64,000 nt of DNA. Source: Candidatus Levyibacteriota bacterium (lineage in GTDB: Bacteria > Patescibacteriota > Microgenomatia > Levybacterales > UBA12049). The stretch spans positions 67,411 through 131,410 of the forward strand of contig DAIDHK010000001.1 of the NCBI GenBank assembly GCA_027459725.1, written 5' to 3'. The notes below the pieces were generated by a model that saw only the letters and a list, made by a program, of their open reading frames with translations, was not told the DNA's origin and made no database searches. How positions within the stretch are numbered: position 1 is the first letter of the stretch; every line of letters starts with the position of its first letter. A program made the position numbers and the translations under genes. Positions 1 through 64,000 of this stretch are shown here, piece by piece.

Positions 1-1223
1 ATAATCATTCTACCCATGGCCACACCGGTATCATTTACCGTATGAGCATATTTTTTCTCGCCTTCTTTATTCTGATATTTAATGTTTAATCTTCTTGCCT
101 GAAAATCCGTAGCATTAGTATCACTCATCACTTCCATAAATGTCTGCTGAGAAGGCAGCCATGCCTCAACGTCATATTTTTTATGCGCAGCCGCATATCC
201 CGAGTCTCCACTGCACATTAATATCACGTGATAAGGTATTTGCAATTGCTGCAGGAGCCATTCATTCAGTGATAACAAATATTGCTGCATTTCAGAAGAC
301 TTATCTGTCGAAGTAATTGTATCCATCTCTAGTTTATCAAACTGATGAACTCTTTTTATACCTCTGACATCTTTACCCCAGGATCCAACTTCTGAGCGAA
401 AACAGGGTGTAAAAGCAAAAACTTTTTTAGGTAATTCCCTTTCAGGAATAGTTTTATCCATAAAATATGAAAACAAGGACGGTTCTGAAGAACCAACCAG
501 ATACAACTCTTCTCCCTCTTCAACATTATGAGAATCAACTTTATAGACCTGATCTACTTCTTCAGGAAAATGAGACGAACCAAAAAGGGCTTTACTTTTG
601 ACTAATAAGGGTACAACCATCGGGCTAAATCCCTCATCAATTAATTTATCCTTCAACAGTTCAAATAAAGCGTATTCGAGTAAGAAGCCCTCATTTTTCA
701 CGTAGGCAAAACGGGTACCTGAGACTTTGGCGCTTTGTTCAACATCAATGATGTCTAATTCTCTTCCCAGATCTATATGGTCTTTTGCAGCAAAGTCCAG
801 CCTGGGCATAAACGCTTTGCTGGTATCTTTTTTACCTAATTTATCCTCACTTAAATACCCATCTTTTGTCCATGCCTTGATTTCTACATTATCATCCTCA
901 CCTTTGCCTACAGGAACATCAGAAGCAAGCATATTAGGAACCCAGGATAATTTTTCAGTTAAATTTTGCTGAATATTTTTTAGCATATTCTCCTGACCGG
1001 AGATTTGGGTACTTAATCCTCTTAACCGTTGGATTTCTTCAGGAGTGGGTTTTTGTTTGGAACCGATGTTTAACTGCTGTCGCAAACCATCTACTTCTAG
1101 CTGTAAATTTTTTCTTTTTTCATCCAATTCCAGTATTCCGTCGATATCGGCAGATGCTTTACGGTTAAGGATATTTTGTCTAACTTCCCTTGTATGATCA
1201 CGAATAAATTTAATATCTAGCAT
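1..1223 (-). CDS. serS: seryl-tRNA synthetase, partial (C-terminus runs off the window start)
   Basis: Minus-strand ATG at 1221-1223. Translation 'MLDIKFIRDHTREVRQNILNRKASADIDGILELDEKRKNLQLEVDGLRQQLN...' shows the SerRS N-terminal coiled-coil arm, followed by class II core motifs. The frame stays open to position 1, which is why it is missing from the ORF track. Confidence 0.85.
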   Translation of the reverse strand, partial: MLDIKFIRDHTREVRQNILNRKASADIDGILELDEKRKNLQLEVDGLRQQLNIGSKQKPTPEEIQRLRGLSTQISGQENMLKNIQQNLTEKLSWVPNMLASDVPVGKGEDDNVEIKAWTKDGYLSEDKLGKKDTSKAFMPRLDFAAKDHIDLGRELDIIDVEQSAKVSGTRFAYVKNEGFLLEYALFELLKDKLIDEGFSPMVVPLLVKSKALFGSSHFPEEVDQVYKVDSHNVEEGEELYLVGSSEPSLFSYFMDKTIPERELPKKVFAFTPCFRSEVGSWGKDVRGIKRVHQFDKLEMDTITSTDKSSEMQQYLLSLNEWLLQQLQIPYHVILMCSGDSGYAAAHKKYDVEAWLPSQQTFMEVMSDTNATDFQARRLNIKYQNKEGEKKYAHTVNDTGVAMGRMI

Positions 1224-1318
1224 AGTTATATTATTTTATATTATCCAAATCAATAACATACTGTTGCGATTATATCTCGTTTAAGTTTTACAAGCAAACA
1301 AGCCCAGACTTTCCTGAT

Positions 1319-2835
1319 TTAATATAATAAACGCAATTTAGCCTGGGGTAAGGAACTTGATTCTTGTCCCTGTGTTTTTTCTTCATATATTCTACTTAAA
1401 ATGTCCATGACATCTTTAGCATAACTTTTAGTATCCATCGCCACTCCAATATGAGGCATACCCGCAATTTCAGCTTCGATTACGTAAGGGGAATTGGGTA
1501 AATATTGTGATTGCTGCCAAACTTTTTCAATATCGGCTGCGGGGTGAATACGACGATATTTATTCATTCTATCGATTACACCCTTCGTAGTTCTATCTAG
1601 TGCTTCTTTTGCTGGGACATATGCGTCTTTTTCTCCCCAGATAAATGCTGCTGGTACATGGTTCAAATCTCTCACCCATTGTGGTAATGATGTATTTATA
1701 CCTTTCTGCGGCAGCATTTTCCCGACCAGTGGCACAGATTCAAAACCCATGGATTTGAGACCAACTTCTACCCAGTCTCTCTGGGATAATGCATCCTGAG
1801 GTCGCCTTCTTGTCTCAACTGCTAAATTTATTTCCTGCATTATGCTATTCCCTGAAGAATTTTTTTTCAGAAAAAATATTTCTCTTTGTTTTAACAATTC
1901 TGCGCGTTTCTTTCCATCAGTCCAGTTTGCCTGAATATAATTATCAATCCTATCCAACTGCTATCTTAGCTCAGCTGTTAGGAATTGAGGATTTTGATGT
2001 TTGCTTCGCATCATCTCAATTTGTCTACGTTTTTGCAAAAGTGCCCCTACATCTTCTTTTTCACTCATTCCCTGTAACTGTTCTTCTGCCTGTGCAATAT
2101 CCCATTCTGAAGGAAAAACCTGGTACATTTCTCCCTTTAATGTACCCACTTCACCAGAGCGTGGAATCATACCTGTCAGACTTTGCTCGTATTGGCCAAC
2201 TGACTGCAAAAAAAGAGCTGCATCAATTTTTACCTCCATTTTATTCTGTTTGAACAGCTCCTCCAGCAGCGGCAGCATATATCCCAATTCCATACCTCCC
2301 ATGGAATGTCCTGCTAGTACTAATGATCTTAAAGGCCTGCCTTCTTTTTCACGTCTTTGGATTTCTTTAAATACCATGGCTGCTTCGTAAGCTGCCCGTT
2401 TTACCGGATCTGGGGAATATTTATCCTGCTTAGTATCTACACTGGCCGGGGACCTATACCCAGCCCCATGCCAATCTTGGATATTAAATTTCGTTGTCCC
2501 GCTGCTTTAATCCACTCCGCAACCATATGGGTAATACCCGGGCCACTTCCACCTGCTCCAGATAAAATTATTAGACCTGTCGACGCATTCTTATCTAAGC
2601 TTTCAATTAAGCCTGCATGTAAATTAGGCACTTTACCATCCACCAGCCCGGAGCGATATTCCGCAGGAAAGATACCCATAGCGTCATGCAGTTGCAACGT
2701 AATATTTGTATCAATACTACCCAATCCTATATTTTCAACTGTGAATCCCGGCAAACCCTGTAAGGATTCATACAGGATGTTCATATTTTCAATTCCTCGT
2801 GCACCTGGTTGGATACTATCTATCTCTAATCCCAT
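1319..2835 (-). pseudogene. alpha/beta-hydrolase (lipase/esterase-like, GHSMGG nucleophile elbow) disrupted by an in-frame TAG and an upstream frameshift
   Basis: Three consecutive ORF pieces. Piece 1961..2377 carries 'LVLAGHSMGGMELGY' (GxSxG). Piece 1319..1957 carries the Asp ('IWGEKDAYVP') and His ('AGMPHIG') regions. They are in the same frame, separated only by TAG at 1961-1963. The N-terminal piece 2437..2835 is in another frame; both frames are open across 2440-2506, which implies a frameshift there. Confidence 0.5.
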
Positions 2836-2878
2836 AACGTTTATTTACTGTTAACCATTAGTTCTATACACTTTAAAT

Positions 2879-3322
2879 TTAAATTACATTACTTATCTTT
2901 TGTAAAAACTCTTTCTGTTCCTCAATCATCTGCTCTGGCAATTGCTTAAAAAACTGCGGCTCTTTTACCTGTTCACTATCCGACAATATTCCTGAAACAA
3001 TATGACACTGAAAGACAATACCCACAGACCAGCCAAATCCTCTCGCTTTCTCTTCTGATATGTATTCTATATATCCTAAATTTTTGTCTATATCGATATC
3101 TATACACAACTCATCTTTAGCAACTCTCTTAGCTGCCTGATTTAATGTCTCTTTGTAATAGACAGTCCCCCCGGGTAAATACCATTGACCTTTCCAGGAT
3201 TCCAGCCCTCTTTTGGCCAGCAACAGTCCATCAGATGAGGTAATTACCAAATCTACACATAAGCGGGGAACTTGAGAATAAATGGATCTGAACTTTCCGT
3301 AAGTAAACGGCAATTTAGCCAT
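2879..3322 (-). CDS. NUDIX hydrolase
   Basis: Nudix box-like 'GGTVYYKETLNQAAKRVAKDELC' (G-x5-E-x7-R-x3-E pattern); about 147 aa, typical size. Confidence 0.55.
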   Translation of the reverse strand: MAKLPFTYGKFRSIYSQVPRLCVDLVITSSDGLLLAKRGLESWKGQWYLPGGTVYYKETLNQAAKRVAKDELCIDIDIDKNLGYIEYISEEKARGFGWSVGIVFQCHIVSGILSDSEQVKEPQFFKQLPEQMIEEQKEFLQKISNVI

Positions 3323-3325
3323 GAA

Positions 3326-3628
3326 TTATTTAGCAGTTTTTTTGGCTGGACTCTTTTTAGATGCTTCTGATTTTTTGATTTCTACTGGTTTTTCACCGGC
3401 AACTAATTTAGATAAACTGGACTTTAGTCTGGCGGCTTTATTGTTATGAATAAGATGATTTTTAGCAGCTTTATCCACTGAACTAAAAGCTTTACTTAGA
3501 TTTTCTTTAGTCGGTTTCTGTCTAGCTTTCTTTAAGAGTTCACGATACACAACCCGTACCCGCTTATTTCTAAGCGTACGTTTTTTGTCCTGTCGCATTT
3601 TCTTTTTAGCGTGTTTCAGTAGTGGCAT
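3326..3628 (-). CDS. rpsT: 30S ribosomal protein S20 with Lys-rich C-terminal tail
   Basis: 'MPLLKHAKKKMRQDKKRTLRNKRVR...LIHNNKAARLKSSLSKL' matches the S20 pattern (ANIKSAKKR...LIHKNKAARHKS). Confidence 0.85.
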   Translation of the reverse strand: MPLLKHAKKKMRQDKKRTLRNKRVRVVYRELLKKARQKPTKENLSKAFSSVDKAAKNHLIHNNKAARLKSSLSKLVAGEKPVEIKKSEASKKSPAKKTAK

Positions 3629-3755
3629 AGCTGCATTTTAGCATGATATACTTGAAATGACAAGCTTTTGTAGCTAGATTTCACATAAACATGTTATCCA
3701 GAACACTATATCCAGAAGAAAAGAGCAGAAGGACCTGGTATATAAAAGATTAAAT

Positions 3756-5411
3756 ATGACAGACCTATTTCGTAAAGGATTAGACTTAATTTTGAAGCGA
3801 CAAACTAATATTTTATCAGCCGCTTTTGTTATTATGTCCACGGTTGTTTTATCACAACTTTTGGGTATCGTAAAAAAAAGACTCCTGGTGTCAATATTTG
3901 GTCCCACCAATGCTGTGGGAGTCTATACTGCAGCCTCTGTTTTACCTGATTTTCTCTTCCAGGTTGTTATAGCAGTCGCACTATCCAGTGCCTTTATCCC
4001 CGTCTTTTCTAGCTACATGAGTAAACATGAGGAAAAAGAAGCCAATGAAATGGCCTCATCCTTACTGACTGTAGGAACCTCCTTATTTATAGTCTTAGGT
4101 ATTGTCCTGGCTATTTTTGCGCCTTTTGTACTACAAATACTGAATTTGGGTTCCGGATTCTCTGCCGAGCAAATGAGCCTGATGGTTAATTTGATGCGCT
4201 TACTACTCATCGGACAGTTAATGTTTCTCGTAGGTGTTTTTTTTACTGCACTTTTGCAGACTCACAATCACTTTTTCGTTCCCGGTTTTGCCGCAGCTTT
4301 ATATAACCTGGGTATAATTATCGGTATACTTGCCTTTAGACAATACGGTATGTACGGTCCGACAATCGGCAACATATTAGGCGCGGCTCTGTTTGTCTCA
4401 CTGCAAATACCTGTCATCCGCAAAGTCGGTTTTCATTTTAAAATAAATTTTGATTTTCACAATCCAGGCCTGCAAAAAGTGTTACATCTGATGTGGCCTC
4501 GCTCAATTGCCAATATTGTGTTCAACCTCTCATCTGTGTTTACCATCTCTTTAATCTCCTTCATGCCCTCTGCCGGTAGAAATTATGTACTATTAGATCT
4601 GGCACAGGCTTTGGCTTTTGCTCCTGTTACACTATTTGGTCAGTCTATCGCCCAGGCTGCTTTTCCGGTTCTAGCCAAAGAAAAAGATAATCCTGAAGAA
4701 TTTAAATCAACCTTCATTACCAGTTTTAATCAGATGCTGTATCTCGTCCTGCCTGTTTCAGTTTTACTTTTGGTTTTACGTATCCCTATCGTACGTCTGG
4801 TCTATGGTGCCTCAACTAATTTTGACTGGCCCGCGACAGTACTTACGGGTAGAACTCTGGCTTTTTTTAGTATCTGTATTTTCTCAGAAAGTCTCAAAGC
4901 CTTGTTGGCCCGTGGTTTTTATGCCCTGCATGATACAAAAACGCTTCTGGTCAGTAGCACTTTAAGCACACTGTCAATGCTGGGCTTATCTGCATATTTT
5001 ATCGTAGAATTAAAGCTGGGTATTATGAGTATCGCATTTTCTTATTCAGTTGCCAGTATTCTGGAAATGTGTATTCTGTTTCTGATATTGGAGCATCGAC
5101 TACATGGATTTGATCGCAAATTTCTCGTTCTTTCGTGGCTAAAAATCTTCTCTGCAACTTTTTTTACCGCTTTTGCTTTGTATATCCCCATTAAGCTACT
5201 TGACCAACTTGTTTTTGATACTACTAAAACAATCAATCTTTTACTACTGACTGGCATTTCAAGTTTAGCAGGTTTGTCAATATATCTGATTCTTACATGG
5301 CTGTTTAACGTTAAAGAAGCTTTTACCTACGTTGTAATGTTCAAAAAACTTGGTACCTGGAGAGATATTATGAAGAAACAATCTGAAATTATTGAAAATA
5401 CTAAATTCTAA
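3756..5411 (+). CDS. murJ: lipid II flippase MurJ/MviN
   Basis: 551 aa polytopic membrane protein. The N-terminus 'ILSAAFVIMSTVVLSQLLGIVKKRLLVSIFGPTNAVGVYTAASVLPDFLFQVV..AFIPVFS' is typical of MurJ. Confidence 0.85.
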   Translation: MTDLFRKGLDLILKRQTNILSAAFVIMSTVVLSQLLGIVKKRLLVSIFGPTNAVGVYTAASVLPDFLFQVVIAVALSSAFIPVFSSYMSKHEEKEANEMASSLLTVGTSLFIVLGIVLAIFAPFVLQILNLGSGFSAEQMSLMVNLMRLLLIGQLMFLVGVFFTALLQTHNHFFVPGFAAALYNLGIIIGILAFRQYGMYGPTIGNILGAALFVSLQIPVIRKVGFHFKINFDFHNPGLQKVLHLMWPRSIANIVFNLSSVFTISLISFMPSAGRNYVLLDLAQALAFAPVTLFGQSIAQAAFPVLAKEKDNPEEFKSTFITSFNQMLYLVLPVSVLLLVLRIPIVRLVYGASTNFDWPATVLTGRTLAFFSICIFSESLKALLARGFYALHDTKTLLVSSTLSTLSMLGLSAYFIVELKLGIMSIAFSYSVASILEMCILFLILEHRLHGFDRKFLVLSWLKIFSATFFTAFALYIPIKLLDQLVFDTTKTINLLLLTGISSLAGLSIYLILTWLFNVKEAFTYVVMFKKLGTWRDIMKKQSEIIENTKF

Positions 5412-5751
5412 ACCTCCAGTTTGTCTTTGCGGATCCAGGTATATATAATCTGCCAATGCTGGAAACACAAATCAGCAGTAAATATAGTTTCGACAATCCA
5501 GATCTATTATCTTTTCGCGCCAGACTGTCTGAGTCAGGGGTAAATTTCGTTTTTTCCGGCCGGAAACATAATCCTGGATTATCATTATAATTTTGTGATT
5601 ACCTCTCCCGGCGAAGCCCTTACTCCTTTTCCGCTTACCCAACTTCGCTTTCTTAAAAACATAAAATGTAATACTCTTCATATTTTATATAATATACGAG
5701 GCTCTCAGGAAGGATATCTGGGTGAGTGCATGAGTATAGAAACCGTATAAA

Positions 5752-6000
5752 CCATAGCTCTTCATAAGCCAGTCGTACTAGTGAAACAGACAGTCATATT
5801 TGGAGACAGCGTCGGATCAAGTATAAAAGATATTATTTATCCGCGCTTAACTCAAATACCCGTATTCTGACTCGATAAATTATATGGTGATGAATTTGCA
5901 GCTTTAAATGGGAGATATACGACTGATCCGGTTGATTTTGGCATCACCCAAAAACAAGCGAAACAGATATTCACCGCCGTGTATAACCTATCCAAATATT
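5752..6000 (+). pseudogene. gene remnant (hydrolase-like fragment with 'VIFGDSVGSS' motif) interrupted by an in-frame TGA, no start codon
   Basis: Plus-strand frame reads '...TIALHKPVVLVKQTVIFGDSVGSSIKDIIYPRLTQIPVF*LDKLYGDEFAALNGRYTTDPVDFGITQKQAKQIFTAVYNLSKY*'. It is protein-like but has no usable start and a TGA at 5869-5871. It lies in an unusually long (755 bp) intergenic gap. Confidence 0.25.
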
Positions 6001-6106
6001 AACATTTTGCCTAGAATTGGCTGCTATGTGAAGATTATCTGTGTTGTAAGTTTAAAATTAGATATTTATCCTGTAGCCCTCTAGTATCAAACTTACAGGC
6101 TAAATA

Positions 6107-6136
6107 TGAAAAATTCCGCCGGTGGCGGAATTTTGA
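6107..6136 (-). terminator. rho-independent terminator downstream of groEL (bidirectional hairpin)
   Basis: Perfect 9-bp stem 'aattccgcc'/'ggcggaatt' (6112-6132) with a 3-nt loop, flanked by an A-run on one side and a T-run on the other. On the minus strand it is followed by 'ttttt', 30 nt after the groEL stop. Confidence 0.6.
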
Positions 6137-6166
6137 TCATATTGGGTTTCTTATCGCCTACGATGT

Positions 6167-8117
<1,951 letters not shown>

Positions 8118-8165
8118 ATTAATCTAAATATTATATAATTCGCAGTTGATTATTCTTACTGCTAG

Positions 8166-8194
8166 TTTATACAAAAAAATTATGCCTTTGTCAA
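8166..8194 (-). promoter_or_regulatory. sigma70-like promoter for groES-groEL (-35 TTGACA / 17 nt / -10 TATAAA on the minus strand)
   Basis: Plus-strand 'tgtcaa' at 8189-8194 is TTGACA on minus; 17-nt spacer; plus 'tttata' at 8166-8171 is TATAAA on minus; about 45 nt upstream of the groES ATG. No canonical CIRCE (TTAGCACTC-N9-GAGTGCTAA) was seen. Confidence 0.4.
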
Positions 8195-8281
8195 TATCCT
8201 ATAGCTAACACATGTATACTTGACACCCTATTATTTCTTCTATACGATGATTATAAGTGCTAAAAGAGCACCTTTATTTAT

Positions 8282-9160
8282 ATGCACTCATCTAACTGGA
8301 AACGCCTGGTACTTATTGGATTCATAGTTATTTTATTAGTTGCTATTCCAGTTGCTATCTATCTGGTCAAAACAACCACCAACACACAATCTCATGCTAC
8401 CCCTGCGACTAACTTAACTTTTACACCTCCTTCAAGCAATCCAGCACCTATTACCGCAAATGTAGGAGATACGGTGCCATTAACTTTAAACATCGACCCT
8501 GGAACCAATCTGGTAACGTCAGTAAAGGTATATATTCAATATGATCCCACTAAACTTAGTGCCTCAAGCACAGCCTTCACTGTCAATGATTCAGCTTTTC
8601 CTGTAACCGTTCAGGGCCCTAGTTATTCTCCCGGTTCTATTTCCTTTTCAGTCTCTATTGGTGCAGACTATACCAAGGCTATCCAGTCTCCTACCAGTGT
8701 GGGTACACTGACCTTCACAGCTCTAGCTGCAACTGATCCCAACAATCCTACTCAGGTAAGTGTGACTACTCAATCGCAGGTCTTATCTGCCGGCCCCAAT
8801 GATCAATACCCTGAGAATGTTTTGTTATCACGACCTATTGCCTACATCGCCGTAAATGGACCCGCACAACCATCTACAACACCAACTCTAGTTCCTTCTG
8901 CTACTCTCACTCCTGTTCCCGGTGTTCCAACTGATACACCCGCACCAACGCTGGAGGCTTCACCTAGTGCAAGTCCTATTGCAATTGCTACTCCTACTAC
9001 TGCAGCTGTAGCAGTAATCGCTAATCCGACTGATACACCTGTTCCTCCACTGCCCACAGCGACTATTGCCGCTACAGGTTCTACTAATGTTACATTCGGT
9101 GCAGGTGCTGTATTAACTGTGTTATCTGTTATTGGCGGGGTAATTTTCTTCGTACTGTAG
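8282..9160 (+). CDS. membrane-anchored surface protein with cohesin-like beta domain, Pro/Thr-rich linker and C-terminal hydrophobic anchor
   Basis: N-terminal TM 'LVLIGFIVILLVAIPVAIYLV'. 'ITANVGDTVPLTLNIDPGTNLVTSVKVYIQYDPTKLSASS' resembles the cohesin-domain consensus. P/T-rich segment. C-terminal 'IAATGSTNVTFGAGAVLTVLSVIGGVIFFVL'. Confidence 0.55.
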   Translation: MHSSNWKRLVLIGFIVILLVAIPVAIYLVKTTTNTQSHATPATNLTFTPPSSNPAPITANVGDTVPLTLNIDPGTNLVTSVKVYIQYDPTKLSASSTAFTVNDSAFPVTVQGPSYSPGSISFSVSIGADYTKAIQSPTSVGTLTFTALAATDPNNPTQVSVTTQSQVLSAGPNDQYPENVLLSRPIAYIAVNGPAQPSTTPTLVPSATLTPVPGVPTDTPAPTLEASPSASPIAIATPTTAAVAVIANPTDTPVPPLPTATIAATGSTNVTFGAGAVLTVLSVIGGVIFFVL

Positions 9161-9215
9161 TAAAAAGAGATGGATTGCCAAATGTATTCTCCTATTTCAT
9201 ACCTTCGCAGATTTC

Positions 9216-9241
9216 GGCTTAATTAAGAATTAGTGTGGTAA
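9216..9241. repeat. IS left terminal inverted repeat (26 bp)
   Basis: GGCTTAATTAAGAATTAGTGTGGTAA; perfect reverse complement of 10306-10331. Confidence 0.85.
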
Positions 9242-9264
9242 ATTTAATCCTCTTTAGTATTTCT

Positions 9265-10251
9265 CTAGGATAACTTATCTTTGTTGTAGAAGTAAACGAA
9301 CCACTGCATAAATGTTTGCCATCGTTCAGTTTTTAATCCTCTGTGAGACAGCCATCTTTTCCCTAAGTGTCCAAATTGAGCTTCAATCTCATTGGTGGTT
9401 TTGGGCATAGTGGGAAAATCTAAGAATTTGAAACTGGTAAAGGGCAAATCTCTTAGAATACTCAAAGCTCGTCTTACTCCTTTATGGATAAACCACCAGT
9501 TGTAATCCAAATCATATTTCTTTTCTTTAAGATAGGTGTTGTGTGCTTTTATCCATGCAGTAACTTGCTCTACCCACCATCTCAGTGCCTCTTTTGATTC
9601 AATCAACCATACATGATCTGCCAGTAGCTTCAATTGTTTGACATGCTCACTTTTGGGATATTTGCCAATAGCATTGATAACGTCACGATGCAGATGCGCA
9701 AGACATATTTAGTGTGGTTTATGGGGAAACACCTCTCCTACAGCCTTCACAATGCCTGTGCCCCCATCTGAAACAACGCCAGTAAATCTGTAGCCTAGAA
9801 AGAGAAGATGTTTTAAATCTTTAGCAATTTTACTAGCAGCTTCTCTCCCCACAACTGAGATATGCAGAATTGTTAAGTTTTTAGATTGCCGATAGGCCAT
9901 TAAGATAAACCCTCGTTTTAGCCACAAGCCATCAAGGAGCAGAAAGATCTCAGTTTGATTTGATAGGTCAAGTAATGGAAGCTCGGGTGGTTTCTGAGAG
10001 AAGAATAGTTGAAACTTAGATTGTAGATATTGAGGAGTATATCCTGATTGATCTGCTAATTGTTCATAGGTATGTCCCCACAAAACATATTGGCGAAACA
10101 AAGAAAAGAAGTCTGTTTTTATACGTTGTCGTCGATAGACTCTTGTTATTCGACAGGTATTGCATCCGTATCTTTTCTTTCCATATGGAGTTTTTCCCCA
10201 GACAGTGAGTGGCTTCTTACAGGATATACACGTGGGTCGCTTATTACCCAT
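9265..10251 (-). pseudogene. IS transposase (N-terminal Zn-ribbon + DDE domain) interrupted by an in-frame TAA
   Basis: ORF 9709..10251 ('CISCKKPLTVWGKTPYGKKRYGCNTCRITRV' zinc ribbon; 'GVVSDGGTGI' DDE region) and ORF 9265..9633 ('TNEIEAQFGHLGKRW...FVYFYN', ISXO2/IS1595-like C-terminal motif) are in the same frame. They are separated by TAA at 9709-9711; the read-through junction is '...VFPHKPH*ICLAHLHRDVINAIGKYPK...'. Confidence 0.6.
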
Positions 10252-10305
10252 ATGTTATAACTTTAAAGCACTTTAGCTTGTCAAATCAAGAGAAACAGCG
10301 TATTA

Positions 10306-10331
10306 TTACCACACTAATTCTTAATTAAGCC
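10306..10331. repeat. IS right terminal inverted repeat (26 bp)
   Basis: TTACCACACTAATTCTTAATTAAGCC; reverse complement of the left TIR. Followed by the 8-bp direct repeat CAGATTTC (10332-10339), matching 9208-9215. Confidence 0.85.
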
Positions 10332-10341
10332 CAGATTTCTC

Positions 10342-12135
10342 TCATTTATTTTCCATCATCGAAAACAGTGCCTCCTGAGGCAAGTGAATTTTAGCTGAGG
10401 AAACCATACGTTTTTTACCTTTTTTCTGAGCTTCCAATAATTTATCTTTTCTTGTTCTGTCTCCACCTGACATTTTTGCCAATACATCTTTACGATAAGG
10501 AGGGATCTCCTCCCGGGCTACTATATTACCATTTACTACCGCCTGAATAATCTGGCGAAACTGCTGACGAGGCAATGACTCTTTTAATTTTTCTGCTTTT
10601 TGCCTGGCCACATACAATCCCTCATCACGATAAGCAAGTTCTGAAAGAACATCGATAGTGTTATCGTTAATTTTCACATCAACATTCACCAAATCCGCCT
10701 GTTTATATTCTGTTAGTTCGTAATCAATACTGGCATATCCTGAACTGACAGTTTTTAACTCAGCCGATAAACCGCGGATAAACATACTGTAGGGAAGTTC
10801 ATAACTCAAAGTCGCATAGGTATCATGATACTGCATATCTACTAAACTGCCTTTGCGCTTTTGACATACCGTCATCACATTACCCACATATTCATTAGGA
10901 ATATATACAGTGAGAAGCATATACGGCTCTTTCATTGTTCCATCTGAAAATTTTTCATATAAAACATTGGGCATGGTTAATAGTAACTCCAGTCCAAATT
11001 CCTGAGCCAGCCTTTCTTTGACTATTTCAGCATGCAGTAAACCAAGAAAACCCACACGAAAACCGCTGCCCAGATAAGCTGAGTATTCCTCAGTATATGT
11101 TAGTGAAGTATCATTAAGCATTAGTTTTCCCAATGATTCGCGTAAATGCACAAAATCAGATGCGTCTTTGGGATACATACCAAAAAACACCATGGGTTTG
11201 GGAGTAACATAACCTTGTAAAGGAAATACATTATTTCCTTTTTCGTCTTGTGCATATTCATTTTTCTGCCCAAAAGACAATTGTAATTTGAAATTTGAGT
11301 TTATAATCGTGTCTCCTACCCTTCCCTGACGAATGTCTTTAATACCAGTAATTACATAGCCAATCTCACCCGCCACCAGTCCTTTAGCTGGCTGTAGAAA
11401 AGGACTAAATGTCCCTACTTCTGTCACCGTTGTCGTTGTTCCTCCCTGAAATAATTTAATCTGGTCTCCTACTTTGATTGACCCGCCAAACATGCGAATA
11501 TATGTCACTACACCACGATATTCATCATATACGGCATCGAATACCAATGCCCTTAACGGTTTCTCTATTTCATTAACCGGAGGGGGCAACTTTGTGACAA
11601 TCCTTTCTAACAAAACCTGTACATTTTCTCCTGTTTTAGCGGATATAAAAATGATTTCTTCTTCTTTAAAGCCAAATACTGAAATCAGTTCTTTAACAAC
11701 TAATTCTGTTTGTGCATTGGGCAAATCTATTTTATTAATAACCGGTATCATGACCAGATTCTGTTTGCGGGCTTCGAAAAAATGCGCAACCGTTTGCGCC
11801 TGAATACCTTGAGTTGCATCGACTAATAACACAGCCCCTTCACAGGCAGCCAAGGTACGGGAAACTTCATATGAGAAATCTACATGTCCGGGGGTGTCAA
11901 TCAGATTTAAAATATATTCTTTACCATCAGATGCATGATAGACCATACGTACAGGAGCTAATTTAATCGTTATTCCCCGTTTTTTGCTTATCGCATTCAT
12001 ATCCAGAAACTGTTCTCCCAGCTTATCTTTGGCAATGGTTTTCGTAATTTCCAAAAAGCGATCAGACAGGGTAGATTTCCCATGGTCTACATGAGCAATA
12101 ATTGCAAAATTACGTACAAAGTCCGGTTCAATCAT
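10342..12135 (-). CDS. lepA: elongation factor 4 (LepA)
   Basis: 'NFAIIAHVDHGKSTLSDRFLE' G-domain plus the LepA-specific C-terminal domain; 597 aa. Confidence 0.95.
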   Translation of the reverse strand: MIEPDFVRNFAIIAHVDHGKSTLSDRFLEITKTIAKDKLGEQFLDMNAISKKRGITIKLAPVRMVYHASDGKEYILNLIDTPGHVDFSYEVSRTLAACEGAVLLVDATQGIQAQTVAHFFEARKQNLVMIPVINKIDLPNAQTELVVKELISVFGFKEEEIIFISAKTGENVQVLLERIVTKLPPPVNEIEKPLRALVFDAVYDEYRGVVTYIRMFGGSIKVGDQIKLFQGGTTTTVTEVGTFSPFLQPAKGLVAGEIGYVITGIKDIRQGRVGDTIINSNFKLQLSFGQKNEYAQDEKGNNVFPLQGYVTPKPMVFFGMYPKDASDFVHLRESLGKLMLNDTSLTYTEEYSAYLGSGFRVGFLGLLHAEIVKERLAQEFGLELLLTMPNVLYEKFSDGTMKEPYMLLTVYIPNEYVGNVMTVCQKRKGSLVDMQYHDTYATLSYELPYSMFIRGLSAELKTVSSGYASIDYELTEYKQADLVNVDVKINDNTIDVLSELAYRDEGLYVARQKAEKLKESLPRQQFRQIIQAVVNGNIVAREEIPPYRKDVLAKMSGGDRTRKDKLLEAQKKGKKRMVSSAKIHLPQEALFSMMENK

Positions 12136-12226
12136 GCCTCACATTATAGTTTATTGGCCATTTAAAGGCAAAAATTCCTTCATAAGTCTCTTTAATTATC
12201 CTTTTTCTCTTGCTACAATATCCATT

Positions 12227-12964
12227 ATGAAGAACGGCCAGGTTGTGATCGGTTCCATTATAGTTGTCGTCTTTACCAGTATTTTTCTCTTTCTCAATTT
12301 TAACAGTAATCAAAATAAATGGGGATCTTTATTACCTCCCACTCCTACAATAGATATGTCCTCTCCTTTTCAACTGATTTCTCCAGCTCAATCGCAAAAC
12401 CAGCAAAGCGTCCAGGGTGCACAAACTCAACAACAAGTACAACAACCACCACCTCCAACTGCTGTACCAACGTCTGCTGCAAGTACATTTGAAGGCCCAT
12501 TACCGGCCACGGTGTCTGCTACTATTCATACTGCCAAAGGTGATATCGTCTTAAGCTTATTTGCTGATAAAGCCCCAAAAACAGTGGGTAATTTTATCGC
12601 CAAAGCTCAGGCAGGCTTTTATAACAACTTAACATTTCATCGAGTTGAGAACTGGGTAATTCAGGGGGGAGATCCGAATGGAGACGGAACGGGCGGCGGA
12701 CAAATGCCGGCAGAACAAACTCCTGGAATAAATTTTGTACCCGGTTCTCTGGGTGTGGCCAGAGGTTCTGACCCTACGATTAATAACGCTGCTCAGTTCT
12801 TTATTACTAAACAACAGGCGGATTGGCTAAATGGACAATATACCAATTTTGGCATCGTCACCAGCGGTATGGATGTGGTAAATAAAATTGCTGTTGGAGA
12901 TAAAATTGAAAGTATTTCAATAGATTTAACCCAGACCGAAGGAGGGGGATATACCTCACCTTAA
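12227..12964 (+). CDS. cyclophilin-type peptidyl-prolyl cis-trans isomerase, membrane-anchored with Gln-rich linker
   Basis: 'GNFIAKAQAGFYNNLTFHRVENWVIQGGDPNGDGTGGG' cyclophilin signature. Probable start is the ATG at 12227 ('MKNGQVVIGSIIVVVF', TM anchor); the track start at 12134 overlaps the lepA start. Confidence 0.8.
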   Translation: MKNGQVVIGSIIVVVFTSIFLFLNFNSNQNKWGSLLPPTPTIDMSSPFQLISPAQSQNQQSVQGAQTQQQVQQPPPPTAVPTSAASTFEGPLPATVSATIHTAKGDIVLSLFADKAPKTVGNFIAKAQAGFYNNLTFHRVENWVIQGGDPNGDGTGGGQMPAEQTPGINFVPGSLGVARGSDPTINNAAQFFITKQQADWLNGQYTNFGIVTSGMDVVNKIAVGDKIESISIDLTQTEGGGYTSP

Positions 12965-13099
12965 AGTGAGACAATCATCCATCTATATTCACTAAATAGT
13001 ATTTAGTTGCACCCAAAGTAGTTTATCAAGACAGGGAAATTGATTTAAAAGAAAATTTATTTCATTAAAAACCCCAATCATATTTATATATCTGCGTAT

Positions 13100-13119
13100 A
13101 AAAAAACTCCCAATCGGGA
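13100..13119 (-). terminator. weak terminator-like hairpin downstream of rpsG
   Basis: 'tccc aatc ggga' 4-bp GC stem, followed on the minus strand by a 7-nt U-run (13100-13106). Weak stem, low confidence. Confidence 0.25.
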
Positions 13120-13161
13120 ATACAATTTGAGATTCATTCAAGAATAAGGGGGAAACTCACT

Positions 13162-13635
13162 TTACCATCTGAAGTGGGCAAATGCGCGATTTGCTTCAGC
13201 CTGACGATGCATTGTATCTCTTTTCTTAATTGCCTCACCTGCATTGTTTGATGCATCAATTAACTCCTGAGCCAGTTTTTGAGCAAAACTATGATATTCT
13301 GTATTTGGTCTTTTGCGAGCAGCCTCTAAAATCCAGCGAATGGACAATGAAACTTTGCGGTCAGCTCTAACTTCGACAGGTACCTGATAATTAGCTCCAC
13401 CGACTCTACGTGCTTTAACCTCTACTTTAGGAGAAATAGTAGTAAGAGCTTTTTCAAATATCTCAAGAGGCTCCATACCCTTTTCTTTTATTAAATCAAA
13501 AGCAGTATACATCTGTTTTTGTGCGACTGTTTTTTTACCGTTCACCATCAAACAATTGGTGAATTTAGCTACCATAAGATTGTTATAAAGCAAATCAGGT
13601 TTAATTTTTCTTTTATCAATTTTAGCGTGTCTCAT
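13162..13635 (-). CDS. rpsG: 30S ribosomal protein S7
   Basis: 'MRHAKIDKRKIKPDLLYNNLMVAKFTNCLMVNGKKTVAQ...' is the S7 N-terminus. The likely start is 13635 (ATG), not the upstream-extended track ORF. Confidence 0.9.
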   Translation of the reverse strand: MRHAKIDKRKIKPDLLYNNLMVAKFTNCLMVNGKKTVAQKQMYTAFDLIKEKGMEPLEIFEKALTTISPKVEVKARRVGGANYQVPVEVRADRKVSLSIRWILEAARKRPNTEYHSFAQKLAQELIDASNNAGEAIKKRDTMHRQAEANRAFAHFRW

Positions 13636-13642
13636 ATTTTTA

Positions 13643-14065
13643 TTATGCACTCTTTGCACTTGGCATCTTGGCACCATACTTACTTCTGGAAGTATGACGA
13701 CCCTCAACACCCTGTAAATCAAACTTACCGCGTACAATATGATACTTTACTCCTGGCAAATCCTTAACACGTCCACCACGAACTAAAACAATACCATGTT
13801 CGGACAAACTGTGACCAATACCCTGAATATATGCTGTAACTTCAACTTTGTTGGACAATTTAACACGAGCTACTTTACGCAGAGCTGAATTAGGCTTTTT
13901 AGGAGTCATAGTCTTAACCAAAGTAACCACTCCACGCTTTTGAGGAGAACTTAAATCTTTGTACTCACGGTCTTTAGCATTAAACATGCGGTGTAAACCG
14001 GTAGCTTTAACTTTTTTTGTCTTATGTTTTCGACCATGTCTGGCCAATTGCGATAATGTTGGCAT
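13643..14065 (-). CDS. rpsL: 30S ribosomal protein S12
   Basis: '[25 protein letters not shown]...[14 protein letters not shown]' canonical S12. Confidence 0.95.
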
Positions 14066-14121
14066 AACTTTAGAGTATTATATCATACTTCACGCTCAAG
14101 GAAAACTCTTACGATGGACAA

Positions 14122-17100
14122 TTAGGCAACTAACATTGGTTCCTCTACCGGCAGTTGTGCAGGCGCTGGAGCAGCCTCTTCTGAGAATACGCCATCAGTA
14201 TAAACTGAACCATCGACTGGAATCAATCGTCCAATGATAACATTCTCTTTCAAACCAATCAAACGATCCTCACGTCCTTCGAGAGCAGCTTCTGTCAAGA
14301 CTTTAGTTGTCTCCTGGAAGGAGGCAGCTGAGAGCCATGAATCAGAGAACAATGCTGCCTTGGTGATACCCAGGATCATTTGTTTACCAGTGACTGGATT
14401 ACCACCCTCAGATAGAATTTCAGAATTAATTTCTTCAAATTTAGCCTTGCTGACAAAATCACCCGGAATCAAAGCTGAATCACCCACACTGTCAATCATA
14501 ATCTTATCAGACATCTTGCGTAAAATAACCTCGAAATGCTTATCATTGATCATAATGCCCTGAGATTCATATACCTTCTGAGCTTCAGTAATGATATAGT
14601 GCTGAGATGCATTCAAACCTCCGACTTTTAGAACTTCTTTAGGATCAAGATATCCTTCAGCCAAAGGTGTACCGACTATAATCTCATCTCCATCTTCTAC
14701 GGCCAAAGTAGATGCTTGTGGAACAAAATATTCCTGTACCTCAATAGGCTTAATCTTCGTATTGCGAACCTGAATTAAATATCCTTCATCATTCTTCTCA
14801 ATTGCTACACGTCCGCTTATCTCACTGACAGGCGCCAAACTCTTAGGTGTACGCATTTCAAACAACTCTTCAACTCGAGGTAAACCCTGTGTCACGTCTG
14901 ACATCACGACTCCTCCGAAATGCTTAACACGCATGGTAAGCTGTGTTCCAGGTTCTCCGATACTTTGAGCCGCAATTACGCCAACTGGGACACCCAGATC
15001 AACTTTTTTCTTGGTTGAGAAATCCCAACCATAACATTTAGCACAGATTCCATAATGTAATTTGCATGTCATAGCGGAGCGAATAGTAACTTCAGTCACG
15101 TTATTATCGACCAAATTTCTGGCTGCTTCTTCATCGATCTCCTCGCCTGCCTTCATAACAATTTTGCGTGTCTTAGTAACTGCATCTGTAGCTAAAAATC
15201 TTCCTACTATACGGTCAGAAAATTCTACCGTTCTTTCTTTCTCATCAGCAACAATAGTTACACCCTCGGTAGTTCCGCAGTCATCGCTCATAACAATAAC
15301 ATCATGAGAGACGTCCACTAATCGACGGGTTAAGTATCCAGCGTTGGCGGTTTTCAAAGCACCGTCAGTCAAACCCTTACGAGAACCTCGAGTAGAAGCT
15401 ACATATTCAAATACTGACAATCCTTCACGGAAGTTAGATTTAATAGGTAGTTCTACGATCTTACCCATTGGGTCAACAATCAATCCGCGCATAGCAGAGA
15501 GCTGCTTTAACTGCTCAATACCTGCACGTGTACCTCCGGAAGCAATCATGGTACGTATAACGTTATTCGGCTGTAAATTCTTCCAGGTCAAATCAGCTAA
15601 GTTATCAGTGATTTCCAGCCATACATTGTTTGATAAGCGCTTCTTTTCTTCCAAAGTTATCAAACCTTGCTGATATTGTGTGTCAATTGTACCGATCTTC
15701 TTTTCAGCATCTTCTATCATTTTATTCTTGCCGTCAATTATTTCACTATCAAAGATTGATAATGAAACACCCGAAACCGTAGCCCCATAGAATCCAAAAT
15801 GTTTAACATTATCAATTAAGTTAGCTACTTCATCTGCTGAATGCTGTTTCATAGCTGATGTGACTAGTTTCTTGATACTTGAAGCATTGACTGCCTGATT
15901 GATAAATGGCATGTCGTTCAGCAAAACTTCATTGAAAAGGATACGTCCAACAGTTGTTTCTACCAATTCAGATTTGCCATTTGAATCTAATCTAACCTTA
16001 ATAGGTTCTTTTATACGGATACTGCCTAAATCATAAGCCATAATTGCATTATGAGTACTAGAATATTCCTGCATTTCTTCTTCTGATTTTCTCAAAGACT
16101 CATTCATTTCAGTTAAGAAGTAGACCCCAAAAGCCATCTCTTTATTCGGCAGTGTGATTGGACTCCCATCAGCTGGTTTTAAAAGATTGTGACTTGGCAG
16201 CATTAGTTTAATAGCTTCTTCCTGAGCTTTACTTGATAATGGAATATGTACAGCCATCTGGTCCCCGTCAAAATCTGCGTTATAACCTGAACACACACAA
16301 GGATGCAGACCAATTGCAGAACCTTCAATCAAAACCGGGAAGAAAGCCTGCATACCAAGCTTGTGCAAAGTAGGAGCACGGTTAAGTAAAATCGGATGAT
16401 TCTTAGTAATCTCTTCCAGAATGTCAAATACTTCCGGTGGACGCTTTTCTATATATCTTTTGGCTGACTTAATGTTGGTAGCCAAACCCCGCATGATAAC
16501 TTCACGCAAAACGAAAGGTTTGAACATTTCCAGAGCCATTTCTTTTGGCAAACCGCACTGAGTGAGCTTCAATTCAGGAGAAACAACAATAACTGAACGC
16601 CCAGAATAATCGACGCGCTTTCCTAGCAAATTTTGACGGAAACGACCCTGCTTACCTCTTAACATATCAGAGAGAGAGCGCAAGGGAGCAACCACAGTCT
16701 GGGATGAACGTTGTGTAACGTCAATTAATGCATCTACTGATTCCTGTAACATGCGCTTTTCATTACGCAAGATAATTTCCGGTGCACCGAGAGAAATAAG
16801 GTGCTTCAAACGATTGTTACGGTTGATGACACGACGATACAAATCATTTAAGTCTGAAGTGGCAAAACGTCCTCCTGCTAATTGCACCATCGGACGAAGA
16901 TCCGGAGGGATAATCGGTAAGATAGACATGATCATACTAGCAGGTTGTACGCCGGCTTTGCGCATCGATTCCACAAGACGTAGCCGCTTAATAACTTTCA
17001 AATATTTCTGACCGCTTGATTTTTCAGCTTCCTTGCGCATGGAAACAATAATTTCAGACAAGTCTAATTTCTCAATTAACTCGGCCAACGCTTCAGAACC

Positions 17101-17922
17101 TGTTTTGATAGTGAAGAAAACTGGAATATCATATTCAAGCAACTTGAAGTATTCATCTTCGGATAAGACACTGGAAACTTTGAGACCTTTAAGCAATTTA
17201 AGTAATGTATCGGCAATCTCATCCAACTTTTTAGATTCAGATTCATAAGATTCATTCAATTTAGCCAGTCTTTGGCGCTGGGAGAGTTCAATTTCCTGAT
17301 TAATCAATTGCTTTTGCTCACGTCGAACATGTAATTCCTTGGTATCACCTTTTTGTTCTTTCAAATCATCTTTGAGTTTGGCCTGCTCTTCATCAGCCCG
17401 GCCCTTCAGTTCTGCTCGACGCTCTTCAATTTTTTCTGTTAAAATCTCTATGGCTTGTTTTTTCTTTTCTTCATCAATACCTGTAACTAAGTAGGAAGCA
17501 TAGTAGATAACAGACTCGAGGTTTTTCTGCGGGATATCCAGTAAAGTAGATAAAGGAGAGGATGAACCTTTGAAGAACCAGACATGAGCACAAGGACTAG
17601 ATAATGTAATATGGCCAATCCTTTCGCGACGAACACGAGACAAGGTAACTTCAACTCCGCATTTATCACAAACGATACCACGATATCGAATTCTCTTGTA
17701 TTTTCCACAATAACACTCCCAATCCTTTGTTGGCCCAAAAATCCTCTCATCAAACAAGCCATCTTTTTCAGGCCTGAGAGTACGGTAATTGATAGTTTCC
17801 GGCTTGGTAACCTCACCATAAGACCAATTGATGATATCCTGCTTACTGGCTATCATGATCTTAAGCGACTTAAAATCTAGAATTGTAGCGTCTTTCATGA
17901 CTTTTTTACTATCGTTATTCAT
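14122..17922 (-). CDS. rpoC: DNA-directed RNA polymerase subunit beta' (contains a lineage-specific coiled-coil insertion)
   Basis: 1266 aa with the Zn-binding 'CYCGKYKRIRYRGIVCDKCGVEV', 'NADFDGDQMAVH' catalytic motif and trigger loop. Confidence 0.97.
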   Translation of the reverse strand: MNNDSKKVMKDATILDFKSLKIMIASKQDIINWSYGEVTKPETINYRTLRPEKDGLFDERIFGPTKDWECYCGKYKRIRYRGIVCDKCGVEVTLSRVRRERIGHITLSSPCAHVWFFKGSSSPLSTLLDIPQKNLESVIYYASYLVTGIDEEKKKQAIEILTEKIEERRAELKGRADEEQAKLKDDLKEQKGDTKELHVRREQKQLINQEIELSQRQRLAKLNESYESESKKLDEIADTLLKLLKGLKVSSVLSEDEYFKLLEYDIPVFFTIKTGSEALAELIEKLDLSEIIVSMRKEAEKSSGQKYLKVIKRLRLVESMRKAGVQPASMIMSILPIIPPDLRPMVQLAGGRFATSDLNDLYRRVINRNNRLKHLISLGAPEIILRNEKRMLQESVDALIDVTQRSSQTVVAPLRSLSDMLRGKQGRFRQNLLGKRVDYSGRSVIVVSPELKLTQCGLPKEMALEMFKPFVLREVIMRGLATNIKSAKRYIEKRPPEVFDILEEITKNHPILLNRAPTLHKLGMQAFFPVLIEGSAIGLHPCVCSGYNADFDGDQMAVHIPLSSKAQEEAIKLMLPSHNLLKPADGSPITLPNKEMAFGVYFLTEMNESLRKSEEEMQEYSSTHNAIMAYDLGSIRIKEPIKVRLDSNGKSELVETTVGRILFNEVLLNDMPFINQAVNASSIKKLVTSAMKQHSADEVANLIDNVKHFGFYGATVSGVSLSIFDSEIIDGKNKMIEDAEKKIGTIDTQYQQGLITLEEKKRLSNNVWLEITDNLADLTWKNLQPNNVIRTMIASGGTRAGIEQLKQLSAMRGLIVDPMGKIVELPIKSNFREGLSVFEYVASTRGSRKGLTDGALKTANAGYLTRRLVDVSHDVIVMSDDCGTTEGVTIVADEKERTVEFSDRIVGRFLATDAVTKTRKIVMKAGEEIDEEAARNLVDNNVTEVTIRSAMTCKLHYGICAKCYGWDFSTKKKVDLGVPVGVIAAQSIGEPGTQLTMRVKHFGGVVMSDVTQGLPRVEELFEMRTPKSLAPVSEISGRVAIEKNDEGYLIQVRNTKIKPIEVQEYFVPQASTLAVEDGDEIIVGTPLAEGYLDPKEVLKVGGLNASQHYIITEAQKVYESQGIMINDKHFEVILRKMSDKIMIDSVGDSALIPGDFVSKAKFEEINSEILSEGGNPVTGKQMILGITKAALFSDSWLSAASFQETTKVLTEAALEGREDRLIGLKENVIIGRLIPVDGSVYTDGVFSEEAAPAPAQLPVEEPMLVA

Positions 17923-20900
17923 TATCGTCTACTCCTTTCGCACTCAAGGCTGCCTCATCCGGGCCTTCTTCACTGGAAATTTCCATACCTTCGGCTGCTG
18001 CATTCTTCTCATCAACTACCTCTTCAGCATTTAATGAGTGTTCCAATTCACTTACTTCAGCCTTAAGTTTTTCTGACTCAATCTCTTCCTTAACTTCAGA
18101 AGTCTCATTATACAAGGTAGCTCCGACTGGCACAACATTCAAACCAAGTGACTGTAACTCTTTAATCAAAACTTTAAAAGATTCTGGTACTTTTGGTGTA
18201 GGTATATCAACGCCTTTAACAATAGCTTCGAAAGCTTTGGCACGGCCAACCACATCATCAGCTTTAATAGTCAACATCTCCTGTAAAATATGCCGGGCAC
18301 GATGTGCTTCCAGTGCCCAAACTTCCATTTCTCCGAGTCTCTGCCCACCCATCTGAGCTTTTCCTCCCAAAGGTTGCTGAGTGACTAAGGAATATGGGCC
18401 GGTTGAACGGGCATGAGTCTTATCTTCGACCATGTGAATTAATTTCATGACATATTCGATACCAACTACGACCGGATTTTCAAATTCCTGACCAGTTCGA
18501 CCGTCAAATAATTTCAATTTACCACTGACTGGTAACCCAGCCTGATGCAATAAGTCAACGAGCTTGTCTTCCGAAATCTTCTCAAAGACAGGTAATGCGA
18601 CTTTCATGCCCAATTTACGTGCAGCCAGACCAAGATGAGCCTCTAATACCTGACCGAGGTTCATACGAGCCAGAATACTCATTGGTGAGATAATAATATC
18701 AACAGGTGTGCCGTCTTCAAGGTGAGGCATATCTGCTTCCGGAAGAATTCGGGAAATAATACCTTTATTTCCATGACGTCCAGCCAATTTGTCACCCACC
18801 ACTACATGACGGTACTGAGCCACTTCAACGATAATTTTACGCAAAGTACCAGGTTCAAGCTCATCCCCGCTCTTACGGTCTAGAATTTGTACACTGATAA
18901 CTGTTCCTCGTTCACCATGAGGTACACGCAAACTTGTATCACGTACTTCACGAGCCTGCTCACCAAAGATTGCCCGCAGCAGTCTTTCTTCAGCAGTCAA
19001 TTCTGTCTCACCTTTAGGAGCAATTTTACCTACTAAGATATCACCAGGTCCGACATCACTACCAACGACGATAATGCCATCTTCATCCAATTTAGCCAAT
19101 TCGTCTTCAGCCACATTAGGAATATCCTGCGTAGTTTCTTCCGGTCCAAGTTTGGTTTCCACAACTGACGCTTCATATTTCTCAATATGAATTGATGAGA
19201 GTACGTCTTCACGTACTAAACGATCAGATATAACCAAAGCATCCTCATAACCAAGACCATCAAGAGAAGTATAAGCAATTAAAAGATTTTGTCCCAAGGC
19301 TAATTCTCCATCTTCAGAAGCGGGCCCATCAATTAATACATCACCCTTTTTTATTTTTTGACCAACAGACACTACAGCCCTTTGCGTATATGCGGTTGCA
19401 TTGGCAGTACGACGGAAAGATTCAATATCAAATTTCTTCTTTTCTTTCTTAGCATCTTCAATAATGACCTTTTCTGAATCGACAAAAGTTACTGTCCCGT
19501 CAAAAGGAGCCAGCACAACACGTCCCATGACTCTGGAGATTGTTGCTTCCATTCCCGTACCAACGATTGGACTCTCAGGCTTAACAAGTGGTACAGCCTG
19601 ACATTGCATGTGCGTACCCATCAAAGCACGAATACCATCATCATGAGCTAAATATGGAATAAGAGAAGCACTTGCACCAACTACCTGACGAGGTGTAACG
19701 TCAATGTAATTAACAACATTACCGTCAGCTTGAATAAACTCCCCACCATAGCGGGCTGGAACTCTTTCATCAGTAATAATACCATCTCCAGATACATTAA
19801 CACCTGCATGAGTAATATAATGTTCTACCTCATCATCAGCAGCCAGATATTCGATTTCATCAGTAACCTGAGAAACTGTTTTGTTACCTTTTTTGACCTG
19901 TGTAACTTTTCGATAAGGTGTTTCCAGGAAACCAAAATCATTGACTCTGGCATAAAGTGAAATATATGTAACAAGACCGATATTTGGACCTTCGGGACTT
20001 CGGATAGGACAAATTCTGCCATATTGAGAACTGTTAATATCACGAATAGAAAACGCAGCTCTTTCTCGTGAAATACCACCAGTACCCATAACTGTCAAAC
20101 GATTAAGATTGTCAATTTCAGAAAGCGGGTTTGTTTGATCTAAGATAGTGGAGAGCTGGGAGGTACGGAAGAATTCATTAATGGCTGCCATAATGGGACG
20201 GGCATTAATGAGATTGGAAACGGTGACCTGCTGACCATCAGTCTGCAATAAACTCATACGTTCTTTGATACTTCTTTCTACACGCAGAACTCCAACACGG
20301 AAAGCATTAGCAGCTACTAACTCTCCCACACTACGCACACGACGGTTAGCTAGACTATCAATATCATCTGTAAATCCTTTACCCTGTGTAAGCTGGATTA
20401 AGTAGGAGATAGTAGAGACTATATCATCTACAGTTAACACCTGTTCTTCAGTAGATGTAAAACCAGGAGTATTAGCCAACTTTTTGTTGACTTTATAGCG
20501 GCCGACCTGCCCCAAATCATAACGGCGATTATTAAAGAACAAATTATAAAAGCTCTCGCGTACCTTATCGATGACTAATGGTTCGCCAGGATGCATTTTG
20601 CGAAATATTTCGAGCAATGCTTCCGTCTCCGAACCTGTTTCGTCTTTGACTAAAGTATTTTCAATAAAGGATTCTTTAGCACCCTCTTCCAACGGAGCAA
20701 AACGTTCTTTAATGGTCTCATTACCAGAAATTCCAATAGCTCTTAAAAAAGTTGTGGCAAGGAATTTGCGTCGGCGATCAATCTTAACTGTAATAGTATT
20801 GTAACGGGTAGTGGAAAACTCCAACCAAGAACCATGAACCGGCCTAATTTCAGCAGTATACAATGTCTTACCAGTAGCTGGATCAGAAGAAGCGGTGAAG

Positions 20901-21340
20901 AAAACACCAGGGGAACGGACCAGTTGATTAACAACTGCTCGCTCAATACCATTTACAATAAATGTCCCACGTTCAGTCATCTGGGGAATATCTCCTAAAA
21001 ATACTTCTGCTTCCTGAACTTTGTCAGTCTTCAAATTCTTTAATGCAACTCTTACATATAATGGAGCATCAAACGTAAGTCCTTTGGATAAGGCAACCGC
21101 GGGGTCGTTGCTAGGTTCTCCGATTCTATAATTATGAAACGTCAGAGTCCAGTTTTTACCAGTAAAATCTTCAACAGGGGAAATTTCTTTGAGAATATCG
21201 CCAATTGCAACATCCTGAAACCATTTATAAGATTTTCTTTGTATAGCAAGCAAATCCATTTGTGGCAAAACATTATAGGTCTTACCCCAAACTTGACGAT
21301 TCATCTTTTTATGATCAAGAACATTTGAATTTTTAGGCAT
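17915..21340 (-). CDS. rpoB: DNA-directed RNA polymerase subunit beta (acidic C-terminal tail)
   Basis: 1141 aa; rifampicin-cluster region 'QLSQFMDQTNPLSE'-like and 'GEMEVWALEAHRA'. The stop overlaps the rpoC start by 8 nt. Confidence 0.97.
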   Translation of the reverse strand: MPKNSNVLDHKKMNRQVWGKTYNVLPQMDLLAIQRKSYKWFQDVAIGDILKEISPVEDFTGKNWTLTFHNYRIGEPSNDPAVALSKGLTFDAPLYVRVALKNLKTDKVQEAEVFLGDIPQMTERGTFIVNGIERAVVNQLVRSPGVFFTASSDPATGKTLYTAEIRPVHGSWLEFSTTRYNTITVKIDRRRKFLATTFLRAIGISGNETIKERFAPLEEGAKESFIENTLVKDETGSETEALLEIFRKMHPGEPLVIDKVRESFYNLFFNNRRYDLGQVGRYKVNKKLANTPGFTSTEEQVLTVDDIVSTISYLIQLTQGKGFTDDIDSLANRRVRSVGELVAANAFRVGVLRVERSIKERMSLLQTDGQQVTVSNLINARPIMAAINEFFRTSQLSTILDQTNPLSEIDNLNRLTVMGTGGISRERAAFSIRDINSSQYGRICPIRSPEGPNIGLVTYISLYARVNDFGFLETPYRKVTQVKKGNKTVSQVTDEIEYLAADDEVEHYITHAGVNVSGDGIITDERVPARYGGEFIQADGNVVNYIDVTPRQVVGASASLIPYLAHDDGIRALMGTHMQCQAVPLVKPESPIVGTGMEATISRVMGRVVLAPFDGTVTFVDSEKVIIEDAKKEKKKFDIESFRRTANATAYTQRAVVSVGQKIKKGDVLIDGPASEDGELALGQNLLIAYTSLDGLGYEDALVISDRLVREDVLSSIHIEKYEASVVETKLGPEETTQDIPNVAEDELAKLDEDGIIVVGSDVGPGDILVGKIAPKGETELTAEERLLRAIFGEQAREVRDTSLRVPHGERGTVISVQILDRKSGDELEPGTLRKIIVEVAQYRHVVVGDKLAGRHGNKGIISRILPEADMPHLEDGTPVDIIISPMSILARMNLGQVLEAHLGLAARKLGMKVALPVFEKISEDKLVDLLHQAGLPVSGKLKLFDGRTGQEFENPVVVGIEYVMKLIHMVEDKTHARSTGPYSLVTQQPLGGKAQMGGQRLGEMEVWALEAHRARHILQEMLTIKADDVVGRAKAFEAIVKGVDIPTPKVPESFKVLIKELQSLGLNVVPVGATLYNETSEVKEEIESEKLKAEVSELEHSLNAEEVVDEKNAAAEGMEISSEEGPDEAALSAKGVDDNE

Positions 21341-21377
21341 TGGCGAGATATATTATTGGCAGTAACTTCCTATACGC

Positions 21378-21406
21378 AAAAAAAGATACAGAGATACCTC
21401 TGTATC
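21378..21406 (-). terminator. intrinsic-terminator-like hairpin in the rpoB 5' leader (possible attenuator)
   Basis: Perfect 9-bp stem 'gatacagag'/'ctctgtatc' (21385-21406) with a 4-nt loop. On the minus strand it is followed directly by a 7-nt U-run (21378-21384), about 38 nt upstream of the rpoB ATG. Confidence 0.4.
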
Positions 21407-21432
21407 TGTATTGAGTGTAATAAAGTGTCTTA

Positions 21433-21461
21433 GTTATATCATAGCAATTCAAGCATGTCAA
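21433..21461 (-). promoter_or_regulatory. sigma70-like promoter for rpoBC (-35 TTGACA / 17 nt / -10 TATAAC on the minus strand)
   Basis: Plus 'tgtcaa' 21456-21461 and 'gttata' 21433-21438 with a 17-nt spacer. Lies upstream of the leader hairpin. Confidence 0.35.
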
Positions 21462-21634
21462 GAGGCCATTCTAGGTTTTCCCCTATATTACTTTATAAAT
21501 ATTATTTTTAAGCAAATAAATAAAAAATATCCCACAACTATTAAATTACAAACTATTTTTTAATAAATTTATGCTAGTTACCGGTTATTGAGGTATTCAC
21601 TTACCATCAATATTCTATATACTCCTTACCTGCA

Positions 21635-21643
21635 TGTTATAAT
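21635..21643 (+). promoter_or_regulatory. extended -10 promoter (TGtTATAAT) for alaS; near-leaderless transcript
   Basis: 'catgTGtTATAATacataagtatattATG': TATAAT at 21638-21643 with TG at -15/-14. The ATG at 21657 is only about 7 nt from the predicted TSS, and no SD is visible. Confidence 0.35.
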
Positions 21644-21656
21644 ACATAAGTATATT

Positions 21657-23501
21657 ATGACAGCTGCAGAATTACTCAACAAATATATTAAATTTTTTGA
21701 GGATAGAGGGCATAAAAGAATTGCCGGAGCACCTTTAATTCCGCAAAATGATCCCACCACTCTTTTCACTAGTTCGGGTATGCAGCCCCTCATACCATAT
21801 TTAATGGGTGAAATACATCCGGAAGGAACTAGACTAGTTGATGCACAAAACAGCTTCCGGGCAGTAGATATTGAGGAAATTGGCGACAATCGTCATACTA
21901 CTTTTTTCAGAATGCTGGGTAACTGGAGTCTGGGTGATTACTTTAAAAAAGAAGAAATCCCCTGGCTGTATGAATTCCTGACTAATCAACAAAGTGGTCT
22001 TGGCATTGATCCGACTAAACTGCATTTTACTGTTTTTAAAGGCTTTGAGGACATCCCACAGGATAACGAGGCGTATCAAATCTGGGAAGAAGTATTGCAA
22101 AAAGCTGGAGTAGAAAACTATAAAAATCGCTTACACTGGTATGGAGTAGAGAAAAACTGGTGGTCGCGTGCAGGAACACCCGACAAAATGCCAGCAGGTG
22201 AAATTGGTGGACCGGACACTGAGGTTTTTTATGATTTCGGCGATGAAACAGTTCATAAAAAAAGTCAGTGGGGTAAGCAACCCTGCCATGTGAATTGTGA
22301 CTGCGGTCGCTATTTAGAAATTGCCAATAGTGTTTTCATGCAATATAAAAAAACAGCCGATGGGAAATTCGAGAAGCTTCCCAAACAGAATGTCGACTTT
22401 GGCGGAGGACTAGAAAGACTTCTAGGAGCAGTCGAGGGGCAAATAGATATGTTTCAAACTTCCCTGTTTAAACCTACTATTGACATCATTGAGCGGCAAA
22501 CGGACAAAGACTATCAAACATATAAATCATCTTTCCGAATTATTGCTGATCACCTGGGTGCGAGCTGCTTAATTATCGTAAATGGTATTAAGCCTGCCAA
22601 TAAAGATCAAGGTTATATCCTGCGACGTTTACTAAGAAGAGCTTTTGATAATTTTAATTTATTGGGTGGAAAAGATATATTACCTGTTCTGGAAACGATT
22701 GTTGATCAATATGCAGAAACTGACCCTATTGTTAAAGTACAGTATGAAGAAATTAAAAATACTATTTTAGAAGAAATGCAAAAGTATGAACGAACTAGAC
22801 ACGAAGCAACGAGGTTCATTGAGAAGAAATACCAACAACCTTTACACGATGGAGATACCAGAGAAATTTCTGCTGATGATGCGTTTGTATTATATACCAC
22901 GCATGGTCTCTCACCCACCCAGATTAAAAGCCTGGGTTATTCTTTTGACAACAAAATTTTTGCACATAAAATGGAAGAGCACCAAAAACTCTCCCGTTCC
23001 GGAGCTGAGAAAAAATTCCGTGGAGGACTGGCTGATCATAGCGAAAAAACTATCATGGGTCACACGGCCACTCACTTAATGCACCAAGCCTTGCGCGATG
23101 TACTTGGTAATCAGGTTCATCAATCAGGTTCTAATATCACCAGTGAGAGAATCCGTTTTGATTTTAACTTTGATAGAAAACTCACAGAAGATGAAATTAA
23201 ACATGTCGAAGAGATAGTGAATGGTAAAATAACCGAGAATTTACCGGTACACTTTGAACTCATTCCTACCCAAGAAGCCTACAAAATGGGAGCAATTGGT
23301 CTGTTTATGGAAACATATAGTGAAAAATCCAAAATCTATTTCATTGGTGACATATCTAAAAACTATAAAGACGCTTACTCAATTGAATTTTGCGGAGGGC
23401 CACATGTTGATTTTACAGGAGTCTTAAAATCGTTTAAGATAATAAAGCAGGAGAACCTTGGTGCAAACCTTAAACGTCTCTATGCGATAGTAGGAAAATA
23501 A
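21657..23501 (+). CDS. alaS: alanyl-tRNA synthetase, short form (catalytic + editing domains, no C-Ala domain)
   Basis: 'FFEDRGHKRIAGAPLIPQNDPTTLFTSSGM...FRAVDIEEIGDNRHTTFFRMLGNWSLGDYFK' is the AlaRS catalytic core. The editing domain carries 'HTATHLMHQALRDVLG'. Start taken at the internal 'MTAAELLNKY' (21657). Confidence 0.9.
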   Translation: MTAAELLNKYIKFFEDRGHKRIAGAPLIPQNDPTTLFTSSGMQPLIPYLMGEIHPEGTRLVDAQNSFRAVDIEEIGDNRHTTFFRMLGNWSLGDYFKKEEIPWLYEFLTNQQSGLGIDPTKLHFTVFKGFEDIPQDNEAYQIWEEVLQKAGVENYKNRLHWYGVEKNWWSRAGTPDKMPAGEIGGPDTEVFYDFGDETVHKKSQWGKQPCHVNCDCGRYLEIANSVFMQYKKTADGKFEKLPKQNVDFGGGLERLLGAVEGQIDMFQTSLFKPTIDIIERQTDKDYQTYKSSFRIIADHLGASCLIIVNGIKPANKDQGYILRRLLRRAFDNFNLLGGKDILPVLETIVDQYAETDPIVKVQYEEIKNTILEEMQKYERTRHEATRFIEKKYQQPLHDGDTREISADDAFVLYTTHGLSPTQIKSLGYSFDNKIFAHKMEEHQKLSRSGAEKKFRGGLADHSEKTIMGHTATHLMHQALRDVLGNQVHQSGSNITSERIRFDFNFDRKLTEDEIKHVEEIVNGKITENLPVHFELIPTQEAYKMGAIGLFMETYSEKSKIYFIGDISKNYKDAYSIEFCGGPHVDFTGVLKSFKIIKQENLGANLKRLYAIVGK

Positions 23502-23555
23502 GAAGCAAGATACAGCCAAGTCTTTATCTATGACCTATTCCTATAATCTAATTTT

Positions 23556-25994
23556 ATGAACCTGCCATTTTTTTCAAAGGCAAATAAAAAAACGGAAATA
23601 AGTTATTTTTTAGCCCTTACGTTACGAGATGAACAGATAGGAGCATATGTCCTCAAAGAAGAAGCAGGGAAATTGCACTTAGTAGGCAAGGGTGAAGAAA
23701 TCCTTGACAAATCTATTGAGCAATTAGACTTGAAAAATCAAATTGATATTTTAGACCGCATTATTAGTCAGGCAGAGAGTTCTTTACCCAAAAATGTTAT
23801 GACCCGCAAAACAATGTTTGGGGTCAAAGAAAGTTGGGTCGAAGATAACAAAATAAAAGCTGATTATCTGCATAAGCTCAAACAGATTTGCGATGAACTG
23901 GGCTTACAACCAACTGGGTTTTTAGTAATATCAGAAGCTATTGCGCATCGTTTGCAACAGGAGGAAGGAGCTCCTCTTACTGCCATCCTGGTGGAGATCG
24001 GAAAGAGTCAAATGACCGTTTCACATATTAAAGCAGGTAAGATCCTGGAAACCAAACATACCATAATCATTGAGTCTGCTATTCTGACACTAGATGCTTT
24101 GCTTAAACATTTCATTACCACTACAGTATTACCTACCAGAATCATTTTATTTGACGGTAATAACACTGCTAATTTAACCCAGGAATTTATAGCACATCAA
24201 TGGAGCAAGAGTCTGCCTTTTTTACACATGCCCCAGATTACACCTCTACCTCATGGTTTTGATGCACGCTCGGTTATTCTAGGAGCAGCTGAACAGATGG
24301 GGCTGCAGGTGTCCAGTGATATTAATATGGCTGGATTACCTGAGAAATCAGTTGAATCTAATCCTCCATTCATGGAGAATTTACAACCCGTCACCCCAAT
24401 AATGGACGCTACACCAAATAATCCAGAAGAGCAAGGTGAAGCTGAACCACCAGCTGAAGAATCAACAGAAACAATGGCTCGTGAGTTCGAGAAAAGGTTA
24501 AATGCCAGACTCAGTCCAGACGAGGAAAAAGACCTATCTTCAGTCGATGAAAGTAATGTAACTACTGCCGAAGAGTTTGGTTTTGTCAAAGGAGTCGATA
24601 TTTCAACTTTGCCGCATAAAGAACCACCCATCATGACAGAACATCATAGGCATGAAGAGAATGACATTATTTCGACAGAAGCCATTACAGATTATAGTAG
24701 TGACTACACAAACCATAACTTTAACCAACAGGAAGAACATATAAAACCAAAGCAAAAATTTTCATTGACCAATATGTCTTTCTTATCCGGCAGCATAAAT
24801 AAACTTTTACAGAAATTATTTATGAGTAGCTCTGACTCTCAATCTGATTCTAAAATCCCCCGCTGGATGATTATTGTACCCATTGTCTTACTATTAATAG
24901 TAGCTGGAATTGTATGGTATATTTTTAATGTTAAAGCAACTGTGAATCTTACCTTAAAACCAAAAATAGTTGAAGAACAGGGGAATATTACTTTTGCTCT
25001 CGGCTCTGGCAATGACTTTTCCAATAATACACTTGCGGCTTCGGATGTATCAGTTGACTTAAACGGCACTGCCAGTACGACTGCTACCGGCAGTAAAGCA
25101 GTAGGTTCCCCAGCCAAAGGTACTGTCACCATATATAACAACTCAAATAGTCCGGAGACATTAGCAGCAGGAACAACGATAACTTCCACGAATAATCTTG
25201 TCTTTACATTCGATAATAATGTGACTGTTGCTTCGGCCTCAGGAGATCAGTTTACGGGAACAAAACCAGGTACCGCCGATGTTAACGTAACTGCCAAAGA
25301 TATCGGCCAGCAGTACAATCTTCCTTCCGGCACCGTATTTTCTATTAATGCCGGTAATTCAGTAGCTGCCAAGAATAATAGTGCATTCAGTGGAGGAAGC
25401 AAACAGACAGTCACTGTAGTATCCCAGGCTGATATCAATAAACTGCTTAGCTCTTTACCTCAAAGTCTGCAGAACAAGGCTAAAAGCCAGCTACAAAGTC
25501 AGATATCCAGTGGACAGACACTTCTGCCTGGTATAACCAGTGATAATTTTAAATCCAAATCTTTTAATCACAATATAGGTGACCAGGCCAATTCAGTTAC
25601 GCTAACTGGTACAGTTACTTTCCATGGAGCAGCATATAATAATCAGGATTTACAGAATCTGGCAAAAACCATGTTAAAAGATAAATTTACAGGTAACTCT
25701 TCTTTGTCAGATAAAGGAATTAGTGCTAATATCAGTAACTTGCAACCTTCATCTGACGGCAAAACTATTGGAGCCACAATCGACTTGCAAGCCGGGCTTC
25801 TACCAAACATTGATACATCAAGTCTAATCTCTCAGGTGAGGGGTAAGACTGCCGCTCAGGCTACTCAGGTGTTAGACGGTATACCTCAGATTGAATCAAG
25901 TTCTATCAATCTAAGTCCTAATATACCTCTGATCCCGAAAATTTTACCGCGTTTTTCCAACCACATCACAATCAAGATCAACAGTAATGGCTAA
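23556..25994 (+). CDS. bitopic membrane protein: N-terminal cytoplasmic FtsA/PilM-like actin-fold domain, acidic linker, single TM, large Ser/Thr/Asn-rich extracellular domain
   Basis: The N-terminal ~260 aa align by eye to FtsA ('ISYFLALTLRDEQIGAYVLKEEAGKLHLVGKGEE' vs 'VVGLEIGTAKVAALVGEV...'; 'LTAILVEIGKSQMTVSHIKAGKI' vs 'VCVVDIGGGTMDIAVYTGG'). TM 'WMIIVPIVLLLIVAGIVWYIF' near residue 430; the ~370 aa after it are low-complexity, beta-rich ectodomain. Confidence 0.5.
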   Translation: MNLPFFSKANKKTEISYFLALTLRDEQIGAYVLKEEAGKLHLVGKGEEILDKSIEQLDLKNQIDILDRIISQAESSLPKNVMTRKTMFGVKESWVEDNKIKADYLHKLKQICDELGLQPTGFLVISEAIAHRLQQEEGAPLTAILVEIGKSQMTVSHIKAGKILETKHTIIIESAILTLDALLKHFITTTVLPTRIILFDGNNTANLTQEFIAHQWSKSLPFLHMPQITPLPHGFDARSVILGAAEQMGLQVSSDINMAGLPEKSVESNPPFMENLQPVTPIMDATPNNPEEQGEAEPPAEESTETMAREFEKRLNARLSPDEEKDLSSVDESNVTTAEEFGFVKGVDISTLPHKEPPIMTEHHRHEENDIISTEAITDYSSDYTNHNFNQQEEHIKPKQKFSLTNMSFLSGSINKLLQKLFMSSSDSQSDSKIPRWMIIVPIVLLLIVAGIVWYIFNVKATVNLTLKPKIVEEQGNITFALGSGNDFSNNTLAASDVSVDLNGTASTTATGSKAVGSPAKGTVTIYNNSNSPETLAAGTTITSTNNLVFTFDNNVTVASASGDQFTGTKPGTADVNVTAKDIGQQYNLPSGTVFSINAGNSVAAKNNSAFSGGSKQTVTVVSQADINKLLSSLPQSLQNKAKSQLQSQISSGQTLLPGITSDNFKSKSFNHNIGDQANSVTLTGTVTFHGAAYNNQDLQNLAKTMLKDKFTGNSSLSDKGISANISNLQPSSDGKTIGATIDLQAGLLPNIDTSSLISQVRGKTAAQATQVLDGIPQIESSSINLSPNIPLIPKILPRFSNHITIKINSNG

Positions 25995-26739
25995 TAAATA
26001 TTACTACCATAAAAGAGATATTCAAAAGATCAGGGAAATTGTTCGTTATATCGGCTTAACGATATTTCTGATTGGAATTTTTGGTCTGTTGTATGTCTTT
26101 TTCCCTTTAGTTTCGTGGCAGGTCTACCTGGTTCCCCAGTTAGCTGCACAAGACGTTGTTTCACCTATTCCTGACCAATCAGTGTTATCCTCCTCTTCAG
26201 TAGGTTCTCTGATACAGGATTCTATCAAAGATATCGGAGTAAATTATTCCAATGCAAACAACTGGTTTCCCGGTTATACTCCTGAGTCATCTAATAAATC
26301 ATCCTCAATTCATATTTTCTATCTCTCAATTCCCACCCTCGGGATTTATCACGCTACTGTAAGCAACGCTGATAATGATTTAGATCACCACCTGGTAAAT
26401 TTCGCCGGCACTGCTTCTCCTCCTGAAAAAGGTAATACGGTTATTTTTGGACACTCTACTCTACCACAATGGTTTGATCCTCATAATTACAAAGCAATTT
26501 TTGCAACTGCCTTAAACTTAAAAGTGGGTGATAAAATTATTGCTACGGTTAACGGAGCAGATTATACTTACGTAATAGATAATATCAGCATTGTGAATGC
26601 CGATGACTATACCCCTCTGGAGCAGCAGTATAATGATAGCTATATGACGATTATTACCTGTACGCCTCCAGGTACAACCTGGAAACGTCTGGTGATACAT
26701 TCCCGTCTTGCAAAACTCACGGGTAGTTCTCTACAATAG
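25987..26739 (+). CDS. sortase (class A/E-like transpeptidase), N-terminal membrane anchor
   Basis: Catalytic triad context: His in 'TVIFGHSTL', Cys in the TLxTC-like 'MTIITCTPPG', and Arg in 'KRLVIHSRL'. N-terminal TM 'IGLTIFLIGIFGLLYVFF'. Start overlaps the upstream gene by 8 nt. Confidence 0.8.
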   Translation: MANKYYYHKRDIQKIREIVRYIGLTIFLIGIFGLLYVFFPLVSWQVYLVPQLAAQDVVSPIPDQSVLSSSSVGSLIQDSIKDIGVNYSNANNWFPGYTPESSNKSSSIHIFYLSIPTLGIYHATVSNADNDLDHHLVNFAGTASPPEKGNTVIFGHSTLPQWFDPHNYKAIFATALNLKVGDKIIATVNGADYTYVIDNISIVNADDYTPLEQQYNDSYMTIITCTPPGTTWKRLVIHSRLAKLTGSSLQ

Positions 26740-27009
26740 ACACATAAGTAGTAAGCTTTTGCAAAATAAATTATGAATCCCAATACGACAACCCGCTTTC
26801 AAGCTGTTATGAAACAGATCTGGCCAACTATTTATAGAATAATCAATAATACTTTATATTTTTTAATTGACATTATTCGGTCTGGTGTAAAAATTGCCAT
26901 CGAACAGATTAAAAACGGGGGTGCATAACCGTGATCCAGAAAGAAGTGTTAACTGTAAAGAAAAATAAAACTTTTTCTTCCCGCTTAACTCTTACTCTTT
27001 CCTTTTTAT

Positions 27010-28293
27010 TTGTATATGGATGAAAAAGAATTGGCTCTAGAGGCTATCAGAAAAAAGTTAGTCGGCAAAAAACTCACCTATAAAGAGATTTATGCGGTTA
27101 TGGATGAAATTTCACATAAACGCTTTAGTACTGTTCTGACTACTTACTTTACCGCATCGGGATATTCCAATGGATTTACCGATGAGGAAATTTTTTATCT
27201 GACTAAAGCTATGGTCGATACTGGTGAACAGTTGCACTTCAAAGGTATTGTTGCTGATAAACATTCCATTGGTGGTATTTCAGGTACCAGAACAACTATG
27301 ATTGTAGTACCTATTCTGGCCGCTGCAGGATTTACTATTCCTAAAAGCTCCAGCCGCGCTATAACAACTCCTGGAGGAACGGCTGATGACATGGAAGTTA
27401 TTGCACCGGTAATCTTTAATAAAGAACAAATCTATAAAATTGTGGAGAAAACCAATGGGTGTATAGTCTGGGGCGGCAGTGTTAATATTGCTCCAGCTGA
27501 TGACATTATTATCAAAGTAGAAGAACCATTAATGTTTGAAAGTTTCGATAAAATCCTGGTATCGATCATGGCGAAAAAAGTCGCGTTTGGTTCTAATCAT
27601 GTAGTGATAGACCTTCCTTACGGCAAACTGGTTAAGGTTCACTCATTGTCCGACGCAAACCTTCTGAAAAAAAAGTTTGAGACCCTTGCAGGCAAATTTA
27701 ACATTAAGATTAAAGTGATTGTGAGCGAGACTGACCAGCCGGCCGGCAGAGGTATCGGACCTTTACTTGAAGCCCGAGAGGCACTTAGAGTCCTCGAACA
27801 GCATAAAGACAGACCACTTGACTTGGAGGAAAGAGCTTTGATATTGGCTGGTAATTTACTCGATATATGTCTGGAAGACAGTAATCAGGAGCTCAGGGAA
27901 AAAGTAAAAGCTGAATTTGAAAATGGATATAACTGGGCTAAAAATTTATTATCCACACGTAAGGCGAGAAAAAAAATGGAGGAAATTATTAAAGCCCAGG
28001 GAGGAAATCAAGATTTGGTAAGTGAAGACTTAAAACCTGGGAAATATGTACACGAGATACTTTCACCTCATAAAGGTAAAATAGCTGAATTCCAAATTAT
28101 TAACAGTACTGTACTGGCCAAACTACTGGGAGCTCCCCACAGAAAAAGAGCAGGTATTTACCTACAGAAAAAGCTAGGTGAAAATGTTGATAAACATGAT
28201 ATATTATGTACACTATATAGTGATAGTCAAACAGATATGCATGAAGCAATAGAAACTTTAAATAACATGCCCTTGTACACGATAGATCATTAG
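27010..28293 (+). CDS. pyrimidine-nucleoside (thymidine/AMP) phosphorylase family protein
   Basis: 'DKHSIGGISGTRTTMIVVPILAAAGF...ITTPGGTADDME' matches the thymidine phosphorylase glycosyl-transferase family-3 core ('DKHSTGGVGD...GHTGGTLDKLE'). Confidence 0.8.
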   Translation: MYMDEKELALEAIRKKLVGKKLTYKEIYAVMDEISHKRFSTVLTTYFTASGYSNGFTDEEIFYLTKAMVDTGEQLHFKGIVADKHSIGGISGTRTTMIVVPILAAAGFTIPKSSSRAITTPGGTADDMEVIAPVIFNKEQIYKIVEKTNGCIVWGGSVNIAPADDIIIKVEEPLMFESFDKILVSIMAKKVAFGSNHVVIDLPYGKLVKVHSLSDANLLKKKFETLAGKFNIKIKVIVSETDQPAGRGIGPLLEAREALRVLEQHKDRPLDLEERALILAGNLLDICLEDSNQELREKVKAEFENGYNWAKNLLSTRKARKKMEEIIKAQGGNQDLVSEDLKPGKYVHEILSPHKGKIAEFQIINSTVLAKLLGAPHRKRAGIYLQKKLGENVDKHDILCTLYSDSQTDMHEAIETLNNMPLYTIDH

Positions 28294-28304
28294 ATTTTAC
28301 CAAC

Positions 28305-29288
28305 ATGCGTAGACAGAGATCTCAGTCATCTATGAATAAACTGGCAGTATTTTTGATTATTATTTTTTTAATTATTGGCGTGGCAGGATTTGTGTGGTGG
28401 GCACACGGTTCTTCAGCTCTTAATCCTAATGATAAGTCTTTCAAACTTTTTGTCGTTCAGTCAGGTGAGTCATTACGTGAAATTGCCAATTCACTACAGC
28501 AAAACAATTTAATTGTAGATACTAATGTCTTCAGTCTCATTGTTAAACAGAATAACTTAGAAAACAAGCTACAGGCTGGCGAGTTTAAACTATCTTCCAG
28601 TATGACTCCATTTGATATCGCACAAACTTTAACAAAGGGGAGTATTAATGTCTGGATTACTATTCCCGAAGGCAAAAGAGCTACGGAAATAGCCCAAGTT
28701 CTGAAGATGCATTTCCCCCAGTATACAGATCAGTGGCAGCAAAAATTGGTAGCGCAGGAAGGCTACTTATTCCCTGATACCTATCTTTTCCCCCAGGACG
28801 TCACTATAGATCAGATTATAAGCACTATGAAGGATAATTTTAATAAAAAATTTGATAGTGTACCTACAAATCCTGACAATCAATATACCGAAAAACAAAT
28901 CGTAACTGTTGCTTCTTTAGTGGAAAGAGAAGCCAAATATCCTGAAGATCGGCCACTAGTTGCATCTGTCATTTATAATCGCTTAAATTCAGGCATGCCT
29001 TTACAAATTGATGCCTCTATCCAATATGCTCTGGGTACCCAAGCAAACTGGTGGCCTGTTCTAACTGACAGCGGAGGCAATATTCTGCCAAATTCTCCAT
29101 ATAATACGTATACCCGGACTGGCCTCCCCCCAACTCCAATCTCCAACCCTGGGCTAAGCTCACTGGCTGCAGCTATCAAACCGGCCCAAACAAAATATTT
29201 TTATTATGTCTCAGACAAAAACGGGCATAATCACTACGAATCTACTCTTAAACAGCACAATGCAGATATAGTAAAATACGGGCTCTGA
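28305..29288 (+). CDS. mltG: endolytic murein transglycosylase MltG (YceG-like)
   Basis: N-terminal TM plus 'SPYNTYTRTGLPPTPISNPGLSSLAAAIKPAQTKYFYYV', the diagnostic YceG/MltG C-terminal motif. Confidence 0.85.
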   Translation: MRRQRSQSSMNKLAVFLIIIFLIIGVAGFVWWAHGSSALNPNDKSFKLFVVQSGESLREIANSLQQNNLIVDTNVFSLIVKQNNLENKLQAGEFKLSSSMTPFDIAQTLTKGSINVWITIPEGKRATEIAQVLKMHFPQYTDQWQQKLVAQEGYLFPDTYLFPQDVTIDQIISTMKDNFNKKFDSVPTNPDNQYTEKQIVTVASLVEREAKYPEDRPLVASVIYNRLNSGMPLQIDASIQYALGTQANWWPVLTDSGGNILPNSPYNTYTRTGLPPTPISNPGLSSLAAAIKPAQTKYFYYVSDKNGHNHYESTLKQHNADIVKYGL

Positions 29289-29969
29289 GGGGAAAGCTTA
29301 CCTCAGTTTAGTATAAGATGAATTTAGGTTACAGTTAGTTTAACTAAATCCGCACCTTATGAGGCAAAGAATGATTTTGAATAGACTGCACTGTTATTTC
29401 TACGGAAATCCGTTGCTTTATTCGATGTGGTTTTTGTATGATCCTGAATAGCCATCGCCACTGGTAAAGTATCGCCTCTTTATTCTCCCCTTTTTCCATA
29501 CTCATAAAGTCTCTAAACATTAATTGTGAAGCATTAGTAGTACCGTTTTGTTCATTTAATAAAAACATTCCATTTGCTCTAACTCTTTAATACTGTACGC
29601 GCAAACTAGAACTTCTAAAAATTTATTTATCTGTATAATGGAAGAAACATCTCTACCATCAATTCCCACAACTACCCATGGCGACTCGTTTTGTATAACG
29701 GATTAATAGCTAACATATTATTAGATCCAAAATTCTCAACACCATCAACTACTATACTATCAGCAGATGTTTCAAAATCAATAACTCTATCCATTAATCT
29801 ATTTTCTCCTCATTGAGTAATTTCGTAATACACCTGCTGCCACCGAAACTTTCTTATAAAACTCCTTAGTCCTAAATTGCGCTGCTCTGTGATCAGCATA
29901 CGAATTTACTTCTCTTCCCAGAGTGAGAAATTATATAGAAGTTAATAAAATAAAATAGTGTAATCTATT

Positions 29970-30356
29970 CTATTTTTTTGTGGCTTTTCTGAAGAACTTA
30001 TGACCTGAGGGCAAATGACGAACTGGATGGGTAACTTTCTCAACTGGAGTTTTTTCTTCAACAGCAGCCTTATCCGGCATTTCACTTTCCAACGGCTCGT
30101 CCATATCTTCTTCGGGATCTACTATTTCCCCATCTTCTTCCATGGCCCGAATAATATCCTCTACTTCATTAAATTTATTCATTCCTTCTTCTGTTAGAGT
30201 CTGCAAAATCTGCCTGCCTTTTTTGGTAGTAAACAAAAGTGTGATTAAAACTCCTACAACTAGACCAAGGACAAAACCGTTCAACGAAGAACCTGATCTG
30301 ATTTGTTGCACGGGAGGATATTCATTATTCTTCATGGTGTTTGTCTTTATGTTCAT
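29970..30356 (-). CDS. YtxH-like membrane-anchored protein
   Basis: 'LNGFVLGLVVGVLITLLFTTKKGRQILQTL' is the YtxH/DUF948-type motif, followed by an acidic tail. Possible true start at the internal Met. Confidence 0.4.
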   Translation of the reverse strand: MNIKTNTMKNNEYPPVQQIRSGSSLNGFVLGLVVGVLITLLFTTKKGRQILQTLTEEGMNKFNEVEDIIRAMEEDGEIVDPEEDMDEPLESEMPDKAAVEEKTPVEKVTHPVRHLPSGHKFFRKATKK

Positions 30357-30621
30357 CTCTTTTCAAAAAAGTCTTAATAATTTTTGCCACAGCCATAAAT
30401 GATCCTGAACTAACCAGCCCGCTTATACCGCCCAAAGAAGATAAGGGTTTAGAAACAGCATCTGCAATTGTATCGGCAGTGTCTAAGACTTTATTAGCTT
30501 TGAAAAGTGTATGTCTAACCTCTCGAAGAATAAAGAAGACCTGAACTCCTAATACAACGAGCAATAGAGTTAAAACTATAATTACAAACAGAAGAACAAG
30601 CTGGACAGAGTCTATGTTCAT
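30325..30621 (-). CDS. DUF948-like small membrane protein
   Basis: Single N-terminal TM plus a helical domain; commonly paired with YtxH-like proteins. Confidence 0.4.
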   Translation of the reverse strand: MNIDSVQLVLLFVIIVLTLLLVVLGVQVFFILREVRHTLFKANKVLDTADTIADAVSKPLSSLGGISGLVSSGSFMAVAKIIKTFLKRDEHKDKHHEE

Positions 30622-30702
30622 ATATCTAATTTACTAGGAATTGAGCTCAGTGTCAATATAACAAAACCCAACACTACTATAGTGCAAGAAGGATGCAGCC
30701 AT

Positions 30703-31329
30703 CTACCTGACTTCCACGGTACGATTGACGATAGTAGTTTTTCCATAATGATTCTGCGCAGTAATTTCAATCTGAGTAGCACCTGGCAGTAACGATAAAT
30801 CTTTGAAAAAATTTCCATTCTGATCCACTGTCACCATTTCCCCATTTACCATTACTAAATCGCTGGGATCTGTTGTCCCTTTAACTTCAATATTATCAGG
30901 AACGATCGCGTTGTTTGTCGGACTGCTCACCTGCAAAGGGGGACTAAGAAAAACAGACCTGTATTGAAATATTAAATAACTTAATAAAAATAATGAGATC
31001 ACTATTAAAACTATACTTGAGCGCTGGATGCGTAAAGTTTTATGTTTATACTTCTCTCCTGCAAAACTATCAGGGAGAACTTTAGTAGATTTTTTCGGAT
31101 CGAATTCACGATGAAACAAGGCTAATGCCTCACGTCGGGGAATACCCAGATAAGATGCATAATTGGTCACAAACCCCTGTGCGTAAGTGGCAGATGGTAA
31201 TTTTGCGTATTCATCCTGTTCAATAGCGGAAAGAAAAGCCGGACGGATTTTGGTGGCAGACGATACATCCTCCAGAGATAAACCTTTCCTTCTTCTCTCT
31301 TCTGATAATAATTGTCCTAAATGCACCAT
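30703..31329 (-). CDS. rodZ: RodZ-like cytoskeleton protein (XRE HTH + TM + C-terminal beta domain)
   Basis: 'LGQLLSEERRRKGLSLEDVSSATKIRPAFLSAIEQDEY' HTH; central TM 'IVLIVISLFLLSYLIF'; C-terminal DUF4115-like domain. Confidence 0.6.
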   Translation of the reverse strand: MVHLGQLLSEERRRKGLSLEDVSSATKIRPAFLSAIEQDEYAKLPSATYAQGFVTNYASYLGIPRREALALFHREFDPKKSTKVLPDSFAGEKYKHKTLRIQRSSIVLIVISLFLLSYLIFQYRSVFLSPPLQVSSPTNNAIVPDNIEVKGTTDPSDLVMVNGEMVTVDQNGNFFKDLSLLPGATQIEITAQNHYGKTTIVNRTVEVR

Positions 31330-31426
31330 AAATTATGGATATTGAATTATGTAATATGAGTTATGAATAATCAAGTAGAATATTAATTTTTACTTTTTTT
31401 CACACTACTTATTACATAATACTGCG

Positions 31427-33631
31427 CTACTGCGGCGTATTCAAACTACGCAAAAATTCTTCCGGATCATGTATCAAAACATCGCGGGGCTTAGATCCTT
31501 CTGGATGTCCAACCACACCTGCTTCTTCTAACATGTCAATTAAACGGGCAGCCTTGGCATAACCGATGGACATTTTTCGTTGTAGGAAAGAAGATGATGC
31601 CTGTTTAAACTGACAGACGATACGCACGGCCTGTTCAAAATCCGCATCGTGCCCATCGGCACCCATGCTGCCGCCTTTTTTACCAGTAGAAATTGGTTGA
31701 TTAATAATTTCTTCTGTGTACTCAACCGCCACATTCTTAGATTTGAGAAATTCTACTAATTTCTTTGTTTCCTTTTCTGATACGAACGCTCCCTGTATAC
31801 GCGTTGGCTTAGCCTGATCTGGCGGAACATACAACATATCACCGCGGCCCAGTAATTTTTCAGCGCCTGGCATATCCAGAATAACACGGGAATCAATCAT
31901 TGAAGAAACGTTAAAGGCTACACGACTGGGAATATTGGCTTTAATCAAACCGGTAATAACATTAACAGATGGACGCTGCGTAGCGATTACTAAATGTATA
32001 CCGACAGCACGAGCCATCTGCGCCAAACGAGTAATAGTATCCTCCACTTCCACTGGCGCAAACATCATTAAATCAGCTAATTCATCAATAATAATAATAA
32101 TATAAGGCATCGCCTGAAAACCTGATAGCTCATTATATGAGTCAATATTACGTACTCCTCTTTCTGCAAAAATCTTGTATCTTCTATCCATTTCTCCGGT
32201 AGCCCATTTTAGGGCTGAGAGAATTTTTTCTACATCCACAATGACAGGGGTCAGTAAATGAGGAATACCATTATAACTAGTCAACTCTACCCGTTTGGGA
32301 TCAATTAGAATCATTTTTACTTCTTGAGGAGATGCGCGAAACAATAATGAAGTAATAAAAGCATTCATCAAGACTGATTTTCCTGAACCAGTGGTACCTG
32401 CAATCAAGACATGCGGCATTTTGGAAATGTCCGCAATCAAAGGAGCTCCAGAGACATCAAGTCCTAAGGAAACGGCCAATTTTGATTTACTTTTTTGCAT
32501 CACAGTAGATGCTAACATAGTTTTCAGGGTAACGACTTCCAGAGAGCGGTTAGGAATTTCTATGCCAACTAAATTACGTCCGGGAATCGGAGCTTCTATA
32601 CGAATCTGTCCAGTAGGAGCTTCCGTAGCCAAAGCCAAATCATTAGCCAAAGAAGTAATTTTAGAAACCTTAGTTCCAAGGGCAATTTCCAATGCATATT
32701 GAGTGACGGCGGGACCCAAATTGACTTCAGCAACTCTGGCAGCTACACTAAAACTCGATAATGTTTTTTCAATAAGAGAAGCTATTTTGTTAATATCACC
32801 ACGGTCTGCCTTTTTACCCGGATCATCTGATAACAAAGAAAGAGGTGGATATTCCCAAATACCCGAACCGCTTAAAGCATTAGCTACTAATTTATCTGAT
32901 AGCAACTCAGCATTAGGTCTTTTATCGTTAGTTTGAACTTGTGATTCAACCGCTTTAGCCAGGGCAGGCTGCGCAGTCCTAATAGCTGGTCCCTCTGCCT
33001 TTTGCCCACCCTTAATCGTTAAAGGCTTATGTGAGAACCCTTCCTTATTTTTCTTAAACACTCTAAGTAATCCAAAAGGCATCAACCGTGAAGTGTTTTT
33101 AACAATTGAACTAAAGAGATAGGCTATCTCATCAACTGAAGTATCGAAAAAGACAATTATTCCTACAAATATCCCTGCAATATATACCACGTCAGCAAAT
33201 GCCTTATTGACAATGTCAGACACTATTTGAAACATACTGGCTCCAATAGATCCGCTGCGGGAAAGGGCCAGTAAGCTTACGAAAAACAGTAGATATCCAA
33301 TAGCAACATTTAATTTTGAAAGATAAAATTTTAAATGGAAAAAAAGTAAGGCAAAAAATACTAAAACCAGGGGGAACAGAAATGAGACACTGCCAAACTT
33401 ATCATTTAACATAGTATTTATCCCTAACAAAGCACTATTACTTTTACCAAAGGATAAATAGAGTAATACGGCAACTACCAAAAATCCAACTGCAAACAAA
33501 TTATATACAGTGTTTTTTTTTAGTTTTAATTTAAATTTTTTACGATGACCACGTCTAGCCATAGGCAAGTTAACAAGTTCATAATAGCACAATCCGAGCG
33601 CTCTGACAAAGTCAGATTTTGATAAATTCAA
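31427..33631 (-). CDS. ftsK: DNA translocase FtsK/SpoIIIE
   Basis: N-terminal TM helices; 'HVLIAGTTGSGKSVLMNAFITSLL' Walker A; '...IIIIDELADLM' Walker B; C-terminal gamma (winged-helix) domain. Confidence 0.9.
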   Translation of the reverse strand: MNLSKSDFVRALGLCYYELVNLPMARRGHRKKFKLKLKKNTVYNLFAVGFLVVAVLLYLSFGKSNSALLGINTMLNDKFGSVSFLFPLVLVFFALLFFHLKFYLSKLNVAIGYLLFFVSLLALSRSGSIGASMFQIVSDIVNKAFADVVYIAGIFVGIIVFFDTSVDEIAYLFSSIVKNTSRLMPFGLLRVFKKNKEGFSHKPLTIKGGQKAEGPAIRTAQPALAKAVESQVQTNDKRPNAELLSDKLVANALSGSGIWEYPPLSLLSDDPGKKADRGDINKIASLIEKTLSSFSVAARVAEVNLGPAVTQYALEIALGTKVSKITSLANDLALATEAPTGQIRIEAPIPGRNLVGIEIPNRSLEVVTLKTMLASTVMQKSKSKLAVSLGLDVSGAPLIADISKMPHVLIAGTTGSGKSVLMNAFITSLLFRASPQEVKMILIDPKRVELTSYNGIPHLLTPVIVDVEKILSALKWATGEMDRRYKIFAERGVRNIDSYNELSGFQAMPYIIIIIDELADLMMFAPVEVEDTITRLAQMARAVGIHLVIATQRPSVNVITGLIKANIPSRVAFNVSSMIDSRVILDMPGAEKLLGRGDMLYVPPDQAKPTRIQGAFVSEKETKKLVEFLKSKNVAVEYTEEIINQPISTGKKGGSMGADGHDADFEQAVRIVCQFKQASSSFLQRKMSIGYAKAARLIDMLEEAGVVGHPEGSKPRDVLIHDPEEFLRSLNTPQ

Positions 33632-33718
33632 CCTGTAATTCAGTATATCTTAAGTATTTTTCTGCAAAATTAGCAGTTTAGAGCATAGACTGAAATATTG
33701 TCTGGAATATGAGCAATT

Positions 33719-34426
33719 TTGGGTGTAAAATCATATAATATGATTGAGAAAGTTAAAACACTGTCAAATAGAATAACTCACAAAATCAGACGTATGCGTC
33801 TGCAAAAAATGCATATAGATTATATAGCTGGTCTATTAACAATCCCAGTTTTATTGACAGCTATTATGATCAATTTTGGTAATCTAAATAAAAACACCAA
33901 AACTACAACCACTACGGAAACTCCAAGTCCGCAAGTTATTATAGTCACGACAGCTCCTAATAATAACAACGCTGATGTCAGCCAAAATCAAACAGCTCTG
34001 CCAACACCCACGCCTGTCTGTCAAAAAAATATAGGTCCCATCAGTATTACCTCACCGACCGAAGGACAAACGGTCAGTGATAACCCTGTATGTATACAAA
34101 TCAATTATTCAGATAGTAATTACTGCTCTGTGGTATGGTCATACCGCATAAATGGAGGTTCATGGTCTGATTTTAATAATAACTCTCCCTGTCTGTATAA
34201 CCTATCTAACGGTAACATTCAATTCCAGTTGAGAGTTAATAGTACAGTATCAAGTGATAGTACAACTCTGACTAGAAATTTCGTTTATGACGGTGCTAAC
34301 AATCCCGTTATTACTCCAACACCAACTCCTTTACCGACGTCTACACCAACTCCTACAAACACACCAACACCGACTCCTTCACCAACTATAACAATTACAC
34401 CTACTGTCCCTGTTCCGACTAAGTAA
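33719..34426 (+). CDS. membrane-anchored surface protein with Cys-containing beta domain and Pro/Thr-rich C-terminus
   Basis: TM 'IAGLLTIPVLLTAIMINF'; four Cys; C-terminal '(TP)n' repeats 'TPTPTPLPTSTPTPTNTPTPTPSPT'. Confidence 0.45.
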   Translation: MGVKSYNMIEKVKTLSNRITHKIRRMRLQKMHIDYIAGLLTIPVLLTAIMINFGNLNKNTKTTTTTETPSPQVIIVTTAPNNNNADVSQNQTALPTPTPVCQKNIGPISITSPTEGQTVSDNPVCIQINYSDSNYCSVVWSYRINGGSWSDFNNNSPCLYNLSNGNIQFQLRVNSTVSSDSTTLTRNFVYDGANNPVITPTPTPLPTSTPTPTNTPTPTPSPTITITPTVPVPTK

Positions 34427-34487
34427 TTTATACCATACATCAATTACTCTCAGTTTCTTAAAACACATTAGTAAGATAATCTATAAT

Positions 34488-35132
34488 CTAATAATTATCC
34501 GGACATAAATCTCCCAATGGACACCCTGCACAAACATGTTTGCGTGCTGGACAGTAATCTCTTCCGAAATTAATCATCAAATGTGTAAAATCAATCCAGT
34601 CTTGGCGGGGAATAATTTTCATCAGATCCTGTTCTATTTTCTCAGGCGTTTTCTCTTTGGTTAAACCCAGGCGTTGTGTTAAACGCATGACATGGGTATC
34701 TACAGCAATACCTTCAGCTTTACCAAAGGCATTTCCCAACACCACATTAGCTGTCTTTCTCGCAACTCCGGGTAGACTATCCAAATCCTCCAACGTTTGC
34801 GGAACATTACCACTAAACTTTTCCACAATCATTTTACAAGCGGCCACAATATTTTTAGCTTTATTAAAATGAAAATTAATTTTTTTAATCTCTTTATCCA
34901 ACTGCTCCGGCTTTAAATTAGCAAAATCCTCAGCTTTTTTATACTTAGCAAACAAATCAGGTGTAACTGTATTTACAGTTTTATCCGTCGCCTGCGCTGA
35001 AAGAATCGTAGCGATTAATAACTGTAAAGGTGTCCGGTAATATAATGCTGTCTGAGGATGAGGATATACATTACGCAATCTCTTAATTATTTCTTTTGCT
35101 TTTTCTTCCCGTGTCATAAAACTAGATCTCAA
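34488..35132 (-). CDS. nth: endonuclease III (DNA glycosylase/AP lyase)
   Basis: HhH-GPD 'LPGVARKTANVVLGNAFG' and the [4Fe-4S] cluster loop 'CPARKHVCAGCPLGDLC'. Confidence 0.85.
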   Translation of the reverse strand: MRSSFMTREEKAKEIIKRLRNVYPHPQTALYYRTPLQLLIATILSAQATDKTVNTVTPDLFAKYKKAEDFANLKPEQLDKEIKKINFHFNKAKNIVAACKMIVEKFSGNVPQTLEDLDSLPGVARKTANVVLGNAFGKAEGIAVDTHVMRLTQRLGLTKEKTPEKIEQDLMKIIPRQDWIDFTHLMINFGRDYCPARKHVCAGCPLGDLCPDNY

Positions 35133-36855
35133 TTACAATTGGTAAAACTAACGGACGTCTACGGGTCAGACGAAATATAAGCTTAGCCGAAACGTCTGAA
35201 ACTAATTTTCTCATGTGTACCCAGCTGGTCACTTTTACTCTCTTACTGACCAGCACATTTCTTAACTCTCTATCCAATGATGATTTAATATCCTGCATGT
35301 CGCTTTGTAATAATCCTCTGGTAACCACTTCTGGTGGATTAACCAGTTGTCCTTCTTCAGCAGATACTTCTGCCATGACAATGACGATTCCTTCTTTAGC
35401 TAGCTGTTCACGATCCCGAAGTACAAAATTCTCTACCTCTTCCCCGGAATATTGATCGACATATACGTGCTCAATTTGAATTCGCTTACCCAGTTTCATA
35501 TTATCCTGATTAATAAGCACTTCCTGTCCGTCTTCAATCAATAGAATTTGTTTTCGCTGATAACCAAACTTTTCTGCCAGCCGTCTGTAGGCTACCATCT
35601 GTTTGTACGTTCCGCTAATAGGAATTAAAAACTTCGGTTTTGTAAGAGATAACAATAGCATCATATCACCTGAAGCCCCATGACCTGAAACATGAAACTT
35701 ATCGGAAATTTGGGTATATAAAACTTTGGCACCAGTTTTGGAGATTTCATCAACTAACTGGTCAACTAATACTTCATTTCCGGGAATTGGATCAGCAGAA
35801 AAAATTACTATATCATCCGGAGATAGCTTTACTTCTTTATGTTCACCATTGGCAATTCGACTCATACCTGAATTTTCCTGTCCCTGCGCACCGGCCACCA
35901 ACAGCAATAACTGTTTGTCGTTGTAATTCTTGATCTGATCAATTTCAATCTCGGTATTTTGAAGCATTTGCAAATAACCAAGACGTTGTCCAATGTCTTT
36001 ATTTTTGATTAAGGACCTACCAATAAAACAAACCTTGCGATTATATTTTTCTGCTGCTTTGATAGCTTGGTTCAAACGCGAAATATTGGAAGAATAAGTT
36101 GTGATAATACACTTTCCACGACAGTTAGCTACTTCGCGTTCAAAATCGGCCGAAATTGTTTCTTCTGAATGCGTAAATCCGGTCCGTTCAGCTCCCAGAC
36201 AATCTGATAATAAACATAAGATACCCTGATTAGCCGCATTGACGATACCGGCAAAATCAGTTTTTTTACCATCGGCTGGAGTAAAATCAAATTTATAATC
36301 TGCACCATGATAAAAATTACCCACTGGTGTTTTTATAAAAATATGAGAGCTATCAGGGATTGAATGGGTTATACGTATAAAAGAAACCGTGAAGGGACCT
36401 AAATTTATCTCACGGTTATCAAATGGCACCGTTTCCACTTTACCTGATATTTCAAATTCTTTTAATTTCTCATTGGCAAATGCTGCTGTCAATGGGCTTG
36501 CATACATCGGAAAATCATAACCGGCAGTCTGTAGCTGTGGTAAAACAAAAGGTAATGCCCCTATATGGTCTTCATGTCCATGTGAGAACACCATTCCCAT
36601 AATTTTTTTGTTTTTATTATTTTTGAGTAAATAACGGACATCGGGTAAAAGCAGATCGACACCCAACATGGTTTCATCGGCAAAACCCAGACCGCAATCA
36701 ACGATTAAAATCTGATCTTTATATTCATAGACGTACATATTACGTGTTACATCACCTGGTCCTCCCAACGGTAACAGAGATAATGTTTCGTTATTCTTTT
36801 TGAAAAACTTTTTCTGAGGTTGAAAAGGAGGCTTTGCATTTAAATTTTCTTCCAT
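35122..36855 (-). CDS. rnj: ribonuclease J (metallo-beta-lactamase/beta-CASP)
   Basis: 'VFSHGHEDHIGALPFV' HxHxDH motif; beta-CASP and C-terminal domains; 577 aa. Confidence 0.85.
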   Translation of the reverse strand: MEENLNAKPPFQPQKKFFKKNNETLSLLPLGGPGDVTRNMYVYEYKDQILIVDCGLGFADETMLGVDLLLPDVRYLLKNNKNKKIMGMVFSHGHEDHIGALPFVLPQLQTAGYDFPMYASPLTAAFANEKLKEFEISGKVETVPFDNREINLGPFTVSFIRITHSIPDSSHIFIKTPVGNFYHGADYKFDFTPADGKKTDFAGIVNAANQGILCLLSDCLGAERTGFTHSEETISADFEREVANCRGKCIITTYSSNISRLNQAIKAAEKYNRKVCFIGRSLIKNKDIGQRLGYLQMLQNTEIEIDQIKNYNDKQLLLLVAGAQGQENSGMSRIANGEHKEVKLSPDDIVIFSADPIPGNEVLVDQLVDEISKTGAKVLYTQISDKFHVSGHGASGDMMLLLSLTKPKFLIPISGTYKQMVAYRRLAEKFGYQRKQILLIEDGQEVLINQDNMKLGKRIQIEHVYVDQYSGEEVENFVLRDREQLAKEGIVIVMAEVSAEEGQLVNPPEVVTRGLLQSDMQDIKSSLDRELRNVLVSKRVKVTSWVHMRKLVSDVSAKLIFRLTRRRPLVLPIVIEI

Positions 36856-36904
36856 AATTTATCCAATTTCTAATCTATATTATACTCTTATATAGCTGCA
36901 TATT

Positions 36905-38167
36905 CTACCAGGAGGGTAAAAATTCTTTGATATTGCTGTCATTTACGACTACAGTTTGTACTTTTCCTTCAACAATCAATCTGGCCGATTTACGACACAT
37001 ATTGTCTATGGTCCTTTCTAGAGTACGAATACCTGAATCAAAACCCAAAGGGCGGATAACACCTGCCCAGGAATTATCGTCAATCGTCATTTGCTGTGGC
37101 AATAAACCGGCCTGTTGACGAATTTTTGGGAATAGGTAAGTCTTAGCAATCACTATCTTTTCTTCATCCGAGTAAGAGGGCATTTGAATAATTTCCAAAC
37201 GGTCCATCACCGCAGTTGAAATAGCCGTCGTATTGTTGGCTGTAGCCACAAAGAGAACATGTGATAAATCAAAGGGATAATCAATATAATGATCAATAAA
37301 AGCTGCATTCTGTTCCGGATCTAACAGCTCAACTAAAACTCCCATGATATCGGCACGGGAAGCTTCAGTCACACGATCCAGCTCATCTAGTAAAATAACT
37401 GGATTTTTAGTCTTGGCATGAACTAATTTCTTGATCACCGAGCCCGGTTCTGCATCAGGAAAAGCACGCGACTGGCCTCTGAGGGCTAGAGAATCAGCCA
37501 TACCTCCAAATGGTATGCGTTCAAACTGCTTGCCTAAAGCTTCAGAGATAGATTTTGCCAAAGTTGTCTTACCCGTACCGGCTAATCCTACTAAACATAA
37601 GATTGGTGCGTGCTGTATATTGTTAACTCCACCATTTTTTAAATTCAAAATAATAGTAGCCAGATAATCCAAAATTCTACTTTTAATTGGCTCAAGTCCA
37701 TAGTGATTTTTATCCAGAATTTCTTTTGCATTGACTAGATCCAGTGAATCTTTAGAAAGGGTGTTCCAGGGCAAACCAATCACCCAATTAATATAATTGG
37801 ATGTACTTTCATATTCTAAAATGTAATTTGCACTCATAAAACCAGCACTGGCTCTGATTAATGCCAAGCGTGCAATTCGCTCGACCAGTGACTGATGTAA
37901 ATCTGCAGGTAGCTTTATTGACTCAATTTTTTCTCCTAATTTCCTTATTTGATCATTTGAACTCGCTTTGGCTTTATCCTCTTCTGTCTCTTTTACGACA
38001 GTCTGACGATTATCAGGAGCAATAATCTGCGGTCCTGATGGAACGTATGTCGTCTGATCCATAGGCAAATCTTGATTAACTGGCTGAGATTGTACTGATG
38101 GTGCATTTAAACCGCTAGTCGGCGTACTTGAAGATGTAACATTTTCCGTTTGGGCAGTGGAATTCAT
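36905..38167 (-). CDS. Lon-like AAA+ ATPase module without LonN or S16 protease domains
   Basis: 'LDKNHYGLEPIKSRILDYLA...ILCLVGLAGTGKTTLAKSISEALGKQFERIPFGGMADSLALRGQSRAFPDAEPG...PVILLDELDRV...LDPEQNAAFIDHYIDYPFDLSHVLFVATANN' is collinear with Lon AAA+ ('DHYGLEKVKERILEYLAV...LCLVGPPGVGKTSLGKSIA...'). The ORF stops where the protease domain would begin, and RNase J starts 49 nt later. Confidence 0.75.
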   Translation of the reverse strand: MNSTAQTENVTSSSTPTSGLNAPSVQSQPVNQDLPMDQTTYVPSGPQIIAPDNRQTVVKETEEDKAKASSNDQIRKLGEKIESIKLPADLHQSLVERIARLALIRASAGFMSANYILEYESTSNYINWVIGLPWNTLSKDSLDLVNAKEILDKNHYGLEPIKSRILDYLATIILNLKNGGVNNIQHAPILCLVGLAGTGKTTLAKSISEALGKQFERIPFGGMADSLALRGQSRAFPDAEPGSVIKKLVHAKTKNPVILLDELDRVTEASRADIMGVLVELLDPEQNAAFIDHYIDYPFDLSHVLFVATANNTTAISTAVMDRLEIIQMPSYSDEEKIVIAKTYLFPKIRQQAGLLPQQMTIDDNSWAGVIRPLGFDSGIRTLERTIDNMCRKSARLIVEGKVQTVVVNDSNIKEFLPSW

Positions 38168-38292
38168 AACATAATGATAATATAGTCAGCTTGAAAACAC
38201 AAACAATATAATTAAAAACTATCGGAAAGAACAATTTAACCAGTAAACAATGGATAGATGTTAATTCTTTCTAGTTATTATCAGCTAGAAGA

Positions 38293-40566
38293 TTAGAAGT
38301 GTTTTTTGCGACGCATGCCTTTACCAAATTTTTCGTTACGGTTAAATCCACCACGTTCTCTCCTGAATTGTTGAGACAACGGGTGATCACTGTGTCTTTC
38401 TTCTCTATCATTTCTTTCGCTGTTTCTTTTTTGCTCCTGCTCCCTGGCTTCATCAGCTGACAGCATAGAAAGATTAATTCTGCCCTGATCGTCAATTTGT
38501 ATTACTCTTACCTTCACTACCTGGCCAATCTGCACCACATCTTCAGGTGATTTGACGAAATCTTTAGACATCTGGGAGACATGTACCATGCCTTCCTTAC
38601 CTGGCAAAATTTCTACAAAAGCTCCGAAAGACAAAATTCTTTTAACCGGACCTTCAAATTCTTCGCCAACTTGTACTTCTCGTACGATACCTTTGACCCA
38701 ATCATAGGCTTTTTGTACTGACTCATCACTCGTACCCGAAACCGTTACTTTACCGTCATCCTCAACATCAACGCTCGCGCCAGTTTGGGCGATTATGTGT
38801 TTTATGGTTTTCCCCCCAGGTCCAATAATCTCACCGATGCGATCAACAGGAATTTGCAAAACTTCAATCTTTGGTGCATAGGCTGATAATTGAGAGCGTG
38901 AAGATGGAATTACAGTCTGCATGACTTCCAGAATTTGCATTCTTGCATTGCGAGCCCGTTCAAAAATTTCGGCAATTTGTTCAACGGTTAACCCCAATAT
39001 TTTTACATCCAATTGTATAGCAGTTACACCTGTATCTGTCCCTGCCACTTTAAAGTCCATATCACCGGAAAAATCTTCCAGTCCAATGATATCAGTCAAT
39101 AAAACATATTTTTCTTCATTGGACATCATACCAATAGAAATTCCCGCCACTGGTTTGATGATAGGTACACCTGCATCCATTAAAGCCAAAGTAGAACCAC
39201 AAGCTGAGGCCATAGAAGTAGAGCCATTGGAGGACATTATCTCTGATACTACACGAATAGTGTAAGGGAAAACATCACGACTTGGTATAACCGCTTCTAA
39301 AGCTCTTTCTGCAAGTGCACCATGCCCGATCTCACGGCGTGAAGGAGTTCCCATTCTCCCAGCCTCACCTACGGAATAAGGTGGCATAGAGTAATGATGA
39401 ATATATCTTTTACTTTCCTCACCCTCAGCCGATTCGATCAACTGTTCCATACGAGGAGAACCAAGAGTTACTACAGTTAAGGCTTGAGTCATTCCACGCT
39501 GGAAAATAGCTGATCCATGAGTTCTGGGCAACAATCCAACTTCTACATGCAATGGACGAATCTCGTCCATTTTGCGACCATCAGCTCTTTTATTATTTTT
39601 CATCACATCACTGCGGATTTGCTTAAACATGACATATTCCATTGCCTTAGCAATGGTTTTTTTGTCTACTTCACTAGCACCATCACGCATTTTTTCTGTA
39701 TCATAAATCCTATTAAGCAGGACATCTGTTTCATCTCCACTGCCTTCTTTACTGACACGGGAAACTATTAAATCTTTGATATCAGACAGATATTCCTTTT
39801 CAATCAAAGTTGCTACTTCATGCAATTTTGTATTTGGCTCAACGACTTTTTTCTCCTGACCTGCTTTAGCCCGGAACTCCTCGATAAACTTGATAATCTC
39901 CCCAGTAGCATTATGTGCTTCTTTAGCTGCTTCAACTAATACATTTTCCGGTACTTGCTTAGCACCAGCTTCAATCATGTGAGTTTTTTCTTTGGTCTGA
40001 CTGAAGACAATATCCAACTCTGAATGTTCTGTTTCTGAGGTGGTGGGGTTAACAATAAGTTCACTGCCATCATCCGGACTTTGAACATAACCTACGCGTA
40101 CCGCCCCGATTGGTCCTTTCCAGGGAACACGTGACATATGCAGTGCAGCAGAAACAGCAATGATAGATAAAATATCGGGTTCATGTTCTCCATCCACCGA
40201 CAAAACCGTAACAACTACTTGGACTTCATTTTTGTACTCTTTAGGAAACAATGGGCGTATAGAGCGATCAATCAGACGACCAATCAAAATTGACTCATCG
40301 GTCGGACGACCTTCGCGTTTTACCCATCGGGAGCCTTTGATTCTTCCTCCGGCATATAAGCGTTCGACATATTCTACAGTAAGTGGGAAATAATCGATAT
40401 CTTCACGCAGCTTTCCTTCGACAACTGTAGCGTGGACCATAGTATCACCCATGCGGGCCAATACGGCGGCAGTAGCCTGTTCAGCTAACCGACCTGTTTC
40501 CAGTGTTACTTTCTCTCCTGCAACTTCGAATTCTAAGGAGACGATTTTATTTGTTTTTTTTGCCAT
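38293..40566 (-). CDS. pnp: polynucleotide phosphorylase
   Basis: Two RNase PH domains plus KH plus S1 ('GKIVRIVDFGAFV'-like 'GPVKRILSFGAFVEI'), with an Arg/Gly-rich C-terminal tail. Confidence 0.95.
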   Translation of the reverse strand: MAKKTNKIVSLEFEVAGEKVTLETGRLAEQATAAVLARMGDTMVHATVVEGKLREDIDYFPLTVEYVERLYAGGRIKGSRWVKREGRPTDESILIGRLIDRSIRPLFPKEYKNEVQVVVTVLSVDGEHEPDILSIIAVSAALHMSRVPWKGPIGAVRVGYVQSPDDGSELIVNPTTSETEHSELDIVFSQTKEKTHMIEAGAKQVPENVLVEAAKEAHNATGEIIKFIEEFRAKAGQEKKVVEPNTKLHEVATLIEKEYLSDIKDLIVSRVSKEGSGDETDVLLNRIYDTEKMRDGASEVDKKTIAKAMEYVMFKQIRSDVMKNNKRADGRKMDEIRPLHVEVGLLPRTHGSAIFQRGMTQALTVVTLGSPRMEQLIESAEGEESKRYIHHYSMPPYSVGEAGRMGTPSRREIGHGALAERALEAVIPSRDVFPYTIRVVSEIMSSNGSTSMASACGSTLALMDAGVPIIKPVAGISIGMMSNEEKYVLLTDIIGLEDFSGDMDFKVAGTDTGVTAIQLDVKILGLTVEQIAEIFERARNARMQILEVMQTVIPSSRSQLSAYAPKIEVLQIPVDRIGEIIGPGGKTIKHIIAQTGASVDVEDDGKVTVSGTSDESVQKAYDWVKGIVREVQVGEEFEGPVKRILSFGAFVEILPGKEGMVHVSQMSKDFVKSPEDVVQIGQVVKVRVIQIDDQGRINLSMLSADEAREQEQKRNSERNDREERHSDHPLSQQFRRERGGFNRNEKFGKGMRRKKHF

Positions 40567-40733
40567 AAATTTAATCTTTTTTAGTATAACACAGTAATTG
40601 TGTAAAGAAGAATAATAATTATTTTTCTTAACAACTCAACTATGTGGTCCGTAAGAAATATTTGTTATATCAAGTAGTACGTAGCAAGTATGAAGAGGAA
40701 ATCACTTCATATTCATTACATAATACTTGATAC

Positions 40734-41003
40734 TTAGTTCTTCAGACCAATTTTTTTCAATATATCACCTGATCTGCTTTTATCAACTTTCTCCAAAAAG
40801 TTAATAAGTCTGCGTCTTTTAGCAATCATTGATAATAATCCACGGCGGCTGTGAACATCATGAGCATGTGCTTTTAAATGCTCTGCTAAACGATCAATAC
40901 GGTGACTGAGAAGAGCAATTTGTACTTCAGGACTACCAGTATCACTGTTACCTGTCTGATATTGCTTGATAATTTCCTGCTTTTGTGTCGTACTTAACGG
41001 CAT
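40734..41003 (-). CDS. rpsO: 30S ribosomal protein S15
   Basis: 'MPLSTTQKQEIIKQYQTGNSDTGSPEVQIALLSHRIDRLAEHLKAHAHDVHSRRGLLSMIAKRRRL'; 89 aa from the ATG at 41003. Confidence 0.9.
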   Translation of the reverse strand: MPLSTTQKQEIIKQYQTGNSDTGSPEVQIALLSHRIDRLAEHLKAHAHDVHSRRGLLSMIAKRRRLINFLEKVDKSRSGDILKKIGLKN

Positions 41004-41093
41004 AGTAAAAGGTATTATACCAGTTTTGTCCGCCCTTCGCAACCAAACCAATAGCAATTATTTCTTTAACGGAGTTAAAACAATAAATATGCG

Positions 41094-42167
41094 TTAAACG
41101 TTAGTTGATCCCTTGTAGACTTTAGGAGTTAACCAGTCTGCCGGAGGATTTGACTCCTCCATGTCTTTATGATCCTGCTGCTGATTTTTTTTCTGGTTGG
41201 ATTGCTCCTGCTGCAGTTGCTGACGGATAACCTGTTGTCTGCGCTGCAATTGCTGCTGCTGATTATTCTGAGCTGGTCTGCGTTCCTGAACTGGAGCTTC
41301 CAAGATATCCTGGGTATTTTGCTCATTAGCTGGTTTCTGGTTAAAATTACGTTGTTGCTGCATTTGACGGTTAGTGTTTTGATTTACTGGATTTTGACGA
41401 CGCTGGTTATTATTTGGTCGGGTTTGCATTTGTTCCATTGGTCTTTTTGCACCTTTGCGTAGTAATATAGCAGCAATTTCAAAAGCTAAATAACTTGTAC
41501 CTTCCTGCTGGAAGTTATTGGTAGCAGCATGAATACCATATAATAGGTTTTGTGCTGTATCAATATCAAAATCATATCCTAAAGATAACAATAAATCAGC
41601 TACCTGCTCACTAACAGAGGAAAATCGGGGAGAAACTAAGACTACATTTCCATAGTTTTCATTTTCTTCTTTGTTATCTATATTTATTACAGTAACGTTC
41701 TTCAGACTTTCCGGATTGACCAGTTGTCCCAAATCTGACAAACGGGGAGTACCTACAGTAACAAATAATCCATTTAGCGACCCTCCATGGTTATAGCGGA
41801 CATCATCTTCGGTAAATGAAAAACCCTGTTCACCTGGCTTGACAATAATATTCAAAAATCCATTGTCAAGAGTATATGAGACTTTTTCAATTTCTCCTTC
41901 GTCCTTGTACGGGAAAGATACTATTAAATCTCCACCATTTCCCTGAATAGCAGTTTTAACTTTATCAATTCCCACCAGAGATGAATGCTCAACTAAAGGA
42001 GTTTCAGGTGCAATGATATTAACTTTTTTATTAGCTTGAGTAAAGGTAAGATAAATAGAGAGAGCTGCAGCCAACTCATCCAGACTAGGCTGTTGTCTAA
42101 CTGCAATAGTGACCTGATCATGCTGATCAATAATGTCTTTAATTTGCTGTAAAGCTTGACTATCCAT
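41094..42167 (-). CDS. DHH-family-like protein (NrnA position) with degenerate catalytic motifs and a Gln/Asn-rich C-terminal tail
   Basis: The N-terminus is collinear with NrnA ('DQHDQVTIAVRQQPSLDELAAALSI' vs '[22 protein letters not shown]'), but DHH is replaced by 'NIDNKEEN' and the Asp ligands are lost. The C-terminal ~110 aa are Q/N/R low complexity. Confidence 0.45.
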   Translation of the reverse strand: MDSQALQQIKDIIDQHDQVTIAVRQQPSLDELAAALSIYLTFTQANKKVNIIAPETPLVEHSSLVGIDKVKTAIQGNGGDLIVSFPYKDEGEIEKVSYTLDNGFLNIIVKPGEQGFSFTEDDVRYNHGGSLNGLFVTVGTPRLSDLGQLVNPESLKNVTVINIDNKEENENYGNVVLVSPRFSSVSEQVADLLLSLGYDFDIDTAQNLLYGIHAATNNFQQEGTSYLAFEIAAILLRKGAKRPMEQMQTRPNNNQRRQNPVNQNTNRQMQQQRNFNQKPANEQNTQDILEAPVQERRPAQNNQQQQLQRRQQVIRQQLQQEQSNQKKNQQQDHKDMEESNPPADWLTPKVYKGSTNV

Positions 42168-42200
42168 AAGTTTATAGCTAATTAAATATATCCTATATTA

Positions 42201-43661
42201 TTAGCTATGGCATACTAACATATCTCCCAGTTGAAAGTCAAGAGGGGTAGCTAAAACAAGTCCGGCTTCATGCCCTTTTTCGACCTTGGATTGGGTATCT
42301 TTACCAACCCGCAGAGATGCTATAGTAGTTTCACCAATCGTATCCTCACCCCGCATAATCCTGATCCTATCTCCTCTGGCAACACGTCCCTCCAATACTC
42401 TGATACCAAGCGCAAACGTCTTCTCAAAAGGAAATTTAGCCATAATCTTGGCCGTGCCAAATACCTGTTCAACAGCTGCCCGTTGCCTACCTTCCAATAC
42501 ATCGGTTATCTCATCAATCATTTCATAAATAATATTGTAATTTTTTGCCAATACACGCTCAGTCATGGCTAGTTTCTGTACTTCAGCCCTGATCTTACTA
42601 TTGAAGCTGACTACAATCGCACCTGTTGATTTAGCCAGTAAAATATCAGCTTCAGATACCTCCCCTGTTTTTTTAGCCATAATCTTTACGTCTTCCGGTA
42701 GTGCATAAGTGATAGCCTCCAGAGACCCCTCCGTATCGGCACATACCACTAAAGAGACCTTCCCGCGCTCATCCTCTTTAGCCACGTATTTAAGTTCACG
42801 CTGCATGGGTGTGGCCTCCTGCTGTTGGATCTGTACAGCGTTTTCCTGACTTGTGAGAATACTACCCACCGGCAGGGCTTCACTCATTCCCAGAACCTCT
42901 ACAGCCTCTCCCACACTGACTGTGGGGATCTGCTTACCAAGAGGCGATATTAGCGTACGCACTCGGAAGTTTTGTCCGTCACATACTACGTCATCACGCA
43001 TGTTCAGAGTCCCATTTTTTACTACAATTGTGGCCTTAGCGCCCACCTTAGGATCACGCTTAGATTCGATCACAATCCCCAGCAAAGGGGCATTCGCTTT
43101 GATAGCAGTATTTGTAGACTGCATATCAAAAGAGAGCAAAATGAGATCGAGTAACTCCTTGATATTGTGGTTTGTTTTAGCTGACACTTCCAGAAAAGGT
43201 ACATCGCCGCCCAAACCTTCCAATAACACATTTTCGCGCAGTAACTGTTGTTTTACTTTTTCAATCTGTGCTCCAGGTAAGTCAGATTTGGTTAAAGCAA
43301 CGATAAACGGCAGTTTCTCCTGATGCAGTAGGTGAATACTTTCTCTGGTTTGCGGCATTACACCATCAGCTAAAGAGACTACTAAAATACCGATATCAGC
43401 TGCCTGTGCTCCACGGCTGCGCATGGAGGTAAATGCCTCGTGGCCGGGAGTATCTATAAAAGTTATCTGTCTTTTCTGTCCTTCATAAACAATCTCTATT
43501 GAAGAAGCTCCAATTTTCTGCGTAATACCGCCAAATTCTCTTTGCGCGATTGAAGTTTTGCGGATTGCATCCAGCAATGTCGTCTTACCATGATCGACAT
43601 GGCCAAGAACTGTTACTACCGGAGGGAATTGATTGATATGTTTGATGTCCTGATTTGCCAT
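42201..43661 (-). CDS. infB: translation initiation factor IF-2, minimal form (no N-terminal extension)
   Basis: '[22 protein letters not shown]...[28 protein letters not shown]' G-domain plus domains II/C1/C2; 486 aa. Confidence 0.92.
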
Positions 43662-43755
43662 ATGTTTTATGTCCTTTCATATTACTAATTTTCATTTAAA
43701 CTTAAACCTCTTTAGTCTATTAAAATTGAAAATTGTAAAGTAAATACTTATGAAG

Positions 43756-44892
43756 TTACTCAGTTGCCTTGCTTTCTTCTACTGGAGTCACTTGCTCTCC
43801 TTTATGCTCTACGTCTTCCTGGGCTTCTTTGGCTTCAGATGGATCATTAACTGCTTGATGAATTTCCTGTGTTACTGCTGCCGCATTAGCTTCTTTTTCA
43901 CTTTGTTCTTCTGCTTTTTCTGCTACAACCTCCTCGGCTGGCTCCTCCTGTCCAGCAATCTCGATACGATAGCCAGTCAATTTAGAAGCTAAACGAACAT
44001 TTTGACCTTCTTTACCGATAGCCAAAGACAATTCATCCTTAGGAACTGAGACCTGGGCAACCTTGTCAGCTTCGTTAATTTGAGCAATGACATGTTTGGC
44101 GGGTGATAAAGCCTGAGCAACATACAAAGCTGGATCATCCTGCCATTGAATAATATCTATTTTTTCCACACCATTAAATTCCTGAATAATGGCCTGAATA
44201 CGAACACCCTTCTGACCAACACATGAACCTACTGGATCAATACCGGACTGATTGGAATATACAGCTACTTTGGAACGATTGCCCGGCTCGCGAACAATGG
44301 CTTTAATTTCAACACTGCCTTGCGCAACTTCAGGTACTTCGCGCTTGAATAGACCCTCAAGCAGACCATTGTCAGAGCGGGAAACAATAATTTCATCCCC
44401 ACGTGGACCCGGTTTAATTTCTTTCAGATAAACCGACAATCTCTGATTTAAATTATATTTCTCATTTTGAATTTGTTCGTGTGGCGGCATAACCCCTTCT
44501 GCTTTGCCGACATCGATAATCACATTGGGACCAGCAAAACGGAGAACCATTCCATTAACGACTGTACCCATACGAACTTTATAATCTGTTAAAATTGCTT
44601 CTTTTTCCCTTTCCCGAATTTTTTGTAAAATAATTTGTTTGGCGGTTTGTGCTGCAATGCGACCAAAACCCGGAGGAGTAACATCTTCTTTATCATGAAA
44701 AATTTTTGCTTCACCCGTATTAGGATCTAATTCGGCTGAATATTCTTCTGCCACAATATCCGGATGATCTTTGCGATATGCAGCCAGAATAGCAGCATTT
44801 ACAGTTTCTAAAACTACAGAAACATCCAAACCTCTCTCCGAGGCAACTTGATTTAAAGCTAACGCAAATTCAGATCTTTGTATTGCTGGCAT
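43756..44892 (-). CDS. nusA: transcription termination/antitermination factor NusA with acidic C-terminal extension
   Basis: N-terminal domain plus S1 plus two KH domains ('GPNVIIDVGKAEGVMPPHEQI', 'AIGKEGQNVRLASKLTG'). Confidence 0.92.
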   Translation of the reverse strand: MPAIQRSEFALALNQVASERGLDVSVVLETVNAAILAAYRKDHPDIVAEEYSAELDPNTGEAKIFHDKEDVTPPGFGRIAAQTAKQIILQKIREREKEAILTDYKVRMGTVVNGMVLRFAGPNVIIDVGKAEGVMPPHEQIQNEKYNLNQRLSVYLKEIKPGPRGDEIIVSRSDNGLLEGLFKREVPEVAQGSVEIKAIVREPGNRSKVAVYSNQSGIDPVGSCVGQKGVRIQAIIQEFNGVEKIDIIQWQDDPALYVAQALSPAKHVIAQINEADKVAQVSVPKDELSLAIGKEGQNVRLASKLTGYRIEIAGQEEPAEEVVAEKAEEQSEKEANAAAVTQEIHQAVNDPSEAKEAQEDVEHKGEQVTPVEESKATE

Positions 44893-44961
44893 ACGAAGTT
44901 AGTATATCAGATTGAGGCCACATGATCAACCAGTATATATAACTTGAAGCGAGATTAAAAA

Positions 44962-46323
44962 TTGATTAAACTAAGGAAAGTGAAATCTATTTTAATCCTG
45001 TTAATCGTGTTGATAGTAGCCGCAGCTGTTTCGTTAAGCGGAGGATTTAGTTCATTTTTACAAAGCGGCAATCAGGCCAGTCTTACCAGCGCAATTACCA
45101 TTACAGGAACTTCAACCGGATCAAACAGTTCGACAACTCTTAATGATACTTCCAAAAGCTTTACTCCAGGATCATTGGTAGGAGATACTATTACTATCAA
45201 TTCCGGTACCGGTGCTGGGCAGTCAGCAACTATTACTTCCAATACTAACAACCAAGTTACGATTGACAAACCCTGGACTACTACACCAGACACCTCTTCT
45301 AATTATACAATCACACCACCCGGAACAGGGGGATCAGCCAGCAGCGGCGGAATAGTTGTTGTTCCACCCCCCAATCAGAACGGCAAACAGTTACAGTTAA
45401 ATACCTTTGAGATGATTACTTTAACACCAACCTCAGCACCTACGCCAGCAACTGCTTGCGTATCTACAGATGGACCCAGAAACTCCAATTGTTCGTGTAC
45501 TACCCCGAGCGTCATCGCTGTTACCTGCAATGTTGGTAATACTAACCCTTCTGTTTTTAATGGGATTGGAGTTAATGAAACTTGCCCAGATGGAGGTGTT
45601 CCATGTGCGGATGTAAAACCAAAATATTATGCAGGTATAAGTTGCACTCCAACAAGCTGCGTATACCTTAAAAATACCTTAGTCATTCCTGGAGGTAGTA
45701 CGTTACCAGCAAGCCCAAGTTATTCAAAATATGAGAATTGTACAGGTGTGGCAAATGTTTGTTTTGATAAACCAGTCATTTACTTATATTCTGATCATGT
45801 CATAAATCATGTTTCTGTAAAACTAAATATTCCAGGAATTATTACTAAAAGTATTCCATCATACCCCGAAACTGGATGGAATAATATAACAGTTATACCT
45901 GGAGGTATAATAAATTATGATAATAAGATCTATAATGAATTATTCTATGAAACTAGCGTAAAAAAAACTCCTCAGTTAACCACAGGTTACGTATATTCTA
46001 CTAAAAATTTGCCAATCGAGTTAAATAATTTAACAACTAGACTAGGATTAAAACAATCAGAAAAGGAAGAATTTCTGAATTATTGGATGCCAAAGTTATA
46101 TGCATTAAATAAACCATATATATACGTTGGGATTCTTTTTGCAAAAGAAAAAGAACAAGTAGATAATGTTATTATCTCTCCAGAACCTGATACGACTATC
46201 TCTTTCTTGACCATATTTAAAGGATTAAGTACAGAAATCTTAGTCAAACAACCCACTCTTCCTAATATCCCCACAAGAAAAGGATTTGTCATGGTTGAAT
46301 GGGGAGGCGCAATAGAAAACTAA
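44962..46323 (+). CDS. secreted/membrane-anchored protein with Ser/Thr-rich region, Cys-rich central domain and conserved C-terminal domain
   Basis: Signal anchor 'ILILLIVLIVAAAVSL'; about 14 Cys between residues 165-260; no recognisable catalytic motif. Confidence 0.45.
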   Translation: MIKLRKVKSILILLIVLIVAAAVSLSGGFSSFLQSGNQASLTSAITITGTSTGSNSSTTLNDTSKSFTPGSLVGDTITINSGTGAGQSATITSNTNNQVTIDKPWTTTPDTSSNYTITPPGTGGSASSGGIVVVPPPNQNGKQLQLNTFEMITLTPTSAPTPATACVSTDGPRNSNCSCTTPSVIAVTCNVGNTNPSVFNGIGVNETCPDGGVPCADVKPKYYAGISCTPTSCVYLKNTLVIPGGSTLPASPSYSKYENCTGVANVCFDKPVIYLYSDHVINHVSVKLNIPGIITKSIPSYPETGWNNITVIPGGIINYDNKIYNELFYETSVKKTPQLTTGYVYSTKNLPIELNNLTTRLGLKQSEKEEFLNYWMPKLYALNKPYIYVGILFAKEKEQVDNVIISPEPDTTISFLTIFKGLSTEILVKQPTLPNIPTRKGFVMVEWGGAIEN

Positions 46324-46982
46324 ATTATTTTTAATGAAGATAAGATCTTATTTACTGTATTTTTATCATTTTGTCTAGTATTTTCAATAGAAAATGAGGT
46401 TTGAATAATAAATTGAATGTTATTACTTTCTAGGTAATAGACACTAGTTTGTAGCTTACCATAAGACTGACCATCAATAACTGGCCCGTTAATAATACTT
46501 GAAGAAAAGTCTGCTTGTTTACCACCAATATTTTTTTGCGTGTAGTCTATCTTAGTGTTTAGAGCAACTTCTTCTCTCTGTTTTAAACTTTCTGTGGAAT
46601 TCACGATTTCTATAATCTTGATAAAAGGTGAGATTGGGTCATAATTCCCATTTTGGACAGGAGACAGCTTTATAATTTTATATCCACTCAAAGATTCATC
46701 CTGAATAGTCCAATTTTGAGGATATTTTAGTGAATATATATCACCTGAGTATTGTTTCCAGTCATTAGTAGCACTAGAGGAAACAACTCCAGCTGAAATA
46801 GCCGGATTATTAGAAGTTACTGAATTATTGATTGTAGGATTGTTGGAGGGTGAGTTAGCGCTATTTTCAGATATACTTGAATTAGATTGCTTAGGAGAGG
46901 TCGAGTACCTTAATATGATAGAAAATAAAGCTACTAGAATTAATATAAATATACCTACAAAAACCAAAATTTTTTTATTCAT
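46320..46982 (-). CDS. membrane-anchored extracellular protein (last gene of the Clp/M4 operon)
   Basis: N-terminal TM 'ILVFVGIFILILVALFSIIL'; Ser/Asn-rich linker; C-terminal ~140 aa globular domain. Only 4 nt downstream of the TM-Clp gene. Confidence 0.45.
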   Translation of the reverse strand: MNKKILVFVGIFILILVALFSIILRYSTSPKQSNSSISENSANSPSNNPTINNSVTSNNPAISAGVVSSSATNDWKQYSGDIYSLKYPQNWTIQDESLSGYKIIKLSPVQNGNYDPISPFIKIIEIVNSTESLKQREEVALNTKIDYTQKNIGGKQADFSSSIINGPVIDGQSYGKLQTSVYYLESNNIQFIIQTSFSIENTRQNDKNTVNKILSSLKII

Positions 46983-46986
46983 AAAG

Positions 46987-49392
46987 TCACTTTGTTAAAA
47001 CAATCTGTCCACTGGCATCGACATTTAAAACGATCTTATCTCCCCTTTTAATCTGATCCTGAAGTTTTGCTTTTGCCAATAAGTCTTCTATATTATCCTG
47101 AATATACCTTCTCATCGGACGAGCTCCAAATTCAACGTCAGCACCTTCTTTAACAATTTTATCTATAACAACCTCGCTAAATGATAGACCAATATCCTGC
47201 TGTGCCATTTGACCAATAATGTCATTTAAAATTAACTGCACAATTTGCTTTAATTCCACAGGACCAAGTGGAGTAAAGGTAATAACATCATCAAAACGGT
47301 TTAGTAGTTCAGGACGGAAAATCTGATTTTGCTGCAGATATTCTAACAGCTTTTGCTGAAACACTTTATCTATTTTCTGTCCTGACACAACATTTTCACG
47401 AACAAATTCTGCTCCTGCATTTGAGGTGGCAATAATAATACTGTTCACAAAAGTAACCGTATGGCCTTTATTATCTGTCAAACGTCCATCTTCTAATACC
47501 TGCAAAAACAAATCAAGAATTTTAGGATGAGCTTTCTCAAATTCATCCAGCAAAACTAAAGAAAACGGATGATCATGAATTTTATCAGTCAGTTCGCCTC
47601 TTTCATTCCCCTCTCCGGGGGCTGAACCAAGTAGTCTTCTCTCTCCATCAATATCGGAGTACTCAGACATGTCCAGACGAATCATATTCTGTTCGCCGCC
47701 AAAATATACCGAAGCTAAGGCTTTAGCTGTTTCTGATTTGCCGACTCCAGTTGGCCCTAAGAAAAGGAAAGAAATGGGTCTATTCTGTGTAGTTAGGCCT
47801 GAGCGTAAACGCCTAAGTGCCTCAGCAATGGCCGAGATAGCCTGCGTCTGATCAATAACCTTTTCATGAATTTTATCTTCCAAATGCAATAATAATTCTT
47901 TTTCCTCTTTGGTAGGAGCACCTACATTAACCTGAGTTTTTAAACTGATTTGTGCCTCGATGTCACTGGCTAATACTACTTTTTGTCTTGACTTACCCAG
48001 ATAATGAGATTGTGAAGAAATTGCCACACTATTAGCCGCATCGTTGAGTAAGTTAACAGCACTACCTGGCAGCACCGCATCCTGCTCGTAACGGTCAGCC
48101 AGGTTAATAGCAGTCAGTACTGCATGATAAGTCATTATCACACCATTTTTATTTTCTATATCATCTGTTTTGGCAATTAGCATTTGCGTCGCAATATCTT
48201 TACTGGGTTCAAGAATATTGATTAAGGTAAACACTTCATGGAGTGGATTCTGCTGCATGTAAGTTTTGTAATTACCGGGTGACATACTGGCAATTACCGG
48301 CAGAAAGCCAGACTGTAAATAGGGCAACAGAGCGCCGGACAAATCTATAGCATAAGAACTTGCTCCCATCAAATTTTCAAAATCAGGAATATACAAAATT
48401 ACATTTCTGGCATGTGAGACTTCGGCTACGATCGATTCTAAACGAAGCTCTAAGTCACTACGGTCTTGCGCTCCGGCAATAAGCGGACCCACCATAAGCT
48501 GTAAAATCTTCTTATGATTAAGAAAGCCTGAAAGATGAGAGTAATAACTATCATTGGCCAACTCAGCCACCAGATTTTCTTTCCCTACACCATCTTCGCC
48601 CACCAGTAACACATTATTGTTTTCCCTTTTGCTCAGTGCTTCTAAAAGCGCTCTATATTGATCTTCTCTTCCTATTAAAAACGGTTCTATATCACGATAA
48701 CTAAAGTCCTGTGTATAATTTTTAGTCTCCGGGGTCCAACCATTTACAATCCCTTCGCCTATTCCTTCACCGGTAAAATTCATTCTAATTGGTCTGGGGA
48801 ACTCTTCGTTTTTAAATTTATAACGAGCCCATAATAATATTTGAAGTAGTTCCTCCTGTTTAATTTCATGATTGAAAAGTGTTTTGGTCTGATCTTCGCT
48901 CAAGAGCAAATAAGCAACCAGAGCGTCCATAGTAGTAATATAACTTCCGCCTATTTTCTCTACAATTTCTGCCGCTTTAGCAATAATTTGATCTGTGGGG
49001 ATATCTAGAACTTTAATATCCTCAACTGGTATCGCTGATTTTTCTAATACAAAAGACACGGTGGGAGTTTTTAATAATTTGTAAATAAATTTTTGCAATG
49101 TAATTGCAGAAAACAAAATTTGTAATAAATCTTTACTGCTAGACAGTGTCCATTTACCTTTATCATTTCTATTTACAGGTAGATAAGGATGAGATAAGTA
49201 GACATGAAAACGAAAAAATATTTCACAGATCAGAAACCATACAAAAACAAATAACGGCAAGCTAACTGGAAGTTTATGATTTAACTGGTTGAGAAAAAGT
49301 AAAATCACAAATACAAAGACTAATGTTCTGACAGACCGCAATAGCGCAGATGTATATATAATCTTTAATTTAACTAAACCTTCAATATTCAT
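46987..49392 (-). CDS. membrane-anchored Clp/Hsp100-family AAA+ ATPase with degenerate D1 and intact D2; no ClpP-docking loop
   Basis: Two N-terminal TM helices ('TLVFVFVILLFLNQL', 'LPLFVFVWFLICEIFF'), then a Clp_N-like repeat. D1 Walker A 'GEDGVGKEN' (canonical GEPGVGKT) and Walker B 'ILYIPDFEN' (canonical ILFIDELH) have lost catalytic residues. D2 is intact: 'FLGPTGVGKSETAKALA', '[29 protein letters not shown]', 'ATSN', 'GARPMRR'. No [ILV]G[FL] loop and no M-domain. Confidence 0.8.
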   Translation of the reverse strand: MNIEGLVKLKIIYTSALLRSVRTLVFVFVILLFLNQLNHKLPVSLPLFVFVWFLICEIFFRFHVYLSHPYLPVNRNDKGKWTLSSSKDLLQILFSAITLQKFIYKLLKTPTVSFVLEKSAIPVEDIKVLDIPTDQIIAKAAEIVEKIGGSYITTMDALVAYLLLSEDQTKTLFNHEIKQEELLQILLWARYKFKNEEFPRPIRMNFTGEGIGEGIVNGWTPETKNYTQDFSYRDIEPFLIGREDQYRALLEALSKRENNNVLLVGEDGVGKENLVAELANDSYYSHLSGFLNHKKILQLMVGPLIAGAQDRSDLELRLESIVAEVSHARNVILYIPDFENLMGASSYAIDLSGALLPYLQSGFLPVIASMSPGNYKTYMQQNPLHEVFTLINILEPSKDIATQMLIAKTDDIENKNGVIMTYHAVLTAINLADRYEQDAVLPGSAVNLLNDAANSVAISSQSHYLGKSRQKVVLASDIEAQISLKTQVNVGAPTKEEKELLLHLEDKIHEKVIDQTQAISAIAEALRRLRSGLTTQNRPISFLFLGPTGVGKSETAKALASVYFGGEQNMIRLDMSEYSDIDGERRLLGSAPGEGNERGELTDKIHDHPFSLVLLDEFEKAHPKILDLFLQVLEDGRLTDNKGHTVTFVNSIIIATSNAGAEFVRENVVSGQKIDKVFQQKLLEYLQQNQIFRPELLNRFDDVITFTPLGPVELKQIVQLILNDIIGQMAQQDIGLSFSEVVIDKIVKEGADVEFGARPMRRYIQDNIEDLLAKAKLQDQIKRGDKIVLNVDASGQIVLTK

Positions 49393-49721
49393 AGCTTAAT
49401 GAAAAATAAAAGAAATGAAAAAACTGGTAACAGGACAAAAACGCATATAAACATAAATTCAGCGCACAATAAAACCAACAACAGCAACAAGGAAATTAAA
49501 ATAAGAGCTGTCTTCACAAAAATCCCCATGCCGATAGAAAATCCTACCAGACCCTGCCTGTATTCATTTTTAATAGGTTGAAAAAAAGTTCTTAACAATA
49601 ACCCGACAGAAAACATACGTAAGAAGGAGGAATTAAGTGAAGAAAAATACGACAACAGTCCAAGCGGAGCATTTACATACCAGAATTTCAAAAACTCAAC
49701 CGGCAACAGTGAATATTGCAT
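49389..49721 (-). CDS. small polytopic membrane protein
   Basis: 110 aa, three predicted hydrophobic segments. Its stop overlaps the TM-Clp start (translational coupling). Fills the gap downstream of the M4 protease. Confidence 0.4.
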   Translation of the reverse strand: MQYSLLPVEFLKFWYVNAPLGLLSYFSSLNSSFLRMFSVGLLLRTFFQPIKNEYRQGLVGFSIGMGIFVKTALILISLLLLLVLLCAEFMFICVFVLLPVFSFLLFFIKL

Positions 49722-49781
49722 ACTAGTCTAGCATAGAAAGTTTAGTTCAAAAAAGCAAACCAGCTCAAGCCAAAGATACTT

Positions 49782-51863
49782 CTACTGACATGCAAAAGTA
49801 CACAACTGCAATCCCCCTGCTCCATGTGAACATTTACTGACGACCTTACATCCCGGCAAAGCCATGTTTGCCTGATTTAATAAACCAGACGGGACCTTCC
49901 ACTCAATCAAATAGTTGCCAGTTTGTGAGATAGTTGTTGAATAAGGTCCAATGGTTATGCCATCGGGTAATTGAGCTGTCAGCTGCAATTGTCCAAAACT
50001 AAAATCAGAAAAATCAACCGCTCCAGTGAGACTCGTAACACCTGTAAACTGCTGACCGCCAGAACTTAAAGTCAAGTTTACATTCGATATACCCTCATTA
50101 CCATCATAATATCCGTTGCCATTAAGATCGTTATAGACGATAACATGTAAAGATAAATCCGCTGAGGGAGTACCTGTAAGACTAACTGTACCATTTGGAC
50201 TCACAGTTGGAGATGGTGAGACTCCTTTTGTCGACAGAGGCTGACTGCTGCATGCAGGAGCAACTTCAGTTCTATTTAAACATACAGCTCCCTGCTGTGT
50301 ATTAACCGGTTGCTGATCCATCTCAGTAGCCTGTAAAGCTTTTTCAACATTAACACAAGTATTAGAGTACCCTCCATATAAATCATTACAGGCTAACAGC
50401 ATGTCAATATACATATCGGAAAAATTTGCTGAAGGAATTAAATAATGAGTTAGCGCCCGATATTGAATCTGATAACTGGCACTGCCTATACCATCAATCT
50501 GACAGCCGTTAAAACTTCCTCCCTCAGTCATCAAATAAAAAGCTTTATTCATCACACCCTCGTTGGAATGAACTCCTCCACTGTCTTGAGTATCACAGAT
50601 ATACAACGGAGAAAAAAGTTTATCCGGCTGACCAGTAAGTGTAGGATCATTCAGATATCTAAAAGGTGTTTTAACTCCCGCAATATGAACATCCGCTCCT
50701 ATTGACCAGTTATGATCAATGCCGGTAGCAAAAATATCTGAATTGCTTTCATTTAATGCTCCTGACTGATAGCTATAAATTAATCCTGCAGTGTAATGAG
50801 TTACCGCATGCGTTAATTCATGTGTGACGATGTCCAAAACATCCATACCGGCACATAATTCAATCCCACCGTCTACATAAGCTGAATTAGGACAGGGGAA
50901 TCCCGCAATATCAGCTCTGTTCACATAACCAAAAAGGGTTGCACCTTTATTATCTATACTGTCGCGGTTAAAATTGTTTAGATAAAACTGGTATACCTGC
51001 CCGAAAATATCATAAAGTTTATTGACGTCAGTGTTCATGGAGGGGGGCTGACCCTCTGTACGACTCACTACGCAATTATCAGAGTTGTTACAGTTGCTGA
51101 TGTTGCGGGCTAAAAGTGTTTCTACCTGATTTTCCTGGTAAACAATTTTTCCACTGGTTAAGTCAATAAAATAACGTGTAGCAAAATCCGGTGGTTTGTT
51201 CGATGTAGTTATTAAAACAGCTAAAACATGATAGGTAGTGCCATTATTGCTCAGGCCTAAAGCCTGCAGATTTAATAAGTACTCATTATCATTAGCAACC
51301 TTTAAATTTAAATGAGGATTATCCTTTCTTGCCTGGTTTAAGGCAATCATTTCAGCTTTCTCCCGGTTGATTTGGGTACTCAAAGTAGCAGGTTGCTTAG
51401 TAACCACTACCCCCGAAGCAGCATATATCTCGTCCACATGCTGAATGTGAACCGCGATAATCCCATCATAAACAGGTATATTATCTATGGTTTGCTGATA
51501 AAAATAATGTTCGGTGCCTGGTAGATAGTAGGTAGGACTTTGCTGGTCAACCAAGCTTCTCTGTAAAACAACCTTGGAATAACTATTTAAACCATTCCCA
51601 AAAATCCCGTTAGGATTTGCGCTAATAAAATCTAATGCTGCTGCCTCCCCCTGCTGATTTGATTTATATAAATAACCATTTTCAGTGTACAAGGAAAAAG
51701 CATTATCATTGCTATGTGTAACAGTATAAGAATCTTTGCCTAATATCTGAGGACTGATCCTAATCTGACTGACAAAATATGTTATTAAAGTAACTAATAT
51801 AAGTAATACGAAAGCTTCGACTAACCAGTATCTTCTCAAATACTTTAAAACCTTTTCTCTCAT
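49782..51863 (-). CDS. secreted M4 (thermolysin-like) zinc metalloprotease with N-terminal signal anchor/propeptide and C-terminal beta-rich extension
   Basis: '[33 protein letters not shown]' = HEXXH plus the downstream Glu ligand. '[17 protein letters not shown]' and '[16 protein letters not shown]' are collinear with thermolysin ('[34 protein letters not shown]...GGVHINSGIINKAAYLI'). Confidence 0.85.
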   Translation of the reverse strand: [693 protein letters not shown]

Positions 51864-51923
51864 ATTCTTATCATACAGGATTCTAGATTAGAGATAAAAT
51901 TAATGTCAAACCACCGTGATATT

Positions 51924-54900
51924 CTAGACAATACCGGAATTCGGGGAATCTTCATTGCTGATCAAGGCCGCTGCAGCTACAGCAGGAGGAGCAAATGTTG
52001 TACCCGTCACACCAGACGGCATCGAGACCGGAGAAATCGGCTGAGAGGGTAACTGATCAACAATAGCTGCAGGCGAGCCCGTTAGTAGTCCTGCATCGAC
52101 AGAATTCACGGGAGAACCAGAATTTAATCCTCCTACAGAAGGCATCTGAGAGGAGACTCCCGCAACAGCATTATTCATTGAGTTTGTATAACTTTGAGCG
52201 AGATCTCCCACTGTTTGCATTAAAGGCTGGGGATTATTCAAAGTGCCATCAGCAATACCAGGATCGGTCGCAATAACTGGCGACTGAGACAATGGCTGAC
52301 TACTCACGCTTAAACCTGAGGTAGGAATACTGGTACTCACAATGGGTTGAGATGCTATAGTTGAAGCTGATGCAGACAGAGTATCTGCTGATTGAAGTGT
52401 AGTAGGATTTGCAGACAACTTTGTATTTGTAGGCTGAAGTGCAGAGGGATTGTCCGTGGTATCTACAGCTTGAGGCTGGGGTAGTAATTTGATAAAGCTA
52501 AATTCAGATTTTTGCTGATCATAGTCAATTTTGATAATATCTCCTGCTATAAAAGTTTTGTTAATAATTTTCATGGCAATTGGATTTTCTATCGAGGATT
52601 GAATTAATCTGCGTAGCGGACGAGCACCGTACTGGGGATCATAACCTTCCTTAGCTAAAACTTCCAGAGCTCCATCAGTAATTTGTAAAGAAAACCCCTG
52701 TTCCTTGAGTAATTTATCAGTCTTATCAACTCCTAACTTGGCAATATACTTCATATCCTGCTGACGAAGCGGCTGAAACATAATTATTTCATCAAAACGA
52801 TTCAGCAATTCCGGACGGAAAAATTTATGCAAATCATCAGAAATTTTAGCTTGCATTTCCTTATACATTTTCTGATATTCCTCAGGAGTCTTAGTAGGTT
52901 TGGATAATTGATCCTGAATATCCTGACTGCCAATATTGGAAGTAGCGATAACAATAGTATTTTTAAATGAGATAGTATTACCTTTATTATCAGTCAAACG
53001 TCCGTCTTCTAATAACTGTAATAAAATATTAAACACATCCGGATGTGCTTTCTCTATTTCATCAAGCAGAACAATAGAATAAGGCTTGGCACGTACAGCC
53101 TCTGTTAATTGTCCTCCTTCTTCATAGCCCACATAACCGGGAGGCGCTCCAATTAATTTTGCCACCTCATGCTTTTCCATGTACTCTGACATATCCAAGC
53201 GCACCATTGCGTCATCCCGTCCAAATAGAATCTCCGCTAATGTTTTGGCTAACTCAGTCTTTCCTGTTCCTGTTGGACCAAGAAAAATAAAAGAAGCGAT
53301 CGGACGATTAGCCGCTGATAAACCAATCCTACCTCTACGCACTGCTTCTGCTACACCACTAACAGCCGGCTCCTGATCAATCAAACGCTGATGTATACGT
53401 TTTTCCAATTCCAGCAATTTCTGGCTTTCATCTTCAGTTAATTTGGTGATAGGAATACCGGTCCATGCGCTAACAACTTTTTCAATATCGGAACGCAACA
53501 CGCTATTATCTTTCCTTTTACCTGAGGACAACTGTAATTTAACTTCAGCCGCAGCTTCGTCTAACAGATCAACAGCTTTGTCAGGCAAATATCGCTCACC
53601 AATATACTTTTTAGAAAGTTTAACCGCCTGTTCTAACGCTTCATCCGGAATAGTGACATGATGATAATTCTCATACTTAGTTTTCAGAACCCTCAACATC
53701 TTTACAGCTGTTTGTTCATCCGGCTCTTCCGCCACAATTGGCTGGAAGCGGCGTGCAAATGCTTTATCTTTCTCAAAATATTTTCTGTATTCTGAAGTCG
53801 TTGTTGTTCCAATAATCTGCAATTGTCCGCGTGCTAAATTTGGCTTGATAATATTAGAGGCATCAAGCGACCCCTCATTATCACCTGTCCCAACCAGTGT
53901 ATGGATTTCGTCAAAAAACAAAATAATTTGTCCGCCGCTGGACATAGAGTCACGCATCACACTGCGAAGTCGCTCTTCAAATTCCCCCCTGTGGCTTGCT
54001 CCTGCAACTAGAGATGCAACATCTATCTGAATGATTTTTTTATTTTTTAATTCCTCAGGAACATTTCCTGTTACGATAGCTTGAGCTAAACCTTCTACAA
54101 TAGCTGTTTTCCCAACTCCTGCTTCACCGATAATAATAGGATTATTTTTGGTTCTGCGTAAAAGAATATGTACTAATCTGTCTACTTCTCTTTCCCTCCC
54201 TGCCACAGGATCCAATCCCCCCTCTTTTGCTTTTTCTGTCAGATCCACACCAAATTTATCCAGCACAGACTTCCTGCCTTCTATATAAGCTGAAGACTTT
54301 CCCAATTGAGCTACTACATCAGCTTTTTTTAAACCTTCTGCCTGTAACGTCGTCCCACTGGAAGAAGAAAAAACCGCCAATAAAATATCTTCCGGAGCAA
54401 TAAATGAGCTACTGCGCTCTTTAGCGGTGGTAAATGCACTTTCGAAGATTTGTTTGACTTGATCACTTAAAGTGGGCTGGCCTGCAAAAGTACCTACGAT
54501 TTCTTTAGCTTGTATTTCCCGGGATAGCTTCGCAACATCAACTTTAAATTGTTCTAGAAGCTTATAAATATCTGTGTCATATAACAGACCAAATAGCAAC
54601 TGTTCAGGCATTATAACTGCCTGCTGTATACGCATTGATTCCTGCTTAGCATGCATTAAAACCTGCATGGAACGGGAATCCAGATGAGATAGAGCTGATA
54701 AATCCTCACGACGTGAAGGGTCCATAACTGCATTGTTAGATGGAGTAGGAACAGATACCGGAATAGAAGATGGAGCTGTCGTTGTAGTAGTACTGGTCTG
54801 CTGAAAAGTAGGAACGGGTACAGCCACTGCTACCGGAGCTACTACCATTGGTCCGCTCGCACTAATTGTGGCTGTACTACTCTGAGTAGTCTGTGTAGTT

Positions 54901-54995
54901 TGTGTAACAGGAGAATTCACCTCCGATTGAGCAGAAGGATTAGAATCATTATTTTTTGCACTAAATAAATTTCCTAGCATATATCTATTGTTCAA
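51924..54995 (-). CDS. Clp/Hsp100-family AAA+ ATPase, ClpA-like architecture (Clp_N-D1-D2), without M-domain or ClpP-docking loop, with ~230-aa disordered Ser/Pro/Thr/Gln-rich C-terminal tail
   Basis: D1 '[18 protein letters not shown]' and '[12 protein letters not shown]'. D2 '[17 protein letters not shown]', '[29 protein letters not shown]', 'GARPLRR'. The D1-D2 linker is short. The sequence after sensor-1 ('[19 protein letters not shown]...') has no IGF/VGF tripeptide. Confidence 0.85.
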
Positions 54996-55024
54996 TTTTT
55001 CTTTGCATTAGTCAAGCTGACTAA

Positions 55025-57925
55025 TTATTCTGATTTATTTTTGAACTCTTCAACAGTTTTATCCTTTTTTTCATCAGCATATTCATTCACCGATACGTCC
55101 AAATGCCCCTCCAGTTTGTCCTGCTGAACTGAGGTTGTTCTTTGACTAAGAAGTGTATCCTCTTCCTCTTCCTGTTTGCCCAAGTTGGCCAGTACTTCTT
55201 TAGCAGCTTGTGCTTTAGCTTTTAAGTAAGCCACAATTTCAGATTGTGAGAAACCTCCAATCAGCAAAAACGGCAGAATTCCAGACACACGCTGCATGCC
55301 CTGACTTACTTGTAATTGATCCTGAGAGGAAAGTAAAGAAATTGTCTCTGCAATATCCTCAATATCTGAAATCAGCCATGACTTACGATCACTGATCCTT
55401 CCATCCAGCGTTTCTGGAACATCCATGTTAGTATAGTTATCAGCCCACATCTGTCTGACAGCTTCATAATCCTCAATGCTGACGGTCTGAATGCGGTTAG
55501 AAGAAGGCAGATTTGCTCCCGCATTGGAGATCTGAACACCATTTTGCGCTAAAAGTTCTAACACCTTTACGGCTAAGGGATCTCCCTTTTGTTTGGCATC
55601 CTGCAAAGTCTTTAATAAACGTTGAACTTGAGAAATAATATCGGGAGATTGTGCAGATGCCAATAATTCAGTAGCCAATTTATTACCCTTTCGACTTTCC
55701 TGTTTGAGTTGATCATGTAATTTGGTAACTGTTGGCAGATCAACTTTACCTTTTTGAGAAAATAGTTTAGTAGCAGCTAATACATTTACTGCGACAGGAT
55801 TACTACTAGCACTTTCCTGATGCAATGTCTGTACAATTGTATTAAGGGTTGAGGGCAGAGTAGACGTAGACTGAGTAGCAATTTTTTGAATCATTTGGGA
55901 AATACTTTCGATTTCCGTTTTATTAATAGTATTCATAGTTGAGACGACCAGCGAAGCGGTAGTATTACCTTTTTCACTTTGCTCAACTATGGTCTGACGT
56001 ATCTCATTAGCTTTAGTTCTCTCCATCTGACTAGCCGCAATTGTAGGATTTAAGATTGTATTCATGGTTTGTTGAACCGTATTTGCTGTCTGTTTGCTGA
56101 CACTGGTAGCCGTAGCCAGAGACGCCGCCTGTAAAATGTTCTTTGCTAAAACATTTCCCTTCTGACTCTCAACCATTAATCTTCCTCTTATCTGGCGGTA
56201 TGTATCCTGTTGAGCACCAATCGCACTGGTCGGGTTAGCAATTTTCGACAACGTTTGTTCATAACGTAGCGAGGTAGGAGAGGATTTATTAACTATCATA
56301 TTTTTCTCAAATTGCGCTATGTCACGCATAGTGGGAACATTAAGATTAGTCAGGCGCATAAGCTCAGAATTTATTTTTACAGGTATTTGAACCGGTTGAT
56401 TCCTTTTAATATCCACGTTTACTGGTACTTTAAAATTAGCCCCAAAAGGCAACGACTTAGCCAGACCTGTGGGTTTATACTTACTTGGAGGTTGAGGGGA
56501 AATCGGTGAAGGAGGGGGGGGATTAAACATAGCAGGACTTCTGGCTATCAGCTGCTGTACCCATGCGTTCTCATTAATTGAAAATGAATTAAGATAATCA
56601 AGAAAAATCTGCAAAAGAATAAACGGTAATAAGATAACTACCCATAACATCATTAATGCCACAATATATTCTGCAAAAGTTTCGACATAATTTATGCTAT
56701 TGTTAATACCGACCTGTTGTTTGGGTCCACCAAGCAAAATATTAATAGCTGTAGGAAACCTATCCAACAACTCCGGTGAGCCGGGTTTAAAGGTTGAAGG
56801 ATCCTGTCCGCCTAATACAGCGGAAGAATTATACGTATCTCCTGCCAAATCTGTATGTGTATAGTCTGTGAAGTTAAGAGGAATATAATTTACCCATACG
56901 CTTACCAAGCCGGCAAGTAATATTGAAAACAATGGTGCATACAATAACCAGCGGAAGAATTCACCTATCCAAATTTTGGCCGTATTACGAACCGGACTAA
57001 AAAATAGAAGTAAGGGGAAAACGGGAGAGAGGATAATAAAAAACCACATGATAATTTTACGCAGCAACAAAATACCAACCATAACGTAATACGTGATGGC
57101 TGTCAGCTTGACGAGTAACAGAGCAATAAAAGCAGATTCCGTAGCGGAAGGATCTGCCAAGCGCAAACCAACAAATGTGGCGTAATCCCATCCTACAAAC
57201 AAGAGATCTTTTTGTGAAATATTATTGGGAGCATATGTAGGACTTTTAAGAAAGAATAACTGGATGATATCTCCTAACTGGTAGAGAAATTGAATTATAC
57301 TCCAGGAAAAATATACTAAAATCACAATTACTATAAAGCGGATAATAAAACGCCTAACGCTTAAACTTCTACCCCGCGTTGCTATAATGACAATAGCGGC
57401 AACAATCAATACTACTGCCAGCATTGCATATACAATATAACTAATTTTTAACCAGAAAAGCTGTAAAGGATTTTGAGAGGGAGATCCTCCACTTCCCGGC
57501 ATAAGATATACCCAACCAAAATTTTTTGCGCTTAAAGTCCAGTCAAGCAAAAGTCCCGCGCGGGCAGCATTTTGCCCGACAAAAGTTACTTCACTATCAG
57601 GCACATAAGTTCCAGTCGGCACTGGAGTGGTACCCACACCAATTGCACCTGCTCCTCCACCAGGAGTAGGAGAAGGCGTTGGCGTGGCAGTAGGGGTGGG
57701 AGAAGGAGTTGGTGTAGGTGTATTTATGGGAGCAGAACAACCACATGATGGACCAGATAATCTACTACTAGGTGCTACACAAAAACAAGTTTGTCCAACA
57801 GGGCATGTACCATTGGTACTACCCCCACAAGTATAAGTTGCTGCATCTACAAGATAAGCAGAGTTAAAAAATAAACCAAAATAAACTAACAATGCAATGA
57901 AGATGCTGGGCAGTTTTTTCAACAT
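55025..57925 (-). CDS. large polytopic membrane protein: signal peptide, Cys-rich and Pro/Thr-rich ectodomain, ~7 TM helices, ~480-aa C-terminal domain with degenerate 'KGNxLAxxxLxxA' repeats (VirB6/TrbL-like topology?)
   Basis: Signal 'MLKKLPSIFIALLVYFGLFFNSAYLVDA'. Eight Cys in 'TYTCGGSTNGTCPVGQTCFCVAPSSRLSGPSCGCS'. (TP)n linker. Multiple hydrophobic helices between residues ~150-470. Repeats 'ESQKGNVLAKNILQAA', 'EQSEKGNTTASLVV', 'ESRKGNKLATELLASA', 'AKQKGDPLAVKVLELLA'. Confidence 0.6.
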   Translation of the reverse strand: MLKKLPSIFIALLVYFGLFFNSAYLVDAATYTCGGSTNGTCPVGQTCFCVAPSSRLSGPSCGCSAPINTPTPTPSPTPTATPTPSPTPGGGAGAIGVGTTPVPTGTYVPDSEVTFVGQNAARAGLLLDWTLSAKNFGWVYLMPGSGGSPSQNPLQLFWLKISYIVYAMLAVVLIVAAIVIIATRGRSLSVRRFIIRFIVIVILVYFSWSIIQFLYQLGDIIQLFFLKSPTYAPNNISQKDLLFVGWDYATFVGLRLADPSATESAFIALLLVKLTAITYYVMVGILLLRKIIMWFFIILSPVFPLLLFFSPVRNTAKIWIGEFFRWLLYAPLFSILLAGLVSVWVNYIPLNFTDYTHTDLAGDTYNSSAVLGGQDPSTFKPGSPELLDRFPTAINILLGGPKQQVGINNSINYVETFAEYIVALMMLWVVILLPFILLQIFLDYLNSFSINENAWVQQLIARSPAMFNPPPPSPISPQPPSKYKPTGLAKSLPFGANFKVPVNVDIKRNQPVQIPVKINSELMRLTNLNVPTMRDIAQFEKNMIVNKSSPTSLRYEQTLSKIANPTSAIGAQQDTYRQIRGRLMVESQKGNVLAKNILQAASLATATSVSKQTANTVQQTMNTILNPTIAASQMERTKANEIRQTIVEQSEKGNTTASLVVSTMNTINKTEIESISQMIQKIATQSTSTLPSTLNTIVQTLHQESASSNPVAVNVLAATKLFSQKGKVDLPTVTKLHDQLKQESRKGNKLATELLASAQSPDIISQVQRLLKTLQDAKQKGDPLAVKVLELLAQNGVQISNAGANLPSSNRIQTVSIEDYEAVRQMWADNYTNMDVPETLDGRISDRKSWLISDIEDIAETISLLSSQDQLQVSQGMQRVSGILPFLLIGGFSQSEIVAYLKAKAQAAKEVLANLGKQEEEEDTLLSQRTTSVQQDKLEGHLDVSVNEYADEKKDKTVEEFKNKSE

Positions 57926-57926
57926 A

Positions 57927-58343
57927 CTAATTTATTTTCTGATATTCATAATCTGCATTCTTCACGTATTGATTTGTTTTATACAACTGTATCCATTTTT
58001 CTTCCTGACCTGCCGGAACTGTAACCTCAAAGACAATATCAGTTCCTTTTTGATTATAAGAACCATTAGAACTGTACTGTACTAAACGGGCTGGCTCAGC
58101 GTTTTCCAGAAACAAACTTACAGCCTCATCATAATTAGTACTATCTACTGTAACCAATATTTTTCCTGCAACATAAGGAGATAATCCAAAGATTCTATAG
58201 AGACCTGTTTGATATATAAATGAGGGATTATTAAACACATACAGATATAGAATAAACATAAATAGAGTAAGAAATACTCCCAACAAAAAACCTGTAGCAA
58301 AAGAATATTTTCGCTTTGACGGTTGTGATATTTTTATCGGCAT
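57927..58343 (-). CDS. bitopic membrane protein (N-terminal TM + ~100-aa extracytoplasmic domain)
   Basis: TM 'FATGFLLGVFLTLFMFILYLYVF'; 1 nt from the neighbouring genes on both sides. Confidence 0.45.
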   Translation of the reverse strand: MPIKISQPSKRKYSFATGFLLGVFLTLFMFILYLYVFNNPSFIYQTGLYRIFGLSPYVAGKILVTVDSTNYDEAVSLFLENAEPARLVQYSSNGSYNQKGTDIVFEVTVPAGQEEKWIQLYKTNQYVKNADYEYQKIN

Positions 58344-58346
58344 ATA

Positions 58347-58655
58347 TTAAGCTCCAAATCCGGGTAATTTTAAGATGTCAACTAAAACTATCTGAATAAA
58401 CAGATAACCAAAAATAGCTAATAACAATCCGGCAATAGCATAATATAAATAACTTTTACCATTACGTAAGGCAGCAGGATCCCCCTGTGACGTAAGAAGA
58501 ATATATGCTCCATAGAGAATAAATATTAAAGAAAGTCCTCCGATAATACTTAAGCCAATACCATAAAACCTTTCAGCAAAGGCTACAGGATCAGTAGGTA
58601 AGCAACCAAAATCAGTTGTGATTCCGCTTCCTCCATTTGGTAAAGTACACTGCAT
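58347..58655 (-). CDS. small 2-TM hairpin membrane protein (VirB2/TrbC-pilin-like topology), first gene of the operon
   Basis: 102 aa. Two hydrophobic helices ('IGLSIIGGLSLIFILYGAYILL', 'LYYAIAGLLLAIFGYLFIQIVLV') separated by the polar loop 'TSQGDPAALRNGKS'. No N-terminal signal peptide. The resemblance is architectural only. Confidence 0.45.
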   Translation of the reverse strand: MQCTLPNGGSGITTDFGCLPTDPVAFAERFYGIGLSIIGGLSLIFILYGAYILLTSQGDPAALRNGKSYLYYAIAGLLLAIFGYLFIQIVLVDILKLPGFGA

Positions 58656-58736
58656 ACTATTACGTTAGCAGAGATAGCTCATAAAAACAATATTTATGAT
58701 GCCTAAAATTATTAAATTAATTTAATAATTTATAAC

Positions 58737-58776
58737 AAAAAAACACCCTCAGCTGGATAGACTGAGAGTGTTTTTT
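58737..58776. terminator. bidirectional terminator-like hairpin in the divergent leader region (possible attenuator of the minus-strand operon)
   Basis: 'aaaaaaa-CACCCTCAG-ctggataga-CTGAGAGTG-tttttt': 9-bp stem with one mismatch, A-run 5' and T-run 3'. About 90 nt upstream of the operon's first start codon (58655, minus strand). Confidence 0.4.
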
Positions 58777-59213
58777 ACCATGAAAATAGTATTATTAACA
58801 AATTTTTATTCTCATTAGAAATCAGCTTGGTCTGACTTTCTCAACATAATCAGGATCTATTCAGCAGTTAAATAGCTGTACAGTCTTTGTGATTTTATGT
58901 GAAATAATTTTCGTCCTAAATGTAATAGATCTCGTGTAGCCTTCTTGGTTGTTGTTGTAAAATCTATCAGATCTCCAACTAAATTAATTTCACCAATGTT
59001 GAGATTAATGAAAATACTTGTTGTCAAACAGGATATGTTATTTACAATTCACAACAAGTTCAATAATCCGTTATATTTTATTTCTTTTTCCCTGCACCTC
59101 CTTATAAATACAATATTAACAATAAATCCTGAAAAATCCCTTAACATTCATTAATCAAAATACCACAGCTTGTATTGTCCTAGAGTAATTGATATAATTT
59201 CTACTCTTTAAAT

Positions 59214-60797
59214 ATGCCGGTTGAACAATTGTCAAAACGTATCCTAACAAGTATTATGAATTTCACTGAAGGTACCGGTGGGGAAGGGCGCTTGCCAGTT
59301 CTCGAAATTGTACCTGAGGGTAATTTTGCCAGAACAGATAATGGAAATAATATCTTCCGTGAGGGTGCTAACTTATTTGGAATATTTACTAATAAATTTG
59401 CCCGCTCAACTCTTACTTTAAATCCAGCTCCGCATGTTCCAGGTAAGATACCAGCCGAAGTTGTAAGAAATGCTGCCCTCAGAAGATTTGGTTTTATACC
59501 TAATCTGGGAAATCTAAACGAAATTGGAACTCATTTAGTAGTCTGGTGGCAAAAACTTGATACACCGCCTGAAACTCCTATAGAAGAACAAACAGGTTCT
59601 CGTTGTGATATGCTCGGCCTTGCGCAACTGCCTGAAACAGATCGCAAGAATTATTTTTCAGCTATTAGTCAACAAATTGAAAATGGTGTTAATTTAATGG
59701 CTGAATGTTTAGGTTTATCTGAGGACGGACTTAGAAATTTAAGAGTTTATGGTTTATTTGGACATGCCACTTGGGAAGAGCGTAATAAATTTGGCCTAAG
59801 TAGAGGCTCACAAAGCGCACCTGACGGACATTTAAATATTGTCTACTTACCTGAAGATGTTAGTAAAAAGACGAATCCGGAAGCAGTTACGGCTAAAGAA
59901 ATGGTTAAACAGATTGGTCCATGGGATACAGTGGTTGATAACCTATTTGGCAGTGGAATACAAAGAATGATTCAGAATACTGCACTATCACGACTGAATC
60001 CGCGGGATGTAAAGGAAAATAATCCGATTTATGTCACCAGATTGTCAGATTATACCACCAGCAGTGACTTCTCTCATATGAATTTCTTTGAAGGCTATAA
60101 GTTGAATTTTGGCCAATCCATAAGCATAGAACGATCACTTGCAGTACTTACTGACATCCTTAAAAAAGGCTCAGACCTCTATTCAGCTGCTTTGTCCAAC
60201 TATGAGGCTTACTTTAAAAACAGTCATAATCCTGACAGGAAAAAAGCCATATTTGATAATTTAAAAACAAGTGCTAAATTATTTGGTTTTGGTGATCGTA
60301 TGGCAGGTGAATTTGCTAATTTCGTTTTCTCCATAAAACCGACCCATGGTCAGCTAAATAAATGGATTAATGAAATTGAAGCTGATATACACAGCCACAA
60401 TGCCGGTACTGATAACTCTGAAATATCTGCCGACAATTTAGCTTATTTAAAAAAAGTCAAACGCGTATATCAAAGAATCGCTGTAAAATTACACGCGACA
60501 GGCGGACGGGAAAGCTTGAGAAAACATCTTCAGCATGTTAACAATTTATCCCCTCTGGATGCTGATCTACTTCTATCAGTGATTGAAGACAGATTCAAAC
60601 TAATGGATGAAAAAGTGACAAACATTTCCTCTATTATGTCCCCCTTCCTCTCAGGCAGCTATATGCTTGATTACACAAGGGATAATCAGGGACATATTAT
60701 GGTTAAGGGCATATCCTTGAGCACACGTCTTGGCACTGACAAAGGAGTAGTAGAAGATTTAGGAGGATATGTTATTCATCGAGCCACGGGTATATAA
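59214..60797 (+). CDS. hypothetical cytoplasmic protein (527 aa), no recognised domain
   Basis: Long uninterrupted ORF with no TM or signal peptide and a mixed alpha/beta character. No motif I can assign from memory. Preceded by a 560-bp AT-rich intergenic region. Confidence 0.5.
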   Translation: MPVEQLSKRILTSIMNFTEGTGGEGRLPVLEIVPEGNFARTDNGNNIFREGANLFGIFTNKFARSTLTLNPAPHVPGKIPAEVVRNAALRRFGFIPNLGNLNEIGTHLVVWWQKLDTPPETPIEEQTGSRCDMLGLAQLPETDRKNYFSAISQQIENGVNLMAECLGLSEDGLRNLRVYGLFGHATWEERNKFGLSRGSQSAPDGHLNIVYLPEDVSKKTNPEAVTAKEMVKQIGPWDTVVDNLFGSGIQRMIQNTALSRLNPRDVKENNPIYVTRLSDYTTSSDFSHMNFFEGYKLNFGQSISIERSLAVLTDILKKGSDLYSAALSNYEAYFKNSHNPDRKKAIFDNLKTSAKLFGFGDRMAGEFANFVFSIKPTHGQLNKWINEIEADIHSHNAGTDNSEISADNLAYLKKVKRVYQRIAVKLHATGGRESLRKHLQHVNNLSPLDADLLLSVIEDRFKLMDEKVTNISSIMSPFLSGSYMLDYTRDNQGHIMVKGISLSTRLGTDKGVVEDLGGYVIHRATGI

Positions 60798-60851
60798 TAC
60801 TTTTAACAGAATTATTATATTCTTTTCATATTCATCCATTAGTATAAAATA

Positions 60852-61772
60852 ATGAGATACTTAATAACGGCGGTATTATTGGGTTTAATATTTATTCTCC
60901 TTTTAATTAATTTACTACATATAAGTCCAAATAATGTTCAAACAGATATAACTTCCTCCAATTACGCTACTGTTTCAACTCCACCAGCATCAGTACCTGA
61001 TTTCAACCATATTGTCATTATTATCATGGAAAATAAGCCTTTAAGTTCTCTGCAAAACAATCCGTCAGCCAGCTATATCAATCAACTTGCTAAACAGTAC
61101 GCGTACGCGGCTAACTACACTGCCGTCACGAATCCCAGCCTGCCTAACTATATAGCATTGATAGGAGGAAGTACATTTGGTATTAATTCTGACTGCACTA
61201 ATTGTTTTTTAAATCAGCCAAATCTAATTGATCGCTTACAAACTGCTGATATAAGCTGGAAGGCATATATGGAATCAATGCCTTCGGCCTGTTATCTAGG
61301 CAGTACTAACTTATACGCTCAGAAACATGACCCATTTATCTACTTTGATGACATAAGAAATAATTCTGCCCGATGTAAAAATATTGTTCCATATTCTAAT
61401 CTAACAAAAGATCTTGCCTCGGCTTCTCCTCCACGGTTTATCTGGATCACACCCAATCTGTGTAATGACATGCATAATTGCTCTATTCAAACCGGAGATA
61501 CCTGGTTATCACATAATGTTCCACTTATTCTAAAATCAAAAATTTTTACTACAAAAAATTCTTTGCTAGTGATTACCTGGGATGAGGGTAACATTTATGA
61601 TAATAAAATTGCCACCATTTTTGCCGGCCCTCAGGTTAAACATAACTTTGTCTCGTATAAAGCTTATTCGCATTATTCCTTATTGCACACTGTGGAATCT
61701 TCCTGGCATTTGCACCCACTGACTAGTAATGATTCTACAAGTCCGGTAATGGCTGATTTTTTTAACCAATAA
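60852..61772 (+). CDS. secreted phosphoesterase-family protein (PlcN/AcpA-like, PF04185-type)
   Basis: Signal anchor 'AVLLGLIFILLLINLL'; 'HIVIIIMENKPL...NPSLPNYIALIGGSTFGI' matches the phosphoesterase-family N-terminal metal-binding region; 'ITWDEGN' is a later conserved block. Confidence 0.65.
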   Translation: MRYLITAVLLGLIFILLLINLLHISPNNVQTDITSSNYATVSTPPASVPDFNHIVIIIMENKPLSSLQNNPSASYINQLAKQYAYAANYTAVTNPSLPNYIALIGGSTFGINSDCTNCFLNQPNLIDRLQTADISWKAYMESMPSACYLGSTNLYAQKHDPFIYFDDIRNNSARCKNIVPYSNLTKDLASASPPRFIWITPNLCNDMHNCSIQTGDTWLSHNVPLILKSKIFTTKNSLLVITWDEGNIYDNKIATIFAGPQVKHNFVSYKAYSHYSLLHTVESSWHLHPLTSNDSTSPVMADFFNQ

Positions 61773-61795
61773 TACAGTGAAGGGGCTTTAGCAGA

Positions 61796-62683
61796 TTAAA
61801 ACCATTTTTTACTCTCAATGGTCTGATCAAATTCTTCTAGCAATTCTTTTTGCCTTTTACTGACGTTTTTTGGTACCACCACTTTAATTCTGACATAATG
61901 ATCACCCCGTCCCGACGAACGAAGTCTAGGCATTCCTTTACTTGATAAACGGATTAATGTCCCAGGTTGCGTTCCTGAAGGAATTTTAATCTTGACCTTA
62001 TCATCAACAGTCTTTACTTCCAGTTGAGTTCCCAGTACTGCCTGAGGGAAGGAGATCTCCTCTTCAGTTACTATATCCGCCCCCTCACGCTGGAAATGCT
62101 TATCCGGAATTACATCCAGCACTACGTCATATGTATCGAACCTGATGCGTGAACCTGTATCCACACCAGCCGGAATTTTGATTTTCTGTTTTTTGTTCCC
62201 TATGGTTACTTCCCGTTCCATACCCTTTACGGCATCCGCAAAAGAAATAGTTAACGAATAAACTTGACGCCGAGCCTGACGAAATCCGCCCCCAAAGAAT
62301 TGCTCAAATATATCAAAAGGATCGGAAAAACCGCCGAAATCAAAATCCTGATTATTACCACCGGTAGTATATGTATAGCTAAACGGTCCATATTGTCCGC
62401 CTCCGGCAAATGGATTACCGCCAAAAGGCCCCTGACCACCAGCTCCGGCACCCGGCCCTTCAAAAGCTGCTGAGCCAAACTGATCATATGTTTGACGTTT
62501 TTGCGTATCACCTAAAACTTCATAAGCCTTATTAATTTCTTTAAACTTTTCTTCTGCTTCCTTAGTTTTATTTCGATCAGGATGGTATTGTAACGCTAAT
62601 CTACGATAAGCACGTTTAATCTCATCCGCCGATGCAGACTTGGTCACTCCTAAAATACCATAATAATCATTATTAATAGCCAT
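61796..62683 (-). CDS. dnaJ: DnaJ-class co-chaperone, type II (J-domain + G/F region + C-terminal domains, no Zn-finger)
   Basis: '[33 protein letters not shown]' J-domain with HPD, then a Gly/Phe-rich segment. The CxxCxGxG repeats are absent. Confidence 0.85.
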
Positions 62684-62794
62684 AATATAATAAAAAATCC
62701 TAATTCTAAACCCTAAATCCTAAATAAATCCAAATATTTCAATTGAATTTAAACTTTGCAATTATTTAGAAATTAGATATTAGAAATTAGGATT

Positions 62795-64000
62795 CTACTC
62801 TACCACTTCGCCTTCTTGGGCATCTTTAGCTTTGTCTTCGGTCTTACCATCTTTTTCGTTTTTTTCTATTTCTTCTTCTTTTTGCGTTTGCTGACCCTTC
62901 TGATATGCTGCTTGTCCAATTTTTTGAAGTGAATCAGACAATTCGCGGGTTTTGTTTTCAAGGTCTTCTTTTGAGCCGGAATCCAGAATATCTTTTAATG
63001 CTTTAATTTTCTCTTCAACTTCGGTTTTTACATCCGCTGCAAGTTTATCTCCTGCATCTTTCAAAGACTTTTCAGCAGTAAAAATAAGCGAATCAGCCTG
63101 ATTACGTGCTTCAACCTTATTTTTTTTCTCCTCGTCTTCTGCCGCATGAGCTTCTGCTTCTTTAGTCATCTTCTCAACTTCTTCTTTGGATAAACCGGTT
63201 GAACCGGTGATTTTAATCGACTGGACTTTGCCCGAAGCTTTATCCTGAGCTTTAACATGCAGGATACCACTGGCATCAATATCAAATGTTACCTCAATTT
63301 GGGGCATACCACGAGGCGCCGGAGGAATACCATCCAGAATAAAACGACCCAGTGATTTGTTATCAGCAGCCATTGGACGTTCGCCCTGCAAAATATTAAT
63401 CTCAACTTGTGTCTGATTATCAGCCGCAGTAGAATATACCTGGGATTTAGAACTCGGAATAGTTGTATTACGCGGAATTAAAGGAGAAGATACTCCTCCT
63501 AATGTCTCCAAACCAAGCGTCAAAGGAGTCACATCCAGTAATAATACATCTTTAACATCCCCCGATAGCACACCCCCCTGAACAGCTGCACCAACTGCTA
63601 CAACCTCATCAGGATTGACTGATTTATTAGGCTCTTTACCAAAATATGACTTAACAGTCTCAATAACTTTAGGCATGCGTGTCATACCTCCAACTAGTAC
63701 AACTTCATGCACGTCTGAGGCTTTAATACCTGCGTCTTTCAAAGCCAGGTCAACTGGTTTTAAAGTTTTCTGAATTAAATCATCGACTAATTGTTCTAAT
63801 TTTGCCCGAGTCAAAGTCATGGTTAGATGAAGCGGCCCATTGGAACCTTGTGTAATAAAAGGCTGATTGATCTGAGCTTCCTGGGATGATGACAATTCAA
63901 TTTTAGCTTTTTCAGCTGATTCACGAAGTCGCTGCAAAGCCTGAGGATCTTTGCGTAAATCAATATTATTTTCTTTCTTAAACTCATCGGCTAGATAATC
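62795..64000 (-). CDS. dnaK: chaperone DnaK (Hsp70), partial; N-terminus runs off the window end
   Basis: The frame stays open to position 64000 (reverse complement gives '[38 protein letters not shown]', the DnaK motif). Substrate-binding domain and lid follow, with an acidic C-terminal tail. Confidence 0.95.

Follow-up and report, generated by a model that had tools for sequence, protein, structure and literature searches.

The element between lepA and a cohesin-domain gene in the 64-kb window (the whole stretch of DNA that was analysed) is best explained as an insertion sequence (IS) of the IS256/Mutator-like family that inserted at this site and whose transposase gene was then recently interrupted by a CAA to TAA mutation. 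The ends of the copy are intact, and it would not be mobile by itself. We assign this reading a probability of roughly 85%.

The element is present as a single copy in the window, and its coordinates are collected in Table 1. The 26-bp terminal inverted repeats (TIRs; GGCTTAATTAAGAATTAGTGTGGTAA) matched each other with 0 mismatches. No third match with up to three mismatches was found in the 64 kb, none was found in 100 shuffles, and an exact search of the genome contig collection with the TIR gave no match. The octamer CAGATTTC was present at both flanks as target site duplication (TSD). The perfect TIRs and identical TSDs claimed in the earlier note were thus borne out, as was an insertion only 2 nt from the lepA stop codon. 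The conclusion drawn there from the perfect ends, a recent transposition, was accepted in part: the insertion is taken to be recent, but perfect TIRs of 24-26 bp were also found in the closest relatives (loci L033, L037, and L039), which makes them a trait of the subgroup and by themselves no mark of youth.

Table 1. Features of the insertion and of its flanking genes, in window coordinates
Feature	Position	Strand	Remarks
Cohesin-domain protein gene	8282-9160	+	Intact; convergent with lepA; stop codon 55 nt from left TIR
TSD, left copy (8 bp, CAGATTTC)	9208-9215	.	Identical to 10332-10339
Element (1,116 bp)	9216-10331		
IRR, 26-bp TIR at 3' end of transposase gene	9216-9241	+	Perfect match to IRL
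Spacer between transposase stop codon and IRR (23 nt)	9242-9264	-	
Transposase codons 182-328 and TAG (9265-9267)	9265-9708	-	C183xxH186, helical insert, catalytic E288
In-frame TAA, codon 181	9709-9711	-	Replaces conserved Gln of PHQICLAH motif
Transposase codons 1-180	9712-10251	-	Zn ribbon (C8, C11, C30, C33); helical DNA-binding region; RNase H strands with D107 and D162
Leader between IRL and transposase ATG (54 nt)	10252-10305	-	
IRL, 26-bp TIR at 5' end of transposase gene	10306-10331	-	Perfect match to IRR
TSD, right copy (8 bp, CAGATTTC)	10332-10339	.	Identical to 9208-9215
lepA (elongation factor 4)	10342-12135	-	Intact; co-oriented with transposase; LepA Pfam domains; stop codon TGA at 10342-10344, 2 nt from right TSD copy

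The insertion site is a former gap of 57 nt between the two convergent genes, both of which are uninterrupted. Comparative evidence of insertion was obtained from the closest related genome (L107, GCA_027459745.1), whose LepA is 90% identical to the LepA of the window. The gene order PPIase-lepA-cohesin-groES-groEL is the same in both genomes, the element is absent from the relative, and the spacing between lepA and the cohesin gene is 77 nt there and about 1,104 bases more in the window. The spacer of the relative (L107:5780-5856) consists almost wholly of (AGTAAGT)n, repeated in tandem about 10 times, and is unrelated to the window spacer, and therefore no base-for-base alignment of the empty site was obtained.

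The proposal that the insertion replaced the lepA terminator is possible but weak. A terminator scan of the intergenic DNA between lepA and the cohesin gene found no terminator-like site, and only a 5-bp hairpin was reported, within the 3' end of lepA (10369-10382). The reconstructed empty site can form only a weak hairpin with a U5 tract after it (-12.1 kcal/mol). The 5' arm of this hairpin spans the lepA stop codon and the target, and the insertion would part that arm from the remainder. Transcription may plausibly continue from lepA into the co-oriented IS. The transposase ATG is located 93 nt downstream of the lepA stop codon in the same frame, but TTAATTAA in the IRL gives an in-frame TAA in the lepA frame. 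A search for promoter-like sites yielded four, compared with 4.9 expected from shuffled sequence, and was not significant. Among the four is an outward-facing TTGTCA-17-TATTAT (10/12) at 10278-10306 on the plus strand, which lies in the IS leader and is directed through the TIR, antisense to lepA.

The transposase frame starts with an ATG at 10251 on the minus strand and comprises 328 codons up to a terminal TAG. As the earlier note had stated, it is split by one in-frame TAA and is otherwise continuous. The TAA does not, however, separate a DNA-binding part from the catalytic domain, as had been described there. It falls inside the catalytic core: it is located 3' of D107 and D162 and well upstream of E288, and the C(2)H signature begins two codons after it. 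Because of the upstream TAA, codons 182-328 would not be translated as part of the full protein.

The transposase has 480 database homologs, the best of them 82% identical. Among the 120 that were listed, nearly all are intact (309-343 aa), with more than 100 intact proteins of 325-343 aa. They are mostly encoded on contigs of 1.1-2 kb, as expected because repeats break assemblies. Residue 181 is Gln in 14 of 15 aligned homologs and Lys in the remaining one. At the DNA level, the equivalent codon in 93 relatives is CAA in 50, CAG in 42, and AAA in one, with no stop codon among them, and TAA differs from the majority codon CAA by one C to T transition. Downstream of the stop, all 62 near-invariant residues (at least 97% conserved in 116 homologs) are kept, compared with 50 of 51 upstream, the exception being Q96L. 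The mean identity to the homologs downstream of the stop is 76.8%, which we equate with the 77-79% of intact members. With CAA or CAG in 92 of the 93 relatives and no decay downstream, a very recent nonsense mutation gave the best fit of the four options that had been put forward for the TAA.

Disruptions also occur in relatives, where they are scattered over codons 62, 192, 233, 238, 270, and 296. One relative carries a TAA near codon 295, at the conserved Leu of GHLGKRW (L005:2269-2271), and two loci that hold the same insertion have a TAG at codon 238 (L071:2194-2196 and L095:860-862). In L099, the transposase is broken at multiple places. The independent in-frame stops in L005 and L071/L095 show decay by nonsense mutation to be common in the lineage. 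The window copy resembles other nonsense-inactivated IS copies in having a single inactivating point mutation in a copy that is otherwise intact, and nothing notable sets it apart from them. The string TTAGTGTGGT (10 nt) of the TIR (9230-9239) is repeated exactly at the stop site (9709-9718), and this repeat was weighed as a possible internal binding site or conversion tract. It was put down to chance, since more than 12 repeats of at least 10 nt occur in the same 1.8 kb; moreover, the match at 9709-9718 is 10/10 only through the C to T change itself.

According to the preferred reading, the IS would have inserted into the 57-nt gap with duplication of 8 bp of target. By analogy with IS256 and ISCth4, for which copy-out/paste-in transposition through a circular intermediate is known (PMC3942029, PMC7780238), the same route is expected here. 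A functional history would have come first, followed by one C to T transition that turned the CAA of Gln-181 into TAA. The product would now be at most 180 residues long; it would keep the Zn ribbon, the helical DNA-binding region, and D107/D162 and would be without the C(2)H signature, the helical insert, and the catalytic E288. Considering the DDE mechanism, such a fragment should not catalyze transposition, and the copy would therefore be unable to transpose by itself, whereas its intact ends could in principle still be moved by a related transposase. That the mutation is recent is suggested by the lack of other decay in the element, against which Q96L has to be counted.

The Q96L change (CTA at window positions 9964-9966, minus strand) affects a residue that is Gln in 116 of 116 full-length homologs, and it is probably a second damaging change in this copy. 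With more than one hit in the copy, the damage could precede or follow insertion. If the TAA predates insertion, a non-autonomous copy would have been mobilised in trans by an intact transposase that a sibling or a related IS supplied within that cell. Perfect TIRs and TSD next to an ORF with two damaging changes, Q181* and Q96L, would agree with such an event, and eight identical but frame-disrupted full-length copies of a related IS in Woesebacteria with different TSDs suggest that disrupted copies of this family can spread, provided that their frame shift is real. However, at a rate of two hits per roughly 114 conserved codons, only ~0.5 changes would be predicted for the TIRs and TSD, which together make up 68 bp. 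A broken gene should thus be compatible with perfect ends, and perfect ends would also be expected if the damage followed insertion. In addition, no transposase more than 82% identical was found in the protein collection, which holds LepA, the cohesin-domain protein, and the transposase fragments of the source contig. The fragments of 180 and 122 aa occur in this collection on the source contig only, and only one copy is present in the 64-kb window. Records thus show no intact helper belonging to the same IS, with the reservation that repeats may be missing from the assembly. Taken together, we regard mobilisation in trans of an already interrupted copy as unlikely.

A sequencing or assembly error that conceals an intact CAA is very unlikely. 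It would concern a single base, the region downstream is perfectly conserved, and the source is an assembly from an uncultivated lineage. On the other hand, the change of the invariant Gln-96 fits a copy that is genuinely drifting, and substitution errors are rare in consensus assemblies.

Frame disruption close to the same site was observed in one other lineage. The Woesebacteria MAG MFD02832.bin.1.153 yielded eight full copies of a related IS (loci L012-L020) and two partial ones (L011 and L016). The full copies show 100% identity across 1,131 bp, and their perfect 8-bp TSDs differ from copy to copy (example: L013:2922-4052). In all of these copies as assembled, a C5 run (TAT CCCCC ACT; L013:~3537-3541) splits the transposase into two frames. 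A C4 run at this spot would restore Y-P-H-S-P-H-Q-I-C and is common in intact relatives; the nearest relative (L081, 80% nucleotide identity) is intact. Relative to the position that corresponds to the window TAA, the break lies 5-8 codons upstream. Possible explanations of the C5 run are a systematic homopolymer error in the consensus, mobilisation in trans, or a real frameshift that the element tolerates by slipping +1 at CCC-C. One identical copy (L012, CAVZPH010000003.1) is located at the end of a 379-kb contig in bin MFD02832.bin.3.209 of the same sample, labelled 'uncultured Actinomycetota', which suggests mis-binning, a chimeric contig end, or an IS shared between organisms. Beside some of the Woesebacteria IS copies, a fragment encoding no more than the first ~80 residues of a more distant relative (43-44% identity) was also seen (L015:53-292, L020:53-292, and L016:1090-1332); it may be the remnant of a different family member.

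The proximity of the two breaks raises the idea that, in this IS family of Patescibacteria, recoding or regulation recurrently takes place at the short linker between the second catalytic Asp (D2) and the C(2)H signature, an idea to which we attach very little credence. The eight Woesebacteria copies, recently transposed, would all need a +1 shift at the CCC-C run. If the idea were true, both the window copy and the Woesebacteria relative would by default make a Zn-ribbon/DNA-binding product of about 180-190 aa, and full-length transposase would arise only via rare read-through or +1 slippage.

For the window copy itself, an alternative reading is that the TAA is programmed, with low-level read-through or suppression setting the transposase dosage and the 180-aa product acting as a regulator. 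The frame is indeed otherwise open and conserved, the other lineage has its break 5-8 codons upstream in all of its copies, and programmed frameshifting is known for ISMich2, which belongs to a different Mutator-like IS group (PMC3942029). However, none of the 93 relatives shares the stop at codon 181, and the other disruptions are scattered. The break lies inside the catalytic core, unlike the breaks of IS1 and IS3, which are located at a domain boundary. UAA is also read by both release factors. In the host, TAA is the main terminator: it ends 25 of the 45 long ORFs in the window, TGA and TAG being used too. One stop flanked by at least 90 open codons on each side was found at three other places in the window. 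One of these places has ORFs with matches to two distinct families, ribosomal protein S20 and NUDIX. At the other two, no significant Pfam match links the ORFs; they have the look of separate neighbours, although Pfam gave no confirmation of this. A further gene split by a stop was thus not seen in the window. A reassignment of TAA in the host was rejected, because TAA is the commonest stop and no other gene is split by one. The 64-kb window contains no tRNA genes of any kind, and it is uninformative as to suppression. Programmed read-through accordingly found no support, and we consider it highly implausible.

The stop is hence best read as a recent nonsense mutation in an IS256/Mutator-like element from a divergent branch that has a Zn ribbon and is IS1249-like. 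The subgroup placement is approximate because the NCBIfam scores fell under the curated cutoffs. Pfam PF00872 (Transposase_mut) matched with 30.0 bits compared with a gathering cutoff of 21 (E 3.3e-7), no IS1595 domain was found, and PF00872 is also a precomputed match on most of the listed homologs. NCBIfam IS1249 (NF033544) aligned with residues 6-324 (E 4.9e-43) at 147.7 bits, below its cutoff of 300; the protein is a relative of IS1249 and no member by NCBI's criterion. NF048019 (IS256_Zn_var; 'IS256 family transposase, variant Zn-binding type') aligned with residues 16-319 (E 1.8e-31) at 109.6 bits, below its cutoff of 150. For the canonical IS256 model NF033543, 46.6 bits were obtained compared with a cutoff of 150.

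Hallmarks of the p-MULT transposases are a C/D(2)H signature after D2, an alpha-helical insert of 99-138 aa between D2 and the catalytic Glu, and direct repeats of 8-9 bp (PMC3942029). Their DDE triad is carried on an RNase H-like fold that has D1 in beta1, D2 within or right after beta4, and E within or right before alpha4 (PMC3942029). The element agrees with the p-MULT transposases in the PF00872 match above cutoff, the DDE triad, the C(2)H signature, the insert, the 8-bp TSD, the TIRs, and the fold. In an alignment of the element with 15 homologs, D107, D162, E288, and C183-L-A-H186 are invariant, and the distance from D162 to E288 is 126 aa. An AlphaFold model (pLDDT 68.9, moderate confidence) placed D107 in beta1 (103-111), D162 just after beta4 (158-161), and E288 within a helix (285-293), with residues 184-278 mostly helical. 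The top Foldseek match of this model was the ISCth4 transposase (6xgx_A; E 2.3e-6, probability 1.00, TMq 0.43, 306 columns). By sequence profile, the sole meaningful match in the PDB was likewise ISCth4 (6xg8), a weak one with an E value of 0.1.

The assignment to IS1595 made in the earlier note has a practically negligible chance of being right: the element shares with that family the N-terminal Zn ribbon, the 8-bp TSD, a length of ~1 kb (here ~1.1 kb), and termini starting with GG, and the generic IS1/IS1595 Zn-ribbon model NF050000 matched weakly (E 0.024; 15.2 bits compared with a cutoff of 28), but a 4-Cys ribbon is generic, an 8-bp TSD is equally typical of IS256-type elements (PMC3942029), no IS1595 DDE model matched at E ≤ 1 in Pfam or NCBIfam, where IS256, IS1249, and Mutator models matched strongly, and the catalytic domain bears the C(2)H signature and 126-aa helical insert of Mutator transposases, with ISCth4 as best fold match.

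The likeness to the IS256 family (p-MULT 1; prototype IS256, structure ISCth4, PDB 6xg8/6xgx) further includes TIRs of ~26 bp starting with GG and one ORF that fills the element. Members of this family have a size of ~1.3-1.5 kb and a transposase of ~400 aa, whereas the element described here is shorter (1,116 bp, 328 aa), has a 4-Cys Zn ribbon at its N terminus, and shows 13% identity to ISCth4. With the IS1249 group and NF048019, it has in common a near full-length alignment, the Zn-ribbon N terminus, and a Mutator-type core. It differs from them, apart from the scores below cutoff, in forming a separate branch that is found almost only in Patescibacteria/Microgenomates assemblies.

Genome matches were almost all from Patescibacteria, namely Levy-, Roizman-, Woese-, and Gottesmanbacteria, and the best named relatives of the window LepA are Levybacteria. 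The termini GGCTTAATTA...GTGTGGTAA, a length of 1.10-1.14 kb, and 8-bp TSDs recur across the 106 loci compared, with TSDs of 8 bp in at least 15 relatives. In many of the relatives, the ATG is ~79-80 nt away from the end of the element, as in the window copy. Literature searches brought up no account of the lineage from Patescibacteria.

For the copy studied here, the outcome is a family call corrected from IS1595 to IS256/Mutator-like and a puzzling stop codon that becomes a case of ordinary recent decay. On its own this matters little, and the added value is descriptive: Microgenomates/Patescibacteria widely carry a compact Zn-ribbon lineage of IS256-type elements of ~1.1 kb, which have conserved GGCTTAATTA termini and duplicate 8 bp. 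The small genomes of these organisms are usually thought to be poor in mobile elements, and one member of the group carries a burst of at least eight identical copies.

Follow-up and report, generated by a model that had tools for sequence, protein, structure and literature searches.

Results

Organization and conservation of the gene pair

The window, i.e., the whole 64,000-nucleotide stretch of Candidatus Levyibacteriota DNA analysed here, carries two overlapping genes, one encoding a membrane protein that we call X and the other a sortase. The AlphaFold2 (AF2) model of the full X protein has a mean pLDDT of 81.6. The features discussed below are the following (window coordinates, strand):

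8282..9160, +, cohesin-domain surface protein, candidate sortase substrate, with IAATG at 9065-9079 followed by a hydrophobic tail
23556..25994, +, X, an 812-aa bitopic membrane protein made of an ASKHA domain, an acidic linker, a TM helix and a baseplate-J-like ectodomain
23556..23591, +, conserved N-terminal peptide of X, M-K/N-L-P...K-K (aa 1-12), modelled as flexible (pLDDT about 50)
23592..24320, +, minimal ASKHA (actin-like) domain (aa 13-255), cytoplasmic, assigned from AF2 and Foldseek
24336..24767, +, acidic disordered cytoplasmic linker (aa 261-404, ~145 aa; pLDDT <50, net charge -20)
24570..24605, +, short linear motif EEFGFVKGVDIS within the linker, F-G-F invariant
24768..24821, +, predicted pre-membrane helix (aa 405-422), from AF2 secondary structure
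24861..24929, +, single TM helix (aa 436-458), from a hydropathy scan, the AF2 helix and the sequence
24930..25991, +, baseplate-J/gp47-like extracellular module (aa 459-812), from Foldseek and Pfam (pLDDT about 90)
25104..25400, +, core barrel with the Baseplate_J signature (aa 517-615), motifs KAKGTVTIYN, IGxEYNLPS and AFSGG
25987..25994, +, X/sortase overlap of 8 nt, ATGGCTAA, X stop codon to sortase start codon
25987..26739, +, sortase gene, 250 aa with an N-terminal TM anchor
25987..26043, +, conserved basic aromatic cytoplasmic tail of the sortase, M-x-K-Y-Y-Y-K-K...R
26044..26121, +, TM anchor and start of the juxtamembrane segment (FFPLxSWQ), from a hydropathy scan and alignment
26323..26709, +, sortase catalytic domain, with His156 at 26452-26454, Cys225 at 26659-26661 and Arg234 at 26686-26688

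An earlier reading of the DNA by a model, made from the sequence alone (the sequence-only reading), had described an 8-nt overlap between the two genes. We confirmed it at 25987-25994, where ATGGCTAA translationally couples X and the sortase. More than 400 full-length homologues of X were found at ~40% identity; all of these relatives belong to Levybacteria, a group of ultra-small, uncultured bacteria in which each genome examined encodes X together with the sortase, and none was seen outside this group. On the sequences compared, both X and the sortase are real genes, with selection acting on both.

The same reading had proposed to look at synteny in relatives, and the pair indeed stays together: X adjoins the sortase in 81/81 Levybacteria loci with downstream DNA, as well as in two further, divergent loci. 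However, the gene order alaS-X-srt-AMPpase-yceG...rodZ-ftsK is syntenic phylum-wide, and therefore the adjacency by itself is weak evidence for a link. The conserved overlap is stronger evidence. Across the measured loci, where protein identity is ~40% for X and ~50% for the sortase, the identical 8-nt overlap was present in 49 of 80 X-sortase junctions, and another 12 junctions abut or overlap by 1-4 nt (61/80 overlapping or abutting in total). The flanking junctions, unlike this one, have 54-270-nt spacers and sometimes insertions; within the block, insertions were gained, for instance, in L039, L085 and at the rpoB-alaS junction.

One might argue that the two genes have no functional link, X being a domesticated phage-derived surface protein whose order and overlap with the sortase merely reflect phylogenetic inertia in a compact genome. 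The synteny of the entire block across the phylum and the frequency of short overlaps in small gene-dense genomes would be in line with this hypothesis, and so would the mirror-tree partial r of 0.34 for X-sortase vs 0.48 for X-AMP-phosphorylase, although this test is not specific. Nevertheless, we consider this explanation highly improbable, given that one and the same overlap recurs in so many species despite 40-50% protein identity while insertions are found at other junctions.

X carries a minimal actin-like domain with degenerate nucleotide motifs

The N-terminal domain of X, modelled alone with AF2, gave a pLDDT of 91 and a pTM of 0.86, the model being confident over residues ~10-255. 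Its secondary structure consists of two RNase-H-like lobes, each with the order beta-beta-beta-alpha-beta-alpha-beta-alpha that defines an ASKHA domain. When the domain-only model was compared with the PDB by Foldseek, the top 50 matches were all ASKHA proteins, the best one being PilM (5eou_A, E 8e-10 to 9e-10, TM 0.60; also 2ych), with further matches to PPX/GppA, EutJ, FtsA, MreB and DnaK-NBD. The domain is preceded by a conserved N-terminal peptide (M1 95/95, L3 93/95, P4 90/95 and K11 87/95 in the X family alignment).

On the other hand, sequence profiles (Pfam, PDB, hhalign) do not recognise this domain. The Pfam FtsA, PilM, GspL and MreB models had no match at E<=10 in 31 X family members, and this includes FtsA PF14450 and SHS2_FTSA PF02491; PilM_2 was likewise unmatched by the X family. 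The hhalign probabilities were 0.6% for E. coli FtsA, 0.5% for GspL and 0.8% for HofM. The description of the domain as FtsA/PilM-like is thus upheld for the fold, whereas it finds no counterpart at the sequence level.

The domain had also been described as shortened, in agreement with its size of 245 aa in all and with the ~9-11 residues that separate the core elements at the 1C and 2B insertion sites. These loops are too short to accommodate subdomains 1C and 2B, which are therefore absent. The stretch 'VEIGKSQMT' had been placed correctly at the phosphate-2 region, since it falls on the second lobe's first hairpin. The nucleotide-binding motifs of the domain are largely degenerate, and the Gly-rich nucleotide loops are missing. 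Phosphate-1 (consensus DxGxxxxK) reads L19-A-L-L-L-R-D-E-K, without Gly in the strand/hairpin; phosphate-2 (DxGGGT) is [ED]-I-G-K-x-x throughout the family, K-x-x replacing GGT; and the adenosine GG is F-[DN]-[GSA] instead. Based on these sequence features, the domain is probably not an ATPase, and the loss of the Gly-rich loops makes peptide binding or self-assembly more likely than ATP hydrolysis. Residual binding of nucleotide or metal by X may remain, as the acidic D25/E26 and E147 are kept in the family (E147 is E or D in 94/95).

Since its fold also resembles those of FtsA and MreB, X could be a division or elongation scaffold, that is, a transmembrane FtsA-/RodZ-like tether linking an FtsZ, MreB or FtsA filament to the wall, with a sortase that is merely co-expressed. 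The conserved neighbourhood, which includes MltG/YceG, FtsK and a bitopic HTH_25 protein resembling RodZ, together with MurJ elsewhere in the window, would fit such a role. X shares with FtsA the actin fold and membrane attachment, and 'DIGGGT' of FtsA aligns with 'EIGK' of X at phosphate-2, in a non-significant hhalign alignment. However, FtsA uses 1C and 2B for partner/FtsZ binding, and X lacks both 1C (SHS2) and 2B in addition to any Pfam FtsA, SHS2 or MreB match. Furthermore, X has a TM helix and a 350-aa ectodomain in place of a C-terminal amphipathic helix, and it lies outside the dcw/mre cluster, adjoining alaS and the sortase rather than ftsZ/ftsQ. Its tightest and best-conserved link is with the sortase, not with mltG, rodZ or ftsK. 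We therefore regard a division scaffold as unlikely. Of the earlier proposal, the membrane-spanning actin-fold architecture is supported; a trans-envelope scaffold joining a cytoskeleton to surface anchoring, or a divisome-like module, would be a putative role.

An acidic linker and a single TM helix connect the two sides of the membrane

Consistent with the sequence-only reading, an acidic linker (-20 over its length) and one TM helix at aa 436-458 follow the actin-like domain, in a predicted cytoplasm-in topology. K/R residues flank the TM helix N-terminally, and the N-terminus of X is therefore predicted to lie inside the cell. Across the X family the linker ranges from 68 to 154 aa and its charge from -6 to -33 (median -17). 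Within it, EEFGFVKGVDIS stands out by its conservation (F341 92/95, G342 95/95, F343 95/95, D348 90/95), the other linker columns averaging 22%.

The ectodomain is homologous to phage baseplate-J proteins

The extracellular part of X comprises ~350 aa and, as had been described, is rich in S/T/N (13, 11 and 10.5%); the sequence-only reading had left its baseplate-J/gp47 identity unclassified.

We found that the X ectodomain is homologous to phage/tailocin baseplate-J/gp47 wedge proteins, gp6-like proteins included, such as diffocin TRI-2 (CD1371) and the phage XM1 baseplate, and that it traces back to a phage protein of this kind. Foldseek aligned 320-460 columns to phage baseplate-J/wedge proteins in BFVD (E 2e-7 to 1e-5) and returned 7kh1 and 8v3w from the PDB. 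Pfam PF04865 scored 24.0 bits on X against a cut-off of 21.1, and roughly half the homologues carry it as a precomputed annotation. Moreover, PHROG 6 (baseplate wedge subunit) matched the X barrel with an E of 2.9e-8, and a profile search of the PDB retrieved TRI-2 (8v3w_E, E 1.9e-4), which has the signature motifs A..iG.eYNLP and N..FsGG in common with X. The barrel is the best-conserved part of the ectodomain (0.71) and contains near-invariant lysines (K514, K521, K616 and K617).

Unlike baseplate wedge proteins, X is TM-anchored and carries an actin-fold domain fused on its cytoplasmic side, and the TM of about 0.2 in the global superposition indicates that the arrangement of domains differs. 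X does not belong to a contractile tail, tailocin or CIS cluster: no tail genes were found around it, either in the window or at this housekeeping locus, which has the same neighbours in >80 species.

These data open another possibility, namely that the ectodomain is the functional end of X, acting as a host-cell receptor/adhesin or as a membrane-anchored acceptor for [IL]AxTG proteins, while the actin-fold domain relays or anchors. In phages, baseplate-J proteins assemble into rings and bear the fibres that bind receptors, and the homology extends over the full length of the ectodomain. The barrel lysines would likewise suit this role and, as one would expect of a protein exposed at the surface, X is evolving more rapidly than the four other syntenic proteins with which it was compared. 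Nonetheless, we found no acceptor motif of the pilin type, there is no gene for a fibre or receptor-binding protein in the vicinity, and no sortase is known to use a baseplate-like acceptor. We consider this hypothesis speculative and distinctly unlikely.

The partner gene encodes a sortase with a conserved catalytic triad

The neighbour of X had been read as a sortase with His/Cys/Arg, and our analysis bears this out: its product matches Pfam Sortase (E-value 6.8e-19, aa 113-241) and TIGR01076 (57.6 vs a cut-off of 39.35), it has a membrane anchor with a TM helix at ~20-45, and all 40 homologues compared keep His156, Cys225 and Arg234. Given this triad, the sortase is probably active. The Arg of 'HSR' was rejected as the catalytic Arg, which is R234 in 'WKRL'.

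The cytoplasmic tail is conserved among the 40 homologues (K4 in 32, Y5 in 30, Y6 in 32, Y7 in 37, K9 in 36 and R20 in 40), with a net charge of +4 to +10. As regards class, the nearest solved structures belong to class C/D and NCBI gives one homologue the name 'class E sortase', but all class-specific NCBIfam cut-offs were missed (59/160 bits for C, 45.6/165 for D, 38.6/160 for E and 21.7/166 for F). With housekeeping (class E-type) sortases, which recognise LAxTG, it shares the fold, the triad and the N-terminal anchor, and the candidate substrate bears [IL]AxTG. It differs from them in scoring below every class cut-off, in its KYYYKK tail and long conserved juxtamembrane segment, and in being coupled to X.

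Discussion

In the bitopic GspL, the atypical actin-like domain on the cytoplasmic side binds the ATPase GspE (PMC6233222). GspL/EpsL of type II secretion and the related BfpC and PilO2 follow the same plan as X: an atypical actin-like domain in the cytoplasm that lacks canonical nucleotide binding, probably also in X, is joined through a single TM helix to a domain outside, and the protein serves as a scaffold between a partner in the cytoplasm and a machine of the envelope (PMC6233222; PMC3984277). The predicted topology of X is of this GspL type. However, X has no sequence relationship with GspL (hhalign 0.5%, no Pfam match), its outer domain is baseplate-J-like and not ferredoxin-like, it has a ~145-aa acidic disordered tether, and its partner gene encodes a sortase, not GspE/GspM. 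No gsp, T2SS or T4P genes were found at X loci or in the window. PilM, of the type IV pilus alignment complex, is the nearest fold to the X N-domain, yet at 10-12% identity; X has neither the subdomain insertions nor the ATP motifs of PilM and is itself membrane-anchored. The sortase, for its part, is organised like PilN, in that a short conserved N-peptide in the cytoplasm is followed by a TM helix and then by the outer domain; no pil genes were found in the window or at X loci.

These similarities could be taken to mean that X is a pilus or secretion assembly platform, analogous to a fused PilM-PilN or to GspL/BfpC/PilO2, with the ectodomain as the base of a filament that is possibly sortase-polymerised. 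PilM being the best structural match, the bitopic plan resembling that of GspL and of PilO2 (PMC3984277), and pilus-type class C enzymes being among the nearest solved sortases would all agree with it. However, a search of the window and the 87 loci found neither pilin, PilB/C/T or GspE/F genes nor genes for pilin-like LPXTG proteins, and related Microgenomates keep a canonical PilM in a separate T4P locus (PMC7143001). In addition, the baseplate-J-like ectodomain differs from the ferredoxin-like one of PilN/GspL, and the sortase reaches only 59 of the 160 bits set for class C. In our opinion, such a platform is very improbable.

We infer that X is an envelope-spanning protein without enzymatic activity of its own, specific to Levybacteria among the relatives found. 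Our data suggest that X and the sortase make up an undescribed machine organising the cell surface. Within it, X may be a bitopic scaffold in the style of GspL or PilM-PilN that positions or regulates the sortase, a function we propose tentatively and rate at somewhat less than an even chance. Through the conserved overlap of stop and start codons, X and the membrane-anchored sortase are produced in a fixed ratio. In this model, the two proteins would form one membrane complex, with X holding or regulating the sortase via the TM helices and the KYYYKK tail. The binding site for this tail could be the actin-fold domain or else the acidic tether, in a manner comparable to PilM clamping the N-terminus of PilN; the FGF motif in the acidic linker (-6 to -33) and the basic KYYYKK tail (+4 to +10) are the candidate interaction motifs. 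The baseplate-like ectodomain would then stand beside the sortase catalytic domain, and [IL]AxTG surface proteins, for example the cohesin protein encoded at 8282-9160, would become linked to defined positions on the wall. Attachment may be coordinated with the products of the neighbouring envelope genes (MltG, the RodZ-like protein and FtsK).

A bolder version of this scaffold model is a hitherto unknown sortase-organising machine in which KYYYKK would be clamped by the actin-fold domain or the tether and the ectodomain would oligomerise into a ring-like platform outside the cell. On this platform, or beside it, [IL]AxTG proteins would be covalently attached, possibly to X and not to peptidoglycan. 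We consider this version improbable. If true, ultra-small, presumably episymbiotic cells would possess a fixed attachment organelle made from a phage component that has been domesticated.

A sorting signal is absent from X itself. As to a substrate, the sequence-only reading had pointed to the 'IAATG' of the protein encoded at 8282-9160, and our data support this choice. The protein carries a Pfam Cohesin domain (E 8e-8) and is the only ORF with such a tail in the window and 87 loci. A relative that is 54% identical (L087) has LAQTGSTNVTFG (LAQTG) and a hydrophobic tail in the same place; the conserved [IL]AxTG, a motif defined by these two sequences only, therefore makes this protein a plausible sortase substrate.

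The X-sortase gene pair and its surroundings

We found two same-strand open reading frames that lie in the window exactly as the sequence-only reading had described them, with ends that overlap by 8 nt (ATGGCTAA):

23556-25994, + strand: ORF encoding the protein X, 812 aa
25987-26739, + strand: ORF encoding a sortase, 250 aa

The window is AT-rich (GC ~39%), and its further genes encode MurJ, GroEL, LepA, RpoB/C, a short AlaS, an AMP-phosphorylase-like protein, YceG/MltG, YtxH, a RodZ-like protein, FtsK, RNase J, PNPase, IF2, NusA, ClpB and DnaK/DnaJ. These housekeeping and envelope functions are typical of a Patescibacteria (CPR) genome. We did not find any Rfam element in the window, nor did we see a convincing plus-strand terminator between alaS, X and the sortase gene. 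A defence-system reading of the locus was dropped, as PADLOC gave no match at all.

The genes on either side of the pair are kept in all loci. Upstream, alaS (21588-23501, +) encodes a short product of 637 aa with catalytic and editing SAD domains and without the long C-terminal extension, while the gene downstream of the sortase (27010-28293, +) belongs to the thymidine/AMP-phosphorylase family. Further along, two small membrane proteins (YtxH-like, 29970-30356, and 30325-30621) separate yceG from the gene for a RodZ-like bitopic protein (30703-31329, -), which combines HTH_25, a TM helix and a Glucodextran_B-like beta-sandwich, adjoins FtsK and, in most Levybacteria loci, stays in synteny with the block of X and the sortase.

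X carries a degenerate actin-fold domain

The AlphaFold2 model of X, built from a 95-sequence alignment, shows two confident regions with disorder between them. The first (residues ~13-255, pLDDT >90; pLDDT 91.3 and pTM 0.86 for the domain alone) contains two copies of a beta-beta-beta-alpha-beta-alpha-beta-alpha unit, that is, an actin-like (ASKHA) core, with loops of only ~10 residues at the FtsA/PilM 1C and 2B insertion points. When this N-domain was compared with the PDB by Foldseek, the top of both searches consisted of ASKHA proteins only, including PilM (5eou_A, E 9e-10, TM 0.60; 2ych), EutJ (TM 0.58, rmsd 4.7), PPX/GppA, FtsA (7q6i, 1e4f, 4a2a), MreB and the DnaK-NBD, all at 8-16% identity. 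The actin fold proposed from sequence therefore holds, and the narrower FtsA/PilM-like label only at fold level; the modelled domain lies about equally far from several ASKHA families.

Placement of the domain comes from fold comparison only, not from sequence. Neither Pfam nor NCBIfam matched the N-domain of X, and 31 N-domains from the family had no Pfam match at a limit as loose as E<=10. Searches of the PDB with phmmer and with a profile returned nothing for the domain, and hhalign probabilities were <1% for each of three single E. coli sequences (FtsA, GspL and HofM). These ~250 aa are thus currently without a Pfam family.

Column statistics over 95 family sequences show that little is left of the nucleotide motifs. 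The phosphate-1 strand with its hairpin reads L-A-L-L-L-R-D-E-K and lacks Gly, and the adenosine site has F-[DN]-[GSA] where the ASKHA 'GG' stands. 'VEIGKSQMT' had been correctly recognized as the phosphate-2 region, where the hairpin keeps [ED]147-I-G149 with K-x-x in place of GGT. Judging from these motifs, the N-domain is most likely a pseudo-ATPase, a reading that is not certain because D25, E26 and E147 are conserved acidic residues. Among the surface-loop motifs, EEGAP (136-140) and HQWSKSLPFLHxPQ (214-227) are conserved best, and the extreme N-terminus (M-K-L-P...K-K) is conserved yet flexible.

The linker that follows (residues 261-404) is disordered and acidic, with a net charge of -20; across the family its median charge is -17 and its length varies from 68 to 154 aa. 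Its columns are 22% conserved, the exception being one embedded invariant motif, [DE]-[ND]-F-G-F-V-x-x-x-D-[IV] (F341 in 92/95 sequences, G342 and F343 in 95/95, D348 in 90/95). A single TM helix is predicted at residues 436-458, with a short helix before it, and the Lys/Arg residues on its N-terminal side would place the actin-fold domain in the cytoplasm.

The ectodomain is related to baseplate-J proteins

The second confident region (residues 459-812, pLDDT ~90) is S/T/N-rich, as had been noted earlier. It had been left unclassified, and we found it to be baseplate-J-like by four approaches. Pfam Baseplate_J matches aa 517-615 (24.0 bits against a gathering cut-off of 21.1), and the ectodomain matches PHROG 6, 'baseplate wedge subunit' (E 2.9e-8). 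The X family profile matches the diffocin baseplate protein TRI-2/CD1371 (8v3w_E, E 1.9e-4), with which the ectodomain has the signature motifs A..iG.eYNLP and N..FsGG in common. Foldseek aligned it with phage baseplate-J/wedge proteins over 320-460 columns (BFVD, E 2e-7 to 1e-5) and matched 7kh1 and 8v3w in the PDB; the low global TM-scores (~0.2) imply that the domains are arranged differently in X.

Some homologues of X are named 'baseplate J/gp47 family protein' at NCBI and others 'hypothetical'. The former name is misleading, as it hints at a prophage. We dropped a prophage or tailocin remnant as an explanation because the locus is conserved housekeeping and other tail genes are absent; type IV pilus, type II secretion and phage-tail genes were all absent from the 64-kb window.

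The sortase is intact and has an unusual N-terminus

Sortases are near-universal in Microgenomates (PMC6744442). The protein downstream of X had been read as a sortase with a His/Cys/Arg triad, in agreement with its matches to Pfam Sortase (E 6.8e-19) and, above cut-off, to TIGR01076, and with the invariance of His156, Cys225 (TCTPPGT) and Arg234 (WKRL) in 40 homologues. Class-specific NCBIfam models score it far below each cut-off, and the nearest structures are solved class C/D sortases.

Some 100 conserved N-terminal residues (aa 1-108, 25987-26310, +) lie outside the Pfam domain. They comprise a cytoplasmic tail, M-x-K-Y-Y-Y-K-K...R, conserved with a net charge of +4 to +10, an N-terminal TM helix as membrane anchor, and a conserved juxtamembrane segment, FFPLxSWQIYFAP..PIP...NWF. 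To our knowledge, neither the tail nor this segment is among the features of characterised sortase classes.

X and the sortase gene are fixed together across Levybacteria

Full-length homologues of X number in the hundreds, at ~40% identity, and their distribution is phylum-wide. A scan of GTDB species representatives confirmed at least 399 stretches encoding a relative of X, the best 80 of which all showed the Levybacteria locus synteny. Many of the GTDB MAG records with such a locus (L006, L010-L015, L022, L024 and others among those we fetched) are titled as other taxa ('uncultured Gammaproteobacteria', 'Methylomirabilota', 'Limnocylindrales', 'Lysobacterales', 'Saccharimonadales'), and these titles are unreliable as taxonomy.

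Searched exhaustively, the N-domain profile matched 1,404 representative clusters, of which 604 have E<=1e-30 and 1,212 have E<=1e-10. Most of the best 150 are proteins of 700-820 aa in which the domain is N-terminal, the shorter entries among them looking like fragments; the ~800 weaker matches (E between 1e-30 and 1e-3) may be fragments or more distant relatives. A more divergent tier of X (~720-750 aa) also belongs to Levybacteria and has the same arrangement, and a new search from the most divergent X among the matches listed led to Levybacteria again. We saw no relative outside this group among the best 80 GTDB stretches or the best 150 clusters, so that X is apparently restricted to one uncultured lineage.

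The sortase gene directly follows X in 81/81 loci with downstream DNA. At the 80 junctions measured, the identical 8-nt overlap occurs in 49 and a spacing of -4, -1 or 0 nt in 12, with most others <=24 nt apart. This junction is kept despite divergence (X ~40% identity, sortase ~50%). However, synteny extends throughout the larger block rpoB / alaS-X-srt-AMPpase-yceG / ... rodZ-ftsK, whose other junctions have 54-270-nt spacers and occasional insertions (loci L039 and L085, and between rpoB and alaS). A mirror-tree test over 51 species was not pair-specific (partial r 0.34 for X-sortase versus 0.48 for X-AMPpase), X being the fastest-evolving of the five proteins compared. X and the sortase could therefore also be read as having no functional link at all. 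A different rival, in which X acts as a division or elongation tether, draws on the adjoining mltG, rodZ-like and ftsK genes.

A candidate substrate

Among the ORFs of the window and of 87 fetched loci, a sorting-signal-like C-terminal tail was found only in the window's cohesin protein (8282-9160, +), which has an N-terminal TM or signal anchor and a P/T-rich linker; the 87 loci yielded no further sorting-signal protein. A metagenome scan for its relatives gave one locus, L087 (388-1239). The 'IAATG' plus hydrophobic tail put forward from sequence is strengthened by this 54%-identical relative: the window protein reads TIAATG-STNVTFG and the relative TLAQTG-STNVTFG, both with a hydrophobic stretch next, whereas the P/T-rich linker in front has diverged. 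The conserved tails point to a signal [IL]AxTG, from two sequences only, which is atypical in the cohesin protein as it lacks the usual basic residues. LAxTG is the signal type of housekeeping class E sortases.

X itself has no [IL]AxTG signal. Its conserved C-terminus (LSPNIPFLP..LPR) is part of the ectodomain fold and lacks a hydrophobic tail, which is why we dropped X as a canonical sortase substrate. Alternatively, the ectodomain could be an adhesin, or the acceptor for the sortase.

A possible envelope scaffold

We infer that X may be a non-enzymatic, envelope-spanning scaffold working with the sortase. In functional terms its nearest precedent is GspL, a bitopic platform whose actin-like domain is atypical, lies in the cytoplasm and binds GspE, and is followed by a TM helix and a periplasmic domain (PMC6233222). 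A second precedent for X and the sortase is the PilM-PilN pair. The sortase is laid out like PilN: a short conserved peptide in the cytoplasm leads through a TM helix to an outer domain. Its basic KYYYKK tail, facing the acidic tether and PilM-like domain of X, suggests a possible contact site. We disfavour a pilus-type platform, as pilus genes are absent here, and the T4P locus of related Microgenomates retains a canonical PilM of its own (PMC7143001).

The component folds of X and the sortase are all known already. What is new is the domain combination, a baseplate-J module that is cellular and anchored in the membrane, and the constant coupling with a sortase; we found no literature describing the X family, the X-sortase pairing or an actin-fold partner for a sortase. 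In kind, X would be a bitopic actin-fold envelope scaffold, which would extend the plan of cytoplasmic actin fold, TM helix and outer domain beyond pilus and secretion machines. It would further be a clear example of an envelope protein of the cell that recruited a baseplate protein of contractile tails. Microgenomates are wall-poor, ultra-small cells that presumably depend on host cells by way of their surface, and the pair, fixed across the Levybacteria examined, is a concrete candidate for organising that surface.

Other features of the window

Four sizeable ORFs have no Pfam family: 55025-57925 (-), 44962-46323 (+), 59214-60797 (+) and 33719-34426 (+), of 966, 453, 527 and 235 aa, respectively, the first having a sub-threshold PDS5-like match only. 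At 46987-54995 (-), two ClpB-like AAA+ genes (801 and 1023 aa) lie either side of a thermolysin-like M4 peptidase (49782-51863) that carries an SdrD-B-like domain as well as an FTP propeptide motif. Nearly all 2-kb bins of the 64 kb show a negative GC skew (cumulative -3.4); an unusual strand composition disparity is among the features reported for a Microgenomates genome (PMC7143001).

Follow-up and report, generated by a model that had tools for sequence, protein, structure and literature searches.

A protease-less LonA-type AAA+ ATPase conserved across CPR bacteria

Lon proteins are defined by the presence of a motor and a peptidase on one polypeptide, and the idea of Lon as a chaperone has been debated since the 1990s on the basis of engineered active-site mutants. 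Can a Lon motor persist as a gene of its own, and what would it do there? The question is raised by an open reading frame on the reverse strand of a 64,000-nucleotide (64-kb) stretch of Levyibacteriota DNA, hereafter the window. A preliminary description, made from the sequence letters, regarded this ORF as a Lon homologue reduced to its AAA+ module and left two alternatives: a truncated relic, or a stand-alone Lon-type ATPase that may partner with another protease.

The ORF at 36905..38167 (-) runs from an ATG start to a TAG stop and encodes 420 residues. The motifs on which its alignment to the Lon ATPase core had been called unambiguous (HYGLE, GLAGTGKTTLAKSIS, ILLDELDRV, LDPEQN and ATAN) are all found in it, and in a PDB sequence search every strong match was a Lon, among them Y. 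pestis Lon (E=3e-76). Pfam assigns AAA to residues 190-328 and Lon_lid to residues 352-403, while at E<=0.01 neither Lon_C (PF05362) nor LON_substr_bdg (PF02190) matches the protein, in agreement with the reported lack of an S16 protease domain and of LonN; the long N-terminal coiled coil of LonA is missing together with the LON domain. Residues 71-417 align with E. coli Lon 248-579 (E of about 1e-74 to 1e-76, about 40% identity), and only three residues follow the one that pairs with E. coli Lon 579. The ORF thus stops at the AAA+/protease boundary, and the gap to the RNase J gene is exactly 49 nt, both as described, as is the S/T/Q-rich segment of 60 residues that stands in place of LonN: 23 of these residues are S, T or Q, and 35 are S, T, Q, P or N. 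Against the endopeptidase La model TIGR00763 the protein covers only positions 248-571 of 795 and scores 333.4 bits, below the cut-off of 608, and against NF008053 it scores 267 bits, below the cut-off of 891. A search for a curated NCBIfam or Pfam model specific to a protease-less Lon AAA+ clade found none. Three defining features of the Lon protease family, namely the S16 domain, LonN and an equivalog score above the cut-off, are thus lacking, and the protein is better kept out of that family. Its protease-less Lon AAA+ architecture is confirmed as real, far beyond chance. The coordinates of its features are collected in Table 1.

Table 1. Features of the Lon-type AAA+ gene, its product and the flanking genes (window positions; minus sign, reverse strand)
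Feature	Residues	Position (strand)	Remarks
Protease-less LonA-type AAA+ ATPase, whole ORF	420 aa	36905..38167 (-)	Stop TAG at 36905-36907
N-terminal head	1-60	37988..38167 (-)	S/T/Q/P/N-rich, predicted disordered; fast-evolving, length varies family-wide
Three-helix bundle	61-131	37775..37987 (-)	LonA NTD3H / C-terminal part of HI(CC); alignment to Lon 248-310; M111, Y125, W128 = Y. pestis M284, Y294, W297 (PMC7239648)
Large alpha/beta AAA+ subdomain	144-330	37178..37738 (-)	Pfam AAA, model, fold search
Walker A, GLAGTGKTT	194-202	37562..37588 (-)	K200 and T201 100% in 318 sequences
Pore loop 1, RGQSRAFPDAEPG	230-242	37442..37480 (-)	F236=Y398, P237=I399, D238=G400
Walker B, VILLDE	257-262	37382..37399 (-)	D261 and E262 100% conserved
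LDPEQN block, pre-sensor-1 beta-hairpin (Y294, D296) and sensor-1 N311	282-312	37232..37324 (-)	Reference residues E447, Y456, E458, N473 (PMC7239648)
Arginine finger	R323 (=R484)	37199..37201 (-)	100% conserved
Lon-type lid (small alpha subdomain)	331-420	36908..37177 (-)	Protein end = canonical Lon AAA+/protease junction
Clade-specific loop PLGFDSGIR	373-381	37025..37051 (-)	In place of YTxEAGVR; last residue is sensor-2 R381
RNase J	577 aa, complete	35122..36855 (-)	Downstream, 49 nt past stop, same strand
PNPase	757 aa	38293..40566 (-)	Upstream, 125 nt before start, same strand

To define the fold, we generated an AlphaFold2 monomer model of the 420-residue protein from a 45-sequence family alignment. 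The model has a mean pLDDT of 85, exceeding 90 over most of residues 70-420, and consists of three helices (62-83, 88-108 and 113-131) followed by the alpha/beta AAA+ core; the lid is helical and ends at residue 416. Residues 1-56, within the S/T/Q-rich N-terminus, are predicted to be disordered (pLDDT <50). The top 50 Foldseek matches in the PDB are all Lon (LonA/LONP1 chains) with a probability of 1.00, and the target TM-score against the E. coli Lon AAA+ fragment 6n2i is 0.89.

The truncated architecture is strongly conserved across the candidate phyla radiation (CPR), a group of ultra-small bacteria. We assembled 318 unique sequences of the short form, from Levy-, Gottesman-, Woese- and Roizmanbacteria, Parcubacteria, WWE3, Saccharimonadia and Dojkabacteria, with a median length of 374 residues and a pairwise identity over the module of 51% in the median and 33% at minimum. 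The best 120 database matches to the query are all 347-457 residues long and carry AAA and Lon_lid only; their identity to the query is 61-84%, apart from one match at 100% that is the same protein, and their organism names, where given, are mostly Patescibacteria or Levybacteria. An exhaustive search of 50%-identity representatives separated short proteins ending 0-8 residues past the lid (290-480 bits) from canonical Lons of about 780-830 residues (at most 266 bits). In a neighbor-joining tree of the AAA+ module, built without bootstrap, the short proteins group together in a single clade, with canonical LonA outside it; the few 'short' sequences placed among the canonical Lons carry long N-terminal parts and resemble fragments from contig edges. 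A profile built from the most divergent short members retrieved further members from Nomurabacteria, WWE3, Saccharimonadales, Dojkabacteria and Woykebacteria, and a scan of GTDB species genomes yielded 80 loci from Levy-, Gottesman-, Woese-, Roizman-, Chisholm-, Davies- and Woykebacteria, Dojkabacteria and Saccharibacteria; the nearest of these, from a Levyibacteriota MAG, has 89% identity. Long members of the family carry no extra Pfam domains in their extensions, and no Rosetta-stone fusion was found among them.

The gene is under purifying selection. Among the loci whose 3' end is complete, all 90 place the stop codon between -3 and +12 residues from the C-terminus of the query. By the Nei-Gojobori method, dN/dS is 0.063-0.068 in the pairs with unsaturated dS (0.64 and 1.08) and about 0.03 in more distant pairs. 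Residues 70-420 of the window protein are 96% identical to those of the nearest relative (L024), while pS is saturated at 0.76; between the same two genomes PNPase is 94% and RNase J 84% identical, placing the constraint on the AAA+ module close to that on PNPase and above that on RNase J. The head (residues 1-69) is 57% identical in this comparison, with an omega of about 0.28; it is coding but loosely constrained.

Functional residues were taken from the description of Y. pestis Lon (Shin et al. 2020, PMC7239648), mapped to the query and counted in the 318 sequences. Six catalytic residues, the set expected of a competent ATPase of the HCLR clade of AAA+ proteins, are present in every one of them: Walker A K200, Walker B D261 and E262, sensor-1 N311, the arginine finger R323 and sensor-2 R381. 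In the pre-sensor-1 hairpin, Y294 is Tyr in 93% and Phe in 7%, and D296 is kept in 99%; the corresponding tyrosine and acidic residue brace pore loop 1 in Y. pestis Lon (PMC7239648). In the three-helix bundle, Y125 is conserved in 96% and W128 in 77% of the sequences. Because the six catalytic residues are invariant and those of the hairpin are largely kept, it is strongly indicated that members of the clade hydrolyze ATP within a ring. Around these residues the clade has signatures of its own: a GLAG Walker A in place of the canonical GPPG, P[LF]G[FY]D[SA]G before sensor-2 in place of YTxEAG, Ser in 87% at the position of R395, the first of the two pore-loop arginines, and two insertions of about 7-8 residues each. 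Pore loop 1 is also altered, from the canonical TY[IV]G to x-[F/Y]-P-[D/E]. The aromatic residue of this loop is the hallmark of polypeptide threading, and at its position (Y398) an aromatic is found in 58% of the family (Phe 45%, Tyr 13%), the window protein carrying F236; Pro takes the place of I399 in 74%, and an acidic residue, Asp or Glu, that of G400 in 93%. Since the aromatic is kept in just 58%, with Pro as the next residue and the Gly replaced by Asp or Glu, processive translocation is not assured: threading by an aromatic paddle is plausible for the window protein and is no conserved property of the family.

Of the two alternatives raised at the outset, the stand-alone ATPase is the one supported by the conserved architecture, the fixed stop, the low dN/dS and the intact motifs, and the sequence comparisons support a functional and ancient ATPase, derived from Lon and spread throughout the CPR, that has a peptidase neither in cis nor in its neighborhood. 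As to its activity, we lean, at somewhat better than even confidence, towards a stand-alone, protease-free unfoldase or remodeller descended from LonA. A LonA ancestor would have lost its N-terminal substrate-binding domain and its S16 domain early in the CPR/Patescibacteria lineage, and strong purifying selection would have acted on the remainder ever since. What remains includes all that a Lon subunit requires for ATP binding and hydrolysis in a ring (Walker A and B, sensor-1, the trans arginine finger and sensor-2), together with the parts through which hydrolysis acts on the central channel (pre-sensor-1 hairpin, pore loop 1 and NTD three-helix bundle). Subunits would assemble into a ring that, driven by ATP, pulls on proteins or remodels them, and as there is no degradation chamber these would be released, unfolded or disassembled, rather than degraded, making the protein a natural 'chaperone-only Lon'. 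With its [F/Y]-P-[D/E] pore loop 1 and a disordered head that varies among members, the protein may recruit and grip substrates differently from canonical Lon. Weighing against the unfoldase reading, the pore-loop aromatic is confined to a little over half of the family, and the putative ring would have to hold together without the protease ring and the N-terminal domains, which in canonical Lon add to the stability of the hexamer. A precedent for activity of Lon independent of proteolysis is reported: proteolytically inactive Pim1 rescues the loss of m-AAA (Rep et al. 1996, reviewed in PMC7072132), although the review notes that the 'chaperone' reading of this result has itself been questioned.

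The genomic neighborhood might hint at a more specific role. The gene lies in a same-strand block, nusA-infB-(DHH-like)-rpsO-pnp-[lonAAA]-(nudix/udg)-rnj-ftsK, that recurs in Microgenomates, Parcubacteria, Saccharimonadia and WWE3. Where the flank measures at least 4 kb, a same-strand RNase J gene follows within 3.5 kb in 58 of 72 loci, directly adjacent in 38, and a same-strand PNPase gene precedes in 56 of 70. On this basis the ATPase might be an RNA-decay accessory that works with PNPase and RNase J, remodeling or recycling the nucleases or stripping RNA-binding or ribosomal proteins from RNA, and would then form the ATP-dependent component of a degradosome-like assembly of the CPR; we consider this rather unlikely. 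Its case rests on the close same-strand order pnp-lonAAA-rnj (gaps of 125 and 49 nt here) and on the persistence of the rnj linkage, which survives in the deepest-branching and most divergent clade (L011), where the order is lonAAA-rnj-ftsK without pnp upstream, and across inserted genes; in several loci the RNase J match overlaps the end of the Lon-AAA match. The conserved acidic residue of pore loop 1 would, moreover, suit basic substrates such as RNA-binding proteins. However, since the gene sits within a long housekeeping syntenic block, its adjacency to pnp and rnj may be inherited rather than functional: the order pnp...rnj-ftsK is also known from Firmicutes and Actinobacteria, without the lonAAA gene. 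In about 20% of loci (Roizmanbacteria and some Dojkabacteria and Saccharibacteria) the gene is found elsewhere, and UDG or NUDIX genes often stand between lonAAA and rnj. Direct handling of RNA is made less likely by the acidity of the protein (pI 5.4) and by its lack of an RNA-binding domain. A scan of 34300-41300 for promoter and terminator consensus sequences gave counts no different from those of shuffled sequence and was uninformative on operon structure. Membership of a defense system is ruled out by the housekeeping context and by PADLOC, which returned only generic AAA matches of at most 29 bits.

The same observations would allow a broader version, in which the CPR as a whole exchanged the Lon protease for a protease-free motor that grips basic RNA-binding or ribosomal proteins through its acidic, proline-containing pore loop and acts with PNPase and RNase J, as the ATP-dependent remodeling part of a minimal machine for RNA decay and ribosome turnover. 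We hold this to be highly doubtful. If such an RNA-decay motor did exist, it would be the first case of a Lon-descended AAA+ protein taking a role in RNA metabolism, and a natural proof of an essential function of the Lon ATPase that is independent of proteolysis.

A split Lon, in which the ATPase ring docks in trans on a separately encoded peptidase, either S16 or another chambered protease, is distinctly unlikely. The principle works in ClpXP and HslUV, both two-component AAA+ proteases, the channel-coupling elements are kept in the CPR protein, and the tripeptide at residues 374-376 (LGF or LGY across the family) superficially resembles the IGF/LGF motifs that dock on ClpP. This tripeptide, however, is part of the nucleotide-site loop that replaces YTxEAG directly before the sensor-2 arginine, not of a protruding docking loop, which makes a role in ClpP docking unlikely, and the family proteins end 0-12 residues past the lid without a docking extension. 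A peptidase was sought with the C-terminal domains of six canonical Lons, which recognize one another and E. coli Lon at E<=1e-60. A first set of these probes matched solely at the last ~30 residues of the lid, which were part of the probes; with lid-free probes, tblastn detected no S16 domain, whether in the 64-kb window, read in every frame, or across 91 related loci that add up to 1.55 Mb. Lon_C is likewise missing from the ten largest other ORFs of the window, and nine annotated neighborhoods show no recurrent protease gene near the Lon AAA+ gene. An unannotated ORF of about 315 residues that lies upstream in WWE3 and Saccharimonadia was rejected as a cryptic protease: its product is a Zn-ribbon and TM protein without a protease signal, and its gene precedes the Lon AAA+ gene in just 5 of 69 loci. 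No split LonA is described in the open-access literature searched. The suggestion of a protease partner thus finds no support in the window or in these loci, and we infer that the ATPase probably acts without one.

That the ORF is a pseudogene, the decaying remains of a full-length lon kept by chance, is suggested by the domain loss alone and is refuted by a dN/dS of 0.03-0.07 and 96% module identity despite saturated synonymous sites, together with catalytic residues invariant in all 318 sequences, one truncation point in 90 of 90 loci and no S16 remnant downstream. The chance that an assembly error or frameshift removed a real protease domain is likewise practically nil: as the preliminary description had argued, no protease domain can be encoded downstream, where the RNase J gene, itself complete, starts 49 nt past the stop and all six S16 probes are negative in every frame, and hundreds of independent assemblies show the same architecture.

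The CPR protein represents neither a new fold nor a new principle; it is a clean natural separation of the two activities of Lon. Compared with LonA (TIGR00763, MEROPS S16; E. coli and Y. pestis Lon, human LONP1), its three-helix bundle, large AAA+ subdomain and lid are homologous, and the Walker A and B motifs, sensor-1, arginine finger, sensor-2, the Tyr/acid pair of the hairpin and the LDPEQN block are shared. LonA differs in having the S16 Ser-Lys peptidase, the N-terminal LON/PUA-like domain and the long coiled coil, while the CPR protein is set apart as a separate clade by its pore loop 1, the R395 to Ser change, GLAG for GPPG, P[LF]G[FY]D[SA]G for YTxEAG and the two insertions. Its folded part (equivalent to E. 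coli Lon 248-579) has almost the boundaries of the E. coli Lon fragment 235-584 (PDB 6N2I), which folds and packs in the crystal as an open helical hexameric spiral (PMC6722904). That fragment is an engineered truncation of a protease, whereas the CPR protein is the product of a natural gene under selection, with pore-loop and lid signatures of its own and a disordered head. LonC (Lon-like-Ms; PMC3391209), in which the ATPase has degenerated and the protease remains, forms the mirror image of the CPR protein, which keeps the ATPase and has the protease deleted; the Lon family thus tolerates the loss of one activity. A search of the open-access literature for Lon (or FtsH/ClpP) in the CPR, or for a LonA without its protease domain, returned no relevant description.

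Remodeling of proteins by AAA+ rings without degradation is known from ClpB/Hsp104 and from ClpX alone, as in the remodeling of MuA. The likeness to these is one of proposed working principle only, a functional analogy with an activity that we infer for the CPR protein; they belong to another family, and the CPR protein has a single Lon-type AAA+ module without the M-domain or the zinc-binding N-domain. A superphylum with minimal genomes keeps the Lon motor alone, under selection as strong as that on PNPase, and offers a natural system in which to study the role of the Lon ATPase without proteolysis, the cohesion of a ring without the protease ring, and what the remodeled pore loop grips. Annotation pipelines label proteins of this family "ATP-dependent Lon protease" or "AAA family ATPase", and inventories of CPR proteostasis may therefore credit these bacteria with a Lon protease that the gene does not encode.

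The slot between infB and rpsO in the nusA-to-ftsK block is occupied in the window by a 357-aa, weakly DHH-like protein, and other CPR loci carry shorter DHH-like proteins in this position, such as the one at L007, a locus with a Lon-AAA homologue. The otherwise conserved adjacency of rnj and ftsK is interrupted in the window by an endonuclease III-like gene and a 235-aa ORF, the latter lying between ftsK and nth on the opposite strand.

Immediately upstream of the Lon-AAA gene, which encodes a protease-less Lon-type ATPase, Saccharimonadia and WWE3 loci carry a protein combining a Zn-ribbon with a transmembrane region; the two that were compared are mutual homologues (28% identity, E = 3e-27). 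In L011, a locus of the deepest clade, the equivalent slot holds a Zn-ribbon protein with a DUF3352 domain, and the lineage of the window lacks the Zn-ribbon and transmembrane protein upstream of the Lon-AAA gene.

Features of the window and of loci carrying Lon-AAA homologues
Feature	Length (aa)	Position	Strand	Domains or remarks
ORF	235	window 33719-34426	+	hydrophobic segment, (Thr-Pro)n-rich C-terminal tail
Endonuclease III-like gene		window 34488-35132		
DHH-like protein	357	window 41094-42167	-	weak DHH-like N-terminal region, long Q/N-rich tail
ClpB/ClpC-like protein	801	window 46987-49392	-	AAA_2, ClpB_D2-small
Thermolysin-like M4 metallopeptidase	693	window 49782-51863	-	FTP propeptide motif, SdrD B-like domain
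ORF	812	window 23556-25994	+	
ORF	527	window 59214-60797	+	
Shorter DHH-like protein		L007:4476-5135		infB/rpsO slot
Zn-ribbon and transmembrane protein	~300-320	L008:6955-7917; L009:4173-5111; also L076, L082		
Zn-ribbon and DUF3352 protein	682	L011:933-2981		

The ClpB/ClpC-like gene of the window recurs at the edge of the homologous loci. Its product matches strongly in the second AAA module and only weakly in the first, and for this reason D1 may be degenerate. The M4 metallopeptidase looks like a secreted protease, and it is encoded by an organism thought to be dependent on other cells. Neither of the two large ORFs (812 and 527 aa) matches a Pfam family at E ≤ 1e-5.

Gene content and synteny plainly place many contigs of GTDB species representatives (L012, L013, L015, L016 and many others) in the CPR, yet their records are titled 'uncultured Gammaproteobacteria bacterium' or 'Pseudomonadales', and P0118, a member of the protease-less Lon-AAA family, is labelled Methylomirabilota; the taxon labels on these assemblies are unreliable.

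Outside the window, some 25 representatives, 900-1700 aa long (P0121, P0123, P0125-P0130 and P0132-P0141, among others; none encoded in the window), contain two or three tandem Lon AAA+/Lon_lid modules followed by one Lon_C domain. Pfam bears this out for P0121 from Candidatus Dependentiae, with three such modules, and for P0128, with two; this tandem-motor Lon protease appears to be an architecture so far unremarked.

Follow-up and report, generated by a model that had tools for sequence, protein, structure and literature searches.

[quoted passage not shown] With about even confidence we read the region, which lies in the window (the whole 64-kb stretch of DNA analysed), as two conserved modules and one variable slot, combined in a mosaic and set within the dnaK-dnaJ ... 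nusA-infB backbone of Levybacteria-type Patescibacteria, the roles proposed for its Hsp100 proteins being part of that reading. The pilin, the VirB6-like protein and the soluble Hsp100 are conserved neighbours and constitute module 1, while p110 and a membrane-anchored Hsp100 paralogue (TM-Clp), which constitute module 2, are part of the dnaK-dnaJ operon, not of module 1. All functional steps of both modules we infer from sequence. No description of this gene combination was found in the literature searched, within which the arrangement is, as had been supposed, undescribed.

The gene string and its neighbourhood

The original prediction placed eight tightly spaced genes on the minus strand, and all eight open reading frames (ORFs) are present, separated by re-derived gaps of 3, 1, 29, 60, 60, -4 and 4 nt; its domain calls for the cluster proteins likewise hold under Pfam, NCBIfam, transmembrane (TM) prediction and motif inspection. 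The features of the region are as follows.

44962-46323, plus strand: p453, signal-anchored Cys-rich exported protein; converges on the cluster; recurrent accessory gene
46320-46982, minus strand: p220, N-terminally anchored Ser/Asn-rich exported protein (TM aa 5-23); last gene
46987-49392, minus strand: TM-Clp, membrane-anchored Hsp100 paralogue, 801 aa
49389-49721, minus strand: p110, small polytopic membrane protein, 110 aa; its stop overlaps the TM-Clp start by 4 nt
49782-51863, minus strand: exported thermolysin-family (M4) metalloprotease, 693 aa (Pfam)
51880-51909, minus strand: sigma-70-like promoter match TTGACA-18-TAGAAT (11/12), the region's best; a consensus match only
51924-54995, minus strand: soluble two-ring Hsp100, 1023 aa, TTG start (Pfam, NCBIfam)
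55025-57925, minus strand: VirB6-fold polytopic membrane protein, 966 aa
57927-58343, minus strand: p138, single-pass membrane protein (TM aa 19-37); insert between the pilin and VirB6-like genes
58347-58655, minus strand: VirB2-like T4SS pilin, 102 aa, two-TM hairpin; first gene of the cassette
61796-63937, minus strand: dnaJ (61796-62683) and the 3' part of dnaK (62795-63937) (Pfam)

Synteny was followed over 79 species-level loci at about 40% identity, so that the neighbourhood, whose conservation had been proposed as a check, is seen to be kept well beyond close relatives. The pilin and VirB6-like genes are adjacent in 69 of 72 loci, and the VirB6-like and soluble Hsp100 genes lie within 2 kb of each other in 66 of 68, in 56 of them within 100 nt. 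At most loci dnaK-dnaJ stands directly upstream of the pilin gene; in the window two plus-strand genes (59214-61772) lie between dnaJ and the pilin gene, and at about 14 loci the cassette is found between dnaK and dnaJ, remaining intact with dnaJ downstream and parting the two modules. The functionally unrelated nusA-infB genes are equally conserved neighbours, and synteny in this clade is therefore partly conservation of the backbone. The outlying genes are more restricted: p138 and p220, which have no Pfam or NCBIfam family, are lineage-specific, with homologues of p138 only in the nearest relatives (L006 and L007) and of p220 only in L006. Homologues of p453, for which there is no Pfam family, occur in eleven loci (L015, L017, L019, L028, L036, L041, L054, L068, L070, L088 and L096); in other species they separate the VirB6-like gene from the Hsp100 gene or lie beside the pilin gene.

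The Pfam scan covered 38 ORFs of the window, namely all those of at least 180 aa not nested in a longer ORF, except 13162-13737 (191 aa), together with the small cluster genes and S15. No ClpP, VirB4, VirD4 or T6SS family appears among these 38, in keeping with the earlier claim that such genes are not nearby, and no VirB4/CagE/AAA_10-type protein either, the sole match of that kind being FtsK, which carries alpha and gamma domains. No VirB4, VirB3/PrgI, TrsD or VirD4 was found in the 64-kb window or in the precomputed Pfam tables of the relatives L001 and L003-L005. A complete T4SS at the window is thus rejected, there being no VirB4-family ATPase beside the membrane components among the 38 ORFs. 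Patescibacteria possess a described VirB4-based T4SS, usually encoded near dnaA (PMC12102498), and because of this location the absence of VirB4 from the window is no proof of a VirB4-independent system; a VirB4 that could drive the pilin/VirB6 pair is probably encoded at another site in the genome (PMC12102498).

Module 1 and the slot behind it

The pilin and the VirB6-like protein are members of known T4SS families. The pilin, predicted earlier as a VirB2-like two-TM protein and confirmed as such, forms a hairpin of two TM segments (aa 37-55 and 74-92). Towards its N-terminus two Cys (C3, C18) are conserved, and a PGF motif lies at the C-terminus. Its own match to PF18895 (T4SS_pilin) is weak (E 4e-4, under the gathering score), and membership follows from the orthologues, of which 45 of 46 match PF18895 (best 2.5e-8) and two match PF04956 (TrbC). 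The VirB6-like protein is a polytopic inner-membrane protein of VirB6/TrbL type, which begins with a signal peptide, an ectodomain with eight Cys within about aa 30-65 and a Pro/Thr linker, followed by six further hydrophobic segments; its TM core carries an invariant WIGEFFRW motif. The C-terminal half consists of helical repeats, with three ANP...GNxLA copies (aa 559-612, 622-687 and 732-794), and includes a conserved globular domain (aa ~807-907), features that bear out the expectation of a Cys-rich polytopic protein with a repeat-bearing C-terminal domain. To judge from VirB6 topology, the positive-inside pattern and the sharing of the repeat with a cytoplasmic protein, the tail would be cytoplasmic. 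Surveys find VirB6 scarce in Microgenomatia (PMC12102498), and this family may represent its divergent homologue there.

The soluble Hsp100 consists of a low-complexity N-extension, Clp_N, an active D1, an active D2, D2-small and a C-tail rich in S/P/A/T. Both ATPase sites are intact and D2 keeps the canonical GYVG pore loop; among 68 sequences (the window's and 67 orthologues) the D1 pore loop, AGASHRG in the window, has His in place of Tyr in 64, a substitution that the original prediction had overlooked. The M-domain, a coiled coil inserted in the D1 small subdomain of ClpB/Hsp104, mediates coupling to DnaK. The window's protein aligns to the ClpA model in one unbroken stretch and to the ClpB model in two, the latter match skipping model positions ~410-526, from which we conclude that it has no M-domain; only about 14 residues lie between a 14-letter stretch and the D1-D2 linker. 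The ClpP-docking hydrophobic-Gly-hydrophobic tripeptide, sought in the last AAA+ module from sensor 1 to the arginine finger, is found in 0/68 sequences. A ClpA-like Hsp100 with neither M-domain nor docking tripeptide was what had been predicted.

Scores against the ClpA, ClpC and ClpB models are highly significant, yet fall under every equivalog cut-off. A protease ATPase of ClpA/ClpC/ClpX type is rejected on the missing tripeptide and on the window being without ClpP, a ClpB/Hsp104 disaggregase on the missing M-domain and the sub-threshold scores, and ClpV/TssH on the match to TIGR03345, which comes in two stretches and reaches 699.5 bits against a cut-off of 884.95.

The two large proteins of this module have a repeat in common. 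A jackhmmer search from one Clp-tail unit, run over more than 5,700 locus ORFs plus those of the window, matches only VirB6-like proteins (all 83 in the loci and the window's own copy) and 23 Hsp100 orthologues; 21/21 real tails match, against 0/21 reversed and shuffled tails, and identity reaches 41% over 56 aa with composition correction. No Pfam family matches the repeat. The helical repeat of the VirB6-like tail also builds the C-terminal extension of the Hsp100 in one third of the species; the window's own Hsp100 has a low-complexity tail, from which the shared repeat is missing. That both families carry it points to stable docking more than to a passing recognition of substrate.

The position after the soluble Hsp100 is a variable slot, occupied in about 37 of 66 species by non-homologous exported proteins: M4 in 8 loci, an S8 subtilase in about 21 and an exported protein of unknown type, about 600 aa long, in 8. 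The protease is missing from the slot in about 29 of 66 loci, and where an exported protease recurs 3' of the Hsp100 it does so by non-homologous replacement, M4 or S8. In the window the slot holds the thermolysin-family protease that had been predicted as secreted and signal-anchored, a domain call that Pfam and the motifs uphold: signal anchor, FTP propeptide (7.5e-7), Peptidase_M4 (PF01447, 2.7e-8), M4_C (PF02868, 3.7e-34) and a C-terminal SdrD_B beta-sandwich, with the HEXXH motif as HELTH at aa 348 and the downstream Glu ligand (NExxSD) in GALNESNSD at about aa 366-374. The candidate promoter sits in the 60-nt gap before this gene, which fits a separately acquired and perhaps separately expressed slot gene.

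Module 2: p110 and TM-Clp

The genes for p110 and TM-Clp adjoin in 51 of 51 loci, at a median distance of 1 nt, and also in the tabulated metagenome loci (contigs of at least 7 kb), and p110 is an obligatory partner gene of the membrane-anchored Hsp100. It carries an invariant F-x-P-x-KNEYR motif and has no Pfam family, VirB3 included, in 46 orthologues. Of 45 contigs collected with TM-Clp as seed, 24 read dnaK-dnaJ-p110-TMClp-nusA, without the pilin/VirB6/Hsp100 cassette and with gaps down to 16-56 nt, and in the type-B contigs p110 starts 16-103 nt after dnaJ; the other 21, together with most Levybacteria loci, hold both modules, often with a protease, in one string.

TM-Clp is ordered as an amphipathic helix, two TM helices (aa 16-38 and 44-64 in a predicted model, pLDDT 83.7), a helical N-domain (aa ~81-197), D1, D2 and D2-small, and in the model the D1 face is turned towards the membrane. 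D1 is degenerate family-wide, with Walker A as GK-E in 116 of 120 homologues, the Walker B Asp replaced by Pro in 117 of 120 and the arginine fingers RR replaced by E[AV]. The earlier description of an Hsp100 anchored by two N-terminal TM helices with a dead D1 therefore stands, on the model and the 120 homologues. The D2 site is complete (Walker A and B, sensor 1, Arg finger and sensor 2). The D1 pore loop reads AGAxNRxDLE, and that of D2, PGEGNERGELT in the window and PPG[EQ]G[DNE]ERGELT across the 120 homologues, is two residues shorter and has no aromatic residue. GYVG is absent from all 135 sequences examined, among them 15 of type B, two of which have Phe in the shortened loop; the loss of GYVG in the active D2 ring went unremarked in the original prediction. 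Since both rings lack aromatic pore-loop residues, the label of unfoldase or translocation motor, which that prediction had given to TM-Clp, is unsafe and is not borne out; given a catalytic D2 ring devoid of an aromatic-hydrophobic-Gly loop, processive unfolding by TM-Clp is improbable. The window's 801-aa sequence shows no ClpP-docking tripeptide. The family is narrow: a search with the N-terminal 235 aa retrieves only 72 cluster representatives among 1.84 billion proteins, and the 27 matches of at least 700 aa are all 778-832 aa long. A VirB3-VirB4 pair made of p110 and TM-Clp is rejected, p110 having no VirB3 match and the ATPase being of Clp class; the likeness is positional.

Mechanism, rival readings and known systems

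Under the mosaic reading, the soluble Hsp100 hexamer would dock on the repeat tail, presumed cytoplasmic, of the VirB6-like platform and could remodel the pilin/platform assembly by D2-driven threading, either extracting and recycling pilin or resetting the platform, comparable to ClpV acting on the T6SS sheath and to the role proposed for VirB4 towards VirB2; a less likely role would be the delivery of unfolded cargo into the platform, on the model of HSP101 in PTEX. The slot supplies a protein of Sec-type export (M4 here, S8 or other elsewhere), and the protease would act on the same cell surface. TM-Clp may be an ATP-driven membrane-proximal switch or holdase working with p110 and possibly with DnaK/DnaJ.

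It had been proposed instead that the eight genes form one envelope-embedded apparatus for unfoldase-driven secretion, surface proteolysis or import, with both Hsp100s as motors. The genes are co-directional and tightly spaced, the window is without ClpP or VirB4, and the 21 contigs and most Levybacteria loci with both modules, often a protease too, agree with this; but the pair follows dnaK-dnaJ without the cassette in the 24 independent contigs, dnaJ parts the modules in some 14 loci, p138 and p220 are confined to the nearest relatives, the protease is often missing and TM-Clp has no aromatic pore loops, so that a single apparatus is very doubtful. Envelope quality control, in which both Hsp100s and DnaK/DnaJ would extract misassembled pilin, platform and exported zymogens as a ClpP-independent counterpart of FtsH outside secretion, would suit the chaperone operon, the neighbours rich in membrane and exported proteins and an anchored Hsp100 with its D1 face predicted towards the membrane. 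We hold it to be improbable, as neither a protease domain nor a ClpP loop is there to dispose of extracted proteins, TM-Clp is without the pore-loop residues needed for extraction, and the shared repeat speaks for lasting contact.

A dnaK-dnaJ-clpB operon is a natural arrangement, as in Thermus thermophilus, and the Hsp100 could therefore have a general chaperone role, the pilin/VirB6 genes having been inserted into its operon. On such a view of fortuitous or backbone synteny both Hsp100s would be proteostasis factors of a dnaK-dnaJ-clp heat-shock operon, and the pilin and VirB6-like protein divergent 'missing' parts of a VirB4-based T4SS encoded elsewhere. The dnaK-dnaJ genes immediately upstream and the equal conservation of nusA-infB favour it, as do the scarcity of recognisable VirB6 in Microgenomatia, the location of virB4 near dnaA and the many VirB2/VirB6 homologues encoded away from virB4 (PMC12102498). 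Against it, a repeat exclusive to the VirB6-like and Hsp100 tails would scarcely be expected if the two were functionally unlinked, the Hsp100 has neither the M-domain needed for DnaK-coupled disaggregation nor the D1 pore-loop Tyr, the cassette keeps together when its position relative to dnaJ changes, and no CIRCE element occurs in the window; we judge this reading unlikely. A bolder possibility, which we also rate as rather remote, is a bacterial machine of T4SS descent made of pilin, platform and docked Hsp100, in which Hsp100 rather than VirB4 supplies the power and p110/TM-Clp may replace VirB3/VirB4; it would act as a PTEX-like protein translocon or ClpV-like pilus recycler where ultra-small Patescibacteria meet their hosts.

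The mosaic shares with T4SSs (VirB2/TrbC, VirB6/TrbL/TrwI; PMC12102498, PMC10633639) a two-TM PF18895 pilin followed by a VirB6-fold polytopic protein, and with those of Patescibacteria, for which pilin genes beside T4SS genes are reported (PMC12102498, PMC10633639), a chromosomal, relaxase-free setting. It differs in the Cys-rich ectodomain and long novel-repeat tail added to the VirB6-like protein, in the next gene being an Hsp100 and not a T4SS ATPase, and in lying at dnaK-dnaJ, not near dnaA. Patescibacteria account for much of bacterial diversity and rely on contact with other cells; in the only lineage tested, T4SS-like genes proved essential (PMC10633639). If true, VirB2/VirB6-Hsp100 coupling, marked by the repeat in two proteins, would be a new energising or remodelling partner for type IV secretion.

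Among Hsp100s, the 1023-aa protein has the domain order of ClpA, ClpC and ClpB (Clp_N, D1, D2, D2-small), but differs from ClpA/ClpC in its missing ClpP-docking loop, from ClpB/ClpC in its missing M-domain, and from all three in the D1 pore-loop His and the long low-complexity or repeat extensions at both ends. In ClpV (TssH) the D1 pore loop is without tyrosine and the D2 loop canonical, as in the window's protein; both are ClpP-independent two-ring Hsp100s with an N-domain encoded beside structural genes of an envelope machine, which ClpV remodels rather than degrades. However, the window has no T6SS genes, the ClpV1 model score falls short (699 against 885 bits) and the neighbour is not a sheath but a VirB6-like membrane protein. 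In PTEX of Plasmodium (HSP101/ClpB2, PTEX150 and EXP2) an Hsp100 hexamer docks by its C-terminal region on a membrane pore (PMC7355975), which recalls the repeat common to the Hsp100 C-terminal extension and the membrane-protein C-terminal tail in the window's family; yet PTEX is eukaryotic and extracytoplasmic, HSP101 has an M-domain and EXP2/PTEX150 are not homologous to the VirB6-like protein.

TM-Clp resembles FtsH and other membrane-anchored AAA+ proteins in that its N-terminal TM helices would put the ATPase ring under the membrane, and differs in having no protease domain, two Clp-class AAA+ modules and no pore-loop aromatic. Torsins, with their cofactors LAP1/LULL1, are membrane-associated, non-threading Clp-like ATPases: relation to Clp/Hsp100, N-terminal hydrophobic membrane association, missing aromatic pore loops and a dedicated membrane cofactor are common to them and TM-Clp (PMC5425593). 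Torsins have a single AAA+ module without its own arginine finger, whereas TM-Clp has a full D2 and a degenerate D1, and p110 is no AAA+-like activator but a small membrane protein. TM-Clp is thus a bacterial Clp-class ATPase, probably non-threading and reminiscent of Torsins, in a dnaK-dnaJ operon with an obligatory membrane partner.

Gene layout and flanks

All eight minus-strand genes of the original prediction are present, with intergenic gaps, in cluster order from pilin to p220, of 3, 1, 29, 60, 60, -4 and 4 nt. The cluster is flanked by housekeeping genes, with dnaK and dnaJ on one side, and nusA, infB, rpsO, pnp, a Lon-like AAA+ gene, RNase J and ftsK on the other; GroES/EL, rpoB and rpoC lie farther off in the window. 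By its best database hits and related loci, the organism is a Patescibacterium of Levybacteria type (Levyibacteriota, Microgenomatia). The closest relative among the species-level loci compared is L006, with 88% identity in the 801-aa protein and 83% in the 966-aa protein.

Genes of the cluster and adjoining features (window positions)
58347-58655, minus strand: pilin, 102 aa, two-TM hairpin
57927-58343, minus strand: p138, 138 aa, no family
55025-57925, minus strand: B6, 966 aa, divergent VirB6 homologue
51924-54995, minus strand: soluble Hsp100, 1023 aa, class-I Hsp100
49782-51863, minus strand: M4 protease, 693 aa, complete
49389-49721, minus strand: p110, 110 aa, small membrane protein
46987-49392, minus strand: TM-Clp, 801 aa, Hsp100 paralogue with two N-terminal TM helices
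46320-46982, minus strand: p220, 220 aa, no family
61796-63937: dnaK and dnaJ, one flank of the cluster
58656-59213: non-coding stretch of 560 nt between the pilin gene and a divergent 527-aa gene
about 58738-58775, minus strand: terminator-like strong hairpin with T-run, ~80 nt upstream of the pilin start (consensus match only)

Among the loci compared, p138 and p220 are confined to the nearest relatives. Since no CIRCE/HrcA operator occurs in the window with up to 3 mismatches allowed, heat-shock regulation is not claimed. Similarly, no Rfam family reaches the gathering threshold in the 64 kb, nor within it in the 560-nt leader that precedes pilin, and ARAGORN finds no tRNA gene in the 64-kb window. 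In 29 of the 32 2-kb windows the GC skew is negative, in keeping with the majority of genes being on the minus strand. The hairpin upstream of the pilin gene could terminate a small transcript that is not annotated, or act as a leader/attenuator; the region's best promoter-like match, a consensus match only, precedes the M4 gene.

Three further features of the surroundings deserve mention. Two plus-strand genes (59214-61772), encoding a 527-aa protein without family and a 306-aa phosphoesterase (PF04185), are wedged between dnaJ and pilin in the window and L006 only, where they interrupt the dnaJ-pilin co-orientation found in most relatives. The 420-aa Lon-like protein (36905-38167, minus strand) has an AAA domain and Lon lid without the Lon protease domain, and L001, L004 and L005 have a homologue at the corresponding position behind pnp; the protein is apparently a Lon-like ATPase without protease that the clade has conserved. 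Finally, the gene for an 812-aa protein of weak similarity to Baseplate_J (23556-25994, plus strand; E 2.8e-5) overlaps the next gene, a sortase (25987-26739, plus strand), an odd pair in that no other phage-like genes were seen nearby.

Conserved neighbourhood, modules and the protease slot

Co-occurrence of these genes in related genomes, the check proposed with the original prediction, was assessed by a B6-seeded scan of one genome per species, in which locus ORFs were labelled by phmmer against the window proteins. The scan yielded 79 loci, almost all from Levyibacteriota, across which the gene neighbourhood is conserved. Within L007-L084 many MAG records are titled 'uncultured Gammaproteobacteria' and others Limnocylindrales, Sulfotelmatobacter or Lysobacterales; judged by the genes present and their synteny, the titles seem to reflect mislabelling in bulk or contigs assigned to the wrong bin.

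The conservation resolves into two blocks. Pilin and B6 are adjacent in 69 of 72 loci, and B6 lies at most 2 kb from Hsp100 in 66 of 68 (at most 100 nt in 56), while p110 and TM-Clp are adjacent in 51 of 51 loci, with a median gap of 1 nt; the median distance from Hsp100 to p110 is 1.9 kb. In most loci dnaK-dnaJ lies upstream of the pilin gene, and because about 14 loci place dnaJ after the cassette of pilin, B6 and Hsp100 (dnaK-pilin-B6-Hsp100-(X)-dnaJ-p110-TMClp), the cassette shifts its position with respect to dnaJ as one block. Scanning metagenomes with the TM-Clp N-domain gave 80 contigs, with the upstream context resolvable in 45. Hsp100 stands upstream of p110-TMClp in 21 of these, together with B6 and pilin where the contig is long enough, and 24 read dnaK-dnaJ-p110-TMClp-nusA-infB with no cassette between, the smallest dnaJ-to-p110 gaps being 16-56 nt. 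p110/TM-Clp is therefore a module in its own right that belongs to the dnaK-dnaJ operon and is not obligatory to the cassette, and the eight genes do not constitute the one machine originally envisaged.

The position after Hsp100, here termed the slot, is filled by a signal-anchored exported protein in about 37 of 66 loci. This is an S8 subtilase in about 21 loci (in most of them it has a fervidolysin-like prodomain), an M4 protease in 8 loci and the window, and a ~600-aa protein with an N-terminal domain without assigned family in 8 loci. The 693-aa protein of the window is a complete M4 protease with signal anchor, propeptide and SdrD_B domain, and a C-terminal SdrD_B/CarboxypepD_reg or Cohesin beta-sandwich is common to most slot proteins. 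Single-linkage BLAST clustering joins all three classes via the common SdrD_B domain; they were separated by HEXXH checks and Pfam. The ~600-aa proteins have no PDB sequence match, and Pfam recognises only their C-terminal Cohesin or SdrD_B domain. The phmmer labels, which register the protease in only 8 loci, would make it non-conserved cargo, a reading rejected since the gap holds S8 and other exported proteins. The M4 protease is accordingly not a fixed component but one of several interchangeable slot genes, and the presence of non-homologous proteases at one position suggests selection for 'a protease here' and not for M4 as such. Such a protease would presumably work on the same surface as the pilin and platform.

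Cohesin domains are C-terminal in the ~600-aa slot proteins of L017, L019 and L040, and a 292-aa Cohesin-domain protein (8282-9160, plus strand) adjoins groES/groEL in the window. A single locus (L032:9914-16669) has two S8 subtilase genes immediately after B6; neither an Hsp100 nor a pilin gene upstream was detected there, and the locus may represent a decayed cassette or a paralogue of it.

Envelope proteins and atypical Hsp100s

The Pfam T4SS_pilin family matches 45 of 46 orthologues of the 102-aa pilin. In B6 a signal peptide is followed by a Cys-rich ectodomain, a Pro/Thr linker and a TM core that bears the invariant WIGEFFRW. Because Pfam TrbL/VirB6 recognises 7 of 28 members of its family, B6 is treated as a divergent VirB6 homologue; against PDB sequences, its family profile found only designed helical bundles at non-significant E-values.

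Other exported proteins recur around the cassette. In 13 related loci larger exported proteins of 150-470 aa are encoded upstream of dnaK in divergent orientation (for example L013:4068-5330, L023:4059-5312, L024:1974-3392, L027:2890-4182, L038:1-1245, L044:3805-5166 and L073:2501-3697, all minus strand). The N-terminal region is Cys-rich in most of them, and 12 of the 13 have a T4SS_pilin-like two-TM domain at or near the C-terminus, which appears to anchor variable surface domains in a membrane or polymer. The signal-anchored, Cys-rich p453 (453 aa; 44962-46323, plus strand), convergent with the cluster and without Pfam family, has homologues inserted between the B6 and Hsp100 genes in L017, L019, L036, L041 and L068, and before pilin in L015 and L054; p453 is perhaps an accessory component of the surface that recurs among species.

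The 1023-aa protein belongs to the class-I Hsp100s; it has a Clp_N domain, both of its AAA+ sites are intact, and there is no M-domain. A normal ClpAP/ClpCP or ClpB unit was rejected, the ClpP-docking tripeptide being found in 0 of 68 orthologues and the M-domain being absent; membership tests likewise rejected a T6SS fragment. The D1 pore loop reads AGAS-H-RG (His in 64 of 68, Tyr in none) and that of D2 is the canonical GYVG. Loci without a slot gene tend to encode long Hsp100s (1167-1513 aa), whose C-terminal extensions consist of 4-5 copies of a ~80-aa helical unit with the consensus ...IANP-x10-R...L..KL..ES..GN.LA..IL.V...S...I..L...AK..GD.LA..IL. and every B6 tail is built from 3-14 copies of this same unit (in the window B6, aa 559-612, 622-687 and 732-794). 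Started from one Hsp100-tail unit, jackhmmer against >5,700 locus ORFs and the window ORFs matched only the 83 locus B6 proteins, the window B6 and 23 Hsp100s. All 21 real Hsp100 tails compared score 29-68 bits, reversed or shuffled control tails give no match even at E<=100, and composition-corrected BLAST aligns the repeat at 41% identity over 56 residues. It matches no Pfam family, and the window Hsp100 tail is low-complexity, without the repeat. This common repeat is the strongest evidence that B6 and Hsp100 work together, and its sharing with Hsp100 indicates a probably cytoplasmic B6 tail.

TM-Clp is a new membrane-anchored Hsp100 subfamily; the predicted model (pLDDT 83.7) shows two TM helices at the N-terminus and a helical N-domain. 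An exhaustive HMMER search with its N-terminal 235 residues found 72 cluster representatives among 1.84 billion, the match being always N-terminal and all 27 matches of at least 700 aa spanning 778-832 aa; the corresponding profile retrieved five fragments only from a word-indexed database. In D1, Walker A reads GK-E in 116 of 120 sequences, the Walker B Asp is replaced by Pro in 117 of 120, and the Arg fingers RR by E-[AV]; by these motifs D1 is a conserved pseudo-ATPase. D2 retains Walker A/B, sensor 1, Arg finger and sensor 2, and in place of the GYVGYEEGG pore loop it has G[EQ]G[DNE]ERG, which is shorter and contains no aromatic residue, GYVG being absent in more distant members too. Given this loop, the unfoldase role originally proposed for the paralogue is unlikely. 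Its partner p110 is a member of an unclassified family in which the motif KNEYR is invariant; homology to VirB3 was rejected, having no sequence support.

Interpretation and known systems

What remains of the proposed undescribed system is the conserved coupling of T4SS-type proteins to Hsp100, together with the new membrane-anchored subfamily, and not a single machine. We envisage that the soluble Hsp100 docks on the B6 tail, where it could remodel or recycle the pilin/platform assembly in a ClpV-like manner or power transport in a PTEX-like manner, and that TM-Clp with p110 would act as an ATP-driven switch or holdase of the membrane that does not thread substrates and is linked to DnaK/DnaJ. 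The main rival holds that the Hsp100s are general chaperones of the dnaK operon, with the pilin/VirB6 pair working for a VirB4 system whose genes lie in another part of the genome. The repeat common to the B6 and Hsp100 tails, the lack of an M-domain in Hsp100 and the mobility of the cassette as a block all argue against this rival, and we favour the coupling of T4SS-type envelope proteins to an atypical Hsp100, which is conserved and appears to be undescribed.

The T4SS of Patescibacteria is described as VirB4-centred, related to monoderm conjugation machinery and often located near dnaA; it includes TrsD, PrgI/VirB3, VirB6 and VirB2-like pilins, VirB6 homologues being reportedly scarce in Microgenomatia and many VirB2 and VirB6 genes lying away from virB4 (PMC12102498). 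In Southlakia T4SS genes and pilins are essential (PMC10633639). Clp/Hsp100 is mentioned in neither paper, and the literature searched held none combining 'Candidate Phyla Radiation' and 'Hsp100'. One analogue for the Hsp100-B6 coupling is PTEX, in which HSP101 uses its C-terminal domain to dock on the pore formed by EXP2 (PMC7355975). A second analogue is provided by the Torsins, which are Clp-related, membrane-associated and cofactor-dependent, and lack aromatic pore loops (PMC5425593).
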